Sequence record: MN871446.1 | DNA from: Klebsiella phage KpLz-2_45 | Direction: 5' to 3' (one strand) | DNA length: 64,000 bases | Shown: positions 1 to 64,000 of the stretch, one piece after another | Layout of the letters: each line of letters starts with the position of its first letter | How positions within the stretch are numbered: the stretch's first letter is position 1 | Position numbers and translations under genes: made by a program | The notes under the pieces: model-generated | Told to the model about the DNA's origin: nothing | The model's input: the letters and a program-made list of their open reading frames with translations, nothing else | The model's database searches: none

Positions 1-411
1 GATGGTGAAATTGTTGAAGCCTGCGCTGTTAATCGCCAGCCGGATCTTTTCAATATCGCCTGTACCAATCCCGGGAATAGTGACAAGGGCATTCACTGTC
101 TCAACAACGTTGATCGTATCAACTTTGATCCAGGGTAATCCGATGACGCGTTCTGTGCCGTCTTCTAAGGCCAATACCAACCAGTTGTAAGAACGGGCAT
201 TGTCTTCAACGCTACCCGATGGCAGAAGAGGATAAACCTTCGCGTGCTCTGCTTCCGGGTCAATACCGAATTTAGTAGCACCTCTGGCCGACACAATGTC
301 AGTCGGAACCACGTTACGGAAAACATCCCCGTAAAGCGCAGACGGATAAACCTGAAAGGTCACCGTGGAGTTCAGTGTAAATTTACCGAGGATGAGGTCT
401 GTAGACGTCAT
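1..411 (-). CDS. hypothetical protein (5' part only; gene continues past window start)
   Basis: Minus-strand ATG at 411 sits 1 nt after the stop of the upstream gene (412). The frame stays open to position 1. No recognisable motifs. Confidence 0.4.
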   Translation of the reverse strand, partial: MTSTDLILGKFTLNSTVTFQVYPSALYGDVFRNVVPTDIVSARGATKFGIDPEAEHAKVYPLLPSGSVEDNARSYNWLVLALEDGTERVIGLPWIKVDTINVVETVNALVTIPGIGTGDIEKIRLAINSAGFNNFTI

Positions 412-771
412 TTAATTTTCTCCCGATTCGAAAAGCAACATTAACGTAGTAGAGTCGAAGTACTCGAGGTCTACATAACGAAAGGTTGTTTTACTGGTGA
501 TTTCTTCCACTCGTTCTTTCAAGGTTTCGTGGGTGAGAAAAAGATGACCAGCAATCTCACCGTGTTCAATAGAAGGAACAGTAGTTTTCAATCCGCTGTC
601 AATGACTTCCAATACGAGCTTCCTGGTCGAGTCCTTTAGGTATTCGATGTCAATAACCGTATCATCATCTTCATCGCATTGGACTTCGTCTAAAAGACCC
701 TGATAAAAATAACTAAAGATTAAAGGGAGTCGTACAAGGGAAGTAAGAACTTTTATTTTCATGTTCTTCAA
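412..771 (-). CDS. hypothetical protein
   Basis: 119-aa ORF in a co-directional packed block. Overlaps the next ORF by 59 nt. Confidence 0.45.
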   Translation of the reverse strand: MKNMKIKVLTSLVRLPLIFSYFYQGLLDEVQCDEDDDTVIDIEYLKDSTRKLVLEVIDSGLKTTVPSIEHGEIAGHLFLTHETLKERVEEITSKTTFRYVDLEYFDSTTLMLLFESGEN

Positions 772-1141
772 TCCTTAAACCAAGAGAATAACTTCCCGTG
801 TACAGGAATAAGTTCTCAAGATGATAACGTTTCTCTAATAGGAAGGGATGGACTTTCTCCATCTCACGGTAAAGTCGAGTATGGAGACAATCGTAGTTTT
901 CCAGAATGATTTCCATGCCGTACTCGAGTAAACCAGGATCACTCGCAATAAAGAATCCTTTTAAGACCTCGGGGTGCATCGCCATTTTTTCCGGTTCCAA
1001 AATATCTTCGACAAAAAGCGACGAAAGATCACGTGCTTTTATCCAGACATCTCTTGGCATATTATCTAGGAGCGTCGATAAACCAGAATAAAAAGACTGG
1101 CAGGGTAAAACAACCAACGTTGCATTTTTGTTTTTCACCAT
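713..1141 (-). CDS. hypothetical protein
   Basis: 142-aa ORF in a co-oriented block. Confidence 0.45.
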   Translation of the reverse strand: MVKNKNATLVVLPCQSFYSGLSTLLDNMPRDVWIKARDLSSLFVEDILEPEKMAMHPEVLKGFFIASDPGLLEYGMEIILENYDCLHTRLYREMEKVHPFLLEKRYHLENLFLYTGSYSLGLRIEEHENKSSYFPCTTPFNL

Positions 1142-1599
1142 ACCTCCCGGCTAAGGTCCTCCACTACAAATGAGATTGCGTTGTTTCGTAAGAGTACGTC
1201 GCCGATATCGATATCTTCGTGATATCGGAGTTGACTCCTCTCGAAGGACAACAGTAAATCGGTCGCAATCACTTCAGCCATATCTTCAATGTAACAAAGC
1301 AACCGGTGTCGAGTACCCCTATCTAACCGTAACTGATCGCTGGGATCATCTGCATCAGGGACAAAGAAAAGATCAATCGTGTCATCGAGTCTTTCCGATG
1401 CCTCCTGCTGACCGAAGTGCTTAACGTCCAATACATAAGCGATGGTACAGCCGATAAAGTCAGTCACTTCAAAACGAATTTTGTTTCGGGGGATATAACG
1501 ATTAAACCCATCGATATATCGACTGAAGAAAAGGTGAAAGTTTGACGTTGGCCAATCCTTCACCGTAAAGATTAAGATAGTACGAAAGAAACGGGACAT
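1135..1599 (-). CDS. hypothetical protein
   Basis: 154-aa ORF with acidic patches. Its stop abuts the next start. Confidence 0.45.
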   Translation of the reverse strand: MSRFFRTILIFTVKDWPTSNFHLFFSRYIDGFNRYIPRNKIRFEVTDFIGCTIAYVLDVKHFGQQEASERLDDTIDLFFVPDADDPSDQLRLDRGTRHRLLCYIEDMAEVIATDLLLSFERSQLRYHEDIDIGDVLLRNNAISFVVEDLSREVW

Positions 1600-2009
1600 T
1601 AAGATCCTCTGCGAACAGTCAGTTGGAAGGCGATGCCGTGGTGGCGTAATTCTACAAAATCAATACGGGGGGAACGTGAAAAGTTACTTCGTATCTCCCG
1701 TCGATAATCACGATAAAACGAGACGAAGAGTTCTTCTGCTGTCTCTATCAACTCTTGCGTCGTAACATCCGGCATCTTAGCGTGCGGATACGAACGTAAG
1801 AAATTCTCGATTTCAACTCTGATACGCCGCGTACCCGATAACGATAGATTTTCTTCGTCGGTGCCGATAATGAAGTCGAATATCATTTGCAGAACAAGTC
1901 GGCGATAGAGTAAATCGCAATACATCAGTTCGTGCAGTATGGCAGCGGTCTCTCTTCGATAAGGCAAAACAAAAAGACGTGTCGTAGTTTCAGTCACTGA
2001 CGGTAACAT
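1599..2009 (-). CDS. hypothetical protein
   Basis: 136-aa ORF. Shares 1 nt with the neighbour. Confidence 0.45.
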   Translation of the reverse strand: MLPSVTETTTRLFVLPYRRETAAILHELMYCDLLYRRLVLQMIFDFIIGTDEENLSLSGTRRIRVEIENFLRSYPHAKMPDVTTQELIETAEELFVSFYRDYRREIRSNFSRSPRIDFVELRHHGIAFQLTVRRGS

Positions 2010-2457
2010 AGAGGTCTCCTCTAACGAATCTTACGTTTCTGATTTGATCAGGACTCAAAACGATATCTTTCATGGCTAAAGTCTTCCTTGATATCTTCGA
2101 GCCTAATAATTGAATATCGATGTAGAAATTTCGCTTGAATTCTTCTTTGAGCTTCTCGTCCAGATGTTCCATTCCGTCGGAGCACAATAAGTTATCTAAG
2201 ACCTTTTCCGCTTCTTCGTTAGCCTTGAAAAAGAAGGGCATGAAGAAGGTTCTTTGGTAACGTGATAAAGAAAATAGAAAAGCCGGGAGAATAATCTCCC
2301 GGCTGTGTATTGAGTATAGGTTTTCTATTTTCTTTATTTCTGACGCGTCCCAATGCAGGTCATAGATGAAGGTTTGTGAATAATCTAATCGACCGTTGGT
2401 CACGTGAGATCTCCCATCCATAATAGTCAATGATACGTTCTTCGCTTGTTTTCTCAA
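1990..2457 (-). CDS. hypothetical protein
   Basis: 155-aa ORF. Part of a staggered overlapping series, so the true start is uncertain. Confidence 0.4.
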   Translation of the reverse strand: MRKQAKNVSLTIMDGRSHVTNGRLDYSQTFIYDLHWDASEIKKIENLYSIHSREIILPAFLFSLSRYQRTFFMPFFFKANEEAEKVLDNLLCSDGMEHLDEKLKEEFKRNFYIDIQLLGSKISRKTLAMKDIVLSPDQIRNVRFVRGDLYVTVSD

Positions 2458-2782
2458 GAAACGTTTTGATTTCTTGTAGCGACAATTCCAGAAGTGCGTC
2501 AGTATCAGATAAATTTAGTTCAGGCGTAGAAAAAACGGAAAGTAACCGCTGTTCCATCGTAGAGTAACCATAAATCAGTTTCTCCAGACTAAAGAGCAAA
2601 AGTAAACCATACGCCTCGCCAAACGTCACCGGCTCTAAAGTGTCAGAGAAAAAGCAACGGTAGATCTTCTCGAGGCGAGGTCGTAATAACGCGATGTCAA
2701 TAATCTCTATTTTGTTCTTCACGTTTTTCTCGTTGTATCCTTTCCCAATCCCGAATTCGCCAATCGCCAAGGTTCTCGACAA
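2360..2782 (-). CDS. hypothetical protein
   Basis: 140-aa ORF. Overlaps both flanking ORFs by about 90 nt, so the start is uncertain. Confidence 0.4.
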   Translation of the reverse strand: MSRTLAIGEFGIGKGYNEKNVKNKIEIIDIALLRPRLEKIYRCFFSDTLEPVTFGEAYGLLLLFSLEKLIYGYSTMEQRLLSVFSTPELNLSDTDALLELSLQEIKTFLEKTSEERIIDYYGWEISRDQRSIRLFTNLHL

Positions 2783-3224
2783 TCAATGCGTTGTTTCTGA
2801 CTTCGACCACCACAATTTCATCCCAGAACCTATTTTTTCGTATCCCCATGTCACGAAAATACTCTACCGCGAACACGATAAAGATATCGATAACTTCGCG
2901 GTAGAGTTCTTGGGACGGCTCATCCACGATCTCTTCGTTGTACGGATTAAAACCAATAGGCTCTAACGTGTAACCTTTAAACCAACCACGAATAGCAGCA
3001 TCGTCGTCCCAACATTCCCAAGGATATTTAGCGTCTTTATTGATGGCATTCCAAAAGAGACGGAGGGCGGTTTCCTTAAGATCTTCTACACGAAGGTTCT
3101 TGTCAGCGTACCGGTCGATAACACTGTGTTGGCGACGGACTGAATAGAGAATGGACGATAGTCGTCTGGCGAGATAATCAATATCAATAACATAACGCAT
3201 AATAGAGACCTTATCGATAAACAA
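2697..3224 (-). CDS. hypothetical protein
   Basis: 175-aa ORF, Trp-rich. Confidence 0.45.
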   Translation of the reverse strand: MFIDKVSIMRYVIDIDYLARRLSSILYSVRRQHSVIDRYADKNLRVEDLKETALRLFWNAINKDAKYPWECWDDDAAIRGWFKGYTLEPIGFNPYNEEIVDEPSQELYREVIDIFIVFAVEYFRDMGIRKNRFWDEIVVVEVRNNALIVENLGDWRIRDWERIQREKREEQNRDY

Positions 3225-3615
3225 GATAGGTACGTGAGTTCATCCGTTCCGTGTAACATTCACCGTAAATACCGTATCGATCCCATTGAGAACGAAGATC
3301 GCTAAGGATTTTTTCTAATACGCCTGTATTTTTCATTTTTTCAATTTCTTCCTGAAGAGACATGTAAAACGATAACTGGTCCCGATAATAAGGATCATCG
3401 GGAATCGTTTCAAAATCGCTTTCCAGCGGGTCAATGTTGTTCGAGTAATAAATCTCAATGAACAGTTTGTTATAATCTTTAGCTTTTCCTTTTTCCCAGT
3501 GGTACGCGGTAGAAAGGAAAGCGTCTATAATCTGATCCCGCCAGAGACCCTTATAGCCGTCGGTGAAGACCTTAAGCGCCGGGGGGATTTCGAAGAGATA
3601 TTTTTGCACTGCCAT
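3211..3615 (-). CDS. hypothetical protein
   Basis: 134-aa ORF. Confidence 0.45.
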   Translation of the reverse strand: MAVQKYLFEIPPALKVFTDGYKGLWRDQIIDAFLSTAYHWEKGKAKDYNKLFIEIYYSNNIDPLESDFETIPDDPYYRDQLSFYMSLQEEIEKMKNTGVLEKILSDLRSQWDRYGIYGECYTERMNSRTYLVYR

Positions 3616-4049
3616 AAATCAGGATTCCTCTGACGAAACTCTTCATCATCTACCCAAACCATTAATGCGTTCCGTTGTATATCGAGCGATTCGATATGAA
3701 GCAGATTAACCGGAAGTTTCAATGGTACGCCACCGTACTCTTTTTCCAATACCCTGGCTACTTGCCATATCTTCTCTGTCTCCCAATGGTCATTATCAAT
3801 AATTAAATACTCAGGCGGAATCGTGTTATACGTCCGGTCTAACCAGTGGGCTAAAATCCTTAACCGATAGAACCGATCCATTGTCGGTGTCATATCGAGA
3901 AAATGCTTAATATCGATGACAATCAACATGGTCTTCAGTTCCCAGTGTAATTTCAAAATGATTGTGTTGGAAAGAAAAGTCGAGGACACGATAATGACGC
4001 GGGACACCCTCCAATTGAAAGAGCGTAGTGAGTTCCTTTTCTTTTTCAT
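3525..4049 (-). CDS. hypothetical protein
   Basis: 174-aa ORF. Internal Met codons (MLIVID.., MTPTMD..) could be the real start and would remove the overlap with the upstream ORF. Confidence 0.4.
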   Translation of the reverse strand: MKKKRNSLRSFNWRVSRVIIVSSTFLSNTIILKLHWELKTMLIVIDIKHFLDMTPTMDRFYRLRILAHWLDRTYNTIPPEYLIIDNDHWETEKIWQVARVLEKEYGGVPLKLPVNLLHIESLDIQRNALMVWVDDEEFRQRNPDLWQCKNISSKSPRRLRSSPTAIRVSGGIRL

Positions 4050-4356
4050 TAACTCGATTGAAGATCGCTTCGATCATTGCGTTAAAATCACGTTTATCTC
4101 TACCCGGTAGCATTTTGCTGGGTTCTACCTTATCGGTTAACAAATAGATCCCTTGCGCCCAATGCTTTCTTTCCCGGAAATGAAACCACGTCATCCAGGT
4201 CGCGTAGAAAATTTCTTTCACGGTGAAAATACCGTGATAAGGTGAATTAATCCAGTAAAAGATCTTTGGGATCTCGCCTTTAACAATCATGACGTCACCA
4301 GACTTCCTGTAAGTCATTCTAAGCCTCTTTTTACTGTCAGTAGTACTATCTATCAA
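3907..4356 (-). CDS. hypothetical protein
   Basis: 149-aa ORF. First gene after the 4357-4521 intergenic region. Confidence 0.45.
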   Translation of the reverse strand: MIDSTTDSKKRLRMTYRKSGDVMIVKGEIPKIFYWINSPYHGIFTVKEIFYATWMTWFHFRERKHWAQGIYLLTDKVEPSKMLPGRDKRDFNAMIEAIFNRVNEKEKELTTLFQLEGVPRHYRVLDFSFQHNHFEITLGTEDHVDCHRY

Positions 4357-4429
4357 ATAAATTGATAAACCCGTACAAAGCGATTACAACTATGTTCAAT
4401 AGGGTAATATATGTCCTATTTCTTTTCCA

Positions 4430-4475
4430 ACAAAACAAAATAAAAAAGACGGAGCGGGAAAACCCCGCTCCGTTG
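4430..4475 (-). terminator. intrinsic terminator downstream of the tubulin-like gene
   Basis: Perfect 11-bp stem GACGGAGCGGG/CCCGCTCCGTC with GAAAA loop. On the minus strand it is followed by TTTTTTATTTTGTTTTG. Confidence 0.8.
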
Positions 4476-4521
4476 ATGATCTTAAATGATTGAAGCAGAT
4501 AAAAGTCCTACATACTAACGA

Positions 4522-5490
4522 CTAGAGTTCCATCCCGTCGCCCTGAACATCGCCACGGATAAAGTTCTGCGCAGCCTTGGACTTCTTATCGCGTGCAGCG
4601 CGACGTTGTTCGTAGTCGTCAAACGTTTGGCGAAGTTCCATTAAGATCTCATTCAGTCCATCTGTATGAATGACAAAATAAAGCGAATCTTCCCCTGTAC
4701 GTTTACGGGTACCGAACGTGTTATAGTCCGCTGGGATAGTACCGGCTACCGGCTTGTTGTCGCCGTAGAGTTCCGCAACTGAAATAGGTGCGTTAACGCT
4801 CACTGCATCATCACGGTCCTGGAAGACGTCAAGGAGACCGAGCTCCGGGCTTACGCCTGCACCAAGAACGGGTTTCGCCCAGGTCAGTACGTCCGCAGAA
4901 TCCAGTCCATGATGTTTCCCGGAATAAAGATCCAGAACGGCGCGGATGGTAGCGATCATGATCGCATCGACTTCGGCGTTGCGCAGGTTGTTCTCATTGC
5001 TCTCGTAACAGACGTTACAGAACTGATTGTTCTTGATCGCAATGTTACGCAGCGACGAAATAGTCTTCATGGTGTTTTCGGTGGTATTACCCGATTCTGT
5101 CGAACCGACTAAAAAGACCAGCACCGCTTTATTCTGCGCATAAAGCGCTTCGATCAGTTTCGGACCAATGACCGAACCGCTGCCGCCGGAGGCGGAGAAG
5201 ATCAGAATGTTGAGATCGGACGGCTTCAACTTAAAGAGAATGTCGCTGATGCTTCGGTTCGTGACGTCGTAGTTGGTTTTACGGATTTTCCCTGCGCCGT
5301 CTACGCCCTCGAGGAAATACCATTTGTCAGGGTCTTGAACAGACCGCTCGGAAACGTTGGAACGACTACCGTCAACATACGCTTCTTTGACGTTAGCAAG
5401 TTCAGAAAGATCGGTGCGCATGAGTTTAGTGAGGATGTCGATACCCGCACCACCTGCGCCGTAAATAGTTACTGTGTTATTCGATGACAT
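4522..5490 (-). CDS. tubulin/FtsZ-fold GTPase (PhuZ/TubZ-like phage tubulin)
   Basis: N-terminal glycine box TIYGAGGAGIDIL (compare FtsZ GVGGGGNNAV). T4-loop signature ILIFSASGGSGSVIGPKLIE (compare tubulin GGGTGSG, FtsZ GGGTGTG). 322 aa, within the size range of phage PhuZ proteins. Monocistronic, with its own terminator. Confidence 0.65.
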   Translation of the reverse strand: MSSNNTVTIYGAGGAGIDILTKLMRTDLSELANVKEAYVDGSRSNVSERSVQDPDKWYFLEGVDGAGKIRKTNYDVTNRSISDILFKLKPSDLNILIFSASGGSGSVIGPKLIEALYAQNKAVLVFLVGSTESGNTTENTMKTISSLRNIAIKNNQFCNVCYESNENNLRNAEVDAIMIATIRAVLDLYSGKHHGLDSADVLTWAKPVLGAGVSPELGLLDVFQDRDDAVSVNAPISVAELYGDNKPVAGTIPADYNTFGTRKRTGEDSLYFVIHTDGLNEILMELRQTFDDYEQRRAARDKKSKAAQNFIRGDVQGDGMEL

Positions 5491-5576
5491 AATACGGTCG
5501 CTCCTTATGTTGGACCAAAAGTCGTATCATAGTACTTTATAACAAGACGTAAAATAATCGATGGAGGATCTCAAAG

Positions 5577-6407
5577 ATGGTGTTACAGAAAGTGATTTCT
5601 GATATTCGTTTTATCATTCCTAAAGAGGTACTCGAAGTTGCCTTTTTAGGTGACGTCGGGTTGGAAAGAAAACGACCCGGTTCATTGGATTGGGAAATTC
5701 GTAACAAAGTGATCGACGCGAAAGTCAGACCCGATTGTAATTTACTGGGTGCGCTGGAAATGAACATTCCGCTGGCAAACGCAGAAGTAACTTACGATAC
5801 CAGCGGTCTTTACCGCAACACGGTAAGAATCCCTAAGTCATTAACCGGCGGACGTTCTATCGTGCTCCCCACTTACTTTAACTATTACTACTACACCGGG
5901 GCGATCGGTCAAGTTGGTGGCTACATGGCCAATAACTACTCGAGCAACACGTGTGGTAACTCACCGTTAATGGCACAGGCCAGTCGAATCCTACAATCCT
6001 CCGCGAACTCCGATGCTACCGGTACCGCGGCAGTAAGATTGATCGGTGAAAACACGGTAACGATTAACGACTATATCGGCTCGATTACACAAGGTTCATT
6101 GGTTTGTTTAGTGAGCCACGATTCCGAGATGAATTCTATCGGTCCCCGTGCAGTTCCACAGTTCTCCAAACTCTGTCAACTGGCTTGTAAAGCGTACATC
6201 TACAACACGTTAAAAGTTAAGTTGAACGGCGGGTATCTTTCAGGTGGTACCGAGCTGGGAGAGATCCAAAATGTCGTGGACAGCTACTCTGATGCTGCTG
6301 AACAGTATTCTGAGTATTACGAGAACGAATGGCAGATGGTTCAGTTCAGTAACGATGATACACGTAACTCGTGGTATCTCCGTAATTTGATTGGCGGTGG
6401 CGCATAA
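5577..6407 (+). CDS. hypothetical protein, possibly a virion protein (codon-optimised)
   Basis: Strong SD GGAGGA 8 nt upstream of the ATG. Isolated plus-strand gene with GC-rich third codon positions. Gly/Tyr/Asn-rich (YFNYYYYTGAIGQVGGY). Followed by a hairpin terminator. Confidence 0.6.
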   Translation: MVLQKVISDIRFIIPKEVLEVAFLGDVGLERKRPGSLDWEIRNKVIDAKVRPDCNLLGALEMNIPLANAEVTYDTSGLYRNTVRIPKSLTGGRSIVLPTYFNYYYYTGAIGQVGGYMANNYSSNTCGNSPLMAQASRILQSSANSDATGTAAVRLIGENTVTINDYIGSITQGSLVCLVSHDSEMNSIGPRAVPQFSKLCQLACKAYIYNTLKVKLNGGYLSGGTELGEIQNVVDSYSDAAEQYSEYYENEWQMVQFSNDDTRNSWYLRNLIGGGA

Positions 6408-6410
6408 CGG

Positions 6411-6443
6411 GTAGGAGGGGTAAACCCTCCTACCTCTATGTTT
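6411..6443 (+). terminator. intrinsic terminator
   Basis: Stem GTAGGAGGG/CCCTCCTAC with GTAAA loop, then CTCTATGTTT. Confidence 0.6.
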
Positions 6444-7263
6444 AGTGTAGTCGTAATACGACGCAACTAGCGTCGAGATCAATCGCAGTGACCCCTTCGT
6501 TTTCTTTATCGGAGATAGCAAGGCGGTAAAAGTTGACCTCGTTCACTGCGCCCATTAATCGATCGCTGTAAACGGTTTCTTCAATCTCGGTTTTTCCGCT
6601 GGCAAACGTATAACCTTCGACCGTCCCGTAGCACATCGCAAGCATGGAACCGATAACGTAGTTCCATTCTGATTCCTGCCACGTTTCTCCCTGAAAGACA
6701 GAGAACAGGATTCTGGCGTTGGTTCTCTCTTCGATGAGTAAGAGCGCATCTTTACCAATGAAGTGCGGGTTATTCTGGTCAGCGTATTGATAGACCAACA
6801 AAGTTTTGCTGGTCTTGCTGTCCTTTATTTCAAAACCTTCTTCGATATTCCAAAAGATGAAATAATCTTCATTGTTCTTCGCCATCAGTTCGTAGAAATC
6901 TAAAATACCGTCAGCGTCAAAGGTGGGCCTGGCGTACACTCCACCATTGACGTAAGGGAACGGTGAGCCTTCGTTAAGTTCCTTTATCTGGAACACTGCA
7001 GCGACTACCGCGTCGTCCGGTATCGCATCGACATCCGACAGCAACAAAGAAACTTCTAGTAACGATAGCGAAGGTGTCTCGGTTTCAGGGACGCCGGTAA
7101 ACGATATCGCCCAAACCGTGTGACCACCGGTAGGGAACGTCATCGTGACGAGAATCGTCCCAATACCGATGTCACTCTTTTTAGGAAGCGGATGTATACT
7201 GACAGTACCCTTCGATTTCTCTGATGTAGACAAGCCCACTGCATTTTCAACTACCGTCTCCAT
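6442..7263 (-). CDS. hypothetical protein
   Basis: 273-aa ORF. Confidence 0.5.
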   Translation of the reverse strand: METVVENAVGLSTSEKSKGTVSIHPLPKKSDIGIGTILVTMTFPTGGHTVWAISFTGVPETETPSLSLLEVSLLLSDVDAIPDDAVVAAVFQIKELNEGSPFPYVNGGVYARPTFDADGILDFYELMAKNNEDYFIFWNIEEGFEIKDSKTSKTLLVYQYADQNNPHFIGKDALLLIEERTNARILFSVFQGETWQESEWNYVIGSMLAMCYGTVEGYTFASGKTEIEETVYSDRLMGAVNEVNFYRLAISDKENEGVTAIDLDASCVVLRLH

Positions 7264-7283
7264 TCCTACCCCCAGGTATAAAC

Positions 7284-7745
7284 TCAGTTTGTTTCTAATC
7301 TTTTAAACACAGCCGTATTTCTAACGCTATTAAAATATTGGAGCAACTGCGTCTTATCGGTAACAACAATGTTATACTTGTCTAAAATTTCCTGGAATAA
7401 AGCAGATAAGTTACCCAACTCATCAATGATTGGGATTTCGTTTAAGAGCCACCACCATCGCCCTTTGATCCGGGTGATTGCAGGCTGCCCCCAGACTAAC
7501 CCTTTCATCTCGAAATGATAATGCGAAGAAAGGTTCTCTTCTACCTGATTTAACAGGCTTCTAATCGGACCAGCTTCTTTACTCTTCCTGAGAATACGGT
7601 AAACAACGAGTGTTCCGTCAATGGCAACTACCACGCTATGTCGAATTGTCTTCGAGGAAAGCGAAAGGGTTAAAAGACAATCCGTGTCGTTCATTAAAGT
7701 GAGATCAAGAAGATGGCCATCGGTAAAACGAACTGTAGTACTCAT
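7284..7745 (-). CDS. hypothetical protein
   Basis: 153-aa ORF. Confidence 0.5.
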   Translation of the reverse strand: MSTTVRFTDGHLLDLTLMNDTDCLLTLSLSSKTIRHSVVVAIDGTLVVYRILRKSKEAGPIRSLLNQVEENLSSHYHFEMKGLVWGQPAITRIKGRWWWLLNEIPIIDELGNLSALFQEILDKYNIVVTDKTQLLQYFNSVRNTAVFKRLETN

Positions 7746-7775
7746 TCAACGCCTCCCGTGGCCAGTGTGTATTTA

Positions 7776-8462
7776 TTAGAGTAAATTCCAACGTTTTTCC
7801 ATTAATTCGCTAATGCGATCTTTGATTCGCGGACTGGCGATCCATGGCGGGTTGATCAGTTCAGAAATGACAATCCCGAGATCAGGGAGTTTTTTCAACA
7901 GCGCCGTAATCTGTCCGGTAGTGAATCCCTCTGGTGGTGTATTGATGTCGAGTTTACAATAGCGGCCAAAGTCATTCTCTTCTTTATCGAAGTACCAGTC
8001 CAGTTCCCCAATTATCCCGTTACCCAGATCAATCAGTGAGCGTCTTTTTTGGTAAAGACGTTCGCCGAACGGTAATGCCATTTCATACTCTTCTGGTGTA
8101 ATGACCTTTTCAAGTTCAATGCACCGAGATGTCTGAGTTTTAGCATCGTAAGGTAAACGATACTTCGTCGCCGCTTCATAAACCACTTGACCAGCAACGT
8201 CTTTGCTTTCGGAGAAAACTTCAGTTCGTCTAACCCGAACGGTAATGCGGGTATTGTTTGTTGTTAACGCATTCGTTTCTGATTGCGTTATTTGGTAATA
8301 GTCGCCTGTACTTTCTTTTAGTCTTCGGAAACTCGCCTCATCGACCTTAAAGAAAATGGCTACTTCATTTTCGTTACTCTTTTTATTACCCATGAAGAAG
8401 CTCGTTATTCTGTAGTTAATTTGGACGGTAGGGAACCACTGGTCATTTCGCCTACCTTGCAT
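7776..8462 (-). CDS. hypothetical protein
   Basis: 228-aa ORF. Alternating charged motifs (ITVRVRR, ELEKV) are faintly CYTH/TTM-like. That is not a reliable call. Confidence 0.45.
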   Translation of the reverse strand: MQGRRNDQWFPTVQINYRITSFFMGNKKSNENEVAIFFKVDEASFRRLKESTGDYYQITQSETNALTTNNTRITVRVRRTEVFSESKDVAGQVVYEAATKYRLPYDAKTQTSRCIELEKVITPEEYEMALPFGERLYQKRRSLIDLGNGIIGELDWYFDKEENDFGRYCKLDINTPPEGFTTGQITALLKKLPDLGIVISELINPPWIASPRIKDRISELMEKRWNLL

Positions 8463-8480
8463 AAGTAACGTCCGAAGGCC

Positions 8481-8528
8481 AAAAAAGAAACAGAAAAAAT
8501 AAAAAAAGAAGGTGTGAAAACACCTTCT
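8481..8528 (-). terminator. intrinsic terminator
   Basis: Stem GAAGGTGT/ACACCTTC with GAAAA loop. On the minus strand it is followed by a long T-rich run (TTTTTTTATTTTTTCTGTTTCTTTTTT). Confidence 0.75.
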
Positions 8529-8566
8529 TTCGTGACAGATGCACTATAAATAGCAAGAGGAATAAA

Positions 8567-9121
8567 TTATGAAAACCCGGCCAAAAGACGTTGGAAAGAA
8601 TTCAACTCTTTAATGTATTTAGCGAGCACCGCAGCCTTCAGTTGGATATCTAATCCAGGCGGGAGTTGTTCCTTCAGCCTGATCTGTCCGAACTGACTTT
8701 CGAACGTTGCGTAGAGAAAAACTTTACCAAGCTCTAACCGTAACCCTGCGTTGATCGCTCTTAACGGTAACGGATGTTTCTCGGTGAGAATGTCCCACTG
8801 CTCGGTGAACCCGCGAACGTTAAGGCAATACCCTCCTTCTGACGCGAGACGATTGATGTCGTCACCGGTCATGGAAAGATAGAGGTCTGCTATGTCAACC
8901 CCCAACTGGGTAACTGGGAATCGTTTGTTCGGTTCTTTCAGCGCGTATTTAAGTACCAGCGTACTGTAGTGTTCTTTGACGATGTTCTGAATATCAGTTT
9001 TCGCCTCTTTCGTTTTAAACGACGTCACTAACGAGCCGTAGTGTCGTAATTCATGGATGACGTTCCCTTGTGTCACGTAACTCTTCGCTCTAATTTTGCC
9101 CAGATCAAAATTATAGTACAT
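8567..9121 (-). CDS. hypothetical protein
   Basis: 184-aa ORF. Confidence 0.5.
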   Translation of the reverse strand: MYYNFDLGKIRAKSYVTQGNVIHELRHYGSLVTSFKTKEAKTDIQNIVKEHYSTLVLKYALKEPNKRFPVTQLGVDIADLYLSMTGDDINRLASEGGYCLNVRGFTEQWDILTEKHPLPLRAINAGLRLELGKVFLYATFESQFGQIRLKEQLPPGLDIQLKAAVLAKYIKELNSFQRLLAGFS

Positions 9122-9155
9122 TACTCGCTCCTTATTTACTGGCGTGGCGGTACGG

Positions 9156-9608
9156 TTATTGACCAGCGATTAACGCGTTCTCTAACACCAAACGAAGAAT
9201 CTTATCGTTCAGGTCGTCACGGTTAGTGGGCGAAGTAATCCGCTTTTTACGCAGTCCTTCTGCGACCGTTCCCGTATTGAACTCGAGTGTAAGGTAGCCC
9301 ACGTCTTCTTTCTTGTCTTCCAGCCAACGATATTCATACTCGAATTTTCTGTCATCATACGCGACAGGGTGGCGAGAAACAATACGGTAGGTGCGGCACA
9401 TCACTTTATTTTGAAGATCACTGTAGAGCTTGTAGATCTCCATTTTAGTGACTTGACCTTTGACTTCCCGGTAATTCTCTGCCGAGAGTTCCGCGATCAG
9501 TTTACCGTCCTTTGCCAAGAGCAGGTTTCCGTGATGGATAGTCGCAACCATCCCGTCTTCACGGCGCTCTTGTAGACCGGCGCAGCCTGTTAGTTCAAAT
9601 GTAATCAC
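9156..9608 (-). CDS. hypothetical protein
   Basis: 150-aa ORF. Confidence 0.5.
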   Translation of the reverse strand: MITFELTGCAGLQERREDGMVATIHHGNLLLAKDGKLIAELSAENYREVKGQVTKMEIYKLYSDLQNKVMCRTYRIVSRHPVAYDDRKFEYEYRWLEDKKEDVGYLTLEFNTGTVAEGLRKKRITSPTNRDDLNDKILRLVLENALIAGQ

Positions 9609-10113
9609 TGAGTAATCCTTTAAAAAGTTTGAAAGCTTCTGGTTGGTAACCGATTTGTTCTGGGGCTTCCGAAGGACTGAGAAGGTAAAACCGATTCTCC
9701 TCGTCTTCTTGCCAAAGGAAATGATCCCGATAATCTAATAACCCATCAGGGTATAAAAGATCGTAATAATAATCCCCTACTTTCAATAACGAATGACCAA
9801 AACAAAAATCAGTCGGCGTATTGTCGTCGTAAGAAATCTCTTGGTAATAAAATAAAAATTCTTCCGGGTGATCGGTACACAGTTCTTTACCTAAATCACT
9901 GATGGCTAAGCAACACCCTGAATAGACTTCGCCAGGGCCTTGATCCGCTGAACCGTATAACCAGATATCAAAATCATCGCCTGGAACAAAACCGATTTCT
10001 TTCGCCCGCACTATCCCCCAGTCCCAACAATGTTGACCGAGATTTAGGTTGTTAGTCAGAAAGAACTCCTTGTAGACTTTCCTCAACAAATGCAGGTATT
10101 CACTTGTCGTCAT
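9595..10113 (-). CDS. hypothetical protein (start trimmed to the internal Met MTTSEYL)
   Basis: The track ORF 9595..10251 overlaps the upstream gene by 137 nt. The Met at 10113 lies 1 nt after the upstream stop (10115), which suggests translational coupling. Contains GQHCWDWG and a later FGHS segment, a weak papain-like Cys/His arrangement. Confidence 0.4.
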   Translation of the reverse strand: MTTSEYLHLLRKVYKEFFLTNNLNLGQHCWDWGIVRAKEIGFVPGDDFDIWLYGSADQGPGEVYSGCCLAISDLGKELCTDHPEEFLFYYQEISYDDNTPTDFCFGHSLLKVGDYYYDLLYPDGLLDYRDHFLWQEDEENRFYLLSPSEAPEQIGYQPEAFKLFKGLLSDYI

Positions 10114-10114
10114 C

Positions 10115-10459
10115 TTATTCGATCCTGTCGGTGTAATTTCCGTACCACCATCCATCCGGCGCCAACGTGACAACGATCCGACTTCCGCCTTCCAATGGAA
10201 TCCATTCCTTATCAAAAACGTATTTAACAGGCCATGATGTCTCGTTGGCACGGACGCGTCTTCCCACGTTACTCTCTAAAGGAAGAAACCGGAATCGAAA
10301 CATTTCTTTATTTTCCAGGGTTCCAATTTCTACCTTGACGTCAGGTATTCGACAACTTCTACGAACCGCCCGGGAAAAGGTAGCGATGATTCTTTTTTCA
10401 TTGCGATAAAATTTAACACAAGGTGTAGTTTTAATTATACTCATAGGCAATTTCATCAA
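10115..10459 (-). CDS. hypothetical protein
   Basis: 114-aa ORF. Confidence 0.45.
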   Translation of the reverse strand: MMKLPMSIIKTTPCVKFYRNEKRIIATFSRAVRRSCRIPDVKVEIGTLENKEMFRFRFLPLESNVGRRVRANETSWPVKYVFDKEWIPLEGGSRIVVTLAPDGWWYGNYTDRIE

Positions 10460-10484
10460 AAAAACCCTCTTAACGATTATAGAA

Positions 10485-10512
10485 CCTCTAGAGACGGAAA
10501 CGTCTCTAGAGG
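10485..10512. terminator. perfect 12-bp inverted repeat, likely terminator or RNA stability hairpin
   Basis: CCTCTAGAGACG GAAA CGTCTCTAGAGG. T-rich 3' flank on the plus side. Sits just downstream of the stop of the minus-strand gene 10525..11205. Confidence 0.5.
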
Positions 10513-10524
10513 GGAGTATTTTAT

Positions 10525-11205
10525 TCAGCGAGGTGAATGGTTATCTGCAAGGGCTATAGGTAACTGGTTCTGAAACGCGTAAAGCGTGACTTCCTGTTTA
10601 TACGCCTTGCGGTGATTTGAAACGACGGAGTTGACGTATTGCTTGAATCCGGCAACTGTGCGGGGTTTACCTTTATCAGTGTAGAAGTACGCGCGATTAC
10701 CTGCTGCGCCTCCTGCCACCCTTACCGCTAACCGATCATTTCGTGCCTTCAATATTTTCACTGCACCGCCGGGTCCTAACAGATGGGCCATGTAGATTTC
10801 ATTGATCCCGACCTGACGCTGGAGTGAACGCTCTAAAAACTCTTTGTTCTCCTTCATGTACGCTACCGCCATAAGCGTGTTCGCACGTGAGTTTTTTACA
10901 CTGGTTCCGGGTTTGACCCCGTACTGTTTACCGTACTTCTTTACCGTGGCTCGCCACGTTCGATCTGTAAAACCAAATAGTCCTTTTGCTGAAGAGTGTT
11001 TATTGTGCATACCGGCGCCCATCGTACTTTCAATGGAAGCCATGGTAACCAAGTCAATCATTTTAACGTCGGTTTTTTGAGATACTCGATATAAGGTATC
11101 GCTATGCTTTGCAAAGCCTACGCTATTAGTCGAGACAGATGCGGTTGCTGGGGTAGCAATAATGCTTACCAGGCAAAGGACAAGCGCCCAGAAATAGTTT
11201 GGCAT
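10525..11205 (-). CDS. lytic transglycosylase (phiKZ gp144-type catalytic domain) with N-terminal signal/SAR-like hydrophobic segment
   Basis: N-terminus [24 protein letters not shown] is a hydrophobic stretch rich in A/S/T. Catalytic motif [11 protein letters not shown] plus [10 protein letters not shown] and [11 protein letters not shown] match SLT-family motifs. These segments align collinearly with the catalytic half of phiKZ gp144, recalled from memory as [34 protein letters not shown]. Confidence 0.8.
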   Translation of the reverse strand: [226 protein letters not shown]

Positions 11206-11301
11206 TTCTCATATTTCCTATTCAAATCAAAAGAAAGCCAAGGTAACCCTTGGTTACGTATCTCAACGTAACCGGGCATACCCTGACTATAGAAAGGCGA
11301 A

Positions 11302-11949
11302 CTATTGTACCGAAATCACCCGCTCTTTCATCAAAGGGAAATCAAGATTCGTCCGGAAATCGACAATCTCGTGATCAAAGAAGCTGATATAGACGCGTTC
11401 ACGGTCAACCAGATTACCAATAACAAAACGCGTAGTACCGAGTCGGATATGTTCCGCGACGACACTGAATGCGTACAGCAGCTCACCCGGATTAAACGGT
11501 ATACTGTTCCCCTCGACGTTATCGACAGGCAATGACAATACTTCTGCCGCCACGAAGATGTGTGTTGTTCCTCGATGCCACCATGCGTATTTGTGCACGC
11601 CTTCTTTCACCTTCAACATCACCGCAGGAATATCCGGGCGAGTGAGATCAAGAGCAATCTGCTGCACTGTTGGGAAAGTCGCACAGAGTTCAAAGAGTAC
11701 CCAGAAGAGATCTTTGTGATCCTCTCCTACCGCTGCATTCAGTTCCTCAATAGCGGTTGCGCTACCGTACTGACCGATAACACTACTGAAGACAACGGGT
11801 TCGTCCAATAACTTGCTCCCTGGGTGTGGCACGTTCTCGAAGTTTTGAGTTTCTTCCGCACTGATTGGAACGGTCAGGGTCAAAGTTTCCGTAGCGTTAT
11901 CCAACGTGAAGTTACCGGTCTGGAAGATTTTAAGTTCTGGTTTACTCAT
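11302..11949 (-). CDS. hypothetical protein
   Basis: 215-aa ORF. Upstream leader ACTAACCTTAATACGGAAAAGAAAATG resembles the recurrent leader motif. Confidence 0.5.
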   Translation of the reverse strand: MSKPELKIFQTGNFTLDNATETLTLTVPISAEETQNFENVPHPGSKLLDEPVVFSSVIGQYGSATAIEELNAAVGEDHKDLFWVLFELCATFPTVQQIALDLTRPDIPAVMLKVKEGVHKYAWWHRGTTHIFVAAEVLSLPVDNVEGNSIPFNPGELLYAFSVVAEHIRLGTTRFVIGNLVDRERVYISFFDHEIVDFRTNLDFPLMKERVISVQ

Positions 11950-12148
11950 TTTCTTTTCCGTATTAAGGTTAGTCTAACAAATCAAGAGAAGGTAACGTGA
12001 CTTTGCAAATCGAAGTCAAGGTCAACTACTTAACCGTTATGACTTTTAGAGTCATAACTCTAAGGATGGACCTACGGTCTAATTAACGCACAGGCTTCGC
12101 CGTGCGAAGGTCAACAGATAAATATAAATAAATTTATTTTTCGATGAA

Positions 12149-12556
12149 TCAACTTTTGTACAACGCGATTACCTTCAAAATCTCACTGACCATCGAATCG
12201 GGAAGTTTGAAATCGTTCCGTTCCATTTGTTCCTTAAAGAGACGAATCTCTTTCAATGACCGATCCACTCGTAAACCGAAACGATCTCCTAACCAGAACA
12301 ACATCGGGTTTTTCATAAAACGTTTCAGTAGGCGTTGCTCGGGTTCCGTCAGTTCGTCAAACGTCCGTAAGACTTTAATGCGTAAGAGCAGCGGACGGCG
12401 TTTCGGGGATTCTAAGTAACGAGAGAGACGTTCAAAGAGTTCATTGTCAGAAATCTCTGGATTTTTCTCAGAAGGGATTAACCGATCGATATAGTCATCA
12501 CTGAATCCAAAAGAGCGAAGGAAACGTTCCGCAACGTCATAGTGGCGAATGGCCAT
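12149..12556 (-). CDS. hypothetical protein
   Basis: 135-aa ORF. Leader TACTAACTAGAGGAG is upstream of the ATG. Confidence 0.5.
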   Translation of the reverse strand: MAIRHYDVAERFLRSFGFSDDYIDRLIPSEKNPEISDNELFERLSRYLESPKRRPLLLRIKVLRTFDELTEPEQRLLKRFMKNPMLFWLGDRFGLRVDRSLKEIRLFKEQMERNDFKLPDSMVSEILKVIALYKS

Positions 12557-12612
12557 GGTAATACTCCTCTAGTTAGTACATTCAATAACGTGATATAGTT
12601 TTTAATTCAATT

Positions 12613-12649
12613 TGAAACAAAAAAAAAGAAAGGGGCGAACCCCTCTCTT
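12613..12649 (-). terminator. intrinsic terminator
   Basis: Imperfect stem AGAAAGGGG/CCCCTCTCT (9 of 10 bp). On the minus strand it is followed by TTTTTTTTT. Confidence 0.65.
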
Positions 12650-12650
12650 T

Positions 12651-13016
12651 TCAGCTGATCGGAACGATCTCGAGAAACCGTTTACTGACAGTAATACGGC
12701 TCCGTTTTCGTTTCGCCAACGCACGTTCCAGCACCGCCCGCAGTTTGATTGCTTGTAGCCGGGTTAAGTCCCAGACAATCTCTTTGCGCGTGACACATTT
12801 CCAGAACCCCCAGTAAGCGCCCGTGGAGATACGGATGATATTGTTCTCAGAAGCGATGAGACGCTCTCTCAGCGTCGGTAATTCCAACGTCAGTAAATGA
12901 CCAGGGGTTTTGATAGAGTCGGTTAGCTTGTCATTCAGCGCGTTATAGAGCGCTTTCATTTCACGGGGCTCGATAACCATATCTCGATACCCGTAAACTT
13001 GAATCTCAACGGCCAT
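12651..13016 (-). CDS. hypothetical protein, tandem paralogue A
   Basis: 121 aa. C-terminal W..TR.QA..L...LE.A.LAKR.RS.R..VS is shared with the adjacent ORF. Confidence 0.55.
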   Translation of the reverse strand: MAVEIQVYGYRDMVIEPREMKALYNALNDKLTDSIKTPGHLLTLELPTLRERLIASENNIIRISTGAYWGFWKCVTRKEIVWDLTRLQAIKLRAVLERALAKRKRSRITVSKRFLEIVPIS

Positions 13017-13371
13017 TTTTATTTACCGCCATCAGCTGAATTTGAGAAAAACGCACTTGGTTAAAAGACATCACCAGTCGATCAGATTGACGTTTCGCTA
13101 AGAAAGCTTCGCAACGTAACATCAAACGAAACGCCTGACTGCGAGTTAGCTTCCAGTAGTGACGATTGCCTAACCAGATCTGAAGAAGACCGTCGTCAAT
13201 ATCGATGACACGGACCAGAATATCTTCGCCCTGATTTTCTTCAAGGTCAGCGGCGATAGTCGCCCGGAGCTTTTTGGCGTAGTGACGACTAAGAACCATC
13301 TTAGGGACAATAGTATTTTCTTTTTCTTTCGCTGAGTCCCATTGTTTGGCAACGTTCTGAGTAAAGTTCAT
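13006..13371 (-). CDS. hypothetical protein, tandem paralogue B
   Basis: 121 aa. WKLTRSQAFRLMLRCEAFLAKRQSDRLVMS aligns with paralogue A. Preceded by the conserved leader AACTAAACCAATAAGGAATTCAAAATG. Confidence 0.55.
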   Translation of the reverse strand: MNFTQNVAKQWDSAKEKENTIVPKMVLSRHYAKKLRATIAADLEENQGEDILVRVIDIDDGLLQIWLGNRHYWKLTRSQAFRLMLRCEAFLAKRQSDRLVMSFNQVRFSQIQLMAVNKNGR

Positions 13372-13439
13372 TTTGAATTCCTTATTGGTTTAGTTAGCAT
13401 AGTCCTTCGGTCAAACGACCGAAGGAAGTGTAAATAGGA

Positions 13440-13829
13440 TTAAGCGGCTTCAGCCATTTTGATACGAATTTCTGAAGGGAAATCGAAACCAACTTCTTTC
13501 CCTGGGCGCAATGCTTCCTGACGAGAAGCAACTTCGATGCGAACGTTTTTACGAATCTGAATACCAAAGCCCAGATCGGTTTTGTAACATTCGATGTCAC
13601 GGTATTTATCGTTGGTGTTTTCAATGGCGTTCAGTAACAGCCATTTGATATCACCTTTACGGTCGAAGGCAATGTCTTGCAGCTGCGCATAAAGCGGGTA
13701 GTATTCGGTTTCGAAAAGAATCTGTGCCGGAGTATCGACGAATTCAGTTTCGTGGTAAAGCGCTCTCAGTAAACCGGCGATGCGAGCAGCGGTGATAGCG
13801 AGGGTTTGTTTATCAGTGAAAGTGATCAT
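13440..13829 (-). CDS. hypothetical protein
   Basis: 129-aa ORF. Hairpin CCTTCGGTC AAAC GACCGAAGG lies in its 3' flank (13402-13425). Confidence 0.5.
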   Translation of the reverse strand: MITFTDKQTLAITAARIAGLLRALYHETEFVDTPAQILFETEYYPLYAQLQDIAFDRKGDIKWLLLNAIENTNDKYRDIECYKTDLGFGIQIRKNVRIEVASRQEALRPGKEVGFDFPSEIRIKMAEAA

Positions 13830-13870
13830 TTTTGGATACTCCGGTAGAATTGTTGAGGTAAAAGAATGTC

Positions 13871-14191
13871 TTAGGAAATGTTTTTAACTAACCGTTTGAA
13901 GACGCCCGCATCGATAGTGAAGCAAACGATGCTCGCGGGTTCGACGTAATGATTGGTCAGCGTGAAGATGTAGTCGTCGTAGGTTTGCAGTATCTTCAAT
14001 GCCGCCTCGTAGACGCTATGGTCTGCTTTACGAACTAATACAACGGTGTTGTACGAATCCCCGGGCAGGAGAAGGCGATCGCCCAGCGCGTTGGCGTCAT
14101 CGTGGGAAAAGATCAGCTCGATACTGCGGACGTCGTTTGATTCGATATCGTTCTCGAGAAAGACCACGGAGTTCATTTTTGAAAAGCGCAT
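13871..14191 (-). CDS. hypothetical protein
   Basis: 106-aa ORF. Leader CAACCAATAGAGG is upstream. Confidence 0.5.
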   Translation of the reverse strand: MRFSKMNSVVFLENDIESNDVRSIELIFSHDDANALGDRLLLPGDSYNTVVLVRKADHSVYEAALKILQTYDDYIFTLTNHYVEPASIVCFTIDAGVFKRLVKNIS

Positions 14192-14200
14192 GTTTAACCT

Positions 14201-14878
14201 CTATTGGTTGAAAACGGAAATGAAGCGACTTACAACGCGAATACGACCTTTACCCGGACCACGTTTAATTGGGCTCGACAGCGTGAGACGATATGCTTTT
14301 ATTACATCGCCATCAAAATCTACAAAGCCAGGGGCGCTAGGTCCTTTATTTGCATAAAGACCAATGACCGGACTACCAGAAATACCATAACCATTACTTG
14401 GCTCCGTAGAAAACATAGAGTGGTTGGTGGTTTGCTCCGAAAGTCGGAGTAATGCTGCGACATCTTTATCGTTGATTGTGTCAGCGTCTTCAAAAACAAC
14501 GACTTTAGAATTATCGGGTGTGCCGTAGATATCTACCTGAGGAGTATCTTCGAGACGAACTACTTCAAACGGTTCTTCTGAAAGCGTAATAATTTCTTTC
14601 AATCCATCAATGATCGAAGACGCCGCAATAAGGGTTAACTCTTCCCCAGATGGTGTTGAATCACGAATAGAACCTCGCGTTGTTGATACAGAAATTAGCA
14701 TCCTTCTCACTGCGCTATTCATTATAAACACTTCGGTTAACGGTAGGTTGTAGAACACCTCTGCGCGCTGAATCAACTGGTAAGCAATTTCAATCCGGGA
14801 AATTTCCGTGTCCTTTACAGTGTCAAACCATGCCAGAATATCTTTAGCCGTTTCTACGGTTGTTTTTAAGTCAGTCAT
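14201..14878 (-). CDS. hypothetical protein
   Basis: 225-aa ORF. First gene of the leftward block after the divergent junction. Contains an isolated DFDGD pentapeptide (see noticed_but_rejected). Confidence 0.5.
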   Translation of the reverse strand: MTDLKTTVETAKDILAWFDTVKDTEISRIEIAYQLIQRAEVFYNLPLTEVFIMNSAVRRMLISVSTTRGSIRDSTPSGEELTLIAASSIIDGLKEIITLSEEPFEVVRLEDTPQVDIYGTPDNSKVVVFEDADTINDKDVAALLRLSEQTTNHSMFSTEPSNGYGISGSPVIGLYANKGPSAPGFVDFDGDVIKAYRLTLSSPIKRGPGKGRIRVVSRFISVFNQ

Positions 14879-14985
14879 TTTCTTTTCCTCTAAGCTTAGT
14901 TATTCAGAAAGGTCTTTCCTTTCCTTCTTCACCTTGGCTATATATACATCAAAAAAACTGCATTTCATTCTCTTAGAAAGTTTTT
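14879..14985. promoter_or_regulatory. conserved divergent intergenic cassette, copy A
   Basis: Minus-gene leader variant AACTAAGCTTAGAGG sits next to the ATG at 14878. A pyrimidine tract TTTCCTTTCC follows. Then comes the box CACCTTGGCTATATATACATCAAAAAAACTGCATTTC (14930-14966), which ends about 20 nt upstream of the plus-strand ATG at 14986. The box is nearly identical to copy B. Confidence 0.5.
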
Positions 14986-16272
14986 ATGTTACCCATTCTA
15001 ATTTTGAAGGACACTGTTGTGGAAATCAAAAACCTTTTTGACGATCGTTTTAAGAACGTCGTTTACGATAGTCGCTTTGCCAGGGATGTCGCTGTTTTCA
15101 CGAAGACCTTCGAAAACAAAGGCGAACATGCAAACTTCTTTGGTAGCGGTCTACTCGGCACCGTCAGGATTCGTTGGACAAACACCGAAACCAACGGGTT
15201 CTTTGATGACATTTTAAAAATCGACCCCGATGACCTGAAAGCTGACATCGACGAACTGGATTGCATCGATCCAAGTCATATCGTGACTACGGACGCCTTT
15301 AACTTGATGATCGTCTACTGCGTCCATCGTGCGATGACCAGTGGTAAACTCTCAGCGGTACAACGAAAAGAAACCGCGATTAACCTGTTAAGAATTCTCC
15401 ACTTTAAATTCATCTGCGGGATCATCACCCGTTACTTCCCGCATGGAACAGACGTACAGATCGCACTGCGGACGTATGAGGCCATGACTAACCGCTTCGA
15501 CCTCAAGATCTACAAGACTTGGGGCAAACTCATTACGGCCCGCGCACAGTCAATTATTGAGCCTCACGGCATCCACGCGAAAACGATCCAGACCTTCACT
15601 GACGACGACGCTGTCAAGTACATGCTCTCGGATATCCAGACCCGTATTCGAACCGTGATCAAAACGTTAACGGCGCTCTATTACCAGGTCAGAGAAAACG
15701 ATGGTCGAGTTATCTCGGTCTCCAGTATGGTTGAGGTCGAGGGTAACCTCGAGCTGCGAGACGTTAAACGTGCCTTCCCGAAATACCGGCGTTACCTCTT
15801 TGAACAAATGACTGACCCGGCTAGTTTTATACGTTTGGAGTTAGTGGATATTCTGACAAAGAATGCCCCTTCGCAGAAAAAAGCGTTAATTGCCACGTTG
15901 CAATATACCAGCTTGCATGTCATTAACCCGGAAACGTTATTTAACACCAACCGTGGGAAAGAAGTTAAGCAGAGTAAAGAAACGCGTCAATTGGTTGAGT
16001 TTACGGAAAGAACGCTCGAATATACTTTCGACTTTATTCACGGTAAGGGAATCAACCCACGCAACCTCGTCGAGTTAATCGGCAGCATCAAAGCGGTATT
16101 GAACGCCTCCCGTAACAAAGAACCGGAGGTCATGTACCTCAGAACCGAAGGCGATAAGATTGTGCGTGCAGCCACCGGTAAACGCGAACCTACGCCAGTC
16201 TCTGCGGAACGAACATCGTTTATTCTGTATTTGATTCTGCGTACCCTGACAATGAACTACTACCAAAATTAA
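14986..16272 (+). CDS. hypothetical protein
   Basis: 428-aa ORF with no SD before the ATG. An alternative GTG start at 15019 has an AAGGA SD. Followed by a bidirectional terminator. Confidence 0.55.
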   Translation: MLPILILKDTVVEIKNLFDDRFKNVVYDSRFARDVAVFTKTFENKGEHANFFGSGLLGTVRIRWTNTETNGFFDDILKIDPDDLKADIDELDCIDPSHIVTTDAFNLMIVYCVHRAMTSGKLSAVQRKETAINLLRILHFKFICGIITRYFPHGTDVQIALRTYEAMTNRFDLKIYKTWGKLITARAQSIIEPHGIHAKTIQTFTDDDAVKYMLSDIQTRIRTVIKTLTALYYQVRENDGRVISVSSMVEVEGNLELRDVKRAFPKYRRYLFEQMTDPASFIRLELVDILTKNAPSQKKALIATLQYTSLHVINPETLFNTNRGKEVKQSKETRQLVEFTERTLEYTFDFIHGKGINPRNLVELIGSIKAVLNASRNKEPEVMYLRTEGDKIVRAATGKREPTPVSAERTSFILYLILRTLTMNYYQN

Positions 16273-16315
16273 ACCAAAAAAAAAGAGAGGGGTAACCCTC
16301 TCTTTTTATATTTTC
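16272..16315. terminator. bidirectional intrinsic terminator
   Basis: Stem AGAGAGGG/CCCTCTCT with GTAA loop. Flanked by AAAAAAAAA on the left and TTTTTATATTTT on the right, so it can serve the convergent genes 14986..16272 (+) and 16317..17363 (-). Confidence 0.8.
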
Positions 16316-16316
16316 G

Positions 16317-17363
16317 TTATAACCCGATTTGTTTCGCCAGTCGGCAATAACCACGATAGAATGCGTCGATCAGAAGATTCTCCAGAAGCGGAATGGAAGC
16401 GATACTCTGTCCAAAGACGTTGTAGTTCCAGGTGACGTGTTTGCGTACCGCACAGGTGTTCTCGGGTCGTGGGCCTTTCACCATATAGGCAATATCACCT
16501 ACGCTGGAAGTTAACACCCAACGCCCCTGATCTTCCCGGTATTCGACGTCCGTGATAAAGCGATCGGTTTTAAACTCTTCTTCGCTCAACGGTGAACCGA
16601 TGATATCTTCCACTGCTTTTCGCATGTAAGAATCAATCAGCGGGATTTTCTCGACGTTTCCGTCGATATGGTAACCAAACCCCTTACCGAGTATTGACCC
16701 TACGTAGAAGCCTTCACAGGTGTCTTTATCGTTGGATCGATTAATCAGCTTTAGAACAAGGTCGGTTGTGCTGTCAAAGAACAGGGCAACGTTCGGGAGA
16801 AACTGGTATTCACCGCGGCGTTGACAAACCACTTTGTGCGCCCAGCTTAATTCGAAGTGTTCCCGCATGTACAGGATAAAATCTTCACCCAGTTGTTTCT
16901 GCCAGGTACGGCCGTAAAAGTCACCGGTCCACGTACTCTTGTCGTCGGCCATGGTTCCGACTGCGATCGGGCGACCATTCATCAACAACGTCCGCTGCAT
17001 GACATGAATTTTAAAACGACAGTTGAGCATAAACCGTGCTCGCGCTTTCTGACCAATAAACCCTTGGAAAGCGTGTTGGATCGCCAGGAAACTAAACGGG
17101 CTTTTCGTTTCCTGAGTGAAATGATACCGCGTAGTATCGCCGCCTTCGGTAACGAAGACAAGGTGTTTCATTTCTAAGGTAGGGTTAGTGCTAAACCGTA
17201 AAACAATATTGTCGTCCTTGTCCGTAAAGATAAATCCGTTTTCGTTACGATAACCAAAAAGACGATCTTTTTTACTGATCTCCAAAACCCCTTCGTAGTG
17301 AAAATCAGTCCCTGTTTTCTTATCGTAAACGGTACTGTAAACAAACGTTTCTATCGTTGCCAT
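16317..17363 (-). CDS. hypothetical protein
   Basis: 348-aa ORF immediately downstream of the terminase. RBS AAAAGGAG is upstream. Confidence 0.55.
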   Translation of the reverse strand: MATIETFVYSTVYDKKTGTDFHYEGVLEISKKDRLFGYRNENGFIFTDKDDNIVLRFSTNPTLEMKHLVFVTEGGDTTRYHFTQETKSPFSFLAIQHAFQGFIGQKARARFMLNCRFKIHVMQRTLLMNGRPIAVGTMADDKSTWTGDFYGRTWQKQLGEDFILYMREHFELSWAHKVVCQRRGEYQFLPNVALFFDSTTDLVLKLINRSNDKDTCEGFYVGSILGKGFGYHIDGNVEKIPLIDSYMRKAVEDIIGSPLSEEEFKTDRFITDVEYREDQGRWVLTSSVGDIAYMVKGPRPENTCAVRKHVTWNYNVFGQSIASIPLLENLLIDAFYRGYCRLAKQIGL

Positions 17364-17379
17364 GTCGATCTCCTTTTAG

Positions 17380-17421
17380 TGTGGATAATAAAAAGAATGT
17401 CAGCAATAACGCCGACATTCT
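17380..17421 (-). terminator. intrinsic terminator after the terminase gene
   Basis: Stem AGAATGTC/GACATTCT with a 12-nt loop. On the minus strand it is followed by CTTTTTATTATCC. Confidence 0.55.
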
Positions 17422-17465
17422 GTTGCGTATTTCAATAGAGTGATATATTCGTCTATTGTTTTCGA

Positions 17466-19658
17466 TTACCTATAGAAATTCGTCCCCATGTATTTTTGGA
17501 AGTCAGCGTGACGATTAGCGTTCATCTCCTCGATCTTACCTGCCACGTTAATCGGCTCTGCACCCGCCTCTTGTAAACACTCGTTAAGGTAATTGAGACG
17601 TCGTTCAAGCTTCATACTGATAATTGGATTATCGGCATTTTCGATGGCTGACAATGTCTTTTCAATTTCACGGTGGAGGAAATCAATCTCTTCCTGCTGC
17701 TCGTCAATTTCCTGCGCATTCCCTGCCAACGCATCTACTGCCCCCGTCAATACCCTTCTGGAATCTAACCCGTAATAGTCTAAGTTCGACCCGTACAATA
17801 ACAGATAGACGGTCAGAAGGTAGGCGATAACGGTATCGTCATGTCCACCCGGTGGATGGTCAATTCTTCCGTTCTTCTCGACCAACCCGGTCAATTCCGC
17901 AATGAGAATTTTATCATGAAGTCGTGTAGCCCCTTTCTGCATGGCGATCTTCAAAACGGTTTCGTAAAGCTGACGTCGGGTGGTGGTTCCCGTGCAGAAA
18001 CCAAACTTCGTTTTACGACGAATATAGAATGCGTCATCACGACGGTTCATGTCACCCTGCAGCTCAAGGAACGCCGCGGTGTCCACTGACTTATTATCGA
18101 CAATTAAGTTAAAGATTCGTTTGAACGGATCAATTCCCTTGCTGTGCAATATCAGACAGAGGTAATCAATAAACGTTTGTCCGGTGGATTTACGTTCTGG
18201 GATGAAGACAGCCTTAGGATAAGAAATTAACAGATCACCTAAGAACTCAGCGTATTTAGGAATCAGTGCTTCGTTGATTACTGAAATCCCGATAACGTCC
18301 GCAGTATAAGGATCAAGGAACACCAACGACAGCGCATCTCGTCCACCGCCTTCTGAGGTATCGGCCCCAATGACAAAGGTCATTGTCTTACGATTTGCAT
18401 CCAGATATTCTTTGGAGACATACCAGTGGACAATGTAACCGTTCCTGAAGATTTCGGAATAATCGGAATAACGCTGTGAGGCAATGGCTTTCGCTAACAA
18501 CTCTTTATCAATTGGGTTGTTCGTCCCTGCTGCGGTCCAGATGTTAAAGAAGTCACGGTCTGCTTCTGGACCACGTGCCATAGCACGACGCATGTTCTCG
18601 TAATGCTGTTCGTCAGAGACCCCAACCTGGTTGTGACTCCACGTTCCGTTGATTAAGAGTTTCGCATCAGAGGATTTCAGATTGCGCTGAACGATCTCAC
18701 GAAGTTCTTCTTGACTCCCTGCGTCGTAAAAGTGCTCAGACCACCGAGCAGCTTCGTTCCACATTTTGAAAACAAAGCGACCATCACGAGACGTTTGGTC
18801 ACCCGCGGTAGTGGTCATGATACTGCCCCAGGGCATGTTTCTCGCTTTCGCTTTTTGAATCGCGGCGTTCATACCGGGCATTGCTGCTTTAAACGCAATT
18901 TCGATATAGTTGATGAAGGGGGTTTCATCCCAGCCTACCGTAGGCGAGGTGTTACCACGGCCAACTTTATTCGCACCACCTGGGTCAGAACGAGATACTG
19001 CTACCGCAAACAAGTTACCACGGGTGTTATAGGTCACCTTCTCGTTAGCAATCGTGTCTGAACGGTCTGTTACTGTCAGATAAGGTGGTAAGTATTCACG
19101 GATACGACGTATCATCGTGGTTGTTTCAGAACGTAATTCGTCTGATTTGGTCACGAGTGAGATACGGGCCTTTGTATATCGCATATACAGCAGCCAGGAG
19201 TAAAGACAATAAGAGATAAGTGACTTACCAGTCTGACGGGGTTGTATCAACAGGTAATCGATATGGTTCATGTACGACCAGATCAAAGACATGTTCGCGC
19301 GGTTTGCTCTTAAAAGATCACCTTCTTCACCGACAACCGGCGGAACGCGAAGACACTCTCTGAGATAATACCAGATGTTATATTCCGCTTCGATCTTAAT
19401 TGCGATCATCTGTTCTTCAGTCAGATCGGGACTGAAAGGATCGACACCGACAAGGTCCGGGTTTAAAAGTGCAATCGGCCAGTGGTGGTTTTTAATTCCC
19501 ATGTTTTGTAAGACACCGACAAAACGTAGGAATTCTTTGTTTGGTGTATCCCAATCCGGGATAGCAGAGGGATGATAATCCCAATCGCTAAGGTGGAGAA
19601 TAGGACGCGAATCATTCTCTAGAATAATGGAGGAGGTCATAGAGTTTCCCTCTGACAA
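17466..19658 (-). CDS. terminase large subunit
   Basis: 730 aa. Walker-A-like LIQPRQTGKSL in the N-terminal ATPase half. Nuclease-half acidic motifs VIGADTSEGGGRDALSLVFLD and GRIDHPPGGHDDTVIAYLL match the terminase RNase-H-like nuclease pattern. Confidence 0.75.
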   Translation of the reverse strand: MSEGNSMTSSIILENDSRPILHLSDWDYHPSAIPDWDTPNKEFLRFVGVLQNMGIKNHHWPIALLNPDLVGVDPFSPDLTEEQMIAIKIEAEYNIWYYLRECLRVPPVVGEEGDLLRANRANMSLIWSYMNHIDYLLIQPRQTGKSLISYCLYSWLLYMRYTKARISLVTKSDELRSETTTMIRRIREYLPPYLTVTDRSDTIANEKVTYNTRGNLFAVAVSRSDPGGANKVGRGNTSPTVGWDETPFINYIEIAFKAAMPGMNAAIQKAKARNMPWGSIMTTTAGDQTSRDGRFVFKMWNEAARWSEHFYDAGSQEELREIVQRNLKSSDAKLLINGTWSHNQVGVSDEQHYENMRRAMARGPEADRDFFNIWTAAGTNNPIDKELLAKAIASQRYSDYSEIFRNGYIVHWYVSKEYLDANRKTMTFVIGADTSEGGGRDALSLVFLDPYTADVIGISVINEALIPKYAEFLGDLLISYPKAVFIPERKSTGQTFIDYLCLILHSKGIDPFKRIFNLIVDNKSVDTAAFLELQGDMNRRDDAFYIRRKTKFGFCTGTTTRRQLYETVLKIAMQKGATRLHDKILIAELTGLVEKNGRIDHPPGGHDDTVIAYLLTVYLLLYGSNLDYYGLDSRRVLTGAVDALAGNAQEIDEQQEEIDFLHREIEKTLSAIENADNPIISMKLERRLNYLNECLQEAGAEPINVAGKIEEMNANRHADFQKYMGTNFYR

Positions 19659-19687
19659 CGAAAAGACAATATCATAGGGAATATAGC

Positions 19688-19717
19688 GGTACAGGAGGCC
19701 ATTAAGCCTCCTGTACC
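19688..19717 (-). terminator. hairpin (weak terminator or RNA-processing site) between a structural gene and the terminase
   Basis: 12-bp stem GGTACAGGAGGC/GCCTCCTGTACC with a 6-nt loop. No strong U-tract on the minus strand. Confidence 0.4.
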
Positions 19718-19731
19718 AAGGGTTTGTACTT

Positions 19732-21441
19732 TTAACTCAGTGTTTGACGTATGATCAAACCGGAAGACGCGAGTTGTAAATCCACCCCGTTCACTGAACG
19801 TACCCAATGAACGAGCGCCAATTCACCTACGTGCCCACCAGTTGCAATGGTAAACGTCGTGTTCCAGGCAGAGATCGGTTGTCTGACTCGAATGTTATCC
19901 ACCTGAAGAATGAAGTGCGTCGGCATCGGCGCTTCCGTTTCTGTCTCAGTGTCAAACAACGGGTGAAGACGGTAGTATAACCGATCCAACCATTCGTTCT
20001 GTGTCTGGGCTCCCATGGTAAGGTCAGTCGACCAAACCTGAGACGAAATGTATTTCAGACGACATTCTAACGATCCGCCGTAGTCTTCGTCACCCAGTTC
20101 GTAGTTGACGTACCACGGACTATCAACGCCCGATTCACCATTGGCCATCAGGGTGATGTCGTTGCTCTGTACATGTCGATAGGAGCCAAACGAAGCAGAG
20201 ACTTTGGAAATATCAAGCGCAAAGATCATGTGCTGTTTGGTGTTGTAAAGCGTAGGGTCCCAAACCGCCGAACCCGGCGACGCTTCGATGATATCGGTCA
20301 CTTCGTACATCGCCAGACGATCGAGCGAATACATAAAGTGACGGAGCTTAAACCCGTTACCGTTCCGCTGCCATTCCGGGAACATGAAGAGCTTAACCGC
20401 ATAGGCATTCGGTAAAGTTACAGTTTCGATCGTATAGGGAACCGTGATCGTTCCAGAAGCTGTCGTTGTCCCTTTAAAGCTCTCTGTCGTGTCGAGCTGA
20501 TAGAAAAGCGTCAGTGGGCTGTTTTGACCCGATTGCGTCGGGATAAACTCCGCTAAACCAGACAGGTAGATCTTACTGCCGTCCACCGGTTTAATGACCG
20601 AGCTGCCATCAGTGTACGTTACCTTCGCGCTGACATCGATGGAGGTCATCAGAAGATTGACCGGAACATTCAGGCGGTTAGGGTCGGTTGCCGACAGGTA
20701 ACTGCTGACCAAGGCGACCGAGTCAATAGAACGTTTCGCTGAATTCGATTGACGAATAATACCAGAGTCAACAACGGTCATTGTGAAACGGGACGTCGGC
20801 AACCCCGCAGCGTCGTAGAACACCACCAGGACTGTCTCACCGTTGGTGATTTTACGCGTAGCGTTGGCAGTCACGGGAATACGGTAATTACCGGTTCCAT
20901 CCCCTTCGATTGTCATCAGAGGGATTTTATCGCTTTCGAGTTCACCGGACTGATTGTAATACGCTGAAAGCACTTCGAGGTTACCAGTACTGGACATGTT
21001 AGAGAAAACTCGCACGTAAGTCGCAGTAGGTTGATAGGCTCTCATTAAACTGTCGAATGCCATCTCCGGTGGTGAAACGGTATTGTCGACATAAACGAAA
21101 TAGCCAGGTTGCGGGTAACGGCTACCGACTCCCAGCAGAATATCGATGGAGTTATCAATCGTAGTAGGAACGTTGTACGCAATCCACTTAGAAAGTAATG
21201 TTGAGGTATCGACTTCGGTAACAATATAGAGACCTGAAGTTTTGTCGAAGATACGGTTACCAACATTCGGCACAAACCGGCCTTTGTTACCGCTACCAAT
21301 CCCTGCTGGTCCGACATAGATCTCGGACATGTCCCATTCTTTCCATAATCCATTCGGGTTCCAAATGGGGACGTCAGACGGCGTACTGTCCGTTAACGCT
21401 AATGCGTAACGCACCCCACTACTCGTGGTCGATGTGGTCAT
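19732..21441 (-). CDS. hypothetical protein, probable virion or structural protein
   Basis: 569-aa ORF. Abuts the upstream 852-aa gene (stop 21443, start 21441) in a packed operon with the terminase. Confidence 0.55.
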   Translation of the reverse strand: MTTSTTSSGVRYALALTDSTPSDVPIWNPNGLWKEWDMSEIYVGPAGIGSGNKGRFVPNVGNRIFDKTSGLYIVTEVDTSTLLSKWIAYNVPTTIDNSIDILLGVGSRYPQPGYFVYVDNTVSPPEMAFDSLMRAYQPTATYVRVFSNMSSTGNLEVLSAYYNQSGELESDKIPLMTIEGDGTGNYRIPVTANATRKITNGETVLVVFYDAAGLPTSRFTMTVVDSGIIRQSNSAKRSIDSVALVSSYLSATDPNRLNVPVNLLMTSIDVSAKVTYTDGSSVIKPVDGSKIYLSGLAEFIPTQSGQNSPLTLFYQLDTTESFKGTTTASGTITVPYTIETVTLPNAYAVKLFMFPEWQRNGNGFKLRHFMYSLDRLAMYEVTDIIEASPGSAVWDPTLYNTKQHMIFALDISKVSASFGSYRHVQSNDITLMANGESGVDSPWYVNYELGDEDYGGSLECRLKYISSQVWSTDLTMGAQTQNEWLDRLYYRLHPLFDTETETEAPMPTHFILQVDNIRVRQPISAWNTTFTIATGGHVGELALVHWVRSVNGVDLQLASSGLIIRQTLS

Positions 21442-21442
21442 T

Positions 21443-24001
21443 TCAGGATTCCTTTATAAAGAAATAATTATTAAGCGACAGACGATTATTCAGGTAATAC
21501 TGATTGACGTTCTGAAGGAACTTCCAGCGCTTTGTGGTTACCGCGACGGCGGAGCTAAACGGATGTGCGTCAATGAAAATGTAGTTTGTATTCCAGACGC
21601 TTCGGCACGGGTCAATATCGAGGTACTCGCTGTAGTTCTTCATGACACGGTCAAGCGAGACTTTGTCATTAACGTTCAGCGGCTCAGTGATGGTTCCGTT
21701 ATCAAGATCGAAGATCAGTCGTGTGATCACCACCGAGAACATCCGATAACGTTCGCTGATTGGGTTAGGGCCGGTTAAGACCTTCTCCGGGTACTTCAAC
21801 GTCATGTAGTCACTGACACGTTTATCGCTCTCGGCGCCCATCTGAATCAACTCAGCGTTCGCATTCGTCGATATCCCGTACAGCGGAACGAAAACCGTCT
21901 CTTCGCAGTAAGGTAAGCCGTTAGGGAGCAACGGGATTTGTTTTTCGTCAGCGTCTTCAATAAACGGTACTGTTGAAGGGTCAACCACTTTCCCGTCAAT
22001 AATCGTACGTATAACCTTGTCGTCACGAATATCAAACGTACCGTTCACACTGACATAACCGTGATCCACGAATCCGATATTCAGCGGTCTTTTGTACTTC
22101 GCGCTTGGCGTTTCCCAACCTAAACAGGCAAAGGTAAAGTTTTGACTGTTACCTAACGTTTCATCGTAGTAACGATTGGTGATGACCGTTCCTTTATTTC
22201 CGTCCAGGATATAGTCGAGCCCTTCAATCAACGGATGGCCATTCATCCACACGCGCAGTTGTTGTGGCCGAATAGGAAGAATCGTCCCGAGCGTCTTACC
22301 GTAGGTCAGTGTAAAGCGGAAGATCCCGTCCGAACTCCCTACAACCTGATCGTATACAAGCGCCTCAGAGCTACTGAGGATCAGGCCCATGTTTCTGGCC
22401 TTGACGTGAATCCACGTGACGACATTATTTAAGACCGTGTAATCCGTCCCTTCTACGGCAGGTACCCAGACGTCGGAGACAACTCCTTTGTTGATCGCCG
22501 CTTTAAAGAAGTAGTATTGGTACTTATCGTCCAGCGTGTAGTTGTTGTTACTGGGCGCCCAGGTAATGGCTTTCTTACCCCACCCCATGAACCCCTCTAC
22601 CAGCGCAGCCCGCTCATTCTTCACGAAGTAGCGTTCCGAGTAACCGTGCTGATTCCAGCCCAACAACACCCCGTCTTCGTCGTACTCAAAGAGCGTAGAA
22701 CAGAGCGAGAGTCCAAAGGGTAGATCGACAAAACCGCCGTTCGAGGAAGGTGTCACCTTCGTTGGGTTTAACGCAAAGAGTTTTGCTAATGCGTTGTAGC
22801 CGTAAGCGTTGATGACATCCGTCGCTGTAAACGAGCCCCAGAAGTTTCGCATGATCGCCGTATAAAGAGAGTTTTCCAGGTTCTCTACACGCCACTCAGC
22901 CAACGTGGAATCGAGTCCAATCATTGCTCTGAGAATGTCAGTGTCGCTTAAACGGTAAAGTGTTTCAATCCGATTCACCTCGTCGATGAGAGGGCGTTTA
23001 AAACCGGACTCACGAAGATGAAGACGAATATAAAGGTTGTCGTACGTTGTCCAGCCATCATTCAGATAAGCCGAAACATAACCCGTCGGAATACTGTAAT
23101 CAGCATGAGTTACGTTACGCAGACTGTTCTCTTTATTGCGGTGATAATAGCGACCTGAAACCGAATCATTCGCGCCGACTTTGTACATGAACAAATCGAT
23201 ATCGTCGACGTAATAGATTTCGTTATCGTGCGTATTTTTACTCGGGTGCAGCAGATACTTCTTCAGGTTGTCTAACGTCGACGTATAGTCGTACAGCGAC
23301 GAGACTTTGAAGTCCACTACGTGACTCACCGCGGCGTCGTAAACTGCCTCAACCAGGTCACCAATGGAAATATCAGTCGATTTGATTTCCGGCTTCCACA
23401 CGCCATTATGGTAAATATTGGTTACACCGGTTAAGGTTTGCAGCGGCCGCAACCCATTAATAAACGCAGCGATATCAGTTTGCTTAGTAATCTCTCTGCC
23501 GATATAAGCCACTTTCTGACCGATGTTATTACTTCGCTCTGAACGGAAAAAGGCGTTGTTGTAAATTCTGAGATACGCTTTCTTTTCACTTAACTCGCCA
23601 AAGATAGCGTGCTCTTTAATCGCAATGATCAAATTGTCGTCGTAGGTACGAAGAACGTAACTGCTAAAGAGCGGGAGTTTAACGCCCGTTTCCAGATAGA
23701 GGTCAATGATCAGCGCAGTCGCTTCGCTGTAAGGTCCCAGCGCCATCCATTTTCCGCGAACGTCAGGGAGACCTGTACGCCAACGACTGTTTGCCCCGAT
23801 CTGATAAAGATGATAAACGTCGCCTTCGGTAGGTAATGGGGTATCAACCCAGAGAATGGTACTGGAAACTTTCGCACCACTGTCTCGACTGATTCGCGTC
23901 AGATCGAGAATGACCTGACGATCCTGAATAGGTGCACACCACAAATTCGTGCGTGCATGATCGAGAAGGAAACTTTCGGTTACGGAATTCATTACACGCA
24001 C
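21443..24001 (-). CDS. large hypothetical protein (852 aa), probable virion or structural protein
   Basis: Long uninterrupted ORF in an operon with 24010..24948 and 19732..21441. No catalytic motifs seen. Confidence 0.6.
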   Translation of the reverse strand: MRVMNSVTESFLLDHARTNLWCAPIQDRQVILDLTRISRDSGAKVSSTILWVDTPLPTEGDVYHLYQIGANSRWRTGLPDVRGKWMALGPYSEATALIIDLYLETGVKLPLFSSYVLRTYDDNLIIAIKEHAIFGELSEKKAYLRIYNNAFFRSERSNNIGQKVAYIGREITKQTDIAAFINGLRPLQTLTGVTNIYHNGVWKPEIKSTDISIGDLVEAVYDAAVSHVVDFKVSSLYDYTSTLDNLKKYLLHPSKNTHDNEIYYVDDIDLFMYKVGANDSVSGRYYHRNKENSLRNVTHADYSIPTGYVSAYLNDGWTTYDNLYIRLHLRESGFKRPLIDEVNRIETLYRLSDTDILRAMIGLDSTLAEWRVENLENSLYTAIMRNFWGSFTATDVINAYGYNALAKLFALNPTKVTPSSNGGFVDLPFGLSLCSTLFEYDEDGVLLGWNQHGYSERYFVKNERAALVEGFMGWGKKAITWAPSNNNYTLDDKYQYYFFKAAINKGVVSDVWVPAVEGTDYTVLNNVVTWIHVKARNMGLILSSSEALVYDQVVGSSDGIFRFTLTYGKTLGTILPIRPQQLRVWMNGHPLIEGLDYILDGNKGTVITNRYYDETLGNSQNFTFACLGWETPSAKYKRPLNIGFVDHGYVSVNGTFDIRDDKVIRTIIDGKVVDPSTVPFIEDADEKQIPLLPNGLPYCEETVFVPLYGISTNANAELIQMGAESDKRVSDYMTLKYPEKVLTGPNPISERYRMFSVVITRLIFDLDNGTITEPLNVNDKVSLDRVMKNYSEYLDIDPCRSVWNTNYIFIDAHPFSSAVAVTTKRWKFLQNVNQYYLNNRLSLNNYFFIKES

Positions 24002-24009
24002 CTTCTACT

Positions 24010-24948
24010 TTAATAAGTTTTCTCGTGATGATTCGCCGTCAATGCGATCAGGTCGTTAACACGAGCAACGAAATCGTCGGTTTTCAGATTACGACCTTCA
24101 CGGTCAATCAACTGCGTTAACCATGCTTTACGGTATTGCTTTTCACCTGCACACGCTGAATAAATCATGGCAATAAACATCGGTGGGTATTCGAGCGCCA
24201 CGGCCAATTGCTCACGGACTTCTGAACTACCAAACCAGCTAGTTGATGTCAACGTCCAGAGAATGCGTTTGTCAATTCGTTTCAGTGATAAGCTCTCACC
24301 GAATTCAGCTAACGCTTTGCAATAGTCATCGAGGTTCGCCATGTAGCCAACCGGACGCAACCACAGATCCAGTTTCTGGTAAGGGATATTCAGGATGCGA
24401 CTGATCTTCACGCAGAAGACCTCGTGACGACGATCGTTAAAGTCTTTCGCATCGCAGTGTAAGCAGTAGTAATAATAAGCAGTGATTGCTTTGAGTTTCT
24501 CTGCAACCAGCTCATTCAGGTTCAGTTTGTTTTTGAGCAGCCCAGTTAACCACTTAGCAAAGATTGCCAACGGGACATCGACGTTGAAATAGAACGCATC
24601 GATATTCCCTTCCGACCAAGCCATCTCCAGAACAGCACGGCGGAAAATGATCCCGACAGAACCTTCATTAACAAAGTCTGTGGTACCGTCTGCATTTAAT
24701 TTTAACGTCCCGCGGTAAGGGCGAAGATCAATATATGTATACGGTATACTTTGAACTTCTTGAGAAAGGGGATGACGAAAGACAGGGATGGCTTCCAATT
24801 CTGGGGTTTTCTCCAGTACCGCGAACAGCCCTTTAAAGTGGTTAATTGGGGTTAATGCACCTTCTGCGTTCGCCACCAACATCTTCCCGGGTAGACTCGC
24901 AGGAAAAATAGAACTGCCGGCTGAGGTGTCAAAACTGTGTTTAAACAT
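24010..24948 (-). CDS. hypothetical protein
   Basis: 312-aa ORF, first gene of the leftward operon. Confidence 0.55.
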   Translation of the reverse strand: MFKHSFDTSAGSSIFPASLPGKMLVANAEGALTPINHFKGLFAVLEKTPELEAIPVFRHPLSQEVQSIPYTYIDLRPYRGTLKLNADGTTDFVNEGSVGIIFRRAVLEMAWSEGNIDAFYFNVDVPLAIFAKWLTGLLKNKLNLNELVAEKLKAITAYYYYCLHCDAKDFNDRRHEVFCVKISRILNIPYQKLDLWLRPVGYMANLDDYCKALAEFGESLSLKRIDKRILWTLTSTSWFGSSEVREQLAVALEYPPMFIAMIYSACAGEKQYRKAWLTQLIDREGRNLKTDDFVARVNDLIALTANHHEKTY

Positions 24949-25111
24949 TGCTTAATTCTCCGATAATGACCGTGACCTATAGAATGTTAATATGACGACG
25001 TTTCCGTATTACCGGTAAACTATGGTTTAAAAACCACCCAAGCTTGGATTTAGCGTCATCAAGTAGCTACATAATTTATGCGGTACCCACTCTTTTTAAG
25101 AGGCAAAAGAC

Positions 25112-27181
25112 ATGTCAGAACAAATTACGGGATCAACACCCAGAATTTATTACCGCGGTACGAAGGATATTTCGTTCACCCGTTCTACGGGTTCAACGAC
25201 GACCCTGGCTCTTCATCGACCGCTCATCATGTTCTTCGGCCAGAAAGGTCCAACTGTCCCTACCTGGATCGATCCGGTAAAATTCGAAGACATTTACGGT
25301 AGCGAAACTACCAACCTTTCCGGCGTTTATGCGACCCACAGTACTCCTTTTATTAAGGAAGCGATTGCAGCGGGTAACCAGTTCCTGGCCTTGCGTCTGG
25401 AACCGGCAGATATCCCTGACGTCGCCACGCTGGGTCTCTCCGTCGATTGGGTAAAAACCAAAATCGACGACTATGAGCGTAACGACGACGGAACTTATAA
25501 AACCGATACCAACGGTGACAAAATTCCGCTGGCCACGCAAGTAGACGGGATCAAGTTCCGCTTTGTTCTCTCTAAAATCGAGACGGACGAGTCGGGCGTT
25601 TCCCAGTACAAAAAACGTACCGCTTCTGCGGGGACAATCGGTACCGCTGAGAACCCGTCAACGATCACGCCACTGGCCGATTTCCGTTGCCGTTATAAAT
25701 CGTCTCTCGGCGCGAATACAGCGATCCGTATTTGGGCACCGACTGTCAATTCGACTCAGGCCGCTGATGCCGATCTGCAAGAACGTATCAAATCGTTCCT
25801 GTACCGCTTCCAGCTCCTGACCCGTACCGATAAAAACAGTTCACCAACTATTTTTGAGACGATCTATAATGAAGCGTCTCTGTCGGTCGGTTTCGGTGAG
25901 AACTTAGTCGATCCGCAGACCGAAGTGGTTTACGATTTCGCGGAACGTATCGAAAGTCGTTACAACGACGAAGATCCATCGACTTACCTGATGTCGCCGA
26001 TCGATGCGCCGTACCTGTATCAGTCCAACATTGATACCGTCCTGAAAGCAGTACAGTCGGTGGAATCCACCTTCGGTACGGTTTCTGACGATGAAGCGGA
26101 TCTCTACACAATTAACCTGTTCGGCGCGCAGACGGTAGAGGGTGTACCGTATCACGCTGTTCAGATTATGGGCGTACTGGATGGCGGCGTCACGCTGACA
26201 GAAACCTCCACCAACTACCTGCAAGGCGGTGGTGACGGTACGCTGGGTAACGCCAGTTTCAACGCTGCCGCTAACCTGGTGCTGTCCAACATGTCCAGCG
26301 GCGCATCTTTCAATATCGGTAACTACGCGCGTTATCCGTTCAATGCGTTCTGGGACTCCGGTTTCGACCTGAAGACCAAACAACTGATTCCGCAACTGAT
26401 CGGTCTGCGTGCAGACACCTGGATCGCCCTGTCGACTCAGGACATCAGTCTCGACTTCAACAGCAATGAAGAAGAAGAATCGATCGCGCTGTCCCTGATG
26501 TCTCGCGTAAACGCTTTCCCGGACTCTTCTGATTTCGGTACCCCGGCGTTCCGTGGTATGATCGTAGGTGGTGCAGGTTATTACACGGAAACTACGCGTA
26601 AGCTGGCGGTCCCGCTGACCCTCGACCGTTTCCGTGCTTACTGCCAGTATGCCGGCGCTTCTGACGGTGTGCTCAAACCGGAATACGCGGTGGATGAAGG
26701 TGAGAACCGGAAAGTCCAGGTGGTTAAAAATATTAACAACCTCGACAAATCCTGGCGCGTTCGTCGTGCACAGTGGAACAACAACCTGGTTTACGTAGAA
26801 GACTACGATACCGGTTCGCAGTTCTACCCGGGCCAGCAGTCGTTCTACAGCGAACAAGGTTCCGTACTGAAGGCGGCTATCGTGGGTCTGTGCGTGGCTA
26901 ACCTGAACCGCTTCGCTTTCGAAGCGTGGCGTGACCTGAGCGGTACTCAGAAACTCACCGACGATCAGTTGATTGAGCGCTCTGACGAAATCGTGAGCAC
27001 CCGCGGTGCCGGTGCCTTCGATAACCGCCTGATCTTCACGCCGCATTCTGAGATTACCCAGGCCGATAAAGAACGTGGTTATTCTTGGTCTATGCGCATT
27101 GACTTCGGTGCTAACGCGTTCCGTACCGTAATGGATATGTCTTCTGTCGCATACACCAGAGAGGAATTAGCAAATGGCTAA
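25112..27181 (+). CDS. putative tail sheath protein
   Basis: 689 aa with SD AAGAGG 9 nt upstream. Codon usage is strikingly GC3-rich compared with surrounding genes, as expected for a very highly expressed late gene. My recollection is that the phiKZ-type sheath is about 695 aa. It is immediately followed by a 291-aa gene in the same expression class. The assignment rests on context, not sequence, and a major capsid protein is an alternative. Confidence 0.5.
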   Translation: MSEQITGSTPRIYYRGTKDISFTRSTGSTTTLALHRPLIMFFGQKGPTVPTWIDPVKFEDIYGSETTNLSGVYATHSTPFIKEAIAAGNQFLALRLEPADIPDVATLGLSVDWVKTKIDDYERNDDGTYKTDTNGDKIPLATQVDGIKFRFVLSKIETDESGVSQYKKRTASAGTIGTAENPSTITPLADFRCRYKSSLGANTAIRIWAPTVNSTQAADADLQERIKSFLYRFQLLTRTDKNSSPTIFETIYNEASLSVGFGENLVDPQTEVVYDFAERIESRYNDEDPSTYLMSPIDAPYLYQSNIDTVLKAVQSVESTFGTVSDDEADLYTINLFGAQTVEGVPYHAVQIMGVLDGGVTLTETSTNYLQGGGDGTLGNASFNAAANLVLSNMSSGASFNIGNYARYPFNAFWDSGFDLKTKQLIPQLIGLRADTWIALSTQDISLDFNSNEEEESIALSLMSRVNAFPDSSDFGTPAFRGMIVGGAGYYTETTRKLAVPLTLDRFRAYCQYAGASDGVLKPEYAVDEGENRKVQVVKNINNLDKSWRVRRAQWNNNLVYVEDYDTGSQFYPGQQSFYSEQGSVLKAAIVGLCVANLNRFAFEAWRDLSGTQKLTDDQLIERSDEIVSTRGAGAFDNRLIFTPHSEITQADKERGYSWSMRIDFGANAFRTVMDMSSVAYTREELANG

Positions 27182-28049
27182 GAAAGATCCGAACACAGTC
27201 ATGAGTGCTAATAGTTCGTACGCTAACGGGGCCAATGGCCCCGTGACGAACTTGGAAATCCCAGCACCCTATGGCTATACCCCTGACTTCCGTTATTACC
27301 ACGCTGCGGCCGATTATACTCGTCGCCCGACCATCGCGTTTCTGATGGAGTTGCCTAACTGCTTCAAAGACACCGATGATCCGGAAAAATGGGGCGGTTC
27401 ACTGAAAGCGCTAATCGAGATGCACGCTCGTACGATCGACGGTATCGATTACACGCTGGAAGTAGAACACGTTGAAACCCCGTTCGGTGGCGGCGGCGAA
27501 ATGATGCAAACGCTGTCCAAGGTTCGTCGCGCTCGTTCTGTCCCGGTCTTTACCTGGGTAGAAAAAGTAGGGATGCCGGTTTCCCGTTACTGGAACAACT
27601 ACATCCTGTACTTCATGGGCGAACCGAACTCCAACGTCGCAGGGATTATTGGTAAAGGTGGTATTACCCCGGCTGCAACTTACCCGGATTACAACACCTT
27701 CTCCATCCTGTTTGTGGAACCGGATCCGACCGAACGTTACGCGTTGCGTTCTACGCTGATCACTAACATGCAACCGACCGGCCAAGGTCCAGAAATGCGC
27801 ATGTCAAAAGATCAGACCTCTTCACCGGAACAGCTCCAGGTATCCTTGACGATGACCGGTCTGCAGATGGTAGGTCGCGGCGTTGATAAACTCGGTCAGA
27901 TGATGCTGGACCGCGCGTCCCAGACGGGTATCGATCTTAACGCCCAACCTGCCTTCCTGAGCGATCGTGAAGCAGACGTGGCGGCAAGAGACGACGGGTA
28001 TATCGAACAATTAGTTTCGAGCCTGTCTAAACCTGGTGTGGCGATCTAA
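27174..28049 (+). CDS. putative tail tube protein
   Basis: 291 aa. Overlaps the sheath candidate by 8 nt, which suggests coupling. Same codon bias. Followed by the strongest terminator in the window. My recollection is that the phiKZ-type tube protein is about 290 aa. Confidence 0.45.
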   Translation: MAKKDPNTVMSANSSYANGANGPVTNLEIPAPYGYTPDFRYYHAAADYTRRPTIAFLMELPNCFKDTDDPEKWGGSLKALIEMHARTIDGIDYTLEVEHVETPFGGGGEMMQTLSKVRRARSVPVFTWVEKVGMPVSRYWNNYILYFMGEPNSNVAGIIGKGGITPAATYPDYNTFSILFVEPDPTERYALRSTLITNMQPTGQGPEMRMSKDQTSSPEQLQVSLTMTGLQMVGRGVDKLGQMMLDRASQTGIDLNAQPAFLSDREADVAARDDGYIEQLVSSLSKPGVAI

Positions 28050-28076
28050 GTTATCAACACCTTAGTAAATAGATTC

Positions 28077-28125
28077 CTCAAGGAACCTTCGGGTTCCTTG
28101 AGGTTTATTCTCTTAAGTTTTTTAT
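28077..28125 (+). terminator. strong intrinsic terminator
   Basis: 12-bp stem CCTCAAGGAACC/GGTTCCTTGAGG with TTCG tetraloop, followed by TTTATTCTCTTAAGTTTTTTA. Confidence 0.85.
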
Positions 28126-28176
28126 TTTACCGACCTGCAATAATCATCCTATGAAAGAATAGTTGAGAGGTGAATT

Positions 28177-28821
28177 ATGTTTGATAAAAACGCAGCATTA
28201 AAATTACAGCAGTCGTTAAAGAACGCAGGTTTCGATCCGAAAGGCGTTGATGGTTTATGGGGTAAGAACTCGCAAGCGGCACTTGATGCTTCTTTCGAGA
28301 AGTATGACATCGCGTGGAGTGCAATCCCCTCACTGGAGTTCGTCAACAAGACGAAAGACATCGTGGCAAAATTAGGCGGTGATCCGAGTCATTTGATGTC
28401 GTGCATGGCGTTTGAAACCGGCCGTACCTTTAGCCCCACAATTAAAAACGGTGCAGGTGCGCCTTACTGGGGAATCATTCAGGGCGGTGCCGCATTCTGC
28501 AAAGACGTCGGGATCACACTTGATCAGTGGAAGTCCATGACCAACGTACAACAGCTAGACTACGTCTATAAATGGTATATCCCTTATAAAGGGAAACTGA
28601 ACGATCTGCCGTCTTGGTATTTAAGAATTCTCTGGCCCGTTGCCGTGACCAAACCGGATTCTTACGTCATGTGGGACAGTAAAACGCGTCCGACGACCTA
28701 TATCCAGAACAAGGGTCTCGACGTGAACAAAGATGGGTTGATTACGCGTGGGGAAGTGGCTAAAGTTATTTACAACATGTATGCGGAAGGTTGTTTAATC
28801 GAAAAACGCCGACCGCTTTAA
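28177..28821 (+). CDS. endolysin: N-terminal peptidoglycan-binding domain (PG_binding_1-like) plus C-terminal muralytic domain
   Basis: SD GAGAGG. Repeat-like motif FDPKGVDGLWGKNSQAALDA is typical of PG_binding_1. C-terminal part contains CMAFETGRTFSP...WGIIQGG (Glu-containing, lysozyme-like). Confidence 0.7.
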   Translation: MFDKNAALKLQQSLKNAGFDPKGVDGLWGKNSQAALDASFEKYDIAWSAIPSLEFVNKTKDIVAKLGGDPSHLMSCMAFETGRTFSPTIKNGAGAPYWGIIQGGAAFCKDVGITLDQWKSMTNVQQLDYVYKWYIPYKGKLNDLPSWYLRILWPVAVTKPDSYVMWDSKTRPTTYIQNKGLDVNKDGLITRGEVAKVIYNMYAEGCLIEKRRPL

Positions 28822-28831
28822 GCGAGGCGAT

Positions 28832-28957
28832 ATGGGTGTGAGTACTCTTACCGGTGTTGACGTTATAATTATTTGCACCGGTATTCTTGTCACCATGGCT
28901 ACAACAGCGTTTGTTATTTCTATCCTGTTTGATGACAAAAATAAAAAAGATGAATAA
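28832..28957 (+). CDS. small single-TM protein (41 aa) downstream of the endolysin; candidate holin, antiholin or lysis-accessory protein
   Basis: Not in the ORF track because it is under 60 aa. SD GAGGCG 5 nt upstream. Translation MGVSTLTGVDVIIICTGILVTMATTAFVISILFDDKNKKDE gives a hydrophobic core and a charged C-tail. Ends at the terminator. Confidence 0.45.
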   Translation: MGVSTLTGVDVIIICTGILVTMATTAFVISILFDDKNKKDE

Positions 28958-28962
28958 ATAAA

Positions 28963-28997
28963 AGAGAGAGTCCATTTGGACTCTCTCTTTGTGTTTT
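28963..28997. terminator. bidirectional intrinsic terminator
   Basis: Stem AGAGAGAGTCCA/TGGACTCTCTCT with TTT loop. TTGTGTTTT lies on the plus side and TTTTATTTATT on the minus side. Serves the lysis module (+) and the convergent gene 28996..29595 (-). Confidence 0.75.
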
Positions 28998-29595
28998 ACC
29001 CTAAATGCTTCACCGCGAGATCGAAAACTTTTTGCTTCACGTCATCGAAGGTGAACAGACGTTCGTAAGCGGTTTCTTTCTGGTTCCACAACTTGTCCAT
29101 CAAAAAGACGTTACTGACTTCGTTGCGATCAGTACCATTCCAGTGCGGGTTATCGTCAAAGAGGTAATACTGATACCCCTTAAGGTTCTGGTCTAACCAC
29201 GTCTTTTTACACGGCACAATGGCAGGGTCAAGGAAAACCCCTTCCATCTCAATACCCAGACGATCAAACTGTTTCTGCGTAAACTCTGCTGCGCGAGGAT
29301 GATACCCGCGGTGCGTGGCGAACATCGTTTGAATGCGAGAACCAAAGACCGTTTGCATTTCTTTAATGAGCGAAGGGAGTTGCTCAAAACCCGAAACCCA
29401 TTCTGCTTCTTCCATGAAATGACCGTCTTCTAAAACCGCCTTGAGGTAAGGTGCTTCAAACGGATCGGTTCTCGAGAGACGGTTCTTCCAAACCAGACCA
29501 CAGTTGAAGGTCCGATTGATCCAATTAGTCATCGCCACTTCAGTTTCGAATTTAGTGTCATCTAAATCGAAAACGAACATCAACTTTTCCATCAT
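28996..29595 (-). CDS. HAD-superfamily phosphatase, 5'-nucleotidase-like
   Basis: N-terminal HAD motif I FVFDLDDTKF (hhhDxDxT). Size and layout are consistent with 5'(3')-deoxyribonucleotidase-type small HAD enzymes. Confidence 0.5.
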   Translation of the reverse strand: MMEKLMFVFDLDDTKFETEVAMTNWINRTFNCGLVWKNRLSRTDPFEAPYLKAVLEDGHFMEEAEWVSGFEQLPSLIKEMQTVFGSRIQTMFATHRGYHPRAAEFTQKQFDRLGIEMEGVFLDPAIVPCKKTWLDQNLKGYQYYLFDDNPHWNGTDRNEVSNVFLMDKLWNQKETAYERLFTFDDVKQKVFDLAVKHLG

Positions 29596-30092
29596 TTACC
29601 TTTACGTTGAATGTAGAGTTCAAGCGACTCTTTGAGATTCTCAAGGAAGCTTTGGTTTTGACTGGTCAATTTCAAAGTTCCACCGCTCCCGGAAATGACC
29701 AGAGTTTGCCAGAATAAAGAAATGGCGTTAAACTTCCTCAGATCGATGTGGAGCGTATGAGGTCCCCAATAGACCATTATCTCAAGGTCTTGAATAAAAC
29801 GCGTTCTAGGGTGTTCTGAGGAGTTCTCAAAGACCCCTTCGTGAAGAAGATAGTCCGACCACTGCGAGATGATATATTTAAAGACGGTTTCCGCCTCTAC
29901 AAGGTCAAGCGTTTGGATGTTAGTGATGTTGTTATCCTGGTCGATAACCGAGACAAAAGTTTTCGGATAGAGCGTACCTAAACTCTGCGCTTTATCAACG
30001 TTTTTGATTCGGTTAAGGTCAACGTAGTAAACACCCTTGGTCGTCGAGATGAACAGTTTATCCGACTGTATCCGTTGTAAAAGAGTTTCCAT
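29592..30092 (-). CDS. hypothetical protein
   Basis: 166-aa ORF coupled (ATGA overlap) to the HAD gene. Lies between the DHH and HAD genes. Confidence 0.5.
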   Translation of the reverse strand: METLLQRIQSDKLFISTTKGVYYVDLNRIKNVDKAQSLGTLYPKTFVSVIDQDNNITNIQTLDLVEAETVFKYIISQWSDYLLHEGVFENSSEHPRTRFIQDLEIMVYWGPHTLHIDLRKFNAISLFWQTLVISGSGGTLKLTSQNQSFLENLKESLELYIQRKGK

Positions 30093-30097
30093 CGATA

Positions 30098-31060
30098 TTA
30101 CCCTTTGTTATTTGTACCCAGTTCACTGTATTGATCGAGTAAAAAGTTAAGATACGCCTCATGGGGATCAGTGCGGAAAATCATCTCATGAAGCACGGTA
30201 AAAGGCACAGGATGGTCAAAGACCCCGCCAGCAGCCTCAGCGTGCCCACCACCGTTAAATCGCACCGCGGCTTGTTGTGCCAAACCTGTCCCTTTGCGTG
30301 ATCGGAACGACAAACCGAGACCGTTCCGGTTTAACGTTACGTTCACGACCAGATTAACTTTGTCGTCTTGGGCCATGATTGTACTGGCCGCTTCAGAAGC
30401 GTAATAATACGGAGCAGAAATATACGCCACTGAGAAAGGACTTTCTGCCGCCTCTTCAATAATGACTGCTTTATTCAGGTGAAACGCAATATTTTTATCC
30501 CGACCTTTTACTAACAGTTCGGCCTGCGGGCGGAGAATTTCTTCAACTTGTTCTTTGCTGTATTTAAACAACCCAATGAAAGGTGGGAAAATTTCATCCT
30601 TATCCCCCTTCCTCAAATACTGAACAAAGAGCTCGTGGTAATTCCGTTCGCTCTCTTCTGCAATCCAGAGGTCGCGGTTATTGATTAAACGAATCACTTC
30701 TGGCATAGGGGTAGAATTAACATATTTCCATGCTAAACCCGCCCCTGAAAGTTCTGTGTCGAAATAAACAACCGTCGCCCCGAAGAATTTTTGGATCTTA
30801 TCACATTCTTCTTTTTTGTCTGCATGATGATCGAGGATCACAATAGACCGTATACGTGCCGCGTTCTTCTCAACCCATTCAAACGGCGGAGTGAAATCGA
30901 CAAAAACAATATGCACCGGCTCCTCATTTTCTAAGTCCGGCATAGCACGGTAGTTTACCGGGATGAAAGTCTGCAGCCTTGTATATTGATACATGATTGC
31001 CGCCGCCGCAAAACCGTCCATGCAAAGGTCGTGGTAATAAACGATTATTTCATTATTCAT
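30098..31060 (-). CDS. DHH/DHHA1-family phosphoesterase (NrnA-like nanoRNase / pAp- or cyclic-nucleotide phosphodiesterase family)
   Basis: Motif I YYHDLCMDGFAAAAI. Motif III ILDHHADK (DHH). C-terminal DHHA1 signature RFNGGGHAEAAGG (GGGH). Confidence 0.8.
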   Translation of the reverse strand: MNNEIIVYYHDLCMDGFAAAAIMYQYTRLQTFIPVNYRAMPDLENEEPVHIVFVDFTPPFEWVEKNAARIRSIVILDHHADKKEECDKIQKFFGATVVYFDTELSGAGLAWKYVNSTPMPEVIRLINNRDLWIAEESERNYHELFVQYLRKGDKDEIFPPFIGLFKYSKEQVEEILRPQAELLVKGRDKNIAFHLNKAVIIEEAAESPFSVAYISAPYYYASEAASTIMAQDDKVNLVVNVTLNRNGLGLSFRSRKGTGLAQQAAVRFNGGGHAEAAGGVFDHPVPFTVLHEMIFRTDPHEAYLNFLLDQYSELGTNNKG

Positions 31061-31067
31061 AAATTCT

Positions 31068-31100
31068 CCAAAAAAATAAAAGAGGGGAAAATTCCCCTCT
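31068..31100 (-). terminator. intrinsic terminator
   Basis: Stem AGAGGGGA/TCCCCTCT. On the minus strand it is followed by TTTTATTTTTTTGG. Confidence 0.7.
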
Positions 31101-31107
31101 GTGATAG

Positions 31108-31359
31108 TTAGGCCAGGATTTTTAAAATCTGACGACCGTAGAACGTTTGGGTTAAGACGTTCAATTTAAACTCGGCCTTTTCAGGATAAACAATGAATTG
31201 TTCGCAGATATTTTTCGTCTCGTCAAAACGAAGACGTTTAAAAATCCGTTCCGCGACCCGTTTCATGATTTTTGCTTTTCCGTTGTGTTCGCGAAAGGCT
31301 ATGGCTAATGTAACGAGAAGATCGATCATCTCGTGATCAATTAAACGTCTATCACTCAT
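31108..31359 (-). CDS. hypothetical protein
   Basis: 83-aa ORF. ATGA-type overlap with the upstream gene. Confidence 0.45.
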   Translation of the reverse strand: MSDRRLIDHEMIDLLVTLAIAFREHNGKAKIMKRVAERIFKRLRFDETKNICEQFIVYPEKAEFKLNVLTQTFYGRQILKILA

Positions 31360-31703
31360 CCCGCGACATCCAGATTAGTGTAAAGTACAGAACAAGTGTC
31401 ATCTCCGTCAAAAACAACACCGCTTTCATTCAACCAACGAACGGTTTCTTTTTTCTGCGTGAAAGAGACCGTACTGTAAACTTTATACCCTGGCGTCTGC
31501 GCCTCACCTTCCATGGCAGAAAGCGAAGAAGGCTTAGCACGCATAAAGGTGACATGAACGGTTTTAGGGTTAACGCCAGGGAACAACGTCACCGCGTTTT
31601 TAACCTCAGTGTTGACGCGATCGATACAAGCGCTATTCGGCGCAGCTTGGGCGGTCGTAGCAGTGAACAGTAGAGCGATGGCCATCAAAGTAATCTTTTT
31701 CAT
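31356..31703 (-). CDS. small secreted protein (Sec signal peptide)
   Basis: MKKITLMAIALLFTATTAQA|AP is a classic signal peptide with an AxA site. Confidence 0.55.
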   Translation of the reverse strand: MKKITLMAIALLFTATTAQAAPNSACIDRVNTEVKNAVTLFPGVNPKTVHVTFMRAKPSSLSAMEGEAQTPGYKVYSTVSFTQKKETVRWLNESGVVFDGDDTCSVLYTNLDVAG

Positions 31704-31803
31704 TTTCTTCTCCTTCTAAAACGCGGTTCTTTTGTTCGTTGTCTAAGTGAATCCCGATTTCGCTCATAGCGGCAAAGAAATCGTCGTCGGTGAAATTTTT
31801 CAT
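31633..31803 (-). CDS. small hypothetical protein (start trimmed to give an ATGA overlap with the upstream stop)
   Basis: MKNFTDDDFF... The Met at 31803 overlaps the TGA of the upstream ORF. It overlaps the signal-peptide gene by 71 nt, so it may be spurious. Confidence 0.3.
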   Translation of the reverse strand: MKNFTDDDFFAAMSEIGIHLDNEQKNRVLEGEENEKDYFDGHRSTVHCYDRPSCAE

Positions 31804-32225
31804 TCTGTTACGATAAAACCAAAATTGTTTAACGGTCGGAAAGACCCGTGATCGATAAAACGAGAATAGTCGGAAAGCGTTTCGTACCATCTCAAAATTG
31901 AGGGCGTGAGATTGTAGTACTCAATTCCCTCAATGATAGTTAACCAACTGGTCTCAGTTTGAATATCCAGTAAATATCCTTCATAATCGCAATTTAAAAT
32001 ATCGTAGAGCGTTTCTACGAACAATTCGGTATCTACATCAGAAAGGTGAAGATCACTTCTGGAGAGCGTTTGTAGCGCCTTAAAAATAGGACCTAGCGTT
32101 TCAAAAACTTCCATCCCGTGATAACTCGCGAGTATCCGGATGAATGGCGGATACTCAACGAAAAATCGGCTACGCGACCCCCGGGTAATATCGTAAGTCA
32201 TCAGGGCGACGCTCCTTGAGTTCAC
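31800..32225 (-). CDS. hypothetical protein
   Basis: 141-aa ORF. Confidence 0.45.
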   Translation of the reverse strand: MNSRSVALMTYDITRGSRSRFFVEYPPFIRILASYHGMEVFETLGPIFKALQTLSRSDLHLSDVDTELFVETLYDILNCDYEGYLLDIQTETSWLTIIEGIEYYNLTPSILRWYETLSDYSRFIDHGSFRPLNNFGFIVTE

Positions 32226-32403
32226 GGACTAAAACTTTCAATGGCGACGGCGAGAGTGTCACTTTCATCAGCCAGTTATAACAGTCAATTTCTTTGACTT
32301 TAGTCGCCATTAACCGGGCGGCTGTTTTGATAGCCGTTTGAGTTTTGTGCTCGCTGTACGCCAGTTGTAACGTGAGAAGAATGTGGTCCCATTCAGTTTC
32401 CAT
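32170..32403 (-). CDS. hypothetical protein
   Basis: 77-aa ORF. Confidence 0.4.
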   Translation of the reverse strand: METEWDHILLTLQLAYSEHKTQTAIKTAARLMATKVKEIDCYNWLMKVTLSPSPLKVLVRELKERRPDDLRYYPGVA

Positions 32404-32405
32404 GA

Positions 32406-32828
32406 TTAGCTCCGTGTGAAAATGTCTACCCCAAAGAATCCTGGGGCGTCTTTGTAACTGTCACCCAACTTCCAATAGTCATTGAAGGTGCGGCGTTTAA
32501 GGGTTATCACTCCTTCGTATTCGATCAAAGTTTTATCCGTAATGGCGATATCGGCTTTGATCCCTTTGTCGGTCAGTCTGAAATTACCGATGAAGTGAGA
32601 AGGCGTCACGATCTTTCTAAAACGTGCGAAGAATTCGTTAGTATTTTCCCAAGCGAGTTTAGTTAATTGAGGATTAAGTTCACCCTCAAGAACTTGTCTG
32701 GTTTTAAACGCCCTTGATAACCGTTCGATATCGGCAGCGCGCAGGTAGTTCGGTAAGGGGAGATAAATATTAACTAGTTTACTAACATTAGCCGGTTTAA
32801 ACACGTTGAATACCCTTTCATGAAACAA
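32406..32828 (-). CDS. hypothetical protein
   Basis: 140-aa ORF. Confidence 0.5.
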   Translation of the reverse strand: MFHERVFNVFKPANVSKLVNIYLPLPNYLRAADIERLSRAFKTRQVLEGELNPQLTKLAWENTNEFFARFRKIVTPSHFIGNFRLTDKGIKADIAITDKTLIEYEGVITLKRRTFNDYWKLGDSYKDAPGFFGVDIFTRS

Positions 32829-32854
32829 AACAAATAAGGGCGAAAACGCCCTTA
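32820..32854 (-). terminator. intrinsic terminator
   Basis: Stem TAAGGGCG/CGCCCTTA with AAAA loop. On the minus strand it is followed by TTTGTTTTGTTTC. Confidence 0.65.
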
Positions 32855-32857
32855 GAA

Positions 32858-33025
32858 TTAAATTTTACATGCCCCGCCTTCGCAGTCATCGCTGGCTTCG
32901 ATTTCGGGTTGTTCTTCGATAAACGCTTCGGCTTTCGCTAACGCCGATTCCGCTTCTTCTTCGCTCAGAGTGAATGAATCAAAATCCAGACTTTCGTCTT
33001 TCTTTTCAGGGGTGGTTTGTGACAT
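32858..33025 (-). CDS. small acidic protein (about 55 aa) with a C-terminal CxxxxC pair
   Basis: Not in the track. MSQTTPEKKDESLDFDSFTLSEEEAESALAKAEAFIEEQPEIEASDDCEGGACKI. Sits between two terminators, so it is an independent unit. Confidence 0.4.
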   Translation of the reverse strand: MSQTTPEKKDESLDFDSFTLSEEEAESALAKAEAFIEEQPEIEASDDCEGGACKI

Positions 33026-33084
33026 GGTAACGCTATCCTTTCTTTATTCTAGGCGGCTTGCCTCAAAGAAAGACAGAATAAACT

Positions 33085-33128
33085 TAAAAAAGAAAAAGAT
33101 CTAGGAGCGGAGAGGGTTTACCCTCTCC
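33085..33128 (-). terminator. intrinsic terminator
   Basis: Stem GGAGAGGG/CCCTCTCC with TTTA loop. On the minus strand it is followed by CTTTTTCTTTTTT. Confidence 0.7.
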
Positions 33129-33138
33129 ACCCACTTGT

Positions 33139-33609
33139 TTAGCCGAGATAGAAGCAGTTACCGCCTTTATTTTCGGCGACGATTTTCTTGAGCCCGTTGG
33201 TTGAGAAAACAACGAAGGTCTCCGGATGATCTTGTACGTAAACCTTAACGGTTTTTGCTTTGGTTTTCTTAACGCCTTCGAAGAACAAGCGCCAGTTACT
33301 TGCCCCAACTGTAGAAGCAGGAGAGATCATCTGGTACTTCTGACCGGCCATTTCGATAACCAGCGCGTAGCGATCATCATCGCTGGAAAGCGAGTTGCCA
33401 TTAGTACCGTTCAGAAACAGCGCTTGAACCGGCCATTGGTCGCCAGTATCGCGGCAAGAGAATGCGAGCGAGAAACCGTCGCTATTTTCGGTGTAGAACT
33501 CCAGAGTACCCTGCTGATAAGATTCGGTCCAATTATTGACGATGGCCATGGCATTGAAGGATGCGATAGAGGACAGGGCGATGAGTGAAGCAGCAATGAA
33601 TTTTTTCAT
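33139..33609 (-). CDS. secreted protein (Sec signal peptide)
   Basis: MKKFIAASLIALSSIASFNAMA|IV signal peptide. 156 aa. Confidence 0.6.
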   Translation of the reverse strand: MKKFIAASLIALSSIASFNAMAIVNNWTESYQQGTLEFYTENSDGFSLAFSCRDTGDQWPVQALFLNGTNGNSLSSDDDRYALVIEMAGQKYQMISPASTVGASNWRLFFEGVKKTKAKTVKVYVQDHPETFVVFSTNGLKKIVAENKGGNCFYLG

Positions 33610-33677
33610 GGGATAGACCTTATTAAGTTAATGTAAATAGATAGATAGTTGAACGACAAGGAAACTGCGTCAGTGGA

Positions 33678-33986
33678 CTAGTACCAGTAATTACGGGAAT
33701 GAAACGATTCCCTTGCTACCGCTTCTCTTGTTTTCTGATAAACGAGACCTTCGAAGACAGCGCGCATGATCCAGAAAGCGACATGACTGATCAGGTAGCC
33801 GATTTTACTTAAGAAACAAGTCCAATCACGGAGTTTTCTTATCGAGCGACCTTTCCAGGAATTATCGTAAAGGACTTCTGGTGTTGCGCACTTTGCAGTT
33901 AACTTTTTGTTAGCGATGTAGGTTAAGAAAGTGATCATCGCCAGGACAGCAAAAGTAACAACAGAAATGAACAGATAGAATTCCAT
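33678..33986 (-). CDS. small membrane protein
   Basis: N-terminal TM MEFYLFISVVTFAVLAMITFLTYIA. Confidence 0.5.
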   Translation of the reverse strand: MEFYLFISVVTFAVLAMITFLTYIANKKLTAKCATPEVLYDNSWKGRSIRKLRDWTCFLSKIGYLISHVAFWIMRAVFEGLVYQKTREAVARESFHSRNYWY

Positions 33987-34006
33987 GGAGTAGTCCTCGG
34001 TTTGTC

Positions 34007-34315
34007 TTAAAGTGGTTGGTAGTCAGCATCATCAAATTTGTCGTGCCACGTGCGACGGTTCTTGCCGGACACGCGATGGCGGTTACGATGACGTTTGTGT
34101 TTTTCTTTTTGTCTTTCCGTTGGTTCACCGTAGAAAAGAACATCGTTAACAGCAGGTTCTTCGTTAACAATTTCTTCGGCGGCACAAACTACTTCGGTCG
34201 TTACCTCTTCGGTAACGACGTCGGCGTCAACCTTACCGCGGTAGAATATGGTAAAAAATGCACTACAGAGTAAACCAATGACAACAAGAATAGCAAAAAT
34301 GATTAAAAAAGTCAT
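34007..34315 (-). CDS. small membrane protein with a charged tail
   Basis: TM MTFLIIFAILVVIGLLCSAFFTIFY, then an acidic segment, then a basic one (KHKRHRNRHR). Confidence 0.5.
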   Translation of the reverse strand: MTFLIIFAILVVIGLLCSAFFTIFYRGKVDADVVTEEVTTEVVCAAEEIVNEEPAVNDVLFYGEPTERQKEKHKRHRNRHRVSGKNRRTWHDKFDDADYQPL

Positions 34316-34388
34316 GGTTATATCTCCTTATTTTTAGCGAACAAAGTTTTTAAAGTTTAACTACGAACTCAACGACGACAATTTTTAC

Positions 34389-34661
34389 TTAGCACCAATA
34401 GTTATTAATTTCCAACTCTACTTCAATTACGTATTTAAAAACCAACGCGGAAACAGGCACGAAGATAAAGAGGATTGCGTAATACGGTACAAACGCGCAG
34501 CTCAACAGAGCAGAGATACCGACCAAGCAAGAGAAGATGTAGCAACCTTTAATGATCTCATTGCGTTTTTCGATATCGAATAACTTATTACGATCAACGG
34601 CAACTGCAATGATAATCGCTATCGCTGCTAATAAGCCCATTACGATAGTAAAGATTAACAT
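34389..34661 (-). CDS. small multi-TM membrane protein
   Basis: Two or three hydrophobic helices in 90 aa. Confidence 0.5.
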   Translation of the reverse strand: MLIFTIVMGLLAAIAIIIAVAVDRNKLFDIEKRNEIIKGCYIFSCLVGISALLSCAFVPYYAILFIFVPVSALVFKYVIEVELEINNYWC

Positions 34662-34996
34662 AATTTTTTCCTTTTACTTTAAGAGTAGACTTAGATGTGA
34701 GAGAGTTGTTTGCGTTATAAGAGTCGCATACGGCGATGTCCAGAACCAGACGGCGAAGCCTGTCATTTGTTCTGCAACTACCGAACCAGTAAGAGGGTTT
34801 ACTGCTATTGTCCCTGAACTCTGATCTTTCCTCGATTTCGGAAGAGTCAGTAGGTACAACGCCACAGCCTCGATTACAGGTGTCGGGTGAGTAACGAGAA
34901 ATATCGTCTTATAACGGTTTGAGAGTGTGAGAATTTAATTTAGCTTATCGTAAGGCGTTTCCTTCTTATCTCGTGTGCCAAGGGTGAGGTGACGAC

Positions 34997-35284
34997 TTAA
35001 GCGGTTACCGCTGCGTCAGAGACGTCGGTCTCGCCTGCGTCAGTCGCAGTCTCGCCGTCAGTGGCAGGAGAAATGACGGTTTTGAGGTTGTTGTAGCTAT
35101 CGTGAATATAGCTGAAGATAACCAAGACCGCAAAAGCGTAGGCCGCCACTTCCATGGCAGTAGCCATGCAGAACGCGGCGAAGATTGCCAGCGCGGCAAC
35201 GATCAGGGTGTCGGTGATGAAAGCAAAGATTGCTTTGGTTTTCTCAGTGAAAGAGAAAGAGAAGAACGCTTTGATTTTTTCCAT
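34997..35284 (-). CDS. small membrane protein
   Basis: Two TM helices and an acidic C-tail (TDGETATDAGETDVSDAAVTA). Confidence 0.5.
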   Translation of the reverse strand: MEKIKAFFSFSFTEKTKAIFAFITDTLIVAALAIFAAFCMATAMEVAAYAFAVLVIFSYIHDSYNNLKTVISPATDGETATDAGETDVSDAAVTA

Positions 35285-35364
35285 GATAATTTACCTTTTG
35301 AATTGAATATTTTAACTACGGGTGAGAGTGCACTACTCACGCTGTTGAGAGGCAGCGCTTACTA

Positions 35365-35484
35365 CTATTTGACCGCTTTTAAGTAACTCCCTACGGCGAC
35401 GGCGAAAACACAGGCCGGGAGTAAAGCCAAGTCAAGAATAAGTACCGAGGAAATAATTCCCAGTACCGCGAAAGACGTTTTCAT
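35365..35484 (-). CDS. tiny membrane protein (39 aa)
   Basis: Not in the track. MKTSFAVLGIISSVLILDLALLPACVFAVAVGSYLKAVK. Its ATG overlaps the TAA of the upstream micro-gene by 1 nt. Confidence 0.35.
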   Translation of the reverse strand: MKTSFAVLGIISSVLILDLALLPACVFAVAVGSYLKAVK

Positions 35485-35654
35485 TACAACGCCTCCGGTG
35501 AATGGGTTGCGTTGAAATTGGCTTTGTTAGTTTGCTCTTCTAAAAACGCTCCGGCGGCCCCTGCTATGAAAGCTACCAGAAGTGTTGGGATGATAGTCAG
35601 TTCAAAGAAGGTGCAGATCAGCAGGGTGAGAATTAATGCGATGAAGTAAGTCAT
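35484..35654 (-). CDS. tiny membrane protein (56 aa)
   Basis: Not in the track. MTYFIALILTLLICTFFELTIIPTLLVAFIAGAAGAFLEEQTNKANFNATHSPEAL. Confidence 0.4.
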   Translation of the reverse strand: MTYFIALILTLLICTFFELTIIPTLLVAFIAGAAGAFLEEQTNKANFNATHSPEAL

Positions 35655-35669
35655 GATGATTTCTCCTTC

Positions 35670-35828
35670 TTAGGGTAAATAGGTAACGGTGACTAACAGA
35701 GCGAACGGTGAAACGATATACCAGACGAGCACAGAGACGAATCCGTAAAGGATGGCCATCGGTAACGAGACGCCGAAACAAAGCAACGCAATGAGCGTGA
35801 CAATTAATAAAAGTATACTTTCTTTCAT
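35670..35828 (-). CDS. tiny membrane protein (52 aa)
   Basis: Not in the track. MKESILLLIVTLIALLCFGVSLPMAILYGFVSVLVWYIVSPFALLVTVTYLP. Preceded by the conserved leader AACTAAACCAATAAGAGG. Confidence 0.4.
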   Translation of the reverse strand: MKESILLLIVTLIALLCFGVSLPMAILYGFVSVLVWYIVSPFALLVTVTYLP

Positions 35829-35939
35829 TTTACTTTACCTCTTATTGGTTTAGTTATTTGGAAAAGACTTTTTCCTTTCCTATTTCACCTTAGCAATATA
35901 TACATCAAAAAAACTGCATTTCGATTTATTGAAGTTTTT
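35829..35939. promoter_or_regulatory. conserved divergent intergenic cassette, copy B
   Basis: Leader CTTATTGGTTTAGTTA (35841-35856). Pyrimidine tract TTTTTCCTTTCC. Box CACCTTAGCAATATATACATCAAAAAAACTGCATTTC (35886-35922), about 95% identical to copy A. Confidence 0.5.
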
Positions 35940-36509
35940 ATGAAACATCTACCTCGGGGATTGAATACGATGAAGAAAATTACGCTTTGGGGACATCCTG
36001 TTCCGTTATTGGGCTTCTTACACTGGTTGAGTTTTTTATTGATCTACTTCGCAGCGTTGATCATTTGCGTCATTATCACACCGTTTTTACCGGCGTTTGC
36101 GACGAAAGACGGGAAACTACCGAAATGGCTGAAATGGTTCGACACACCGGACAATAGTTTAGACGGGGATTCCGGTTGGAAAGAGAAACACTCTCTCTGG
36201 GTAAAGGTACTCCCTGATTGGGCGCAAACTTACGTCGCCCGTGTCTTTTGGCTATACCGCAACCCGTTGTACGGTTTTTCTATTAGCGTGTTAGGTGCAC
36301 CAAAAGACAAATTCCGTCAACCTGTTTTAGAGGGTAAAGGGTTTGATGTTAAAGGCACCTATAAGTCCCATTACTGGATGGTCTACTTCATGCGTGACGA
36401 TCACGTGAAGAAGCGCCGGTTTAAGGTTTACATTGGGTGGAAACTGAAAGCAGAAGGATTTGAGAAATACCAGTTTGCATTTCTGATCAACCCGTTCCAA
36501 ACGCCGTAA
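35940..36509 (+). CDS. membrane-anchored protein (N-terminal TM, Trp/Lys-rich ectodomain)
   Basis: 189-aa ORF. An internal ATG at 35970 (MKKITLWG..) has a better SD (GGGGA). Followed by a bidirectional terminator. Confidence 0.55.
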   Translation: MKHLPRGLNTMKKITLWGHPVPLLGFLHWLSFLLIYFAALIICVIITPFLPAFATKDGKLPKWLKWFDTPDNSLDGDSGWKEKHSLWVKVLPDWAQTYVARVFWLYRNPLYGFSISVLGAPKDKFRQPVLEGKGFDVKGTYKSHYWMVYFMRDDHVKKRRFKVYIGWKLKAEGFEKYQFAFLINPFQTP

Positions 36510-36552
36510 AAGAAACAAAAAAAAAGAGAGGGCAAACGCCCTCTCTTTTTTA
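36510..36552. terminator. bidirectional intrinsic terminator
   Basis: Stem AGAGAGGGC/GCCCTCTCT with AAAC loop, flanked by AAAAAAAAA and TTTTTTAT. Confidence 0.8.
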
Positions 36553-36969
36553 TACGTGTTTTAGCGATTCAATTTCGATTATCGCTTCAATCTCGAAAAA
36601 CATTCGGACAAAGAAAGTAGCGATAGACAGAATACCTAATAAGTACTCATGGTGAACGCAGAGCAGAATGAATAGCACCACAGCCACGATTAAACGCAGC
36701 ATAACGTTCATCCCGCCAGTGAAAGTCAGATGCTTCTCTATTTTTTGGCGAAGTTTACTTTTGTTCTCTGGCGTCAGCGATATTCTTGAGAGGTCAGGGA
36801 AGGAGAAGAACTGGAAACCCAGCCAGAGTAAGCGTATTGTGATCAACGTGATCACCCAGTAAATTACTGCATCCTCTAATAACGGGATTTTCGCAATAAT
36901 AAGAATAGCCAGGGCGAAGCAGGAGAACAAAGAGAGTATTTTGGAAAGTAGGGTCAGCGAGTAAAACAT
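36550..36969 (-). CDS. polytopic membrane protein
   Basis: 139 aa with about four hydrophobic helices. Confidence 0.55.
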   Translation of the reverse strand: MFYSLTLLSKILSLFSCFALAILIIAKIPLLEDAVIYWVITLITIRLLWLGFQFFSFPDLSRISLTPENKSKLRQKIEKHLTFTGGMNVMLRLIVAVVLFILLCVHHEYLLGILSIATFFVRMFFEIEAIIEIESLKHV

Positions 36970-37036
36970 TTTATATCTTCCTTAACGTTAACGTTTTAGA
37001 ACGTCTCCGGTTCTCTGAACCGGAGACAGAGGTAGA

Positions 37037-37531
37037 TTAGTTTTCGCAGGTCAGGACAACTTTGCCCTGGATGTGAGTAGTGCCCAGCGGCATCTCTTGT
37101 GCGTCGAGATTGATTTTCGGCGCGATAGCCAGCGTTTTGTTGTTACCCTGGATCTGCTGATTTTGAGCAGCGGCGGACCACGCGTATTCCTGGTTGTTGA
37201 TGAATACGGAAGTTTGCGAACGATCGCTGATGGTCATGAGGTTATCAGCGAAGGCGAAGCGCCCGGTGTTTTGGGTCAGTTTGGCTTCGGTCAGTTTCCA
37301 GCTCTGGCGAGCGGTGTTACTTTTCAGTACGAAGTTAACCGCCTTTTGATTATCGGTACCTTGCTCGCCTTTCAGAAGGATCCCGCCGGTCTGCTGACCA
37401 TTGGCAAAATCGATCCCACATGACATTTGAGTTTGGGTGTATTCTGCATCCCATACCATTTCCTGCGCAGCGAACGCAGTAGAAGACAGAGACAGTACCA
37501 GAGCAGCCACAGCGAATTTTACGTTTTTCAT
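37037..37531 (-). CDS. secreted protein (Sec signal peptide)
   Basis: MKNVKFAVAALVLSLSSTAFA|AQE. 164 aa, Gln/Asn/Thr-rich, two Cys. Confidence 0.6.
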   Translation of the reverse strand: MKNVKFAVAALVLSLSSTAFAAQEMVWDAEYTQTQMSCGIDFANGQQTGGILLKGEQGTDNQKAVNFVLKSNTARQSWKLTEAKLTQNTGRFAFADNLMTISDRSQTSVFINNQEYAWSAAAQNQQIQGNNKTLAIAPKINLDAQEMPLGTTHIQGKVVLTCEN

Positions 37532-37574
37532 TTGTTTTCCAAAAGAGAGATTGAGTTAAGGTTTTTACTACAAT

Positions 37575-37979
37575 TTACGGATCGACACGCATCGCACGTT
37601 GAGAATCCATTTGCTGATTCTGTTCCATGCGTTCCATTTCCATCTCTAAACGACGGATCTGTAATTCTTTTTGGCGACGACTAAGGTCGGCTAACCGTTC
37701 GCAACTTTCGGCCATCTTATCGTCACCGCCTAAGGGTATACTTATACTAACATACCCACCTTTATCGTTATCTGCATAACGATACTGACTACCATTATTT
37801 CCGTACGCCCCGACGTTAATCGTTGCTTGCGGACGGCTGACCTCACAACTGATATCACCGTTCTGTACGCGGCCACGGTTTTCAGCTGTGTTGTTCATGA
37901 TGTAAGGGGCATCGGCAAAAGCCATTGTTGAACAAGTCAGTGTAATTGTAAAAAGTAAGACTTTATTCAACATGGACAT
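37575..37979 (-). CDS. secreted protein with a C-terminal coiled-coil
   Basis: Signal peptide MSMLNKVLLFTITLTCSTMAFA|DAP. C-terminus LADLSRRQKELQIRRLEMEMERMEQNQQMD is heptad-like. Confidence 0.55.
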   Translation of the reverse strand: MSMLNKVLLFTITLTCSTMAFADAPYIMNNTAENRGRVQNGDISCEVSRPQATINVGAYGNNGSQYRYADNDKGGYVSISIPLGGDDKMAESCERLADLSRRQKELQIRRLEMEMERMEQNQQMDSQRAMRVDP

Positions 37980-38334
37980 TGAAGCACACCTCAGGTTGGA
38001 ACTGCGCGTTGGGTATTACCTGCATCGCGCAGATAGGGACGTATTTCTGTCCGTTATCGTGCTGCTGGATAAATTTGTTATTGATGGTCATCGGAAAGGT
38101 CGCTCTTTCACCACCGAAAACATATTTTTTGTAAGGAATCCCTTTCTTATCTGCAATGACCTTATTCCCGACACGAAACACAAAATCCCCGGATTCTTTC
38201 GTGTCGATGTACATCTCAATTTGAGAATAACCGTCCATGCCAATAGAGTTAGTTTGGTTAACTGGACCGAAGTAGTGAGCAGAGGCATTCGCCGCAAAGA
38301 AGACAATCCCTATTAAAGCAAAGCGTAGTTTCAT
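37963..38334 (-). CDS. secreted protein (Sec signal peptide)
   Basis: MKLRFALIGIVFFAANASA|HYF. Confidence 0.55.
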   Translation of the reverse strand: MKLRFALIGIVFFAANASAHYFGPVNQTNSIGMDGYSQIEMYIDTKESGDFVFRVGNKVIADKKGIPYKKYVFGGERATFPMTINNKFIQQHDNGQKYVPICAMQVIPNAQFQPEVCFNVHVE

Positions 38335-38345
38335 TTTAGTTTCTC

Positions 38346-38765
38346 TTATTTCCGGCGACGTTGATGGTTGTTGTTGAATTTGTTGGCGAGATTATTAAAT
38401 GATTCCTTTGAAATTTTATTTTCTTTCAAAGAGCTGATCTCGACGACATTGCGTTTATCGTTGCAAGGCCATAAAGACTCAATCAATTCTGCGGTGTCGT
38501 CTTTTTCAAGACCACGATAAATCTCTTCTAGTATATAGTAGTCGCAGAAGGCCGCTGCATCTAAAATGAGATTTGACATTTTAGCCCCTTTGAAAGGATA
38601 CAGCTGACTAGCAACTAATTCGCCGTCTAAAATGTAAAGCGCCACCGAAATTTTTGGTGTGGTATAAATAGCTTTGACTTTAATCTCTTTAACGGTATAA
38701 GAACTTTTATTAATAGCTTTTTGTACGTTTTCGATAGTTTTCGCAGTCAGTAACATTAATAGCAC
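38346..38765 (-). CDS. hypothetical protein
   Basis: 139-aa ORF preceded by the leader AACTAAACCTATTGGAG. Confidence 0.5.
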   Translation of the reverse strand: MLLMLLTAKTIENVQKAINKSSYTVKEIKVKAIYTTPKISVALYILDGELVASQLYPFKGAKMSNLILDAAAFCDYYILEEIYRGLEKDDTAELIESLWPCNDKRNVVEISSLKENKISKESFNNLANKFNNNHQRRRK

Positions 38766-38873
38766 TCCAATAGGTTTAGTTATTTTATTTACGGAAAGGT
38801 TTTATCTTTCCTAAATCACTGTAGCTATATAGATGTTAAAAAAATTGGAGATGGGTTCATCTCCAATTGTCTG
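38766..38873. promoter_or_regulatory. conserved intergenic cassette, copy D (no plus-strand gene follows)
   Basis: Leader CCAATAGGTTTAGTTA (38767-38782). Tract TTTATCTTTCC. Box CACTGTAGCTATATAGATGTTAAAAAAATTGGAG (38817-38850). Then a hairpin TTGGAGATG GGTT CATCTCCAA. Lies between two minus-strand genes. Confidence 0.45.
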
Positions 38874-39236
38874 TTATTTCGAATAGCTGTTACGGACGGT
38901 AGTCAGGTATTGTCCGCCATTAGGAAAGTTCCCTTTCCCATCGACGTAATCAAATGTGATTTCATGACTAGGAATAGTCGAAAGAAACCCGCGTTGGTTC
39001 GCCACGATCAGTTGTTTGATGACGTTTTGAATTCGTTTCGTCAACACCGTCAATCGAGCATTACCAGGACAAACGTTAGTGTAAATTTCGTTATAACGTT
39101 TCCCAATCAGTGACAACCTGGCAGGTGCCCGGAAAAGTACGCGTACCCCTTCTTTTTCGTAAATTTCTTTCTCGAGCTCCCACAGACCAAAAGTCTCCAT
39201 GGTATCCGGTTGTACAGGAACATCTTGCTTAGTCAT
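38874..39236 (-). CDS. hypothetical protein
   Basis: 120-aa ORF. Confidence 0.5.
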   Translation of the reverse strand: MTKQDVPVQPDTMETFGLWELEKEIYEKEGVRVLFRAPARLSLIGKRYNEIYTNVCPGNARLTVLTKRIQNVIKQLIVANQRGFLSTIPSHEITFDYVDGKGNFPNGGQYLTTVRNSYSK

Positions 39237-39281
39237 TTTCTTTCCTCTGAAAGTAGGCGGGGATTAGCCCCGCCTACTGTG

Positions 39282-39581
39282 TTAGTCTTTTTCTGACAGA
39301 CCTAATGTAATATCTGCCTTTTCTCGCGCTACAATTTCGCTATGGGTAAGCCCGTGCCCTTTACGTTGATGACCGCACATCCAGCAACTACAGTTACAAG
39401 GTGTGGTCGCTACACGACCGATAATACCTTTATCAGTTTGAGGTTTCAACCCGTTAAAATAGACATTGGTGTTCCAATAGTGAGAAATTTTCTTTTTCTT
39501 CATAGCACGTTTGAAACGGCGAAAAGCGCGGTCACGAATAGCCATCGTTTTAAATCCTCTGAGTTCACCCGTAGAGAACAT
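39282..39581 (-). CDS. small Cys/His-rich protein (possible zinc ribbon)
   Basis: CNCSCWMCGHQRKGHGLTH cluster in a basic 99-aa protein. Confidence 0.45.
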   Translation of the reverse strand: MFSTGELRGFKTMAIRDRAFRRFKRAMKKKKISHYWNTNVYFNGLKPQTDKGIIGRVATTPCNCSCWMCGHQRKGHGLTHSEIVAREKADITLGLSEKD

Positions 39582-39629
39582 CTCTACGGGCAGATTGGGA
39601 TCTCAGAGTGGCGGTGGTACCGCAAAGTG

Positions 39630-40073
39630 TTAGGGCGCATAGGCTATCTCAATTCCTTGTAGAATATCGCAAAGTTTCTTACCGGGTAACTCCCCTAATT
39701 TGCCGATAAAATCTTGAAGGTTTTTTACAGCTAACTTGAGATCCCGTGACGGACCTGCCCAGTAATTAACCGAAAGACCTAAATAAAGGTTTTTGGACGA
39801 AATCTCAAATCCTCCGTCTTTCTTACTCGGGAGAATATTAAAGACCGGGACAAACGGAGCAGCGTTGACCGCATACGGTTCATCGACTAAACCGTCTTTG
39901 ATTGGGAAGAGGTCAGTGAACCTGATAACAACGGAGCAGTCCGTCGCTTTCACAAACAGACCGTAGTTGATTTGGAATTTATCAGGCGGCGACACCTTGA
40001 GAAATTCCCCGAAGTCAGCCTTGTTACGCTTAGTCCAAATCCCTTTACGTCCTTTGAATGTAGTGATCATCAT
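39630..40073 (-). CDS. hypothetical protein
   Basis: 147-aa ORF. Confidence 0.5.
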   Translation of the reverse strand: MMITTFKGRKGIWTKRNKADFGEFLKVSPPDKFQINYGLFVKATDCSVVIRFTDLFPIKDGLVDEPYAVNAAPFVPVFNILPSKKDGGFEISSKNLYLGLSVNYWAGPSRDLKLAVKNLQDFIGKLGELPGKKLCDILQGIEIAYAP

Positions 40074-40406
40074 TTATTCCTCAGGCCATTGAATCATAAT
40101 GGCGTTACCAGTCCGCCGAGAGTATAACTCAGCTTCTTTGGACTTAATGCAACGTTGGACGTACCCGACAGAATAATCGCCGTAGTGCGCGATCTCTTCG
40201 TCGCGTATCCCGCGTAAATGCGCTTCGTAAATACCCGTCTGACGAAGATCCATTTGGATAAGTTCACGAAGATGATATTCTTCCTCACGAAGCGCGTTTA
40301 GTGCTTTCTCTACTGAACTTTGAGCGATGATATTTGCTTTAAGTTCAAAAAGACGCTGTCTTTGATGGGTAGAAATTGCCTCAGAATCATTTAAAAAGCA
40401 GTCCAC
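40074..40406 (-). CDS. hypothetical protein
   Basis: 110-aa ORF abutting the next gene. Confidence 0.45.
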   Translation of the reverse strand: MDCFLNDSEAISTHQRQRLFELKANIIAQSSVEKALNALREEEYHLRELIQMDLRQTGIYEAHLRGIRDEEIAHYGDYSVGYVQRCIKSKEAELYSRRTGNAIMIQWPEE

Positions 40407-40617
40407 GACAGACCTCCGCTTCTTCAGTGTTCGCGGTCAAATGAAAACCGTTAAGTGTGGTCAGATCACAACCCACCACTAACCCTAAACGGATTATGTC
40501 GAAAAGGGTATCGAAAACGGGCTCGTCGAGATCCGATACCTCAACATCCTCGACCTGCTCTAACTCCGTTTTAATTTTGGCGTTAGCGTACCGTAATAGA
40601 TTACCTTCGTACATCAT
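40387..40617 (-). CDS. hypothetical acidic protein
   Basis: 76-aa ORF. Confidence 0.4.
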   Translation of the reverse strand: MMYEGNLLRYANAKIKTELEQVEDVEVSDLDEPVFDTLFDIIRLGLVVGCDLTTLNGFHLTANTEEAEVCRGLLFK

Positions 40618-41028
40618 TTACCTCCAGCAAACATCGAACGTTATAATGTCAAAACGGTAACTGCCGTCTTGATTTCGCTTACGAAGAATTCGCGGAACAA
40701 ACTCGAAAGGAAGTGTTTCCTTCATCAGCGCGCCCGCTACTTTCTCAGAACGAATAGGGTTGTAGTTTGCGATACTCGTAACGAGATTCCCTTCGCTGTC
40801 CCACTTGTAGTTCTTCGTCACAAAGTGACATTGGTCACGGTTAACCGTTACGTAACGTTGGAAGTCCTCTTTGGACATCGGACCCTTTGGTCTCTCCAAT
40901 ACCCCTAATTCCAAAAACGAGTGTTTACGTTCAAAGAATTTCCTGACCGCATCCGGGGAGTACTTATCAACATCGGTCTTTTTCAGAATGATTATTTCCC
41001 GAATGAATCTGCTTAAATCAGTGTTCAT
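40618..41028 (-). CDS. hypothetical protein
   Basis: 136-aa ORF abutting the upstream gene. Confidence 0.5.
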   Translation of the reverse strand: MNTDLSRFIREIIILKKTDVDKYSPDAVRKFFERKHSFLELGVLERPKGPMSKEDFQRYVTVNRDQCHFVTKNYKWDSEGNLVTSIANYNPIRSEKVAGALMKETLPFEFVPRILRKRNQDGSYRFDIITFDVCWR

Positions 41029-41551
41029 TATCGGCCCCTTTCAGATACCCCGTTAAACGATCAACGTGCGGTTGTACCCATTCTATCGAATCGAACTCGT
41101 CAATGTGTTCGGTCACATAACGGATTTTCTCCGGGATAGGCTGTTTAAAGTGTTCGAGGAAAAGTTTAGCAAAACTGCAACCCAGAGCATCGATCTCCAG
41201 ATAGCCGTCAATGAGTTCTTCAACGGTTACTTCATTCGCCCGATCTGCGCTATATTGAGAAAGGAGTTTCTCCAGATCAATACCGTGGGGATTAGCCGTG
41301 TCGATAATAACGTCGGAGAGACTTACAAAAGCATGGTTCCCGCAATCGTAAAAGATCACCTCATGTCCCCACTGCTTCGCTACCAAGCCAATACATACTG
41401 CCGCCGTTCCGCAATCCCCGGAGTTAATCCGTTTAATCGCATCCTCTTTCGATTCACGGGAAAAATAGACCCGGTAAAAATCAACAAACTTATCAACAAG
41501 ATTCAGGATTGATTCGGTAGGCATTTTCAAACTCCTTGCGGTTGTTATCAT
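41018..41551 (-). CDS. hypothetical protein with papain-like (C39-like) Cys/His motifs
   Basis: GDCGTAAVCIGLVAKQWG resembles the C39 peptidase catalytic-Cys context (DCGxAcLam). The downstream His in DCGNHAFVSL resembles the HyvVl motif. Confidence 0.45.
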   Translation of the reverse strand: MITTARSLKMPTESILNLVDKFVDFYRVYFSRESKEDAIKRINSGDCGTAAVCIGLVAKQWGHEVIFYDCGNHAFVSLSDVIIDTANPHGIDLEKLLSQYSADRANEVTVEELIDGYLEIDALGCSFAKLFLEHFKQPIPEKIRYVTEHIDEFDSIEWVQPHVDRLTGYLKGADNEH

Positions 41552-42260
41552 CTAAGAAAAATTCCATGGCATCACGGTACCGGTGCCAGCATTGCGTATC
41601 ACGGAAATGATAGATTTTATCAAGCTCAGTAATACGGTCAGTGACAAGTTTGTGAAGATGCGCGTAGTAACGCCCTTTCGGAAGAAACTGCGTAAAGAGA
41701 TCTTTTTCCGTGAGCCAAATTTTAAGGAAGGTGACTTCTATCCCTTCAACGTCTTTTAGGTTGTCGAGGATATCTGCCAATTTCACCGCCCACGCGTCAG
41801 GGTTAGCGGAGTTAAGGAGTTTCGTCGCCTCTAACATCGTTCGGTCTTTCCGGTTCGCTTGTATGGTTTTAGTCGTATAGCGATCCGTAACCCAATCAAC
41901 GAGTTTCAGTGTCTCGTCAACCAGTTGAGTGTAATTACCGTCTATGCTATCAAACGTAAACAGCATAAAACGGAGATCCTCTAAAGAGATCTCGGTATCC
42001 TCAACCACGTCATGAAGTAGACCTGCACAGACTACGGTGATAGGGTAGTCATTTTCCTTAAGTGTTTCACTGACGGAAAACGGATGAATGTAATAAGGTT
42101 TGTTAGACCCTTTTCTTTTTTGTCCGGTGGCAGAATGCGTTGACATCGCCACCAAATTACAAACAGAATATAATTTTCGTTCCGCTTCAGTTTTCAATCC
42201 AAAAGCCCTCTGAGTAGATTTCAATAAGGTGATATAGTCTTCAAATAAATTCCACAGCAC
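41493..42260 (-). CDS. HD-domain (p)ppGpp hydrolase, SpoT/Mesh1-like small alarmone hydrolase
   Basis: YYIHPFSV, LLHDVVEDT (compare SpoT ALLHDVIEDT) and VKLADILDNLK (compare SpoT KLADRLHNMR) appear in the correct order and spacing. Confidence 0.8.
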   Translation of the reverse strand: MLWNLFEDYITLLKSTQRAFGLKTEAERKLYSVCNLVAMSTHSATGQKRKGSNKPYYIHPFSVSETLKENDYPITVVCAGLLHDVVEDTEISLEDLRFMLFTFDSIDGNYTQLVDETLKLVDWVTDRYTTKTIQANRKDRTMLEATKLLNSANPDAWAVKLADILDNLKDVEGIEVTFLKIWLTEKDLFTQFLPKGRYYAHLHKLVTDRITELDKIYHFRDTQCWHRYRDAMEFFLDDNNRKEFENAYRINPESC

Positions 42261-42300
42261 GTAAAATAGAAAGAGAGGAGGGCAGCTGCCCTCCTCTCTC
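42255..42300 (-). terminator. intrinsic terminator
   Basis: 14-bp palindromic stem AGAGAGGAGGGCAG/CTGCCCTCCTCTCT. On the minus strand it is followed by TTCTATTTTAC. Confidence 0.6.
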
Positions 42301-42305
42301 TGTGC

Positions 42306-42929
42306 TTAATAAATCCGAATTTCGTACTGACCTTGCTGAACGAAGGTCATTCCCAACCCCATATTTGAAGGCCAATTAATCAGGATTTTCCCGACCATAG
42401 CTTCCTTCTCAACGATGGCTGAAGACATCTCAATCGCTTCGCTCGCTATCCCTTTGTTTACCACGTACTCACCGAAGATATTAGGGTAAGTCAAGTTCGT
42501 CGCAATAATACGGTGATAACCCGTGGTCCCGATTAAACGAGTCGGAATAGTGATCGACTCGTTTGCCATAGCGGTGTAGCGGAACACTACCCCGGTCGCG
42601 GAACTGGCTATCGGAATTTCAATCGCCTTACCGGATTCGGTAAGTAACTGGGCTAATGTATTACCGTCGAATTTGAAGATATTCGCCGAGGAGCGAGTGA
42701 AGTCCGACCAGATTAGTGCATAATCGCCAGCTTTGAGATCAGCTAACGCTTTAGCGCTGTCGTCGTAAACTGTCGGGTTAGCCATAATCATTCGTAGGAT
42801 GGCGACGGAGACAGCTTGGGTACTTTCTGCTCCGTCCACTAACGAAGTAGAGAAAGGAATAATATCTTTCTCAGCGATGGTATTGACTCGATTGAGTTCT
42901 GAGATCTTAACGGAAATATCGTCTGCCAT
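42306..42929 (-). CDS. hypothetical protein
   Basis: 207-aa ORF. Confidence 0.55.
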   Translation of the reverse strand: MADDISVKISELNRVNTIAEKDIIPFSTSLVDGAESTQAVSVAILRMIMANPTVYDDSAKALADLKAGDYALIWSDFTRSSANIFKFDGNTLAQLLTESGKAIEIPIASSATGVVFRYTAMANESITIPTRLIGTTGYHRIIATNLTYPNIFGEYVVNKGIASEAIEMSSAIVEKEAMVGKILINWPSNMGLGMTFVQQGQYEIRIY

Positions 42930-42978
42930 GTTGACACCTTTTAAACGCGATTGTTAACATAGCAAACCATCCGGAGAA

Positions 42979-44214
42979 TTACGCCGGATCAGGGTTAGCG
43001 TTATCGGACGTCAAGGTTTGATCGATGACGGCGACTTTCTCCTTAGGGTGTTTGATCTTAAACCGTCTACGCATCTGATAAAGGTAATTATCATCATCAC
43101 CAACGTATTTTACCTCATAACCTACCCGATCAAAATAGGTGATCTCATCAGGTTTATCCGACGCCTTGACTAACGACACCACTACTTTATCATTAAAACG
43201 CTTAGAGGTAACTTCGACCCAAGATTGGAATTTTTGCGACGGGAACATAGGTTTTGTGAAGTTAATCACGAAACGCGCCCCTCTAAACCAAACGAGTTCA
43301 TCCCCAACCAATTTCGCGTCCAGTGGAATCATTGCGATCAGTCGGGCCAAAGGTGCCACTAGTGTACGGGGGAGAGTTTCACCACGGAACATTCCGCCGA
43401 TAGGGACAATTTCGTTACCGTTTTCGTAATCGTCTGTCCAATAAACGTTATCTAAACTCATGAGCGCTCTTTTACGGGTTTTCTGATCAAAGGTACCCAT
43501 CAGCTTAATGAACCGAGTAAAAAGCGCACTGAGTGCTTCCTGTTGGCCTTTACAAATAAAGAATGATTCAAGATTGATATAGTCACCGTTAATAAACCCC
43601 GCGGCTTGTGTAACAGCGCGGGTGTCGGAAAATGCGGCGGCGTGTTCAGGAGATATTTCTAACGCACCGTCGCGATCGGCGTAAAAGTGTTTTTTAATAT
43701 CGTCGGGCTGGACCCACGGGAAAGTCACTTCTACCGACGAATAAAAATTGTGGTAACCAATAAAGTCACTGCTGTAGGCAGAAGGAGTGTAGAAAATTCG
43801 ACCGTCTAAAAATCGTGCGACACCGTCATCATCCATGAAGATGGCACTACAACGTTTGTTCTGCCTGGAACCAAAACTGTGTTCGACCCATTCGTTTTCT
43901 TCACCTGTCAGTGGTGTTAATGGACGATAGCTCACCAGGGTAATGAATTGCCCCAGTAGCTGATCACGTTTAGCGTCATCAAGAGTGGGGTTCTCAAACA
44001 ACAAGCGACTGAAACCGGAAAGTAATGAACTGTTATCGTCGATAGGAGTCAGCGATTTTCGCCAGGCTTTGAGGGAACCGATTAAAATCCCGGCACTGCC
44101 ACCGGAGTGCCCTTGATCATGCCAGATATCAAACGCTGCACGTAAAATGGAACGACTTTCTTCATCGAGCTTAGCGAATTCAAATTCCGCTTCGAAGTGG
44201 GACTGTAAATTCAT
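42979..44214 (-). CDS. hypothetical protein
   Basis: 411-aa ORF. Confidence 0.55.
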   Translation of the reverse strand: MNLQSHFEAEFEFAKLDEESRSILRAAFDIWHDQGHSGGSAGILIGSLKAWRKSLTPIDDNSSLLSGFSRLLFENPTLDDAKRDQLLGQFITLVSYRPLTPLTGEENEWVEHSFGSRQNKRCSAIFMDDDGVARFLDGRIFYTPSAYSSDFIGYHNFYSSVEVTFPWVQPDDIKKHFYADRDGALEISPEHAAAFSDTRAVTQAAGFINGDYINLESFFICKGQQEALSALFTRFIKLMGTFDQKTRKRALMSLDNVYWTDDYENGNEIVPIGGMFRGETLPRTLVAPLARLIAMIPLDAKLVGDELVWFRGARFVINFTKPMFPSQKFQSWVEVTSKRFNDKVVVSLVKASDKPDEITYFDRVGYEVKYVGDDDNYLYQMRRRFKIKHPKEKVAVIDQTLTSDNANPDPA

Positions 44215-44397
44215 CTTTATTTCCTTAGCTTATTTTCGATTAGTTGATTGTATAAAGCGTATTCTCTGTGCGTTTTAATAACGACTTTCTTCTTATTATC
44301 AGACTAAAGGCGAAGTACGTAAAAAGATCTCTGAGCAAGGTATATCTTATGTTACGAACGCCCGTATTATCACCCTTTGCAAAGGTTATGACCCAAA

Positions 44398-45693
44398 ATG
44401 AAACATACTCGTAAAGTACTCGAAGCCCTTGCTTCTACTCCCTCTTTGGAAGCCCAAGCGTTTATCGATATCCCGGAAGGCGACGCTGGTGAGTTAGGTT
44501 TACTGGCCCTCGAAGCCTATGAGCTGACCAGTGAGGTGGTCGATCAACTCGATGAATCTGCGATTCTCGATGACAAATCCGAACGCGGTGAACTCCTGAA
44601 AGATTTTATCAGTAGTGAAGTCGTAGGCGAAGATCGTATCGCCACCCCGGCTGAAATTGCGCTTATCGAACAAGCGACCGATGCGGTAGTTGACGGCACC
44701 GGCGAAACCGTAGAAACCGTCATCCCTTCTCTGGAAGCATTTGAAATCAAAGGCGCGTCTGAACCTGCCCTTGAAGCGCTCGGCGAAACCGTCAGTAACT
44801 TCATGAAAGGCGCGGTTCAGTTAGTCAAGAACGCCGGCGAGTCTTTCAAGAAATATGTGAAAGGACTGTTCTCTCGTTTGGAAGCTCTGAAGAATCTGGT
44901 GTCTTCCGTCGAGAAGAAAGCGGCTGATGCAGAGTTTAAAGACAGTGTTCCGGTCAGTGAATCTTCCTCGGTTTACGTTGCGTGGGACAATAACAGTTTC
45001 GCAACGACGTTTGACAAAGCCGTATCCGGTTTTGAGACTATCGCCAAGAAAACTGCGGAACTCTCCGGCCCGTATTCCCAGAAAGTCCTGACCAAGCATG
45101 ATGAATTCGTTAACCTGGTACAGAAGACTTTTGATACCTCGTTAGGTCGCGGCGATGCCAAAGCAAACAGCCGTAATGATCTCGCGAAAAAGTTCATCGC
45201 TAATGCTGAGGCGTTAGACGCACTGTTCCAGAGTACCTTTACCGATGGTAAAGCGTTCGGCGGGATTTATATTTCTAACGGCGAAAGACTGGAGAAGAGC
45301 GAAGACTTCCGCGCTGTCTCGAAAAGCATTGGCGAGTCCGTACCGGATATCTACTTAGCCGGGAACACCGACGGTCGCGCCTTTGAAATGACCGGCGTAA
45401 ACAAAGAATCTGTGCGCCGTCTTTGCCAGATGGTCAAAGGGACGATGGGAAGTCTCTCCCGTACCAAAGTGACCGGTACCATGTTTAACGTTAACTTCTT
45501 TACTACGCACACCGACTTTGGTTTGGCAAGCTCTATCGTATTCGGGATCAGTAGCACCCAGTACCAAACCGCGATTAACCGCGTTAACCGGGCGTACATC
45601 AAAGCTTACACGAAACCGTTGATGCAATTTATCAACCACTTCTTCCGTGTGGCCGAAGCCCAGCTGAATGTGGCCAAAAAAGCAATGAAATAA
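44398..45693 (+). CDS. abundant acidic protein, probable virion, scaffold or internal protein
   Basis: 431 aa with SD AAGG. GC3-rich codon usage like the sheath/tube pair. Acidic Ala/Glu-rich N-half. 183-bp upstream promoter region and its own terminator. Confidence 0.6.
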   Translation: MKHTRKVLEALASTPSLEAQAFIDIPEGDAGELGLLALEAYELTSEVVDQLDESAILDDKSERGELLKDFISSEVVGEDRIATPAEIALIEQATDAVVDGTGETVETVIPSLEAFEIKGASEPALEALGETVSNFMKGAVQLVKNAGESFKKYVKGLFSRLEALKNLVSSVEKKAADAEFKDSVPVSESSSVYVAWDNNSFATTFDKAVSGFETIAKKTAELSGPYSQKVLTKHDEFVNLVQKTFDTSLGRGDAKANSRNDLAKKFIANAEALDALFQSTFTDGKAFGGIYISNGERLEKSEDFRAVSKSIGESVPDIYLAGNTDGRAFEMTGVNKESVRRLCQMVKGTMGSLSRTKVTGTMFNVNFFTTHTDFGLASSIVFGISSTQYQTAINRVNRAYIKAYTKPLMQFINHFFRVAEAQLNVAKKAMK

Positions 45694-45698
45694 AAGTA

Positions 45699-45745
45699 CT
45701 CCTCTCTCCGCTAAGGCGGAGAGAGGAGCTATGAGTAGTTTTATC
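45699..45745 (+). terminator. intrinsic terminator
   Basis: 13-bp stem CTCCTCTCTCCGC/GCGGAGAGAGGAG with TAAG loop, then CTATGAGTAGTTTTATC. Confidence 0.6.
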
Positions 45746-45752
45746 AGGTAAG

Positions 45753-46118
45753 CTATTTAACCACTTTCCCGTTGAGGAGATCCACGACAAAAGCGCGTTT
45801 CTTCGTGTCTTCAATGCCAGGGAGTACAACGGCTTGAATAGCTGCTGGCACCGAGCGATAAAGTTCCACGTCAATGTCCTTGGCGTCTTTCCCGACACGA
45901 CTATCGGAATAGCCAATGATCGTGGATTCGATCTCTTTGACAATAACCTCCAAAGGGACCGTTAATGTTTTCCAACGATCTTTCGCACCGTCATAGATAC
46001 GTTGTAGCGTATTCGCTTCGCTACTGTTCAGGTAGAGCAGATCGGTGAAATAGGTCAGGACCTGTTTATTCTGAACAAGGCGATTAAACAACTCGTTGTC
46101 GAAATCTTTGAGGTACAT
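45753..46118 (-). CDS. hypothetical protein
   Basis: 121-aa ORF. Confidence 0.5.
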   Translation of the reverse strand: MYLKDFDNELFNRLVQNKQVLTYFTDLLYLNSSEANTLQRIYDGAKDRWKTLTVPLEVIVKEIESTIIGYSDSRVGKDAKDIDVELYRSVPAAIQAVVLPGIEDTKKRAFVVDLLNGKVVK

Positions 46119-46123
46119 AATCT

Positions 46124-46510
46124 CTATCCTTTATGTTTACCATATATCCGACCGTATTTGTCGGTATGCGTCACAAAATACTGCGTGTTCAGTTGAAGGA
46201 ACGATTCCAGTTGCATTAGCATCCGATCAAAATCATTACTGATAGAAGCAATAGTAATGTTTCTCATCACTCCCTGAGAGTAACGACTAGGTTCGTCAAT
46301 CAACGTGTTGACTTCGCAACGGAGCATGAAGAAGTTCGAACCGTCGGGTTCTGCATTCCCGTCGAGAATATACTCTTTCACACCGTAAGAGGAACGCATA
46401 ATGGCCTGCCAGCCTCTCAACGCTTCTTTAGAACTGATCGGAGTAACATCAATCTCATTGATGCGAACGACGCTCTGTGCGATCTGATTCAATCTTTTGG
46501 TGGTGTCCAC
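46124..46510 (-). CDS. hypothetical protein
   Basis: 128-aa ORF. Confidence 0.5.
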   Translation of the reverse strand: MDTTKRLNQIAQSVVRINEIDVTPISSKEALRGWQAIMRSSYGVKEYILDGNAEPDGSNFFMLRCEVNTLIDEPSRYSQGVMRNITIASISNDFDRMLMQLESFLQLNTQYFVTHTDKYGRIYGKHKG

Positions 46511-46524
46511 TGAAATCCCTTTTG

Positions 46525-47178
46525 TTAGTCTTGTGACTCGTTAGATTCGAACTGAGTGCGTTTAATCGCTAACCAGGCTTCGGCGTGCTCAGGAAACTCC
46601 AGCAGTGTCGAACTGGCGATCCTATCCTCTATTTTCCCACGACCGTCCCACGGCTCGGCGTAGTAGTATTGCGGATGGACATTGGTCAGCGGGTTAATCG
46701 GGAACTCATCCGCGCGCACCAGCCGGGCCGTACTGTAACCCTGCCAGTATTTGAACTGCGGTTTAGGGAAGTGATGAATAGCGTCATTGAAATAAATCGG
46801 GCCATCAATTTCATATCTGATCAACCGGTGGCAACCACGGTGTACGTAATGGTCGTAATAATTCGACCACTTCCAATCGGCCAGGGTATTGGTTAATGGT
46901 CGCGGAGATTGGTTGATCGAGAGTAACTCAATCGCTCTGACAACCTTAGGTGACAGTTCGAGAAGGTTCGCTTTTTCTTGCGCCTGCCTGATAAAATTCA
47001 TCAATGGGAAGCGTGAGTTATTTTCCGAGTAGAAATCGCTTTGTTTTAAGAAAGAGGAGAAACGACTGAGTACTATCGCCGGTAATTTACTGTTGAGAAA
47101 AGGCGTGACTTCGTGAATAAACTGCTTTTCTTTTTCGGTGAGATCTGCACCGTCTAAATGGATTTTGTTTTTATTCAT
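46525..47178 (-). CDS. hypothetical protein (start trimmed to MNKNKIHLDG)
   Basis: The track ORF extends to 47301 and would overlap the upstream gene by 97 nt. The Met at 47178 has SD GGGGGT and removes the overlap. Confidence 0.5.
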   Translation of the reverse strand: MNKNKIHLDGADLTEKEKQFIHEVTPFLNSKLPAIVLSRFSSFLKQSDFYSENNSRFPLMNFIRQAQEKANLLELSPKVVRAIELLSINQSPRPLTNTLADWKWSNYYDHYVHRGCHRLIRYEIDGPIYFNDAIHHFPKPQFKYWQGYSTARLVRADEFPINPLTNVHPQYYYAEPWDGRGKIEDRIASSTLLEFPEHAEAWLAIKRTQFESNESQD

Positions 47179-47204
47179 TTTAACCCCCGTAGATTTACTT
47201 TTAA

Positions 47205-47768
47205 TTAAACGCCATTGAAAAGACCGCGGGTAAAGTCCCGTTCGGCATCCACCGTCGTGAGACCCGACGTACAAAGAACACCCTGTATGAAACCCAACCA
47301 ACGGTGTTTCTTGGAGAGACTCTGTTCCTGGTCATTGCGTAGGGTCTCTAACATCGAGAGTAAATGTAACGCAGAGAAATAACCCTCCCCTAACTTGTCG
47401 GTGTTATCTTCGATCATTTTACGATAACGCCGTAGAATCTCAGGGTAGAATTTTTTTGGAACCAAACCGATATCACCCAAAAGGTTATGAAGATAACAAT
47501 CCCCATTAATGACCGTGTCTTCCTTAACAACCGTCCGCTCGTCTAAAAGAAGTTCTTCAATCTCTTCTTCTGGATGGGCCGTCACCACGATGTCGATAGG
47601 AGTAGGAATACCGTTGCTCCCTGTCCCGTCAATGAGCGTTAAGAACATGAACCCTGCTAACGAAAGGGCTTCTTCCTTCGTTCCCGCATTGCGGTTACAA
47701 TATCGAAGTATTTGTTTAATGTCAGAGAGGAACATCTCTCTGAGTGTTTCAGCGGTATGTTCTGACAC
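47205..47768 (-). CDS. hypothetical protein
   Basis: 187-aa ORF. Confidence 0.5.
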   Translation of the reverse strand: MSEHTAETLREMFLSDIKQILRYCNRNAGTKEEALSLAGFMFLTLIDGTGSNGIPTPIDIVVTAHPEEEIEELLLDERTVVKEDTVINGDCYLHNLLGDIGLVPKKFYPEILRRYRKMIEDNTDKLGEGYFSALHLLSMLETLRNDQEQSLSKKHRWLGFIQGVLCTSGLTTVDAERDFTRGLFNGV

Positions 47769-47769
47769 G

Positions 47770-48051
47770 TTATAACCTCACGAAGAAGAGTGACCAGTTC
47801 ATCATGGTCAGGCCGATGATCAAGTACAGGTAGCACCAGTTGAAAACGTACCTGGATGGGGATTTACGTTGACCTTCTCGTTTCAGGAGAAAAGAGAAAA
47901 TCAATGACAAAACCAGACCACCAAGTAAAAAGCACCCCGCCACTGAAGGCGGGAGGCGTATACCGGTAAAAGTTTTGAACAGAAAACCAACCAGGATCAG
48001 AATGAACAAGAATACGAAGGAAACATTAGTACTGGGTGAAAATCGCTTCAT
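47770..48051 (-). CDS. small membrane protein
   Basis: Two hydrophobic helices in 93 aa. Abuts tdk. Confidence 0.45.
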   Translation of the reverse strand: MKRFSPSTNVSFVFLFILILVGFLFKTFTGIRLPPSVAGCFLLGGLVLSLIFSFLLKREGQRKSPSRYVFNWCYLYLIIGLTMMNWSLFFVRL

Positions 48052-48053
48052 GA

Positions 48054-48644
48054 TTATTCAACGTCCGGATTACGAGGTTGTTGTAATGCCCAATGTTTAG
48101 AACAGACAGAAACATACTGGTCATTACCACCCACGAGTACCTGAGGGCCGACCACTATAACATTACCTTCACCATCCAAACGCAGAACAAATCTGGCTTT
48201 TACCCCGCACCAACAAATTGTTGGTATCTCTTCGAGTTTATCAGCTATGGCTAAAAGAATCGCACTGGCCGGGAAAGTGTTCCGTTGAAAATCTGTCCGC
48301 AGCCCGTAACACAGAACGGTGACGTCGTAAAGGTCAACGAGCGATCGAAGTTCGTAAACGTGGAATGGCTCGAGGAATTGGGCTTCGTCGACCAAAATGA
48401 CTTTAGGGTAATTACGATCCTTGTAAATGTCGTTTAGGAAAGAATCGTTTTTTCCTAGCATGACACAATTACCTTCTAACCCAATACGAGAAACCACTTT
48501 ACCCACTTTATCTCGAGTATCAATCGTCGGTTTGTAGACATGAACCGACATCCCCCTTTCTCGGTAGTTGTACGCAGTTTGCAGTAGATTTGAAGATTTC
48601 GCCGAATTCATGGCACCAAATCGGAAAACTAGTGCTGACATCAA
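48054..48644 (-). CDS. tdk: thymidine kinase
   Basis: Collinear with E. coli Tdk. P-loop FGAMNSAKSS (compare YSAMNAGKST). YNYRERGM (compare YNYQERGM). VSRIGL. VLCYGLRTDF is identical to the Tdk segment. Zinc ligands CWCG...CSKH (compare CFCG...CRKH). Confidence 0.9.
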   Translation of the reverse strand: MMSALVFRFGAMNSAKSSNLLQTAYNYRERGMSVHVYKPTIDTRDKVGKVVSRIGLEGNCVMLGKNDSFLNDIYKDRNYPKVILVDEAQFLEPFHVYELRSLVDLYDVTVLCYGLRTDFQRNTFPASAILLAIADKLEEIPTICWCGVKARFVLRLDGEGNVIVVGPQVLVGGNDQYVSVCSKHWALQQPRNPDVE

Positions 48645-48920
48645 TTACACTCCCGCCGCTACTAAAGTTAATATCACAACCAACCCAGAAATAACGGCGG
48701 CGAAATAATACCACCGCCGCTGATTTTCTTTTTTGTTGTTTTTACCTACGGCATCAACACGCCATACGCAGAAAATCAATGAAAGAATACCTAACCCCAC
48801 TATCGTAAAAACCGCCCATAGACTGGGGTTGAGTTGATGTATTTTTTCGGATAACACCGCGACAGTGAGAATAACGAAAAACATCACAAACGAGAAATAC
48901 GTACTAGGCGCCCAAGTCAT
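48645..48920 (-). CDS. small membrane protein
   Basis: Three hydrophobic segments in 91 aa. Abuts tdk. Confidence 0.45.
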   Translation of the reverse strand: MTWAPSTYFSFVMFFVILTVAVLSEKIHQLNPSLWAVFTIVGLGILSLIFCVWRVDAVGKNNKKENQRRWYYFAAVISGLVVILTLVAAGV

Positions 48921-48934
48921 CTTCTTTCCTTACT

Positions 48935-49543
48935 TTAACCGTAGTAATCTACGCATTCAATGACCCATGCGTGAAACGCAATGGCCGCGCTTTCTGTTTG
49001 AAAGGTAATTTCTTTATCGTCGATGAAAACGGTCGTATCATTTCGTGCGACGAGATTGACAGCTTTCCAGCGCACGTAAACAACCGCGCCGCCGGCGGCA
49101 CCGGTCTCATGATAACTGAAACTGAATTTGTTTTCGTCGGCATTATCTTCAACCTCAGAGAAGAATTTAATGTCTTTTTCTGAGAATGGTTCCGCGTCAT
49201 CACCAATAAAATAACTGGAAGGAGACGGCATAGGTTTAGTATCATCAACGATCCCGTATGACTTCAACCAAAGGTCGGTAATGATATCTTTTGCCAGTGA
49301 CGCGGAACGGTCAGTGGGGAAATGTAAAAAAGCTTCTTTCTCACCTAAAACAAGAGCCACTGCCTGAGACCAAGGTAAATTTACCCCAGTTAATTCGGTG
49401 AAAGAGACAATTTCCAAATTATTTTTTGATCTGAGGGCGATGCCGCCGGTACCAAGATCGTTAAAAAGGCCAAGTAGCGAATTAAGTTCAATATCAGTTA
49501 ATTCCGCATCGTCAGGGAGGTATTTATTGAGGGTGGCGTTCAT
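48935..49543 (-). CDS. hypothetical protein
   Basis: 202-aa ORF. Confidence 0.5.
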   Translation of the reverse strand: MNATLNKYLPDDAELTDIELNSLLGLFNDLGTGGIALRSKNNLEIVSFTELTGVNLPWSQAVALVLGEKEAFLHFPTDRSASLAKDIITDLWLKSYGIVDDTKPMPSPSSYFIGDDAEPFSEKDIKFFSEVEDNADENKFSFSYHETGAAGGAVVYVRWKAVNLVARNDTTVFIDDKEITFQTESAAIAFHAWVIECVDYYG

Positions 49544-49555
49544 ACCGCTAAACTC

Positions 49556-49921
49556 CTATTTTACATTTCGTTTAAACAAGAATATGATAAGTCCAGGGTC
49601 CAACTCTGAAGATCCCTGGTATTCATACTCTGGATCAATCTCTTTCAGTAACTCGCCGATACGTTGACGCAGAAGATTAATTTGGGTTGCCAAGACAAAT
49701 CGATAATTGACTTCGCTGCCACCCCAAATAAAACGATTATTACTTTTAATCTGCACGATCAACCTACCGTTGTCGAGGTCTACTACCACAGTATTATTTA
49801 ATGAAGCAGAATCGACAACCGACCCATTCTGTTTGTGATCAAACAGTTTACGTAAAATATCAAAAATGCGGTCGGATGTTTTTTGATATTCAATTGAACG
49901 TAATAAGGGCGAAGTCGTCAT
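49556..49921 (-). CDS. hypothetical protein
   Basis: 121-aa ORF. Confidence 0.5.
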   Translation of the reverse strand: MTTSPLLRSIEYQKTSDRIFDILRKLFDHKQNGSVVDSASLNNTVVVDLDNGRLIVQIKSNNRFIWGGSEVNYRFVLATQINLLRQRIGELLKEIDPEYEYQGSSELDPGLIIFLFKRNVK

Positions 49922-50292
49922 AGCGCGGCACCCACCGTGTTCTTACGCACAGTGAAAGAAATCCCGGAAGTTTCAATGAGACTTTCCGTCTTATAGTCGT
50001 TTTCCGGTAGGAAGGCGACCAATAAATCTTTCAACGTTTCGACGTCTGCTGCGAGGGTAGTCGGATCATCCGTCCAATACGTTCCGTCAGGGTGAGTGAT
50101 GTTGATACGCAACATATTTGCTGACACTTCGGCGCCGACTTCGTAATGTCCTGCCCATCCGTACATTTGGGTATTTTCATTATTTTCAGCGTAGGCTTTG
50201 TAGACCGCGCTGGCATCGGAAAACTCTCGTTTAAATTCTTCGATTAAATGTTTGGCGATCATCGTGAACTCCCCATTGTTTTTTCTAACCAA
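49918..50292 (-). CDS. hypothetical protein
   Basis: 124-aa ORF with ATGA overlap. Confidence 0.5.
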   Translation of the reverse strand: MVRKNNGEFTMIAKHLIEEFKREFSDASAVYKAYAENNENTQMYGWAGHYEVGAEVSANMLRINITHPDGTYWTDDPTTLAADVETLKDLLVAFLPENDYKTESLIETSGISFTVRKNTVGAAL

Positions 50293-50846
50293 TCAAAGAC
50301 GATCTGATGAGAAAGGTCGTAGATGTTGATGCAAGGGATATCACGATCCCTTGCAATTTTAAAGGCAGACCGAGTACCGCCTTTCGGAAGTCCTTCGGAG
50401 TCCTCTGGCGCACACGCGATCAAAAACGCTGACGGCGATTCAACGTCTTCGCCAAGAATCTGAAAGACATTGCGAATATGGAAACGCTTTTGGCCGTCAG
50501 TTAAACGATCCCAGACCGGGTGAACGGTCGAGATAATAGCCTCTGCTTTCGCAATGCTTTCCGGGCTGTAGTCGTAACGATCGTAGCGATCAGAGACAAA
50601 GACGTTGTCACGCTCGAAGGTTTTCCACGGAAGAAAGATCTGTGGGTCACGAATATAGTCCGCCGCTGAAAGCGAGTTCTCAAAACCCGATTGAAACGCT
50701 TGGTCGGCACCCGGCGCTTTCCCGGAGCGGATTGAGAACCCCTGTTCGCAAAGAAAGAACCCTAACTCTTTACAGAACGAAAAGTGTGCCTGTCCTAAGT
50801 CAGTGGATCCTATCGTTGTCACGTAAGCAAATTCGGTCTTTTCCAT
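50259..50846 (-). CDS. DprA/Smf-like Rossmann-fold (SLOG-type) protein
   Basis: SGKAPGADQAF (compare DprA SGxAxGIDxxAH). FHIRNVFQIL (compare DprA RNRIIAgLS). KGGTRSAFKIARDRDIP (compare GG..TA..A...GR.V). A LOG-family relationship cannot be excluded. Confidence 0.5.
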   Translation of the reverse strand: MEKTEFAYVTTIGSTDLGQAHFSFCKELGFFLCEQGFSIRSGKAPGADQAFQSGFENSLSAADYIRDPQIFLPWKTFERDNVFVSDRYDRYDYSPESIAKAEAIISTVHPVWDRLTDGQKRFHIRNVFQILGEDVESPSAFLIACAPEDSEGLPKGGTRSAFKIARDRDIPCINIYDLSHQIVFDWLEKTMGSSR

Positions 50847-50948
50847 ACTCCCTCCAAATTATTCATCGTCATCGTCATCGCTGTCGTCGTTGCTTTGACC
50901 CAGTAAAACCAAAACCAGTAAATCGAGTAAATCAGACATTGTTTAATC

Positions 50949-51012
50949 ACCTTATTTTTTGTTAATGATGTTAACTGCAATAGGGTGATATAGTTATCAA
51001 ACTAATTGGAAC
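50949..51012 (+). promoter_or_regulatory. partial copy of the conserved plus-side promoter-like box upstream of the tailspike gene
   Basis: TCACCTTATTTTTTG...GGGTGATATAGTTATCAAACTAATTGG aligns with CAATATATACATGAAAAAAATTGG of copy C. CTATG follows about 30 nt before the ATG. Confidence 0.35.
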
Positions 51013-51055
51013 GGTAGTGAAAAGAGAACGGTAATTTTCCTATGACAATAACCCC

Positions 51056-53293
51056 ATGAGAAAGGTAACGGTAATGAGTGACTTCGGGAATAAGATCAGT
51101 GAATTAAACAGTTTGACTAGCGGGAATATGGCAGGAGAGTTACCGCTAAGTCTGACGTTATCTAGCGGTACTTTAGCAACGAATAAGATCACGTTGAGTC
51201 AGGTTCGGGATCTTTTTGATTTTGACCATGCCTTTGAGACAGTGGAGGAAGGGATTGCTGCAACAGTAGAAAACCAACTCTTCTACGTTTATGTCGACAG
51301 TAACAAATTATCGGTTAATGAGTATATCAGAACAAACATCGGTGCAAGTGCGGTTATTGGTAGCAGCGGCACGAAGAAAACCATTTATATCCCTGCGTTA
51401 CTAAAACATATCCAAATCCAAGCGAATCAATTTTCAGATTTAACATCGATCCAACCGTCTTACGAAGGGCAAACGATTTATCTGAAAAGCTACTACGCAA
51501 ATGGGACTACAGGAGCCGGCCACTTTAAGGCGATTCGAAACTCTACTGTTGAGAATGACTTAGGAATTCATGTCCGGTATGATGGGCAATGGGTCTGGCA
51601 GCGTGTTCCGAACAAAGGGTCTTTTTCGGTGTTAGATTTCGGCGCCAAAGGGGACGGGGTTACTGATGATTATTTTGCTTTCCAGGGCGCAACGTTTGGT
51701 GTTTACCAATACGGCGGTGGAACGATAAATGTTCCACCGCCAGTGGTTGCCTATCGCATTACCTTCCCGGTGTTCTTTTTTGCGAATACAGTAATGAAAG
51801 GTCAAGGAATGGCCTCAAAAATTATTTTTGAGAACCCATTACTTTCTGCAAAAGGTCGTGGTGGTTTTGTGATGGGGAGTTCTCGCGAGGCAAACAGAAA
51901 CAAAGGGATGGCAGTTTGGCGAACTGGTTCTGTTACTGGCGGGAACGTGGCTGACAATACCTTCGTTAACCCAGCGCAAAAGCAATATCTTCGCGATAAT
52001 CAGAGCTTAGCGCAATGTAGAAATTGCTCTATTAGCGATTTGTATTTAGTTGCCATTTACACGGGGTCGAATAAAAATGGCGGTTACGGTATCAACTTGA
52101 ATAATGCCATGGATATCGAAATCGATTCTATTTACGGCGACGGTTGGACTGAGTTAGTTAACGTGGGGTCAGATACTATCCCAGAGACGCCATCTTGTTA
52201 TCGCGTCAATATCCGAAACCTTTATTGCTTAACTCCAAATCAGGACAAATCGTTCTATACTCTTTTCTTCGTCGCGAATTCGACAGACGTACACGTCGAT
52301 AACGCCATCCAATATGGGCCTTTAGTAGATGGTACACTAAACGGCTCTGGCGGTGCAACTAACCTTTGTGAAGATGTTTCCTTCACTAACATCAAAATCA
52401 TGAACCTGGGGCGTTCTGCAAGTTCTGAGGGGCTGTTAATCAATAACACGAAAGGTTGTATTGTCCGCGGTTTATTTGTAAACAATGCAAAGAATGGTCT
52501 TAGTACATTTTATTCTGATACGACCTTTAATGACGCTAACAAGCCAAACTTTTTTAGCAATATCGAAGTGACAAATTCAGACAACGGTATTAGTATCGCT
52601 GGGAAATACGGGATCTTCAATGATCTTAAAGTGAGCAATGTTATTTACGACACTTATTTCAGAACATCGAACGCCCAATTCAATGTGCTGAAGTTCAAAC
52701 CCCAGAAACCGTTCTACCGAGAAACCCAGTCTGCATTCGGTTTCTTCCAGAACAATACGATAAAAGGGTATAAGATCGGTTACATTTATGTCACCCCGAC
52801 AGCGTACTTAGTGACCCCGGCAAGTGAACTGACACGGTACGATGGACGTTTCATCGCCACTGGCACTACAGACGTTATTTTACGCATTCCGATACCAACC
52901 CATGTCAATGGAGTTGGCGATGTCAGGGCTTATCTGACATTTAATAAAAACTCATTAGCGGGTAACGCTAACGGTGCAACGAATTTCGCTATGACTTTAC
53001 GTCGACTCCCTTCATGGGACGGTAACATCGGTAACACTTTGTTCACTGAATTGACCAACAGTAAAGTTTCCACTGTTGACAATACAATGAATCCGCAAGA
53101 TACAACTATTGTTTGTCAACCCTCCTCTAACACGGCAAACTCCTCACCGGAGGCGTACACCTTGGGGTATGTCCCTATGCGAGGTTCTGTTAATGGGTTA
53201 GACAATGCGTTGGAGTTACTTGTCACTATGACCAATAACGTGCCAAATAACTACATTAAAGAAATACGTATTTCAGTGTTACTTGACGATTGA
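51056..53293 (+). CDS. tailspike or tail fibre with a right-handed beta-helix (pectate-lyase-like) depolymerase domain
   Basis: 745 aa. VLDFGAKGDGVTDDYFAFQGA is the hallmark N-cap motif of pectate-lyase-3/tailspike beta-helices. Asn/Gly-rich repetitive strands follow. Confidence 0.7.
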   Translation: MRKVTVMSDFGNKISELNSLTSGNMAGELPLSLTLSSGTLATNKITLSQVRDLFDFDHAFETVEEGIAATVENQLFYVYVDSNKLSVNEYIRTNIGASAVIGSSGTKKTIYIPALLKHIQIQANQFSDLTSIQPSYEGQTIYLKSYYANGTTGAGHFKAIRNSTVENDLGIHVRYDGQWVWQRVPNKGSFSVLDFGAKGDGVTDDYFAFQGATFGVYQYGGGTINVPPPVVAYRITFPVFFFANTVMKGQGMASKIIFENPLLSAKGRGGFVMGSSREANRNKGMAVWRTGSVTGGNVADNTFVNPAQKQYLRDNQSLAQCRNCSISDLYLVAIYTGSNKNGGYGINLNNAMDIEIDSIYGDGWTELVNVGSDTIPETPSCYRVNIRNLYCLTPNQDKSFYTLFFVANSTDVHVDNAIQYGPLVDGTLNGSGGATNLCEDVSFTNIKIMNLGRSASSEGLLINNTKGCIVRGLFVNNAKNGLSTFYSDTTFNDANKPNFFSNIEVTNSDNGISIAGKYGIFNDLKVSNVIYDTYFRTSNAQFNVLKFKPQKPFYRETQSAFGFFQNNTIKGYKIGYIYVTPTAYLVTPASELTRYDGRFIATGTTDVILRIPIPTHVNGVGDVRAYLTFNKNSLAGNANGATNFAMTLRRLPSWDGNIGNTLFTELTNSKVSTVDNTMNPQDTTIVCQPSSNTANSSPEAYTLGYVPMRGSVNGLDNALELLVTMTNNVPNNYIKEIRISVLLDD

Positions 53294-53306
53294 CACATCA
53301 GAAATA

Positions 53307-53348
53307 CAGAGAGGAGCCAGACGGCTCCTCTCTGTTTATTTTCTTTTC
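53307..53348 (+). terminator. strong intrinsic terminator
   Basis: 12-bp stem CAGAGAGGAGCC/GGCTCCTCTCTG with AGAC loop, then TTTATTTTCTTTTC. Confidence 0.85.
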
Positions 53349-53596
53349 AGTGCCACAATCACAAGCCCCAATACAGGATCCATTGAATCTGTTCTCACCA
53401 CCCCGTGGCGCGGTAGCTCTAATATCAGTTGTGTAATGCGATGTTTCTCTGCGTCCGATAATGTACTTAGGTCTAATGAGTGAAAGTCTTCCACCAAACG
53501 AAGTTCATCGTCGTTATACGGAAAATCCCATTCTTTCATATCACTCAATTTATTACCTGGAATGTAGGTCACACTGACACGAGTAAATTTAGTCAT
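53336..53596 (-). CDS. hypothetical protein
   Basis: 86-aa ORF with ATGA overlap with the upstream gene. Confidence 0.4.
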   Translation of the reverse strand: MTKFTRVSVTYIPGNKLSDMKEWDFPYNDDELRLVEDFHSLDLSTLSDAEKHRITQLILELPRHGVVRTDSMDPVLGLVIVALKRK

Positions 53597-54045
53597 TGCC
53601 AGGTTACCTCTTTAAACTCAGAGAAGAATTCACGTTCAGGTATTGTTTTTGTTTCCCTTTCAATAGAAACAAAACTCCCAACGATAGACCATTCCACAGG
53701 GAAGTTGTTAGTCATTACTCGATTAAACCCTTGAAAAAGACGACCTTCTTTAATCGAGTAATAATACGCTTTGGGGTCCAAATCTTTTGTTTCTTTTAAC
53801 CGTAAGTTTTTTTCTGGGCTATAGGTTAATTGGTACAAATCATCCGGTATAGCCTTTACTTTCTTCTCCACCAAAGAAAACAAATAATGCAACTTACAAC
53901 CCCCGTCGAAATCTCCGCTGCGTAAGTATAAGAAAATATCTCCAAGTGTATTGTCCTTGATAAAAGTAGCAGGGGTATTGTTTTTACTTTTAAACATACG
54001 CCAGGTTCCTTTAATAAAATGGTGGGTGGTAAAACCACCCACCAT
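53593..54045 (-). CDS. hypothetical protein (start trimmed to MVGGFTTHHF)
   Basis: The track ORF reaches 54108 and overlaps phoH by 59 nt. The Met at 54045 reduces the overlap to 6 nt. Uncertain. Confidence 0.4.
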   Translation of the reverse strand: MVGGFTTHHFIKGTWRMFKSKNNTPATFIKDNTLGDIFLYLRSGDFDGGCKLHYLFSLVEKKVKAIPDDLYQLTYSPEKNLRLKETKDLDPKAYYYSIKEGRLFQGFNRVMTNNFPVEWSIVGSFVSIERETKTIPEREFFSEFKEVTWQ

Positions 54046-54049
54046 AGAT

Positions 54050-54871
54050 TTATTCTGCGTAGATCGCCAACGCAGTTTGACAGATAGGGGAACGCACACA
54101 ATCGTCATCGGTAAAGTTAATCACCGGGATATCTAACTGTTTACGCTCTATCCGTTCAAGTAGGTCTGCTAACCCCGACTTGACGCCTTTAGGAAGATCG
54201 CACTGCTTTAAGTCGCCGTTAATGATGACTGTGGAATTGTCACCAACACGGGTCAGGAAGAGACGCATCTGGTTGACAGTAACGTTCTGGGCTTCGTCAA
54301 GAATAATCACTGCATCGTCAAAGGTTCGTCCGCGCATAAAACTGAATGGTGCAACTTCGATCTTCTCGATCTCAGGACGAAGACAATACTGAAGGAAGCT
54401 TGGCCCCATCCGACGACGGAGAATATCATAGACCGGACGGAAGTAGGGCAGGAACTTCTCGTATTGCGTTCCCGGAAGGAAACCCATCTCTTCTTCCGCT
54501 GTCAACATCGGCCGGGTCACGACAATTTTTTCAACGCTTTTCTCGCTGAGCTGATCGACCGCATAGACTGTGGCCAAAAGCGTTTTACCCGACCCTGCAG
54601 ATCCTGTAGCGACGATCAAATCCCGACTCTGTAATGCATCCATATAGAGACCCTGATTGACGTTACGGGCTTCTATCGGGCTACGATCACGCTTTTCTTT
54701 CTCCATCCCAATATGAGTAACAGGGAAGCTGTTCCCTCTGTTATCAAACTGAAAAAGTTCCGCTGTTTCTTCATTCGATAGCGAGCGTTGCTGATTGAGT
54801 TTACGGCGAGACTCACGACGAACTTCGCGATCCAATTTAGCGTTACTCTTTTGACGTCCCATCGATACCAC
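54050..54871 (-). CDS. phoH: PhoH-like ATPase
   Basis: Walker A ATGSAGSGKTLLA. TRPMLTAEEEMGFLPGTQYEKFLPYFRPVYDIL. IILDEAQNVTVNQMRLFLTRVGDNSTVIINGDLKQCDLP. All three PhoH signature blocks are present. Confidence 0.9.
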   Translation of the reverse strand: MVSMGRQKSNAKLDREVRRESRRKLNQQRSLSNEETAELFQFDNRGNSFPVTHIGMEKEKRDRSPIEARNVNQGLYMDALQSRDLIVATGSAGSGKTLLATVYAVDQLSEKSVEKIVVTRPMLTAEEEMGFLPGTQYEKFLPYFRPVYDILRRRMGPSFLQYCLRPEIEKIEVAPFSFMRGRTFDDAVIILDEAQNVTVNQMRLFLTRVGDNSTVIINGDLKQCDLPKGVKSGLADLLERIERKQLDIPVINFTDDDCVRSPICQTALAIYAE

Positions 54872-54967
54872 CTTAGCAGAGTTTAAAGAGGCTCACCGGA
54901 TAGTGAGCTTTTTCTTGGTATGCAAAATAAACCACAGTTGTACGTTCATAAAAAGTCAACGGAATCT

Positions 54968-55309
54968 TTATTTTCGAATGAGGGGTTTAAATCCCCAACT
55001 GAACCCAGAGAAAATTCGTATCCAGAAGGGCGCTTTTGGTTTATAACGATAAAAGAGTTTGATCCCCGATAACCAGCCATAATAGCGGACCGTTTTAAAC
55101 CAATTGCTTTTTACCTCAGCGAAAATACCCTGTAGCCAGTAATCGATAGTTTCACGATAAGGTTCTAGTTCAGGGTCATTATCGATCAGTCGATTGAGGA
55201 AATCAGTATAAAGGATATTAGGGTCATAGTGTTCCAGTTTGTATTGCTTGTTGAGGACGAGACGGTCCTTATCCTCGATCAAGATTTCAAGAACGTGTTG
55301 TTTCTCCAT
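54968..55309 (-). CDS. hypothetical protein
   Basis: 113-aa ORF, Trp/Tyr-rich. Confidence 0.5.
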   Translation of the reverse strand: MEKQHVLEILIEDKDRLVLNKQYKLEHYDPNILYTDFLNRLIDNDPELEPYRETIDYWLQGIFAEVKSNWFKTVRYYGWLSGIKLFYRYKPKAPFWIRIFSGFSWGFKPLIRK

Positions 55310-55391
55310 CGTTTAAAACCCTCGAGGTGAAAAAAAAAGAAATTACATAGGGATGGTCTGAAGGAGGCGTTTGCCTCCTTCAGTAGATGTT

Positions 55392-55739
55392 TTATCTTAC
55401 CGTTTTAATTTGGGTATACGGGACTTCCATTGTAGAAACGTATTTACCCATACGGTTGTAGAATAACCCTAATACCGCCACCTGCTCGTTGTCATGGTTT
55501 TCTAAGACCAACTGGTAGTCATCGCTGTTACAACTCCATTTATATTGACTACCTTGCTGGCCCATATACTGGCAGCCTATATTAGTCCCGCCAAAAACAC
55601 CGAAAGCCTTGTCGCCAGATACCGTTACACGATTATGACCGCTACGAAAAGTTTCAGTCACCGCCTGTGCAGAGAAGGTAGTGAAAACGGCTAAGAGAAC
55701 TGCCGAACAAATGAGAAAAATCTTTTTCATGTTGAGCAC
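55392..55739 (-). CDS. small secreted protein
   Basis: Signal peptide MKKIFLICSAVLLAVFTTFSAQA|VTE. The Met at 55730 is the likely true start. Confidence 0.5.
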   Translation of the reverse strand: MLNMKKIFLICSAVLLAVFTTFSAQAVTETFRSGHNRVTVSGDKAFGVFGGTNIGCQYMGQQGSQYKWSCNSDDYQLVLENHDNEQVAVLGLFYNRMGKYVSTMEVPYTQIKTVR

Positions 55740-55742
55740 CTT

Positions 55743-56099
55743 TTAAGAACTGGAGAGAGAACGGAATTGGTTTTTGTTTACCAGCTTTTCAATGACCACC
55801 TTTTCACGTTTACCGTCGTAAATACGTAAAAGGAATAAATTGGTTTTGTTATAGCTTTTCAGTGCGAAGTAAAAACGATCCCCGCAAACGTAAGTGTCGG
55901 CGGAGTAAACAAAGCCATCGTTATCGACCTGGTCGTTGACAATTTCTGGATCGGTGCAGATGTACTTCTTGCCGTTCGCAAAGATGACCGCGCGGTTATC
56001 GGTGATCGTCCATTTAGAGTTTTGATCCTCGAACATAATCGCTGTTGCATTAGCGAAGAAAGGGAAAACCAACGTTAAAATAAGAATGATCTTTTTCAT
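55743..56099 (-). CDS. small secreted protein
   Basis: Signal peptide MKKIILILTLVFPFFANA|TAI. Two Cys. Size and layout are similar to the downstream neighbour. Confidence 0.5.
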   Translation of the reverse strand: MKKIILILTLVFPFFANATAIMFEDQNSKWTITDNRAVIFANGKKYICTDPEIVNDQVDNDGFVYSADTYVCGDRFYFALKSYNKTNLFLLRIYDGKREKVVIEKLVNKNQFRSLSSS

Positions 56100-56113
56100 G
56101 TTTATAACACCAA

Positions 56114-56461
56114 TTAATGGAAAGAATTAGAGAGCCAGAAACGACATTCGTCTTGCTGCGTTGCTTCTAGCTTGGTTTTCATCTCAGTGAAACATTTGAT
56201 GTCGTCACGATGTTTACTGGCGATTTCAGGATCAAGAACTTCTGCCAGTTCCGCCAGAAAAGTTAAACTCTGAATCGTACGATCAAGGAGTTCAATGGCG
56301 CGACTCGTTAACAGAGGACGTTCAATGAGGTCATGCTCGTCTTTAATCGAAAAGAGCGACTGGAAGACCGTTGAGAGTTCGTTGATTGTAGCGTCGTTAT
56401 CAGAAAATGACATATTGATTCTCCTTTTATTAAAAAACAAAATAAGAAGAGGGGTCACCAC
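56114..56461 (-). CDS. hypothetical protein
   Basis: 115-aa ORF. Confidence 0.5.
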   Translation of the reverse strand: MVTPLLILFFNKRRINMSFSDNDATINELSTVFQSLFSIKDEHDLIERPLLTSRAIELLDRTIQSLTFLAELAEVLDPEIASKHRDDIKCFTEMKTKLEATQQDECRFWLSNSFH

Positions 56462-56466
56462 CCCTC
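56425..56466 (-). terminator. intrinsic terminator
   Basis: Stem GAGGGGT/ACCCCTC with CACC loop. On the minus strand it is followed by CTTATTTTGTTTTTTAAT. Confidence 0.6.
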
Positions 56467-56477
56467 CTCCGGCTGTA

Positions 56478-56945
56478 TTATTTCTTTAAAATGTCACTAC
56501 CGTTAAAGTAGAGTCTCAGTCCAGCGAGACCGAGTTTCTCTACGGCTTCATCAACGCCAACCGCCAGTCTTTCAATGACGGTATGTTCACTACCGCGTAA
56601 GAACATAGGTTCGAAGTCATCACCGAAGACACCGTCCAGATGAATCAACATCCAAATTTCACCGGTCTCTTTCATACAGACTTCCGACTTACCCAGGTCA
56701 TTGATGCGCTCAAGACCCAGATCACGTAATATCAGGATAGCTGAACCGCATTCATCGCCGAGGATCCAGTTATCTTCATCGAAATTTTCTAACTCTTCAA
56801 GCAGAACCCCGGCATGATGAAGGACGATATCATTAACGGCATTGACCATTGCCGCCGCGGCGTCACGGAATTTCTGTTCGCGTTCTTCACGGCTGTATTT
56901 CAGATTAGCAAAAACGCTTAAAGCAGTAGATTTTAAAAATGACAT
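56478..56945 (-). CDS. hypothetical acidic protein (start trimmed to MSFLKSTALS)
   Basis: The track ORF extends to 57152 through the upstream gene. The Met at 56945 is preceded by the leader AACTAAACCTATAGAGAGAAGACAAATG and a GC hairpin CTGGCAGGGG AATT CCCCTGCCAG. Confidence 0.5.
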   Translation of the reverse strand: MSFLKSTALSVFANLKYSREEREQKFRDAAAAMVNAVNDIVLHHAGVLLEELENFDEDNWILGDECGSAILILRDLGLERINDLGKSEVCMKETGEIWMLIHLDGVFGDDFEPMFLRGSEHTVIERLAVGVDEAVEKLGLAGLRLYFNGSDILKK

Positions 56946-57012
56946 TTGTCTTCTCTCTATAGGTTTAGTTGTATAATTGGCAGGGGAATTCCCCTGCCAG
57001 GTAAGTGTTTGA

Positions 57013-57645
57013 TTAGTTAAAGAACGGCGCCATGTTCGCACTGAATTTAATATCTTCAGCGTGTTTGAATTTGATCGTTGTAACAGTGATCGGTTCGTAG
57101 TTGGCCATGTTAACAATCGACAGCGTTTTATCGAGGTAGATAACGTTGTCACGGATGATCATGTGGTAATGCTCACGTTCCCCGCTTTGTACTTTAGCCA
57201 CTTCGTCAATGAAGATATCCGTTTCCGGATTAAAGCTGAAGTCGCTCGGCATAACTTTCACAGGGTTCTGTTCGCGATAACGCTTAATATTAACGATAAC
57301 TTCTTCTACCCCGTAGACGATAGAAAGAATATCCGTCTCTTCTTCGAAGTCTGCGAGTTCATCAGGAGTAAGAATCGTGCTGTCGAGGTATTCGCGTTTG
57401 TACGGCCAGTTGGCCAGGAATTCTGGCTCGTCGCACATCGTGGAAAACGCCTCTCTATTTTCGCAGTACATCCAAAAACGGTCGCCCGTACTCATACGAG
57501 TCTCCACGATTAAATCTGCCGTTTCCGGGATAGAATTTTCAAAATCGAAGCGCGGCGTGAATGTGGCGAAATTCTCGGAGAGCGTGTCCGGGGTCAAATC
57601 AAAGTTAGCGTCTTTAGCGAAAACAGTAATAGTGAAAGTGGTCAT
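57013..57645 (-). CDS. hypothetical protein
   Basis: 210-aa ORF preceded by the leader AACTAAACCAATAAGGAATATATCATG. Confidence 0.55.
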   Translation of the reverse strand: MTTFTITVFAKDANFDLTPDTLSENFATFTPRFDFENSIPETADLIVETRMSTGDRFWMYCENREAFSTMCDEPEFLANWPYKREYLDSTILTPDELADFEEETDILSIVYGVEEVIVNIKRYREQNPVKVMPSDFSFNPETDIFIDEVAKVQSGEREHYHMIIRDNVIYLDKTLSIVNMANYEPITVTTIKFKHAEDIKFSANMAPFFN

Positions 57646-57785
57646 GATATATTCCTTATTGGTTTAGTTAAAAGTATGATAAAAAGGTTATTCTTTTCCT
57701 TTATCACTCGGGCAATATATACATGAAAAAAATTGGAGATTAATCTTATGACTTTTTCACTGAACATAACCAGGTTGAATACTCT
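57646..57785. promoter_or_regulatory. conserved divergent intergenic cassette, copy C, with a 15-codon uORF
   Basis: Leader CCTTATTGGTTTAGTTA (57654-57670). Tract TTCTTTTCCTTT. Box CACTCGGGCAATATATACATGAAAAAAATTGGAG (57705-57738). The GGAG serves as SD for a tiny ORF, ATG 57748 to TAA 57795, whose end overlaps the glycosyltransferase ATG at 57786. Confidence 0.5.
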
Positions 57786-59243
57786 ATGGACGTAATCATT
57801 GATGGTAAACGTTATATACCAGAAGAACAAGCAGAGAAGAAAATTGGGATAGCGATCTCCACGCGTAACCGACACGACGTCCTTAAACGAACGTTAGAGC
57901 AACACGAAAAGTTTCTACCACCTAATGCCGTGGTTTACATTGTCGACGATGGGTCTGATACCCCAGTTAAAGGTCCTGAATGGGCTCAGGTGCACCGTCA
58001 CGAGAAAAGCGAAGGGATTGTTGCGGTAAAGAATACTTCGCTTCAGCTTTTGATTGACGCCAGTTGTGAGCATCTTTACCTCTGGGACGATGACGCGTTC
58101 CCTATCGCAGAGAATTGGTGGGTGCCGTATATGGAATCCCCTGAACCGCATCTGGGTTATCAATTTAAAGACCTCGCCGGTAAAAGGAAAATCAACGATA
58201 CTATCGAGGTCTTCAATGACGGTAAACACTTCGCGCTTTCGGGTCAGCGTGGTGTAATGTTGTACTACCATAAATCCGCAATTGATAAAGTCGGTGGTTT
58301 TGATCCTATTTACCAACGGGGAATGTATGAACACGTTGACTTAGCATTAAGAATTCACAATGCTGGGTTAACAACGTTTCCTTTTGGCGACGTCGTTGGT
58401 AGTAACAAACTCATCTACTCACTCGATGAACATGAAGAAGTGACGCGTTCAGTCCCGCCAGCTGATCGCCAGCAACAAGTCGAACGTAACGTCAAGATTT
58501 ATAACGCCAGGCGGAGAGCGCGTTATAGCGGATTCGCCCCGTACCGTAAACCACGTCGGGTGGTAATGACTTGTCTGCTCACTGGTTGTGTAGACCCGCA
58601 GCGTAATCAGCACATGCAGGCGACTCCCGCTTTATTACAAGCGTGGGCGAACAGTATTAAGGGCGCAGAGAAAATTGTCTTTGCTGATCAACTCTCAGCG
58701 ATGACGGGTGTGAATCTGATTAAGGTTCCCGAAGTCAACAATCTTTCCCCTTACTTCTTACGGTGGTTGCACATCTACCAATATCTCCGCGATAACCCGG
58801 ATATTGAACAGGTCTGGTGCACAGACGGAACTGACGTTATCATGTTGAGAGAACCATGGGAAAGCATGGAACCCGGTAAACTGTATGTCGGTAATGAACA
58901 CACCACTTACAGCAACCCGTGGTTTGATAAAGTCAATCACCAGAAGTCCCTGAAAAAGTTTATTCAGGAAAATAAAGATCAGCAGGTTGTCAACGCTGGG
59001 ATTATTGGTGGTTCACGTGAAGACGTCATGAAAGTGGCACACGGGATGATCGCGCAAGTCTGGAAAATGAAATCAGAAATTTTCTGGCGAGAAGAAACCG
59101 GTCCTGAATCAGCGACAGATATGGTAATGTTCGGAATCGAAGTCTTCAAATTTGGTGAGAACCTGGTACACGGCCCGATCGTCAACACCGTCTTTAAAGG
59201 AAACGGTCACGGCAATGACATCGCTTTCTGGCAGCACAAGTAG
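57786..59243 (+). CDS. glycosyltransferase (GT2-like GT-A N-domain plus second nucleotide-sugar-transferase-like domain)
   Basis: IGIAISTRNRHDVLKRTLEQHEKFLPPNAVVYIVDDGSDTP is the typical GT2 N-terminus with a DDGSD (DxD) motif. 485 aa. Confidence 0.65.
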   Translation: MDVIIDGKRYIPEEQAEKKIGIAISTRNRHDVLKRTLEQHEKFLPPNAVVYIVDDGSDTPVKGPEWAQVHRHEKSEGIVAVKNTSLQLLIDASCEHLYLWDDDAFPIAENWWVPYMESPEPHLGYQFKDLAGKRKINDTIEVFNDGKHFALSGQRGVMLYYHKSAIDKVGGFDPIYQRGMYEHVDLALRIHNAGLTTFPFGDVVGSNKLIYSLDEHEEVTRSVPPADRQQQVERNVKIYNARRRARYSGFAPYRKPRRVVMTCLLTGCVDPQRNQHMQATPALLQAWANSIKGAEKIVFADQLSAMTGVNLIKVPEVNNLSPYFLRWLHIYQYLRDNPDIEQVWCTDGTDVIMLREPWESMEPGKLYVGNEHTTYSNPWFDKVNHQKSLKKFIQENKDQQVVNAGIIGGSREDVMKVAHGMIAQVWKMKSEIFWREETGPESATDMVMFGIEVFKFGENLVHGPIVNTVFKGNGHGNDIAFWQHK

Positions 59244-59254
59244 AGGTAACTAAT

Positions 59255-59845
59255 ATGCGTATTGCGGTAGTAGGCCACGTATCAAGGAAGATGGCTATTG
59301 AGAAACTCACGAGCGTGCTCCCTTGCGAAGTGTTTCTTGACACAGTAGGGACAGGGGCGTTGGCTAACCACATCAAGGCTTTGGAATGGGCAGTCCAACA
59401 GGATGAACGCGTTGTTATCATGGAAGACGATGCTATTCCGGTTGAGGGCTTTATTGAAAAAGCAGAAAAGTGGTTTACTGTTTACCCGGAACAATTCGTC
59501 AGTTTTTATCTAGGGACGAGCCGACCACCGCAGTACCAGGAATTAGTAACGCACTCAATTCTTAACGCTAAACGGTTAGGGCGTGAAGCGATCCGATTAA
59601 ATCAATTGATTCACGGTGTCTGTTATTCGCCCGCCCCGGGTTCTATTGAAAAGATCCTAAAGGGAATTGATAACCGAAAACCGGCAGACTTTGCTATCGG
59701 GAGTGCGTGGGACGGTCCTGTCTATTACCCTATCAAATCGCTAGTAGAGCACCGTGACGGCCGTTCAGTGGAAAAGCATACTGACGGTAGGAAAAGTTCA
59801 GGGAAACGTGTAGCGCGCTTCCTGGACGGTAATTTGATGTACTAA
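59255..59845 (+). CDS. putative GT-A-fold glycosyltransferase (GT25-like)
   Basis: SD GAGGT. MRIAVVGHVSRKMAIEKL..VVIMEDDAIPVEGF resembles family-25 LOS/LPS glycosyltransferases (short N-terminal beta-strand, then DD). Co-transcribed with the GT2 gene. Confidence 0.4.
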   Translation: MRIAVVGHVSRKMAIEKLTSVLPCEVFLDTVGTGALANHIKALEWAVQQDERVVIMEDDAIPVEGFIEKAEKWFTVYPEQFVSFYLGTSRPPQYQELVTHSILNAKRLGREAIRLNQLIHGVCYSPAPGSIEKILKGIDNRKPADFAIGSAWDGPVYYPIKSLVEHRDGRSVEKHTDGRKSSGKRVARFLDGNLMY

Positions 59846-59868
59846 AAAAGAAAGATACGGCATAGAGT

Positions 59869-59900
59869 CTCTCCCTTCCTGCATTGGCAGGAAGGGAGAG
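59869..59900. terminator. GC-rich hairpin (weak, possibly bidirectional terminator)
   Basis: 14-bp stem CTCTCCCTTCCTGC/GCAGGAAGGGAGAG with ATTG loop. U-tracts are poor on both sides. Confidence 0.4.
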
Positions 59901-59902
59901 GA

Positions 59903-60316
59903 TTATTCTACTAACGTGACGCCTTCAAAACCATCTACCGTGTAACCGCGACATTTAACGAAGGTGATATCGAAAGCGATTTTCCCTAAGTTAAAGAGTG
60001 CGTCGCCTAAGTCGATCTGTTCAACTTCGATCACGCACGACGCTTCAAACGTGTAAACCGGCATTTTCTTTTCCGCGACAAAGACAATACGTTTCCCAGA
60101 AAGTTCCGCGTCCTTTTTCGCTGACTTGATTTTCTCCATCAAGTCTTTCGCGTTTAAATCGCCGTACTCGCTGTGAATGAAAAGGATGACCTCCTCTTTC
60201 AATTCAGGGGCGACCGCTTTCAGGAAAAGCTCCGCTGCATCCGACGTCTCAGCGATAATCGATAAGGTATGCTGAGATTTTAAGAACTGAATAAGTAGCT
60301 GTTTAACGGGGGTCAT
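59903..60316 (-). CDS. hypothetical protein
   Basis: 137-aa ORF. Confidence 0.5.
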   Translation of the reverse strand: MTPVKQLLIQFLKSQHTLSIIAETSDAAELFLKAVAPELKEEVILFIHSEYGDLNAKDLMEKIKSAKKDAELSGKRIVFVAEKKMPVYTFEASCVIEVEQIDLGDALFNLGKIAFDITFVKCRGYTVDGFEGVTLVE

Positions 60317-60514
60317 CTAGAAATCCTTGATAAACGTAATTAAGCTTAGATAATGCAACCAGCCGAAGACGACGACACAAACTAACGACTGTAAAACCGC
60401 CATCATTTTCTTTTTCAGACCGTCCCGTATTGCAATCCACAGAAAAGCGAAAATCAGGTTACCGCTCAATAAGACCAATAACCAAAGTAAGGTATTAAGG
60501 ACGTATGCCATCAA
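60317..60514 (-). CDS. small membrane protein
   Basis: Two TM helices in 65 aa. Abuts the previous gene. Confidence 0.4.
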   Translation of the reverse strand: MMAYVLNTLLWLLVLLSGNLIFAFLWIAIRDGLKKKMMAVLQSLVCVVVFGWLHYLSLITFIKDF

Positions 60515-60659
60515 CAGCCCCGGTAATGGTTTCGAGTTTCCAGAATAATTCTTTCCCCTCTCGTTTATCGGGAGCAGGGAGTTTCCCTTTACTGACGCGA
60601 ATACGAACAGCGGATTGGGAGATGCCTAACATTTTAGCGACGTCTTTTGTGTTTTTCAA
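60495..60659 (-). CDS. AlpA-like helix-turn-helix DNA-binding protein (about 54 aa, TTG start)
   Basis: Not in the track. An in-frame TAA is followed by SD AAGGAA and a TTG start. KNTKDVAKMLGISQSAVRIRVSKGKLPAPDKREGKELFWKLETI matches the Phage_AlpA/MerR-like pattern (xEVAxLLGVSxSTIYRWxxxGxFPKPxKLGxRxxxW). Confidence 0.5.
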   Translation of the reverse strand: MKNTKDVAKMLGISQSAVRIRVSKGKLPAPDKREGKELFWKLETITGAVDGIRP

Positions 60660-61101
60660 CGGGTTCGTTCCTTATTGAACTGTCTTTGGTAAAGGTGAAG
60701 TCAAACGCTTCGATTGATTCTATCTGGGCGATTCTGCCGTAGTCAGAATTAATGATAAGGGACTGACTGCGCATAGCAAAACCAGAAAGGTCTGGAAAAA
60801 GATTTCTGAATCCGATCGCCTCGGGGGAAAGCGCAATGTCAGCATAAAGCCAGATGGCGCCACTGGAACAATTGTTAACGATCTCGTAACCTACTAGATA
60901 CCCTGCGCTTTGATTCCGTGAAAAGGATTTTTCCCAATCATCGGCCTGTGCGAACGTGACGTAACCGATACTGCCAAAGTTCAGGATCTTCTGCATTTGG
61001 GCTTCCAGTCGATCAAGTGTAATGTTGTACTGATCAGCATTACGAAAATCACTGGGCGCATTGAAATTCATTAACTCTAAATTCCGTATCAATTCTGACA
61101 T
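60634..61101 (-). CDS. hypothetical protein
   Basis: 155-aa ORF. Confidence 0.5.
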   Translation of the reverse strand: MSELIRNLELMNFNAPSDFRNADQYNITLDRLEAQMQKILNFGSIGYVTFAQADDWEKSFSRNQSAGYLVGYEIVNNCSSGAIWLYADIALSPEAIGFRNLFPDLSGFAMRSQSLIINSDYGRIAQIESIEAFDFTFTKDSSIRNEPVEKHKRRR

Positions 61102-61119
61102 TGGCTTTACCCCACGATT

Positions 61120-61647
61120 TTATCCTCCGAAAGAATGGGAGGAAAAAGAAGAATGCGAACGAGATGTCGAACCAAATCCCGAACGGGTCACTGTTTTCAC
61201 GCCTGAGAAACCATTAGAGGTTCGTGTAGGCGCGAATTCTGTACCGCTACGAGAACGAAAGGTTTCGCTATTTCGTGATCGATAGAAAGGCTGTGCGTAG
61301 CTCCCTGTACCGCCATAGGAATAATAATGCGGGTATGGGTAGAAATGCGACCCACCATGGGACGTGTATTCACAGCGATTGTTGTCGTTATCTTTCTCAC
61401 ATTCTTCTTTGGTACGGTAGGGTTTTCCTGTCACCTTTGCGTTATCAACTGCTGACTTATACGCGTTGGTGCAATTAGCAGAATAGTCGTTGAGTGTCTT
61501 CTGACATTCTGAGATCGAACCGTATGGGCGATAAGTGTCGTCAGAGACGTCGCACCCGGATAAGAAAGCACTGGCGATAATCACCCCACCCGCCAGAATA
61601 ATTCTTTTACGGAATCTCGCCTTAGAAATATTTTTTGTTCTTTTCAT
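61120..61647 (-). CDS. YgiB-like (DUF1190) lipoprotein
   Basis: MKRTKNISKARFRKRIILAGGVIIASAFLSGC has a lipobox LSGC. It parallels my recollection of E. coli YgiB (MKRTKSIRHASFRK..LAGC). Shared features are a CxxAY..A...A helix, PYRTKEEC (YgiB YATREDC) and a C-terminal TVTRSGFGSTSRSHSSFSSHSFGG (YgiB TVTRGGFGES..RSxTGTSSRSMGG). Confidence 0.7.
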   Translation of the reverse strand: MKRTKNISKARFRKRIILAGGVIIASAFLSGCDVSDDTYRPYGSISECQKTLNDYSANCTNAYKSAVDNAKVTGKPYRTKEECEKDNDNNRCEYTSHGGSHFYPYPHYYSYGGTGSYAQPFYRSRNSETFRSRSGTEFAPTRTSNGFSGVKTVTRSGFGSTSRSHSSFSSHSFGG

Positions 61648-61685
61648 TACCCCATCCTTTAAAAGTAAATAATCAAATAAATTAA

Positions 61686-61720
61686 ACAGTATAAAAAAAT
61701 AGACAGGAGTAACCCTGTCT
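61686..61720 (-). terminator. intrinsic terminator
   Basis: Stem AGACAGG/CCTGTCT. On the minus strand it is followed by ATTTTTTTATACTG. Confidence 0.7.
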
Positions 61721-61749
61721 ATAGTGTAATAGTTTGTTAACGTAGGCGA

Positions 61750-62118
61750 TCAGTCAGAACGTCGCGCGACCGTCCAGGCAAATCCCCCGCTACCTTTTTG
61801 TACTTTGATAACAATATCGGCAGCGAATTTTGTTTTGTTAGTGAGTGCCCTTACATCTAACGTCAACCATAATTGGCGATTGGCGGCGAGTACCGGTTGC
61901 GGTTTAGAAGGGTGTGACAACAGAGTCACACTATCGAACGTTCCGTCCGATGGTATCTCAGGCAGTGAATCAGAAAAAAGTTTCTTTACGTTTCTTTCCG
62001 TGATCGGTCCAAACTGATCCTCCGTGAAGGCAAGTAAATCATCTTCCTGTTCCCCGATAAGCAAGACAGTTTTATTGTCTTGCCACATGATCGCATTCAA
62101 CGCATCTTGACAGGTCAT
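61750..62118 (-). CDS. hypothetical protein (member of a local paralogue family)
   Basis: 122 aa. N-terminal KTVLLIGEQEDDLLAFTEDQF resembles KASLLLTAKDEDLLLSAVDMLF in 62911..63366. Confidence 0.5.
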   Translation of the reverse strand: MTCQDALNAIMWQDNKTVLLIGEQEDDLLAFTEDQFGPITERNVKKLFSDSLPEIPSDGTFDSVTLLSHPSKPQPVLAANRQLWLTLDVRALTNKTKFAADIVIKVQKGSGGFAWTVARRSD

Positions 62119-62564
62119 TCATTTTCTCCACTAAGTTTAGCTAAGCCACTTTTTCTTTCAGAGCGGTCAAAGCCGAAAGTCGTTAAATGTCCGTTGCTTA
62201 ACTCGAAATGCGCGATGATATCCGCTACAAATAATGTTTTGGCCGGGAAAGCGTAATCTTGATAGAATCCCTGCGCAAATGAACCTTCGGAAAGAAATAA
62301 TACCGACCCTTTTCTCTCGCCAATAGAAGGGAAAATCTGTGAAAGCTGTCTCGATGCACTAATGAAACGATCGTCCGGATTATAATAGATCGCCATGTCA
62401 AAACCGCCATGACGTTCAATGAGTTGATTTTTACGATTATGTTCTATAGGATCTAACCCCAATTCCTTTAATCCCATCAACAACGCTTTTTCATTATTAC
62501 CTGTAACGAGAACGAATTTTTCATTAGTGTTACTTATTAAAGTTTTCAATGTCTCGATATTCAT
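62115..62564 (-). CDS. hypothetical protein (possible family member)
   Basis: 149 aa. MNIETLKTLISNTNEKFVLVTGNNEKALLMGLKELG shares its N-terminus with MNIEELIKGF... Confidence 0.5.
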   Translation of the reverse strand: MNIETLKTLISNTNEKFVLVTGNNEKALLMGLKELGLDPIEHNRKNQLIERHGGFDMAIYYNPDDRFISASRQLSQIFPSIGERKGSVLFLSEGSFAQGFYQDYAFPAKTLFVADIIAHFELSNGHLTTFGFDRSERKSGLAKLSGENE

Positions 62565-62591
62565 GATATTTCTCCTCTGTTTAAAATATAA

Positions 62592-62614
62592 GTAAGGGGT
62601 ATAAAACCCCTTAC
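62592..62614 (-). terminator. intrinsic terminator (T-rich flanks on both sides)
   Basis: Stem GTAAGGGGT/ACCCCTTAC with ATAAA loop. CGTTTTATTTG on the plus side and TTATATTTTAAA on the minus side. Confidence 0.65.
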
Positions 62615-62618
62615 CGTT

Positions 62619-62918
62619 TTATTTGCGATACGCTTTCGTGCCGTTGTCTGTCTGCTGAGTGTACTTGTTCTCAGAAGGGCAATACGGATCACGGGCGGCA
62701 TAACTTCCCCCTAAGACAGGCGCAATGCTTCTCCCTTCTACGTAGAAGTACTCGCAACCAGTCGCGTGATCGATGATAATCCGTAAATAACCATCATCCA
62801 TAGACTTCTTCTCGAAGCGCCCCGCATAGTTATTATCGGGGTCATCCCACACCGTAATAGTGTCAGCTAACGCCCCGTGCGAGAACAACAGTATCAGAAC
62901 AAGAAAAAGTTTATTCAC
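62619..62918 (-). CDS. small secreted protein
   Basis: Signal peptide MNKLFLVLILLFSHGALA|DTI. Two Cys pairs. Confidence 0.5.
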   Translation of the reverse strand: MNKLFLVLILLFSHGALADTITVWDDPDNNYAGRFEKKSMDDGYLRIIIDHATGCEYFYVEGRSIAPVLGGSYAARDPYCPSENKYTQQTDNGTKAYRK

Positions 62919-63366
62919 TTAACATTACCCCCGAGACCCCGTATTTGTTTCGCCAGACAGAGAAGGAGATTCCTTTCTCAGTGCGTTTAGCTTCTAACCA
63001 AACAGATGAAAAGTATTTAATCTCGTCACCTGAACCCCCTACCGAAAGCCACAATTTCTTGCCATTAGAAGAATTCGACGAGCGAATGGCTTTCATGACA
63101 GAATGAACAGAATCGATATAACTTGAAGTCGGGGACGTTAATTTTTGTTCGCCTAATCGGTTCTCCCAAAACGTTACGCTGTCAACTTCCCCGTAGCAGA
63201 ACTTTGTCATATTCTGTTGCAATAGCGCAATCTGGGCGACATTGGTGACTTTGTTACTAAAAAGCATGTCAACTGCAGAGAGGAGCAGATCCTCATCTTT
63301 AGCAGTCAGTAACAGGGAAGCCTTTTCTTGATCAGTAAAACCTTTTATTAATTCTTCGATATTCAT
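62911..63366 (-). CDS. hypothetical protein (paralogue family)
   Basis: 151 aa. See 61750..62118. Confidence 0.5.
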   Translation of the reverse strand: MNIEELIKGFTDQEKASLLLTAKDEDLLLSAVDMLFSNKVTNVAQIALLQQNMTKFCYGEVDSVTFWENRLGEQKLTSPTSSYIDSVHSVMKAIRSSNSSNGKKLWLSVGGSGDEIKYFSSVWLEAKRTEKGISFSVWRNKYGVSGVMLSE

Positions 63367-63374
63367 ATTCTTCC

Positions 63375-63938
63375 TTAATTAAAACGGTTAGTCATGGCCA
63401 GCGGATTGACTTTAAAATGCTTATCGGTTTCTATCTGACGAGCTAATCGCGTAACTTCATCAGCGGCGATAATGTTATATTCATTTCCAATTGCCAGAAT
63501 TACGCATGGTTTCTCTACTTGGACAGAGAAACCCAAGGCATTATGTCGATTGATCACCTCGTAAGTCTTCTTCAATCGGCTTTCTTCTCCCTGTTCGATA
63601 TTTAACCCAACCTCTTTCAGACCGTTGATAAAGTCTTGCAGATCTTGAAGAGTGTAAACAGGGAAAAGATGACCATTACCTGGTACAGCTTTTGTCCGTT
63701 GAAAGAAACGAGTAACTGACGGGAGAAGTTTAAAACGAGGGACCGGGAATTCTCCAGATGTAACGGTTTCATTGAATTCCTTTTCCGATCGATGGTAAAT
63801 CGTACCGTCTCCGTTCAACGGGTAGTAACTAACAGAAGTCTCCCCATCAGTGTCATTATTAGCAGAAGTCGCTAAACCGGATACAATGTAAATTTCGCCT
63901 TTATAATGCCTATATACCTGCCCGATAGAAATGGTCAT
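63375..63938 (-). CDS. hypothetical protein
   Basis: 187-aa ORF. Its ATG overlaps the TGA of the upstream partial gene (ATGA). Confidence 0.5.
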   Translation of the reverse strand: MTISIGQVYRHYKGEIYIVSGLATSANNDTDGETSVSYYPLNGDGTIYHRSEKEFNETVTSGEFPVPRFKLLPSVTRFFQRTKAVPGNGHLFPVYTLQDLQDFINGLKEVGLNIEQGEESRLKKTYEVINRHNALGFSVQVEKPCVILAIGNEYNIIAADEVTRLARQIETDKHFKVNPLAMTNRFN

Positions 63939-64000
63939 TTCCCCGCCTTAAATTCATTAATTTCGATCCCGTAAACTTCGCAACTGATTTCGTTGTATGC
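63937..64000 (-). CDS. 3' end of a gene that starts beyond the window end
   Basis: Open minus-strand frame ...AYNEISCEVYGIEINEFKAGK* ending at a TGA that overlaps the next ATG. Confidence 0.3.

Follow-up and report, generated by a model that had tools for sequence, protein, structure and literature searches.

Does the open reading frame at positions 4522-5490 of this DNA encode a phage tubulin of the PhuZ kind, and does it belong to a phage that builds a nucleus? The first-pass annotation of the 64-kb window (the whole stretch of DNA that we analyzed) had claimed the former, in the form of a PhuZ-like GTPase with the tubulin/FtsZ fold encoded by a monocistronic, terminator-flanked unit, and had predicted that the source might be an enterobacterial chimallivirus. 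The reading frame is present, starts with ATG, and specifies 322 amino acids plus a stop codon; it lies on the minus strand, no strand having been given earlier. Residue-conservation figures are taken throughout from alignment A1, which comprises 82 homologs. The features of the gene and its protein are as follows.

4522-5490, minus strand: phuZ coding sequence, PhuZ-family phage tubulin (open reading frame list, PHROG, and structure matches)
5440-5460, minus strand: codons of the T1/G-box loop GAGGAGI, aa 11-17 (G13 and G14 invariant)
5170-5196, minus strand: codons of the T4 loop SASGGSGSV, aa 99-107 (alignment A1 and PhuZ201 alignment)
4891-4902, minus strand: codons of the T7-loop DSAD, D197-D200, putative GTP-hydrolysis residues (invariant aspartates)
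4525-4563, minus strand: codons of the C-terminal tail FIRGDVQGDGMEL, aa 310-322 (family motif and PhuZ201 alignment)

Profile, sequence, and fold searches all ranked PhuZ first, as the first-pass annotation would have it. PHROG 4733, "tubulin PhuZ," matched the protein over aa 3-309 with an E value of 3.9e-82; among solved structures searched with phmmer, the best match was PhuZ of phage Goslar (9pm9; E 3.7e-25, aa 4-308), with phiKZ gp39 at 8.7e-20 and PhuZ of phage 201phi2-1 (PhuZ201) at about 2e-18, and 144 homologs were found in the protein collection. The Pfam Tubulin GTPase domain scored 27.2 bits, under its 33-bit gathering cutoff, and TubZ_C_2 alone passed (27.6 against a cutoff of 27). 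An AlphaFold model (pLDDT 92.8, pTM 0.90) served for the fold search against PhuZ and TubZ that had been proposed as a check: Foldseek ranks 1 to 5 were all PhuZ (E 7e-26 to 2e-22, TM 0.79-0.84), and FtsZ, CetZ, and TubZ came next and far behind (E about 1e-11 to 1e-12, TM about 0.6-0.71). The absence of any significant tubulin/FtsZ match, named beforehand as the outcome that would speak against the claim, is contradicted by the PHROG and Foldseek values alike, and we confirmed that 4522-5490 on the minus strand encodes a tubulin/FtsZ-superfamily protein of the PhuZ branch.

The novelty of this assignment is low, the identical protein being listed at NCBI as "tubulin PhuZ [Klebsiella phage KpLz-2_45]"; the product is known under the PhuZ name in GenBank, belongs to a family that is well characterized, and is conceptually nothing new. 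The sister genome likewise annotates the gene as tubulin PhuZ, and among the group members listed, LPKP23 and KpZh_1 encode a protein with 100% amino acid identity. One record, PV112478, carries the label "CetZ," which is unsupported: CetZ (3zid) was reached by Foldseek only at E 3.4e-12 and TM 0.69. An identity as FtsZ was rejected as well, with a TM of about 0.6, well under those of the PhuZ structures. Since CetZ and FtsZ are only distant fold matches, the label looks like an artifact of automatic annotation.

The N-terminal G-box and the T4 loop that follows it, both quoted in the first-pass annotation, were found at aa 8-20 (TIYGAGGAGIDIL) and aa 99-110 (SASGGSGSVIGP), respectively. Invariant across the 82 homologs are G13, G14, G102, G103, G105, N139, N165, D197, and D200, and at least 90% conservation was seen for G16 and for the T4 residues S99, S101, S104, S106, and V107. 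The classical tubulin signature is [SAG]GGTG[SA]G. The likeness of the T4 loop to GGGTGSG held in part; SGGSGSV is no strict fit to the classical form but is the PhuZ variant of the loop, its aligned counterpart in PhuZ201 being GGGSGSV. D197 and D200 align with LDVHD of PhuZ201, and the protein has, as a PhuZ should, intact GTP-binding loops (T1 GGxG, T4 GGxSGS) together with the T7 aspartates. At the other end, the model shows a long terminal helix (aa 279-310) and then a tail of low confidence; the charged C-terminal tail that had been claimed is present (DDYEQRRAARDKKSKAAQNFIRGDVQGDGMEL). Its last residues, ...GDGMEL, fit the terminal motif [DE][DS]-G-[LM]-[VI]-[LF], which is conserved family-wide with G319 at 90% or above, and the penultimate Glu is uncommon (4 of 82 homologs). 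In published structures, the tail of PhuZ201 reportedly mediates polymerization.

Goslar PhuZ, whose host is likewise an enterobacterium, is the best match among solved structures by both sequence and fold (Foldseek E 7e-26, TM 0.81), but identity is only 27% and the extreme C-terminal tails were left unaligned by phmmer. Its catalytic aspartate, D202, belongs to the conserved T7 aspartates, to which the D197/D200 pair is equivalent here; the D202A change, designed to disrupt the putative GTP-hydrolysis site, altered filament dynamics, and the Goslar PhuZ vortex rotates the nucleus without centering it (PMC9891218). PhuZ of 201phi2-1 (gp59; 3r4v, 3rb8, and 3j5v) has the same fold at 30% identity (TM 0.83-0.84), aligned T1, T4, and T7 loops, an extended tail that comes after a long terminal helix and closes with D-G-M, and a chimallin-containing jumbo phage as its source, as in the present case. 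The two differ in the acidity of the tail (2 acidic residues in GDVQGDGMEL against 6 in DADDNVDEDGM) and in gene arrangement, gp58-gp60 lying on one strand whereas the upstream neighbor of Klebsiella phuZ is a divergent DUF7484 gene. Because identity with characterized PhuZ proteins is only 25-31%, filament architecture is not transferable from them. The closest named relatives are the tubulin-like proteins of the Moabitevirus Serratia phages Moabite, Totoro, and Kodama (53-55% identity) and of Erwinia phage PhiEaH1 (43%); in these phages too a divergent gene of ~276 aa lies beside phuZ. A literature search found no filament-formation experiments on Moabitevirus or PhiEaH1 tubulins.

The window is 100% identical to MN871449, the genome of the 304-kb phage KpXa_1, and the host of all eight near-identical records is Klebsiella pneumoniae, so that the enterobacterial host that had been predicted stands. 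Both companion genes cited in support lie in the window, a transglycosylase at 10525-11205 and the large terminase at 17466-19658. The shell and injected-RNA-polymerase genes had been placed outside it. In MN871449, a chimallin gene of 633 aa lies to the left of the window, at a distance of 3.7-5.6 kb from its first position (L002, 10939-12840), its product matching PHROG 4795, "nuclear shell protein" (E 1.3e-44), as well as solved PhuN/chimallin structures (E 7e-7 and 1e-4), and "nuclear shell protein" is the annotation in the sister genome. A gene for a phage RNA polymerase beta subunit (phrog_2987, E 4.8e-144) adjoins it, both falling within 3.7-7 kb of the window edge; no RNA polymerase subunit was found among the ten largest open reading frames of the window itself. 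Of the two split multisubunit RNA polymerase sets, virion and nonvirion, that characterize the Chimalliviridae, this one beta-subunit gene is confirmed, and seven subunit genes are reported for the probably related phage phiKp5130 (PMC10265529). The chimallivirus prediction holds, because chimallin and an adjacent RNA polymerase subunit of phage type are both encoded by the identical genome; the phage is a K. pneumoniae chimallivirus of ~300 kb in the KpXa_1/KpLz/LPKP23/MJ359 group, with Moabitevirus as the nearest genus. Enterobacterial chimalliviruses are already known, namely, Goslar, PCH45, RAY, and Miami. Phages phiKp5130 and phiKp9438 (genomes at CNGB) are probably of the same genus as the KpXa_1 group. 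The iScience description of what is probably that genus mentions neither a tubulin nor a nuclear shell (PMC10265529), and it is nearly certain that this genus of ~300-kb K. pneumoniae jumbo phages, published in 2023 without mention of a nucleus, is a chimallivirus. No paper on the KpXa, KpLz, LPKP23, or MJ359 isolates was found in the literature, and a tRNA scan of the 64-kb window returned none.

We also aimed to delimit the transcription unit of phuZ, for which the following features are relevant.

5577-6407, plus strand: divergent gene for a 276-aa DUF7484/phrog_3179 protein (PHROG 3179, E 4.8e-84)
5526-5553, minus strand: candidate phuZ promoter region, a T-rich box TTATTTTACG and then GTACTATGA (GTACTATG at 5528-5535) (conservation)
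5501-5506, minus strand: ribosome-binding site AAGGAG, 10 nt 5' of the ATG (sequence)
4439-4473, minus strand: intrinsic terminator, a 10-bp GC-rich hairpin (4473-4449) and then CUUUUUUAUUUU (terminator scan)
4397-4411, minus strand: TATATTACCCTATTG, promoter-like motif starting the next unit (gene 3907-4318) (repeat and conservation)
6409-6435, no strand assigned: hairpin between the convergent genes 5577-6407 (plus) and 6442-7263 (minus) (terminator scan)

The DUF7484 neighbor, to which the sister genome gives the annotation "virion structural protein," is separated from phuZ by an intergenic region of 86 bp, and the divergent pairing is kept in relatives L004-L007, Totoro, and PhiEaH1. Within the intergenic region, the ribosome-binding site sits inside ATAAGGAG, a block without a single change in the three closest relatives. 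The candidate promoter region is kept in relatives with 73% and 70% identical PhuZ and weakly in a 60% relative, and it includes the TATG that forms the core of late promoters in phiKZ (PMC7598289). This conservation suggests that the 5526-5553 element may act as a promoter; footprinting showed it to vanish in Totoro and PhiEaH1, which lack the Klebsiella-type element. Across the 64-kb window, GTAYTATG was not enriched as a recurrent promoter (2 copies versus 2.6 expected), and no recognized promoter class was found upstream of phuZ. A host sigma-70 promoter (TTTACG-16-TATGAT, 5553-5526, 9/12 positions) was rejected as the main explanation because such sites are no more frequent in the region than in shuffled sequence and because the final T of the -10 element is lost in relatives (TATGAC and TATGAG).

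Downstream, the terminator hairpin lies 49 nt past the phuZ stop codon and has a folding energy of -20.8 kcal/mol (z -5.8; none of 200 shuffles was as stable), and hairpins of different sequence occupy the same place in L004, L006, and L007; a simple terminator scan after phuZ gave nothing in Totoro and just a weak site in PhiEaH1. The motif at 4397-4411 lies in a block that does not vary among three relatives whose PhuZ proteins are 60-73% identical, and it is among five exact copies of TATATYACNNTATTG, every one on the minus strand. This extended form is the true repeat; TATATTAC, which we took to be phiKZ-like, was rejected as a general promoter word, with one exact copy in 64 kb against 1.45 expected. 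Unbiased k-mer enrichment of intergenic sequence returned just terminator T-runs and ribosome-binding-site/ATG contexts. On the upstream side, the 6409-6435 hairpin is stable in both orientations (-25.6 kcal/mol on the plus strand and -21.8 on the minus strand, z below -5), has a clear U-tract on neither, and is likely a barrier isolating phuZ from upstream minus-strand transcription. The description of the unit as terminator-flanked is therefore correct for the strong downstream terminator but not for the upstream flank, which is a divergent gene with the next hairpin ~900 nt off. That phuZ is monocistronic agrees with the divergent upstream gene, the terminator, and the motif of the next unit after it; judged by these sequence features, phuZ is probably transcribed alone.

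It is unlikely that phuZ is instead part of a shared transcript, driven by a promoter upstream of 6435 that runs antisense through the DUF7484 gene or continued by read-through of the downstream terminator. Termination signals of phage RNA polymerases are poorly defined, the upstream hairpin offers no clear minus-strand U-tract, and the upstream element GTAYTATGA shows no enrichment across the window and loses its conservation in Totoro and PhiEaH1, all of which would suit such a transcript; against it, the canonical terminator with its U-tract is kept by compensatory change in three relatives, the promoter-like motif lies directly after it and is invariant in three relatives, and the arrangement of a divergent gene and a lone phuZ is conserved in phages of three host genera.

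As to the protein, a TubZ-type partition tubulin, segregating a phage or plasmid replicon through TubR and tubC as in phage c-st or the Bacillus plasmids pXO1 and pBtoxis, is hardly credible. The superfamily fold and GTP-binding logic are common to PhuZ, TubZ, FtsZ, and CetZ, the Pfam match TubZ_C_2 bears the description "Phage tubulin-like protein, C-terminal domain," and the phiKZ protein was deposited as "TubZ" in 3zbq, but the c-st TubZ reached a phmmer E value of just 0.25 (TubZ, FtsZ, and CetZ all being at that value or worse) and a Foldseek E value of about 1e-11 with a TM of 0.66-0.71, against more than 0.8 for PhuZ (about 0.6-0.7 for the three families together). The neighbors of phuZ are the DUF7484 virion protein and small proteins without a PHROG match, with no TubR-like, DNA-binding, or partition annotation, no PHROG function, and no annotated tubC partner among them; the protein has no cellular origin, and the genome, which encodes chimallin, is that of a 304-kb jumbo phage of lytic type. 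Very unlikely, too, is a true PhuZ homolog with a drifted role, either a weak or nonpolymerizing remnant or a protein with another target, such as the host divisome or cell shape. Such drift is conceivable because PhuZ is dispensable in chimalliviruses; it is described as nonessential and as lost from several of them (PMC13282480; Asesino). The failure of Goslar PhuZ to center the nucleus (PMC9891218), the less acidic tail relative to that of PhuZ201, and the "CetZ" label in one record point the same way. However, CetZ and FtsZ are too distant in fold to lend that label weight, the nucleotide-binding and catalytic positions are all invariant in the 82 homologs, and the terminal motif is kept, which argues that GTPase activity and polymer contacts are under purifying selection; the complete identity in LPKP23 and KpZh_1 also speaks against drift.

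The explanation that best covers the data as a whole, to which we assign a probability of about 90%, is a PhuZ tubulin of a ~300-kb Klebsiella chimallivirus, which would form filaments acting on the nucleus and most likely be made from a transcript of its own. PhuZ would bind GTP via its T1-T6 loops and polymerize head to tail, each subunit contributing its T7 loop (D197 and D200) to complete the GTPase site of the next, and the extended C-terminal tail would contact neighboring subunits and so stabilize the filament. In infected cells, dynamic filaments, arranged as a spindle or a vortex, would press on the chimallin-shelled nucleus to position and/or rotate it; they would also carry capsids to the nucleus, raising phage yield without being strictly essential. 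The functions of PhuZ in related phages have been described (PMC9891218; review, PMC13282480). The phuZ transcript would run from a promoter of its own within the 86-bp intergenic region to the intrinsic terminator (4473-4449).

The signals around phuZ also bear on its timing. A composite motif (T-rich, TATAT, and GTGA) that resembles phiKZ early-promoter architecture precedes chimallin and occurs four times in the window; phuZ lacks it and instead bears the lineage-specific element TTATTTTACG ... GTACTATGA with its late-type TATG core. It is possible, if doubtful, that in the Klebsiella/Serratia lineage phuZ is uncoupled from the early program of the shell gene through its own element and its status as a single-gene unit. 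If so, the spindle protein would be produced later than the shell or be separately controlled, unlike the situation in phiKZ, whose PhuZ is transcribed early.

What is mildly new here is limited to this transcription-signal architecture. The window as such is now placed in a nucleus-forming jumbo phage of Klebsiella pneumoniae, with chimallin and PhuZ both encoded. The literature describes the nuclear shell as keeping out host defenses that target DNA, such as restriction-modification and CRISPR-Cas; because the shell excludes these systems, the finding affects the choice of Klebsiella phages for therapy.

The phuZ gene lies exactly where the first-pass annotation had placed it, on the minus strand, which that annotation had left unstated. 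Both peptides that had been quoted from its product are found in the protein (TIYGAGGAGIDIL, aa 8 to 20; SASGGSGSVIGP, aa 99 to 110), as is the charged C-terminal region. The locus reads as follows.

4522-5490, minus strand: phuZ open reading frame from the ORF list, ATG start, 322 aa
5501-5506, minus strand: AAGGAG, ribosome-binding site of phuZ, read in the sequence
4473-4449, minus strand: canonical intrinsic terminator hairpin, 49 nt beyond the phuZ stop codon, followed by CUUUUUUAUUUU
4397-4411, minus strand: TATATTACCCTATTG, directly downstream of the phuZ terminator and invariant in the three closest relatives
5577-6407, plus strand: DUF7484/phrog_3179 gene, ~276 aa, annotated as a virion structural protein
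6409-6435: stable hairpin (terminator scan, folding) where the DUF7484 gene and gene 6442-7263 converge

Profile searches matched PHROG 4733, "tubulin PhuZ," across nearly the whole protein (E 3.9e-82). Pfam support was weaker, with TubZ_C_2 ("Phage tubulin-like protein, C-terminal domain") barely above its cutoff (27.6 bits versus 27) and the Tubulin GTPase domain under it (27.2 bits versus 33). Among solved structures, the top sequence match was PhuZ of Escherichia phage Goslar (9pm9; E 3.7e-25), followed by phiKZ gp39 (3zbp; E 8.7e-20) and PhuZ of Pseudomonas phage 201phi2-1 (3j5v and 3r4v; E about 2e-18); gamma-tubulin (E 0.03) and phage c-st TubZ (E 0.25) were marginal. We found 144 homologs in a large protein collection, and the closest named relatives are those of Serratia Moabitevirus phages (53 to 55% identity) and Erwinia phage PhiEaH1 (43%); identity falls to about 30% for 201phi2-1 PhuZ and about 25% for phiKZ-like proteins. 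The identity of the product was already known, since a database protein of identical sequence is called "tubulin PhuZ [Klebsiella phage KpLz-2_45]" at NCBI and UniRef.

An AlphaFold model built from an alignment of 82 homologs reached a mean pLDDT of 92.8 and a pTM of 0.90, with low confidence only in the final ~20 residues. The fold search of the 322-aa protein that had been proposed as a check gave a significant match to the tubulin/FtsZ superfamily, and the first five Foldseek ranks against the PDB were all PhuZ entries.

Goslar PhuZ, 9pm9: E 7e-26 (the best), TM 0.81
phiKZ, 3zbq: TM 0.83
201phi2-1, 3rb8 and 3r4v: TM 0.83-0.84
phiKZ, 3zbp: TM 0.79

FtsZ, CetZ, and TubZ ranked below these, at E about 1e-11 to 1e-12 and TM 0.6-0.7. 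Record PV112478 labels PhuZ "tubulin-like protein CetZ"; because CetZ falls so far behind PhuZ in this search, the label is unsupported. The reading of 4522-5490 as a PhuZ-type tubulin is confirmed as an observation and supported as an interpretation.

Across the 82 aligned homologs, G13 and G14 of the T1 loop and G102, G103, and G105 of the T4 loop are invariant, as are D40, S42, G65, R70, N139, N165, D197, D200, and Y256. The classical tubulin signature is GGTG[SA]G; the T4 loop is present as had been claimed, but its sequence here, SGGSGSV, does not strictly fit that signature and is the form that the loop takes in PhuZ. The alignment counterpart of D197 and D200 in 201phi2-1 PhuZ is its LDVHD segment. 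In Goslar PhuZ, the conserved D202 was replaced by alanine with the aim of disrupting the putative GTP-hydrolysis site, and the mutant showed altered filament dynamics, no vortex, and impaired nucleus rotation (PMC9891218). The extreme C-terminus follows a family motif, [DE][DS]-G-[LM]-[VI]-[LF], and reads GDGMEL here; G319 is conserved in at least 90% of the 82 homologs, whereas the penultimate Glu is rare (4/82). This segment aligns with ...DEDGM of 201phi2-1 PhuZ, although the tail as a whole is less acidic.

An enterobacterial chimallivirus with its shell gene outside the window had been predicted, and the chimallin gene indeed lies just beyond the edge, in a 100%-identical genome (L002; MN871449, KpXa_1).

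L002 10939-12840: chimallin open reading frame, 633 aa, 3.7 to 5.6 kb left of window position 1

For its product, searches gave PHROG 4795 "nuclear shell protein" (E 1.3e-44) and, among solved structures, PhuN/chimallin (E 7e-7 and 1e-4); an adjoining 484-aa ORF matches phrog_2987 "RNA polymerase beta subunit" (E 4.8e-144). Window positions 3500-7500 are 100% identical to "Serratia phage KpXa_1" (304,264 bp, unannotated; listed host, K. pneumoniae) and KpYy_2_45, and 98.7 to 99.5% identical to six more ~300-kb K. pneumoniae phages. The annotated sister genome PQ182779 names the gene "tubulin PhuZ" and, ~8 kb away, annotates a "nuclear shell protein" as well as an "RNA polymerase beta subunit." Given the chimallin, the adjoining polymerase subunit, and the K. 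pneumoniae hosts, the chimallivirus prediction holds. The transglycosylase (10525-11205) and large terminase (17466-19658) noted earlier were both recovered in the window, and no RNA polymerase subunit was found among its ten largest ORFs. The closest records, MN871447-MN871453, are labelled "Serratia phage" (UNVERIFIED_ORG), list Klebsiella pneumoniae as host, and carry no annotation.

The unit had been called terminator-flanked, which is true of the 3' side of phuZ but not of the 5' side, where the DUF7484 gene diverges head-to-head and leaves 86 bp for a phuZ promoter. The 3' hairpin has a folding energy of -20.8 kcal/mol (z -5.8); in the three closest relatives this position is occupied by hairpins that differ in sequence (-16.2, -15.8, and -23.0 kcal/mol), so the terminator is conserved in structure, not sequence. 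The hairpin at 6409-6435 is without a good U-tract. Taken together, the divergent neighbour, the 3' terminator, the downstream promoter-like motif, and the 6409-6435 hairpin indicate that the phuZ transcript most likely comprises a single gene. The divergent pairing is kept in metagenomic relatives L004-L007 (PhuZ identity 73%, 70%, and 60%), Serratia phage Totoro, and Erwinia phage PhiEaH1, and thus spans Klebsiella, Serratia, and Erwinia jumbo phages with PhuZ identity down to 43%.

The motif TATATYACNNTATTG has five exact copies in the window, all on the minus strand (4397-4411, 12583-12597, 17433-17447, 42222-42236, and 50978-50992) and each a short distance before the start of a minus-strand gene. 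Allowing up to 2 mismatches gives 7 matches versus 2.3 expected, a count that none of 100 shuffles reached. The copy at 4397-4411 sits within a ~90-nt non-coding block whose conservation among relatives exceeds that of the flanking genes. The simplest reading of TATATTACCCTATTG there is as the promoter of the unit that follows, and TATATYACNNTATTG probably marks a phage promoter class. At the 17433 copy, unexpectedly, a terminator-like hairpin intervenes before the next gene.

A composite motif, T6-N6-TATAT-N2-C-N4-GTGA, occurs four times in the window versus 0.01 expected (minus strand; 14929-14956, 35885-35912, 38816-38843, and 57704-57731), followed by a small hairpin, GGAAAG...CTTTCC. A fifth copy (L002 12904-12931) precedes the chimallin ATG by 63 nt. 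We regard the motif as a candidate promoter of the early (virion RNA polymerase) class. The 57704 copy runs antisense to the called plus-strand ORF 57377-57667, so that call may be wrong. On the minus strand, the 655-bp stretch 35285-35939, "intergenic" under a 70-aa ORF cutoff, has several pairings of a ribosome-binding site with an ATG, and the short reading frames that follow them are hydrophobic; they probably encode small membrane proteins that lack annotation.

In phiKZ, ChmA and PhuZ are both early transcripts (PMC13282480). The phuZ upstream region here has neither a TATATYACNNTATTG-type nor the composite motif; it carries TTATTTTACG and GTACTATGA, conserved among the closest relatives only. 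The TATG core of phiKZ late promoters (PMC7598289) occurs within GTACTATGA, but the word is too short, and not enriched in the window, to allow a late-promoter inference. A sigma-70-like site at 5553-5526 is not conserved in relatives and was rejected as the main candidate for the phuZ promoter.

Homology to PhuZ proteins that have been characterised predicts that the Klebsiella phage PhuZ would bind GTP and form head-to-tail polymers, in which T7 aspartates would activate GTP hydrolysis by the neighbouring subunit and the C-terminal tail would bridge subunits. The resulting dynamic filaments would position the chimallin nucleus, rotate it, or both, and would bring capsids to it, so that PhuZ would raise yield but not be essential (PMC9891218, PMC13282480). 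Filaments form a bipolar spindle in 201phi2-1, phiKZ, and RAY and a vortex in Goslar; at 25 to 31% identity to characterised PhuZ, sequence does not discriminate between these forms.

PhuZ proteins have been studied extensively as a family, and chimalliviruses of enterobacteria are already established; what is new here is the promoter-like motifs. Two K. pneumoniae jumbo phages, phiKp5130 and phiKp9438 (298 to 299.5 kb, 45.6% GC, Moabitevirus nearest), were described in 2023 as a novel genus, in a paper that makes no mention of tubulin, PhuZ, chimallin/shell, or a phage nucleus (PMC10265529). Because size, GC content (45.1% in the window), and host agree, they and the window phage probably belong to the same group; if so, that genus would be a nucleus-forming chimallivirus.

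Follow-up and report, generated by a model that had tools for sequence, protein, structure and literature searches.

Four copies of a composite intergenic cassette in Klebsiella phage KpLz-2_45 are best explained as one-directional, leftward transcription-translation start modules, each pairing an early-type promoter with a leader, in a jumbo phage of the chimallivirus type; the probability of this reading is put at about 0.75. The four cassettes form a paralogous subfamily among about 28 early-type promoters of the genome. Each would comprise three modules, all read on the minus strand. The first is a predicted promoter with a -30 block (T.TC.AA), a T-rich -20 block, a -10 block TATAT[T/A]GC (a variant of TATATCAC) and, at its end, a start-site block [A/G]GTGA[A/T]. 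The second would be a short hairpin (AGGAAAG..CTTTCC) near the transcript 5' end, and the third a leader, AACTAAACC, followed by the preferred Shine-Dalgarno (SD) context of the phage, AATAAGGA, and the start codon.

The window, i.e. the whole 64,000-nucleotide stretch analysed here (MN871446.1), derives from a nucleus-forming, ~300-kb Klebsiella jumbo phage with 99.5% identity to KpXa_1 and ~78% to phiKp24. The recurrence of the cassette is real, with four full copies, A to D, in the window. The pattern GCWATATATACATSAAAAAAAYTG, which covers the box of the cassette, has three exact matches there (14937, 35893 and 57712, all on the plus strand) and none in 100 shuffles, even with three mismatches allowed; the box of copy D is degenerate (38824-38847). 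Copies A and B differ at 2/37 positions, in agreement with the ~95% identity first reported, and alignment shows a constant module order in all four window copies and at four orthologous sites in FBKp24. FBKp24, a phage ~78% identical overall, keeps all modules at these sites, with invariant columns exactly in the named blocks and variable flanks and hairpin loop. The nearest complete genome contains just six extended boxes, all within about 80 kb, and six exact leaders; the six boxes are A-D and two copies outside the window, E and F. Placement at divergent junctions, initially ascribed to every copy, applies to A, B and C, while D (38766-38873) lies between two minus-strand genes. Three further loci had been listed as partial copies: that at 50949-51012 has the promoter part, as a canonical TATATCAC type, and lacks the hairpin and leader, while those at 13372-13400 and 56946-57012 have the leader and nothing else of the cassette, each behind an unrelated G+C-rich hairpin. 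The predicted promoters of the four cassettes, and the terminator that adjoins one of them, are as follows.

14927..14964, minus strand: cassette A leftward early-type promoter, 18.1 bits; T7 '-20' block 14951-14957, -10 block TATATAGC 14937-14944, start-site block GGTGAA 14928-14933
35883..35920, minus strand: cassette B leftward early-type promoter, 18.8 bits (FBKp24 orthologue 22.3 bits); T7 35907-35913, TATATTGC 35893-35900, GGTGAA 35884-35889
57702..57739, minus strand: cassette C leftward early-type promoter, 27.7 bits; T7 57726-57732, TATATTGC 57712-57719, AGTGAT 57703-57708
38814..38851, minus strand: cassette D leftward early-type promoter, 27.0 bits, between two minus-strand genes; T7 38838-38844, TATATAGC 38824-38831, AGTGAT 38815-38820
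38843..38868, minus strand: intrinsic terminator of the upstream gene 38874-39236, 11-bp stem then TTTTTAACAT

The evidence that these are promoters comes from the rest of the genome. In the nearest complete genome, an unbiased search recovered ~28 copies of a promoter-like motif, T.TC.AA...TTT.A...C-TATATCAC-N3-AtTGAA, every one of them on the minus strand (28/28). Unbiased 8-mer enrichment in the intergenic DNA of the same genome singles out TATATCAC, of whose minus-strand-reading occurrences 17/22 are intergenic, and the consensus of these 17 sites comprises three blocks and a start-site block; a -10 core of either TATATCAC or TATATTAC is present in 22 genome sites. A scoring matrix was trained on the 17 canonical sites, cassettes excluded, and scanned over both strands of the genome. 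Beyond the training sites, ranks 18-28 went to 11 intergenic sites, without exception on the minus strand; the six boxes were all among them, ranking 19-26 among all positions on both strands (minus-strand scores: C 27.7, F 27.5, D 27.0, E 24.9, B 18.8 and A 18.1 bits); the window cassettes hold ranks 19, 22, 25 and 26. The best real plus-strand site genome-wide reached 10.4 bits and the maximum in five shuffled genomes was 16.1 bits, to which copies A and B, at only ~18 bits, lie near. A minus-strand gene lies 32-241 nt downstream of all 28 family sites, and canonical sites stand directly upstream of the beta-subunit gene of nvRNAP (non-virion RNA polymerase), and of the shell (chimallin homologue) gene. 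The suggestion in the initial annotation that the cassette carries a phage-specific promoter, and not a sigma70 one, is borne out, and the motif matches phiKZ-like early-promoter consensuses (PMC7058600). Five non-cassette members of the family lie in the window.

50975..51012, minus strand: canonical early-type promoter, TATATCAC-cct-ATTGCA, 39.8 bits (the supposed tailspike-proximal partial copy)
12580..12617, minus strand: canonical early-type promoter, TATATCAC-gtt-ATTGAA, 42.4 bits; a terminator T-run precedes the promoter
17430..17467, minus strand: canonical early-type promoter, 35.5 bits, upstream of gene 16317-17363; a stable hairpin follows the predicted start (-17 kcal/mol, z -4.6)
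42219..42256, minus strand: canonical early-type promoter, 42.4 bits
4394..4431, minus strand: weaker early-type promoter, core TATATTAC identical to that of phiKZ, 16.3 bits

The cassettes would be variants of this family. Their -10 block, TATAT[T/A]GC, agrees with TATAT(T/C)A(C/T) at 6/8 positions and deviates at positions 6-7, which are invariably CA in the 17 canonical sites; the orthologue of the cassette A block in FBKp24 is TATATTGC. The T7 -20 block is present in all cassettes and the -30 block TCTCCAAT is in register in C and D, while A and B lack a -30 block in register and have TCGAAAT 4 nt further upstream. The start-site block is GGTGAA or AGTGAT in the window cassettes, and its GTGA is invariant in 8/8 aligned sequences.

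Downstream of the predicted start sites, the cassettes share a leader region in which a hairpin and AACTAAACC or a close variant follow one another; two further copies of AACTAAACC stand without a cassette promoter.

14906..14925, minus strand: cassette A 5' UTR hairpin (AGGAAAGG..CCTTTCT), MFE -9.0 kcal/mol, z -1.9
14879..14901, minus strand: cassette A leader AACTAAGCT (14893-14901) and SD AGAGGA, abutting ATG 14876-14878 of gene 14201-14878
35829..35881, minus strand: cassette B 5' UTR, hairpin 35860-35881, MFE -11.7 kcal/mol, z -2.7
35847-35855, minus strand: cassette B leader AACTAAACC, SD AAGAGG, ATG 35826-35828 of a 52-aa ORF
57646..57700, minus strand: cassette C 5' UTR, weak hairpin 57681-57700, MFE -6.1 kcal/mol, z -0.3, not significant
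57661-57669, minus strand: cassette C leader AACTAAACC, SD AAGGA, ATG 57643-57645
38766..38812, minus strand: cassette D 5' UTR, hairpin 38793-38812, MFE -9.2 kcal/mol, z -1.6
38773-38781, minus strand: cassette D leader AACTAAACC, SD TGGAG
13387..13395, minus strand: leader-only AACTAAACC behind a G+C-rich hairpin and TATG, 5' of gene 13006-13371
56962..56970, minus strand: leader-only AACTAAACC behind the hairpin GGCAGGGGaattCCCCTGCC

The pyrimidine tract originally described as a separate module is, for cassette A, the 3' arm of its hairpin in plus-strand reading. The claim of leader hairpins stands as far as folding goes, with 89% of cells paired across eight copies, the fold of copy C being no better than shuffles; compensatory changes do not support it, as a covariation analysis of the eight copies found zero pairs changed on both sides, no better than shuffles, and the whole window gave no match to an Rfam family at the gathering score. 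The leader pattern AACTAAACCWATWRG is well matched at five minus-strand positions (13381, 35841, 38767, 56956 and 57655), and in total it occurs eight times at up to two mismatches against 0.78 expected. Among the variants proposed for it, that at 14878 (AACTAAGCT) holds, those at 12556 (ACTAACTAGAGGAG) and 11949 (GACTAACC) are loose and 14191 has no match. Genome-wide, AACTAA is enriched 6.7-fold and TAACTA 9.1-fold upstream of SD sequences, and AACTAAACC is a putative ribosome-binding-site leader.

These shared features leave some room for a narrower interpretation, unlikely on balance, in which the cassettes are a distinct promoter/5'-UTR class, defined by a -10 variant TATAT[T/A][G/T]C, the hairpin and AACTAAACC, with its own timing (e.g. 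delayed-early or middle) or with RNA-level or translational control. It would constitute a small regulon of four operons, whose recognition might involve, for example, a modified polymerase or a phage protein that binds RNA or associates with ribosomes, and it would refine the best explanation without contradicting it. Positions 6-7 of the -10 block are TG, AG or TT across the four cassettes of two phages ~22% apart and are never CA in either phage, which makes recognition of the cassettes by the same enzyme uncertain. Whether copies E and F have the variant or the canonical core differs, however, from one phage to the other, so core variation appears to be tolerated within one class. In 8/8 aligned sequences the hairpin arms and AACTAAAC show little or no variation and, in FBKp24 copy B, the leader adjoins the hairpin and not the start codon; yet a common UTR is explicable by the shared ancestry of four paralogous copies, AACTAAACC also occurs behind the unrelated hairpins listed above, its AACTAA/TAACTA elements are enriched before SD sequences throughout the genome and the hairpin lacks covariation. 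The restriction of the whole unit to one clade would also suit a distinct class: a blastn search with a 117-nt cassette matched 11 records, all of this clade, and an IMG/VR scan with cassette-type and canonical patterns found multiple copies only on the FBKp24 contig, other matches being single and attributable to chance. The 8-mers TATATTAC and TATATCAC, looked for in full-text literature, turned up in unrelated papers only.

The initial annotation had proposed the opposite polarity, with ATATATACAT(C/G)AAAAAAA as a rightward promoter in a bidirectional unit and SD-independent initiation of the plus-strand genes, which is now very improbable. Three of the four copies do lie at divergent junctions, with a plus-strand gene 70-75 nt downstream of the box, TATATAC is loosely like the phiKZ TATATTAC, and the ATATAT core is palindromic and as such may confer weak rightward activity. 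Scored with the genome's own promoter matrix, however, the minus-strand reading of the six boxes gives 18-28 bits, while a plus-strand scan of the window gave nothing above 8 bits. Since the boxes rank directly after the 17 training sites only when read on the minus strand, the box is, on this scoring, the leftward promoter variant TATAT[T/A]GC-N3-[A/G]GTGA[A/T] and the plus-strand A7 run is its predicted -20 T block. A bidirectional promoter built on the box is likewise contradicted by the confinement of high scores to the minus strand and by the location of 20/28 family sites between co-directional minus-strand genes. At D, E and F, the plus strand beyond the box contains a terminator hairpin, then the 3' end of a minus-strand gene and nothing else, so that a rightward promoter would have no gene to serve. 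A role for the A7/T7 run as a terminator tail was ruled out at A, B and C, where there is no hairpin 5' of the T run; such a hairpin lies immediately 5' of it only at D (38843-38868) and, outside the window, at E and F. The presence of the run at A, B and C without a hairpin indicates that it is conserved as part of the promoter. At D the A7 run doubles as the T tail of the minus-strand terminator; the promoter's -30 and -20 blocks there overlap this tail and the 3' arm of the terminator stem.

The rightward genes at these junctions can be accounted for without the box. The reported absence of an SD after boxes A and B arose from the choice of wrong start codons: in related annotated genomes gene A starts at GTG 15019, with SD GAAGGA at 15006-15011, and gene B at ATG 35970, with SD GGGGA, a start that the 540-nt length of FBKp24 gp139 also fits. 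The supposed unusual initiation is an artefact of these mis-called starts, and the plus-strand genes have ordinary SD sequences. The ATGs first taken as starts, such as ATG 14986, are instead part of TATG motifs resembling phiKZ-type late promoter cores.

14985..14988, plus strand: TATG candidate late promoter core of rightward gene A, 31 nt before GTG 15019, kept in FBKp24
35939..35942, plus strand: TATG candidate late promoter core of rightward gene B, 28 nt before ATG 35970
57747..57750, plus strand: TATG candidate late promoter core of the rightward glycosyltransferase gene (C), 36 nt before ATG 57786

These junction elements are conserved in FBKp24 and lie 40-45 nt beyond the box, separate from it, and TATG also precedes many other plus-strand and structural genes without a box. 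In the interval -52..-18 before genes, TATG was observed 47 times against 10.4 expected, the top of 256 tetramers, while in coding DNA it is depleted on the sense strand (634 against 1018 expected); most of its sites are ahead of large structural genes, and they frequently follow closely on a terminator. It is a 4-nt core with weak T-rich flanks, and single sites are indistinguishable from chance. A separate TATG element, set back-to-back with the early promoter and resembling the phiKZ late core read by nvRNAP, probably drives the rightward genes at A, B and C.

Recognition by the host, with the cassettes as sigma70 promoters (e.g. TCGAAA-18 nt-TATATT on the minus strand of copy B), is more doubtful still. 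There is one 9/12 match, at cassette B, and a sigma70-like 'promoter' annotated in the FBKp24 record overlaps the copy D orthologue, but matches in the region 35600-39300 occur at chance level (5 against 6.3 expected in shuffles), TTCAAA and TATATC are only ~13 nt apart in the canonical motif, incompatible with a 16-18 nt spacer, and neither the conserved C at -10 position 8 nor the GTGA block has a sigma70 counterpart. Furthermore, transcription in phiKZ-like phages is independent of the host RNA polymerase (PMC13282480). The 'promoter' features of the FBKp24 record are sigma70-type or AATAAATA-type predictions, and the only one that overlaps a cassette does so by coincidence. A functionless local duplication of intergenic DNA, the least probable reading of all, would fit the restriction of extended 100-nt similarity to four copies within about 45 kb, but not the conservation of the blocks at orthologous sites in a 22%-diverged phage while flanks and hairpin loop vary, nor a core that belongs to a 28-member family, all oriented with downstream genes. 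A hairpin promoter of the N4 virion RNA polymerase type was also dropped, the hairpin lying downstream of a linear three-block phiKZ-like motif and the RNA polymerases being multisubunit.

For the leftward start module, the initial proposal of a phage RNA polymerase as reader finds support in the gene content of the clade, and the enzyme would most likely be multisubunit. Split multisubunit RNA polymerases are encoded in the clade, as are tubulin and a chimallin-like shell; the RNA polymerase-like, shell and tubulin genes are all present in the genome carrying the window, where the homologues of the RNA polymerase genes are 78-94% identical. PHIKZ071, PHIKZ074 and PHIKZ055, subunits of the phiKZ nvRNAP, have homologues in FBKp24 gp69, gp68 and gp82 (E 6e-80, 3e-68 and 1e-63, respectively), and there are two further RNA polymerase-like genes in the clade. 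FBKp24 gp26 (phrog_2962, RNA polymerase beta) gave no match to the solved nvRNAP, and gp328 (1492 aa) is annotated as 'RNA polymerase beta subunit'; both may be genes of the virion enzyme, as candidates only. By analogy with phiKZ, 201phi2-1, OBP and N1M2, a virion-packaged multisubunit RNA polymerase (vRNAP) would read the promoter immediately after DNA injection. The motif family, with its strand, copy number, conservation and gene context, is established from the sequence, while polymerase, timing and exact start site are assigned by such analogy, and a function for the hairpin or the leader would be similarly putative.

The data provide a usable transcription map for a clade of unannotated or mis-annotated Klebsiella jumbo phages that are phage-therapy candidates. 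The map places about 28 early-type promoters, all leftward and nine of them in the window, together with a TATG signal consistent with phiKZ-type late promoters and corrected starts for two genes; the sigma70-like and T4-late-like 'promoters' of the public FBKp24 record do not match the motif of the phage itself. As compact, phage-specific expression modules, the cassettes lend themselves to testing or engineering. If the cassettes did prove to be a distinct class, they would be bioinformatically visible non-early promoters of a chimallivirus, a kind of phage whose middle promoters have to date escaped prediction.

Among known systems, the transcribed leader can be compared with mRNA-stabilising 5' stem-loops and with A-rich leaders that enhance translation, for example that of T7 gene 10, the T7 epsilon-type enhancer being complementary to 16S rRNA. 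Like these, the cassette has a hairpin, here within about 10 nt of where the transcript is predicted to begin, and a conserved A-rich stretch immediately before the SD; unlike them, it has no sequence identity to known enhancers, no covariation and no Rfam family. Sigma70 promoters with UP-like A/T tracts, as in T4 early transcription, share an AT-rich -10-like hexamer (TATATT/TATATC) and T/A-rich upstream DNA, but differ in the ~13-nt spacing, the conserved positions outside the hexamers and the chance level of matches.

The closest likeness is to the promoters of phiKZ and its relatives, using the consensuses of PMC7058600, PMC8244752, PMC11512511 and PMC7598289. The 28-32 early promoters of phiKZ combine an extended -10 with a block rich in T upstream of -19 (PMC8244752), with TATATTAC as their core (PMC7058600), and vRNAP early promoters express its nvRNAP subunits (PMC13282480). 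Predicted early consensuses are available for 201phi2-1, OBP, EL and the Klebsiella aerogenes phage N1M2 (PMC7058600, PMC8244752, PMC11512511); that of N1M2 is TTTCARRYAKATATTATYWAAGTGWA, from 31 sites, that of 201phi2-1 TTTRARR_BTATATTACDWHDGTG (PMC7058600 Table 2), and 201phi2-1 early promoters are conserved at -10, -20 and -30 (PMC11512511). The family described here has the same blocks at about -30, about -20 (T-rich) and -10 (TATAT[T/C]A[C/T] in its canonical members), with [A/G][G/T]TG at the start site, a block resembling AAGTGWA of N1M2 and DGTG of 201phi2-1. It is also alike in its ~30 copies per genome, often directly after a terminator, in its co-orientation with operons of small unknown genes as well as the nvRNAP and shell genes, and in the split multisubunit RNA polymerases encoded. 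It differs in its canonical core, TATATCAC and not TATATTAC or KATATTAT, in the four cassettes with TATAT[T/A]GC and ~50 nt of shared transcribed leader, which are undescribed in other phages, and in that the clade's promoters are known solely as motifs. The late promoters of phiKZ, 5'-TATG-3' with +1 at the G, are read by nvRNAP (PMC7598289) and have their counterpart in the junction TATG elements 28-36 nt before plus-strand gene starts, enriched upstream of genes and depleted in coding DNA, although here it is a 4-nt core with weak flanks that is likewise known as a motif only. A phiKZ-type early promoter is thus the expected kind of element, previously undescribed in this group of Klebsiella phages, and the comparison suggests that the early architecture (-30, -20, -10 and GTG) and the TATG late core are common to Pseudomonas and enterobacterial chimalliviruses.

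What the initial annotation described as a rightward box scores on the minus strand only, so it is a leftward promoter variant seen in reverse complement. The nearest complete genome, KpXa_1, was put together from seven pieces and oriented as the window; 314 of its 353 gene calls are on the minus strand. Unbiased 8-mer enrichment of its intergenic DNA gave a top motif that differs from the box, TATATCAC in minus-strand reading, for which 17 of 22 occurrences are intergenic, and the consensus from 17 sites is T.TC.AA...TTT.A.g.C-TATATCAC-t.TAtTGAA. A position weight matrix trained on 17 TATATCAC sites, with zero cassettes included, was scanned over both strands of the 304-kb genome. Ranks 18-28, directly after the training sites, are all intergenic and on the minus strand, and they include six boxes in minus-strand reading, i.e. 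those of the four full cassettes in the window (C, 27.7; D, 27.0; B, 18.8; A, 18.1 bits) and two degenerate copies outside it (F, 27.5; E, 24.9 bits). The top real plus-strand site reaches 10.4 bits and the top site over five shuffled genomes 16.1 bits, while the window has nine matches above 8 bits, every one of them on the minus strand. In minus-strand reading, the GCAATATATACATCAAAAAAA of the plus strand becomes TTTTTTTGATG-TATATTGC-TAA-GGTGAA, so that the A7 run corresponds to the -20 T block of the leftward promoter and the CACC/CACT motif to its GTGA start-site block. The proposed direction was therefore wrong, and the proposed kind of element was right: a promoter specific to the phage, different from sigma70 promoters and serving a phage RNA polymerase.

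All four cassette copies were found in the window (A, 14879-14985; B, 35829-35939; C, 57646-57785; D, 38766-38873), bearing out their reported recurrence. The window holds three exact matches to the 24-nt box pattern, against none in 100 shuffles even at 3 mismatches; the five good window matches to the leader pattern all read on the minus strand; and the near-identity of A and B holds, with 2 of 37 positions differing. Module order is likewise identical in an alignment of the four copies with four orthologues from FBKp24 (phiKp24), in which invariant columns are grouped in the T-run, TATAT..C, GTGA, AGGAA / CTTT and AACTAA.C. In complete KpXa_1 the extended form of the box occurs just six times, all on the plus strand (four in the window, plus the degenerate E and F outside), and the supposed partial copies are a mixed group instead of one kind. 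The whole 117-nt cassette was found only in the 11 records of the clade, at three places in each, and an IMG/VR scan found several copies in the FBKp24 contig only.

Siting at divergent junctions applies to A, B and C but not to D, which lies between two minus-strand genes. This association is not a property of the promoter element, because co-directional minus-strand genes flank 20 of the 28 promoter sites, and divergent junctions hold 7; where a rightward gene breaks into a leftward array, a new leftward promoter is simply needed. In the first 200 kb of FBKp24 all 22 matrix matches above 14 bits are on the minus strand, and the -10 blocks of the four orthologous cassettes are TATATTGC, TATATTGC, TATATAGC and TATATTTC. 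Positions 6 and 7 of the cassette -10 block drift between phages and are never the canonical CA, whereas E and F can take either the variant or the canonical form. It is thus conceivable, though unlikely, that the cassettes are a functionally distinct promoter class.

Every cassette transcript, counted from its predicted start, is able to form a hairpin, AGGAAAG..CTTTCC, with energies of -11.7, -9.0, -9.2 and -6.1 kcal/mol and z-scores of -2.7, -1.9, -1.6 and -0.3 for cassettes B, A, D and C, respectively. The hairpin is plausible but unproven, because 89% of cells pair across eight sequences but zero pairs are altered on both sides; no Rfam family matched in the whole window. A start-proximal hairpin follows about one third of all 28 promoters. 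The exact leader AACTAAACC occurs six times in KpXa_1, always on the minus strand and just 5' of a Shine-Dalgarno (SD) sequence and start codon. Of the 11 genomic copies of AACTAAAC, 7 lie no more than 40 nt before a start codon (0.3 expected), and in this interval TAACTA is enriched 9.1-fold and AACTAA 6.7-fold, comparable to SD-related hexamers. Leaders also occur behind unrelated hairpins, without the cassette promoter:

13387-13395, minus strand, leader behind an unrelated hairpin
56962-56970, minus strand, leader behind an unrelated hairpin

The leader is read here as the full form of the ribosome-binding-site context that this phage prefers, and not as a promoter component.

Over a 6-kb stretch, the window shares 99.5% identity with 'Serratia phage KpXa_1' (an unannotated 304-kb record; host, Klebsiella pneumoniae), 96.6% with Klebsiella phage MJ359 and ~78% with FBKp24 (Maaswegvirus). 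FBKp24 annotations include split RNA polymerase (RNAP) beta/beta' genes, a tubulin and one protein with weak similarity to the nuclear shell of 201phi2-1. Three of its RNAP genes match solved chains of the phiKZ non-virion RNAP (nvRNAP), PHIKZ071, PHIKZ074 and PHIKZ055; a fourth, an RNAP beta family member, had no match in the solved nvRNAP structure. By gene content the window phage is a phiKZ-like, predicted nucleus-forming jumbo phage, because the RNAP, shell-like and tubulin genes of FBKp24 all have KpXa_1 homologues, 78-94% identical. In this group an injected virion RNAP (vRNAP) transcribes early genes and the nvRNAP later genes (PMC7598289, PMC13282480).

The tubulin (PhuZ-like) gene lies at 4522-5490 on the minus strand (86% identical to FBKp24 gp94), with a weak TATATTAC promoter (4394-4431) just downstream; 38 nt separate its start from a TATG on the upstream side. 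A ~575-bp insertion/deletion distinguishes the window from KpXa_1 in a block of small ORFs at ~35000-35700, adjoining cassette B just downstream in the direction of leftward transcription, across which the coordinate offset changes from 34425 to ~35000. Terminators of one recurrent family share near-identical stems, AAAGAGAGGG...CCCTCTCTTT, ahead of long T runs; one member is at 36518-36551 (minus strand), many others are intergenic elsewhere in the genome, and AGAGAGGG and CCCTCTCT from this family rank among the top intergenic 8-mers by enrichment. The 132-nt leader that follows the promoter at 50975-51012 contains a 26-codon ORF (~50857-50937, minus strand) with its own SD, AAGGTGA, whose product MSDLLDLLVLVLLGQSNDDSDDDDDE has a hydrophobic stretch and then an acidic tail and is too short for ORF lists.

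The rightward genes do not require unusual initiation. The gene after box A starts in FBKp24 and MJ359 at a GTG, window 15019, with SD GAAGGA, and the length of FBKp24 gp139, 540 nt, implies that the gene after box B begins at ATG 35970, with SD GGGGA, contradicting the claim that both lack an SD. The longest-ORF starts at 14986 and 35940 are probably wrong, judging from the starts used in annotated relatives, and both ATGs fall inside TATG motifs. TATG motifs in the window, at the junctions and before other genes, are as follows:

14985-14988, plus strand, TATG at junction A
35939-35942, plus strand, TATG at junction B
57747-57750, plus strand, TATG at junction C
upstream of 25112, 28177 and 51056, plus strand, TATG
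upstream of 13371 and 19641, minus strand, TATG

Many rightward genes have a TATG 24-47 nt before the start, often after a terminator and often before tail-fibre, sheath or head genes. In KpXa_1, TATG is the most enriched of 256 tetramers at -52 to -18 upstream of genes (47 observed, 10.4 expected); its frequency peaks 20-49 nt upstream of start codons, and both strands of coding DNA contain fewer copies than expected (sense strand, 634 vs 1018 expected). It corresponds to the core of phiKZ late promoters, T(-3)ATG(+1), which the nvRNAP reads (PMC7598289); the individual TATG sites are candidates for such a core. According to the literature, bioinformatics usually fails to predict this core. 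Each of junctions A, B and C thus probably has two distinct promoters placed back to back, early leftward and late rightward, in place of the single bidirectional unit first proposed.

A sigma70 promoter reading of the motif fails, with matches at chance level and a canonical block spacing of ~13 nt. The promoter features deposited for FBKp24 (MW394391.1, e.g. 94603-94625, 116957-116964 and 121326-121355) are sigma70-like or AATAAATA-type predictions and leave the motif that belongs to the phage itself, TATATCAC, unmarked; the clade's phage-specific promoters are therefore effectively unannotated.

The cassette promoter belongs to a well-known promoter kind. Predicted early promoters are TBYAWWWWWTTTCARRYAKATATTATYWAAGTGWA in N1M2 (31 sites), ...TTTYARRYAKATATTATYWWADTG in OBP, ...TTTRARR_BTATATTACDWHDGTG in 201phi2-1 and TATATTAC in phiKZ (PMC7058600 Table 2), and cassette B (TTTGATGTATATATTGCTAAGGTGAA) matches the N1M2 core at 20 of 26 positions. 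The early promoters of phiKZ number 28-32; their -10 is extended and a T-rich block lies upstream of -19 (PMC8244752), and those of 201phi2-1 are conserved at -10, -20 and -30 (PMC11512511); copy number, block architecture and start-site GTG all agree with the present motif. Canonical sites in KpXa_1 lie directly upstream of the nvRNAP beta and shell genes: TATATCAC promoters at 17378 and 30843 (window orientation, outside the window), both at divergent junctions, precede PHIKZ071-like nvRNAP beta and chimallin-like shell genes. The vRNAP early promoters of phiKZ drive expression that includes nvRNAP subunits (PMC13282480), and the placement seen here fits phiKZ.
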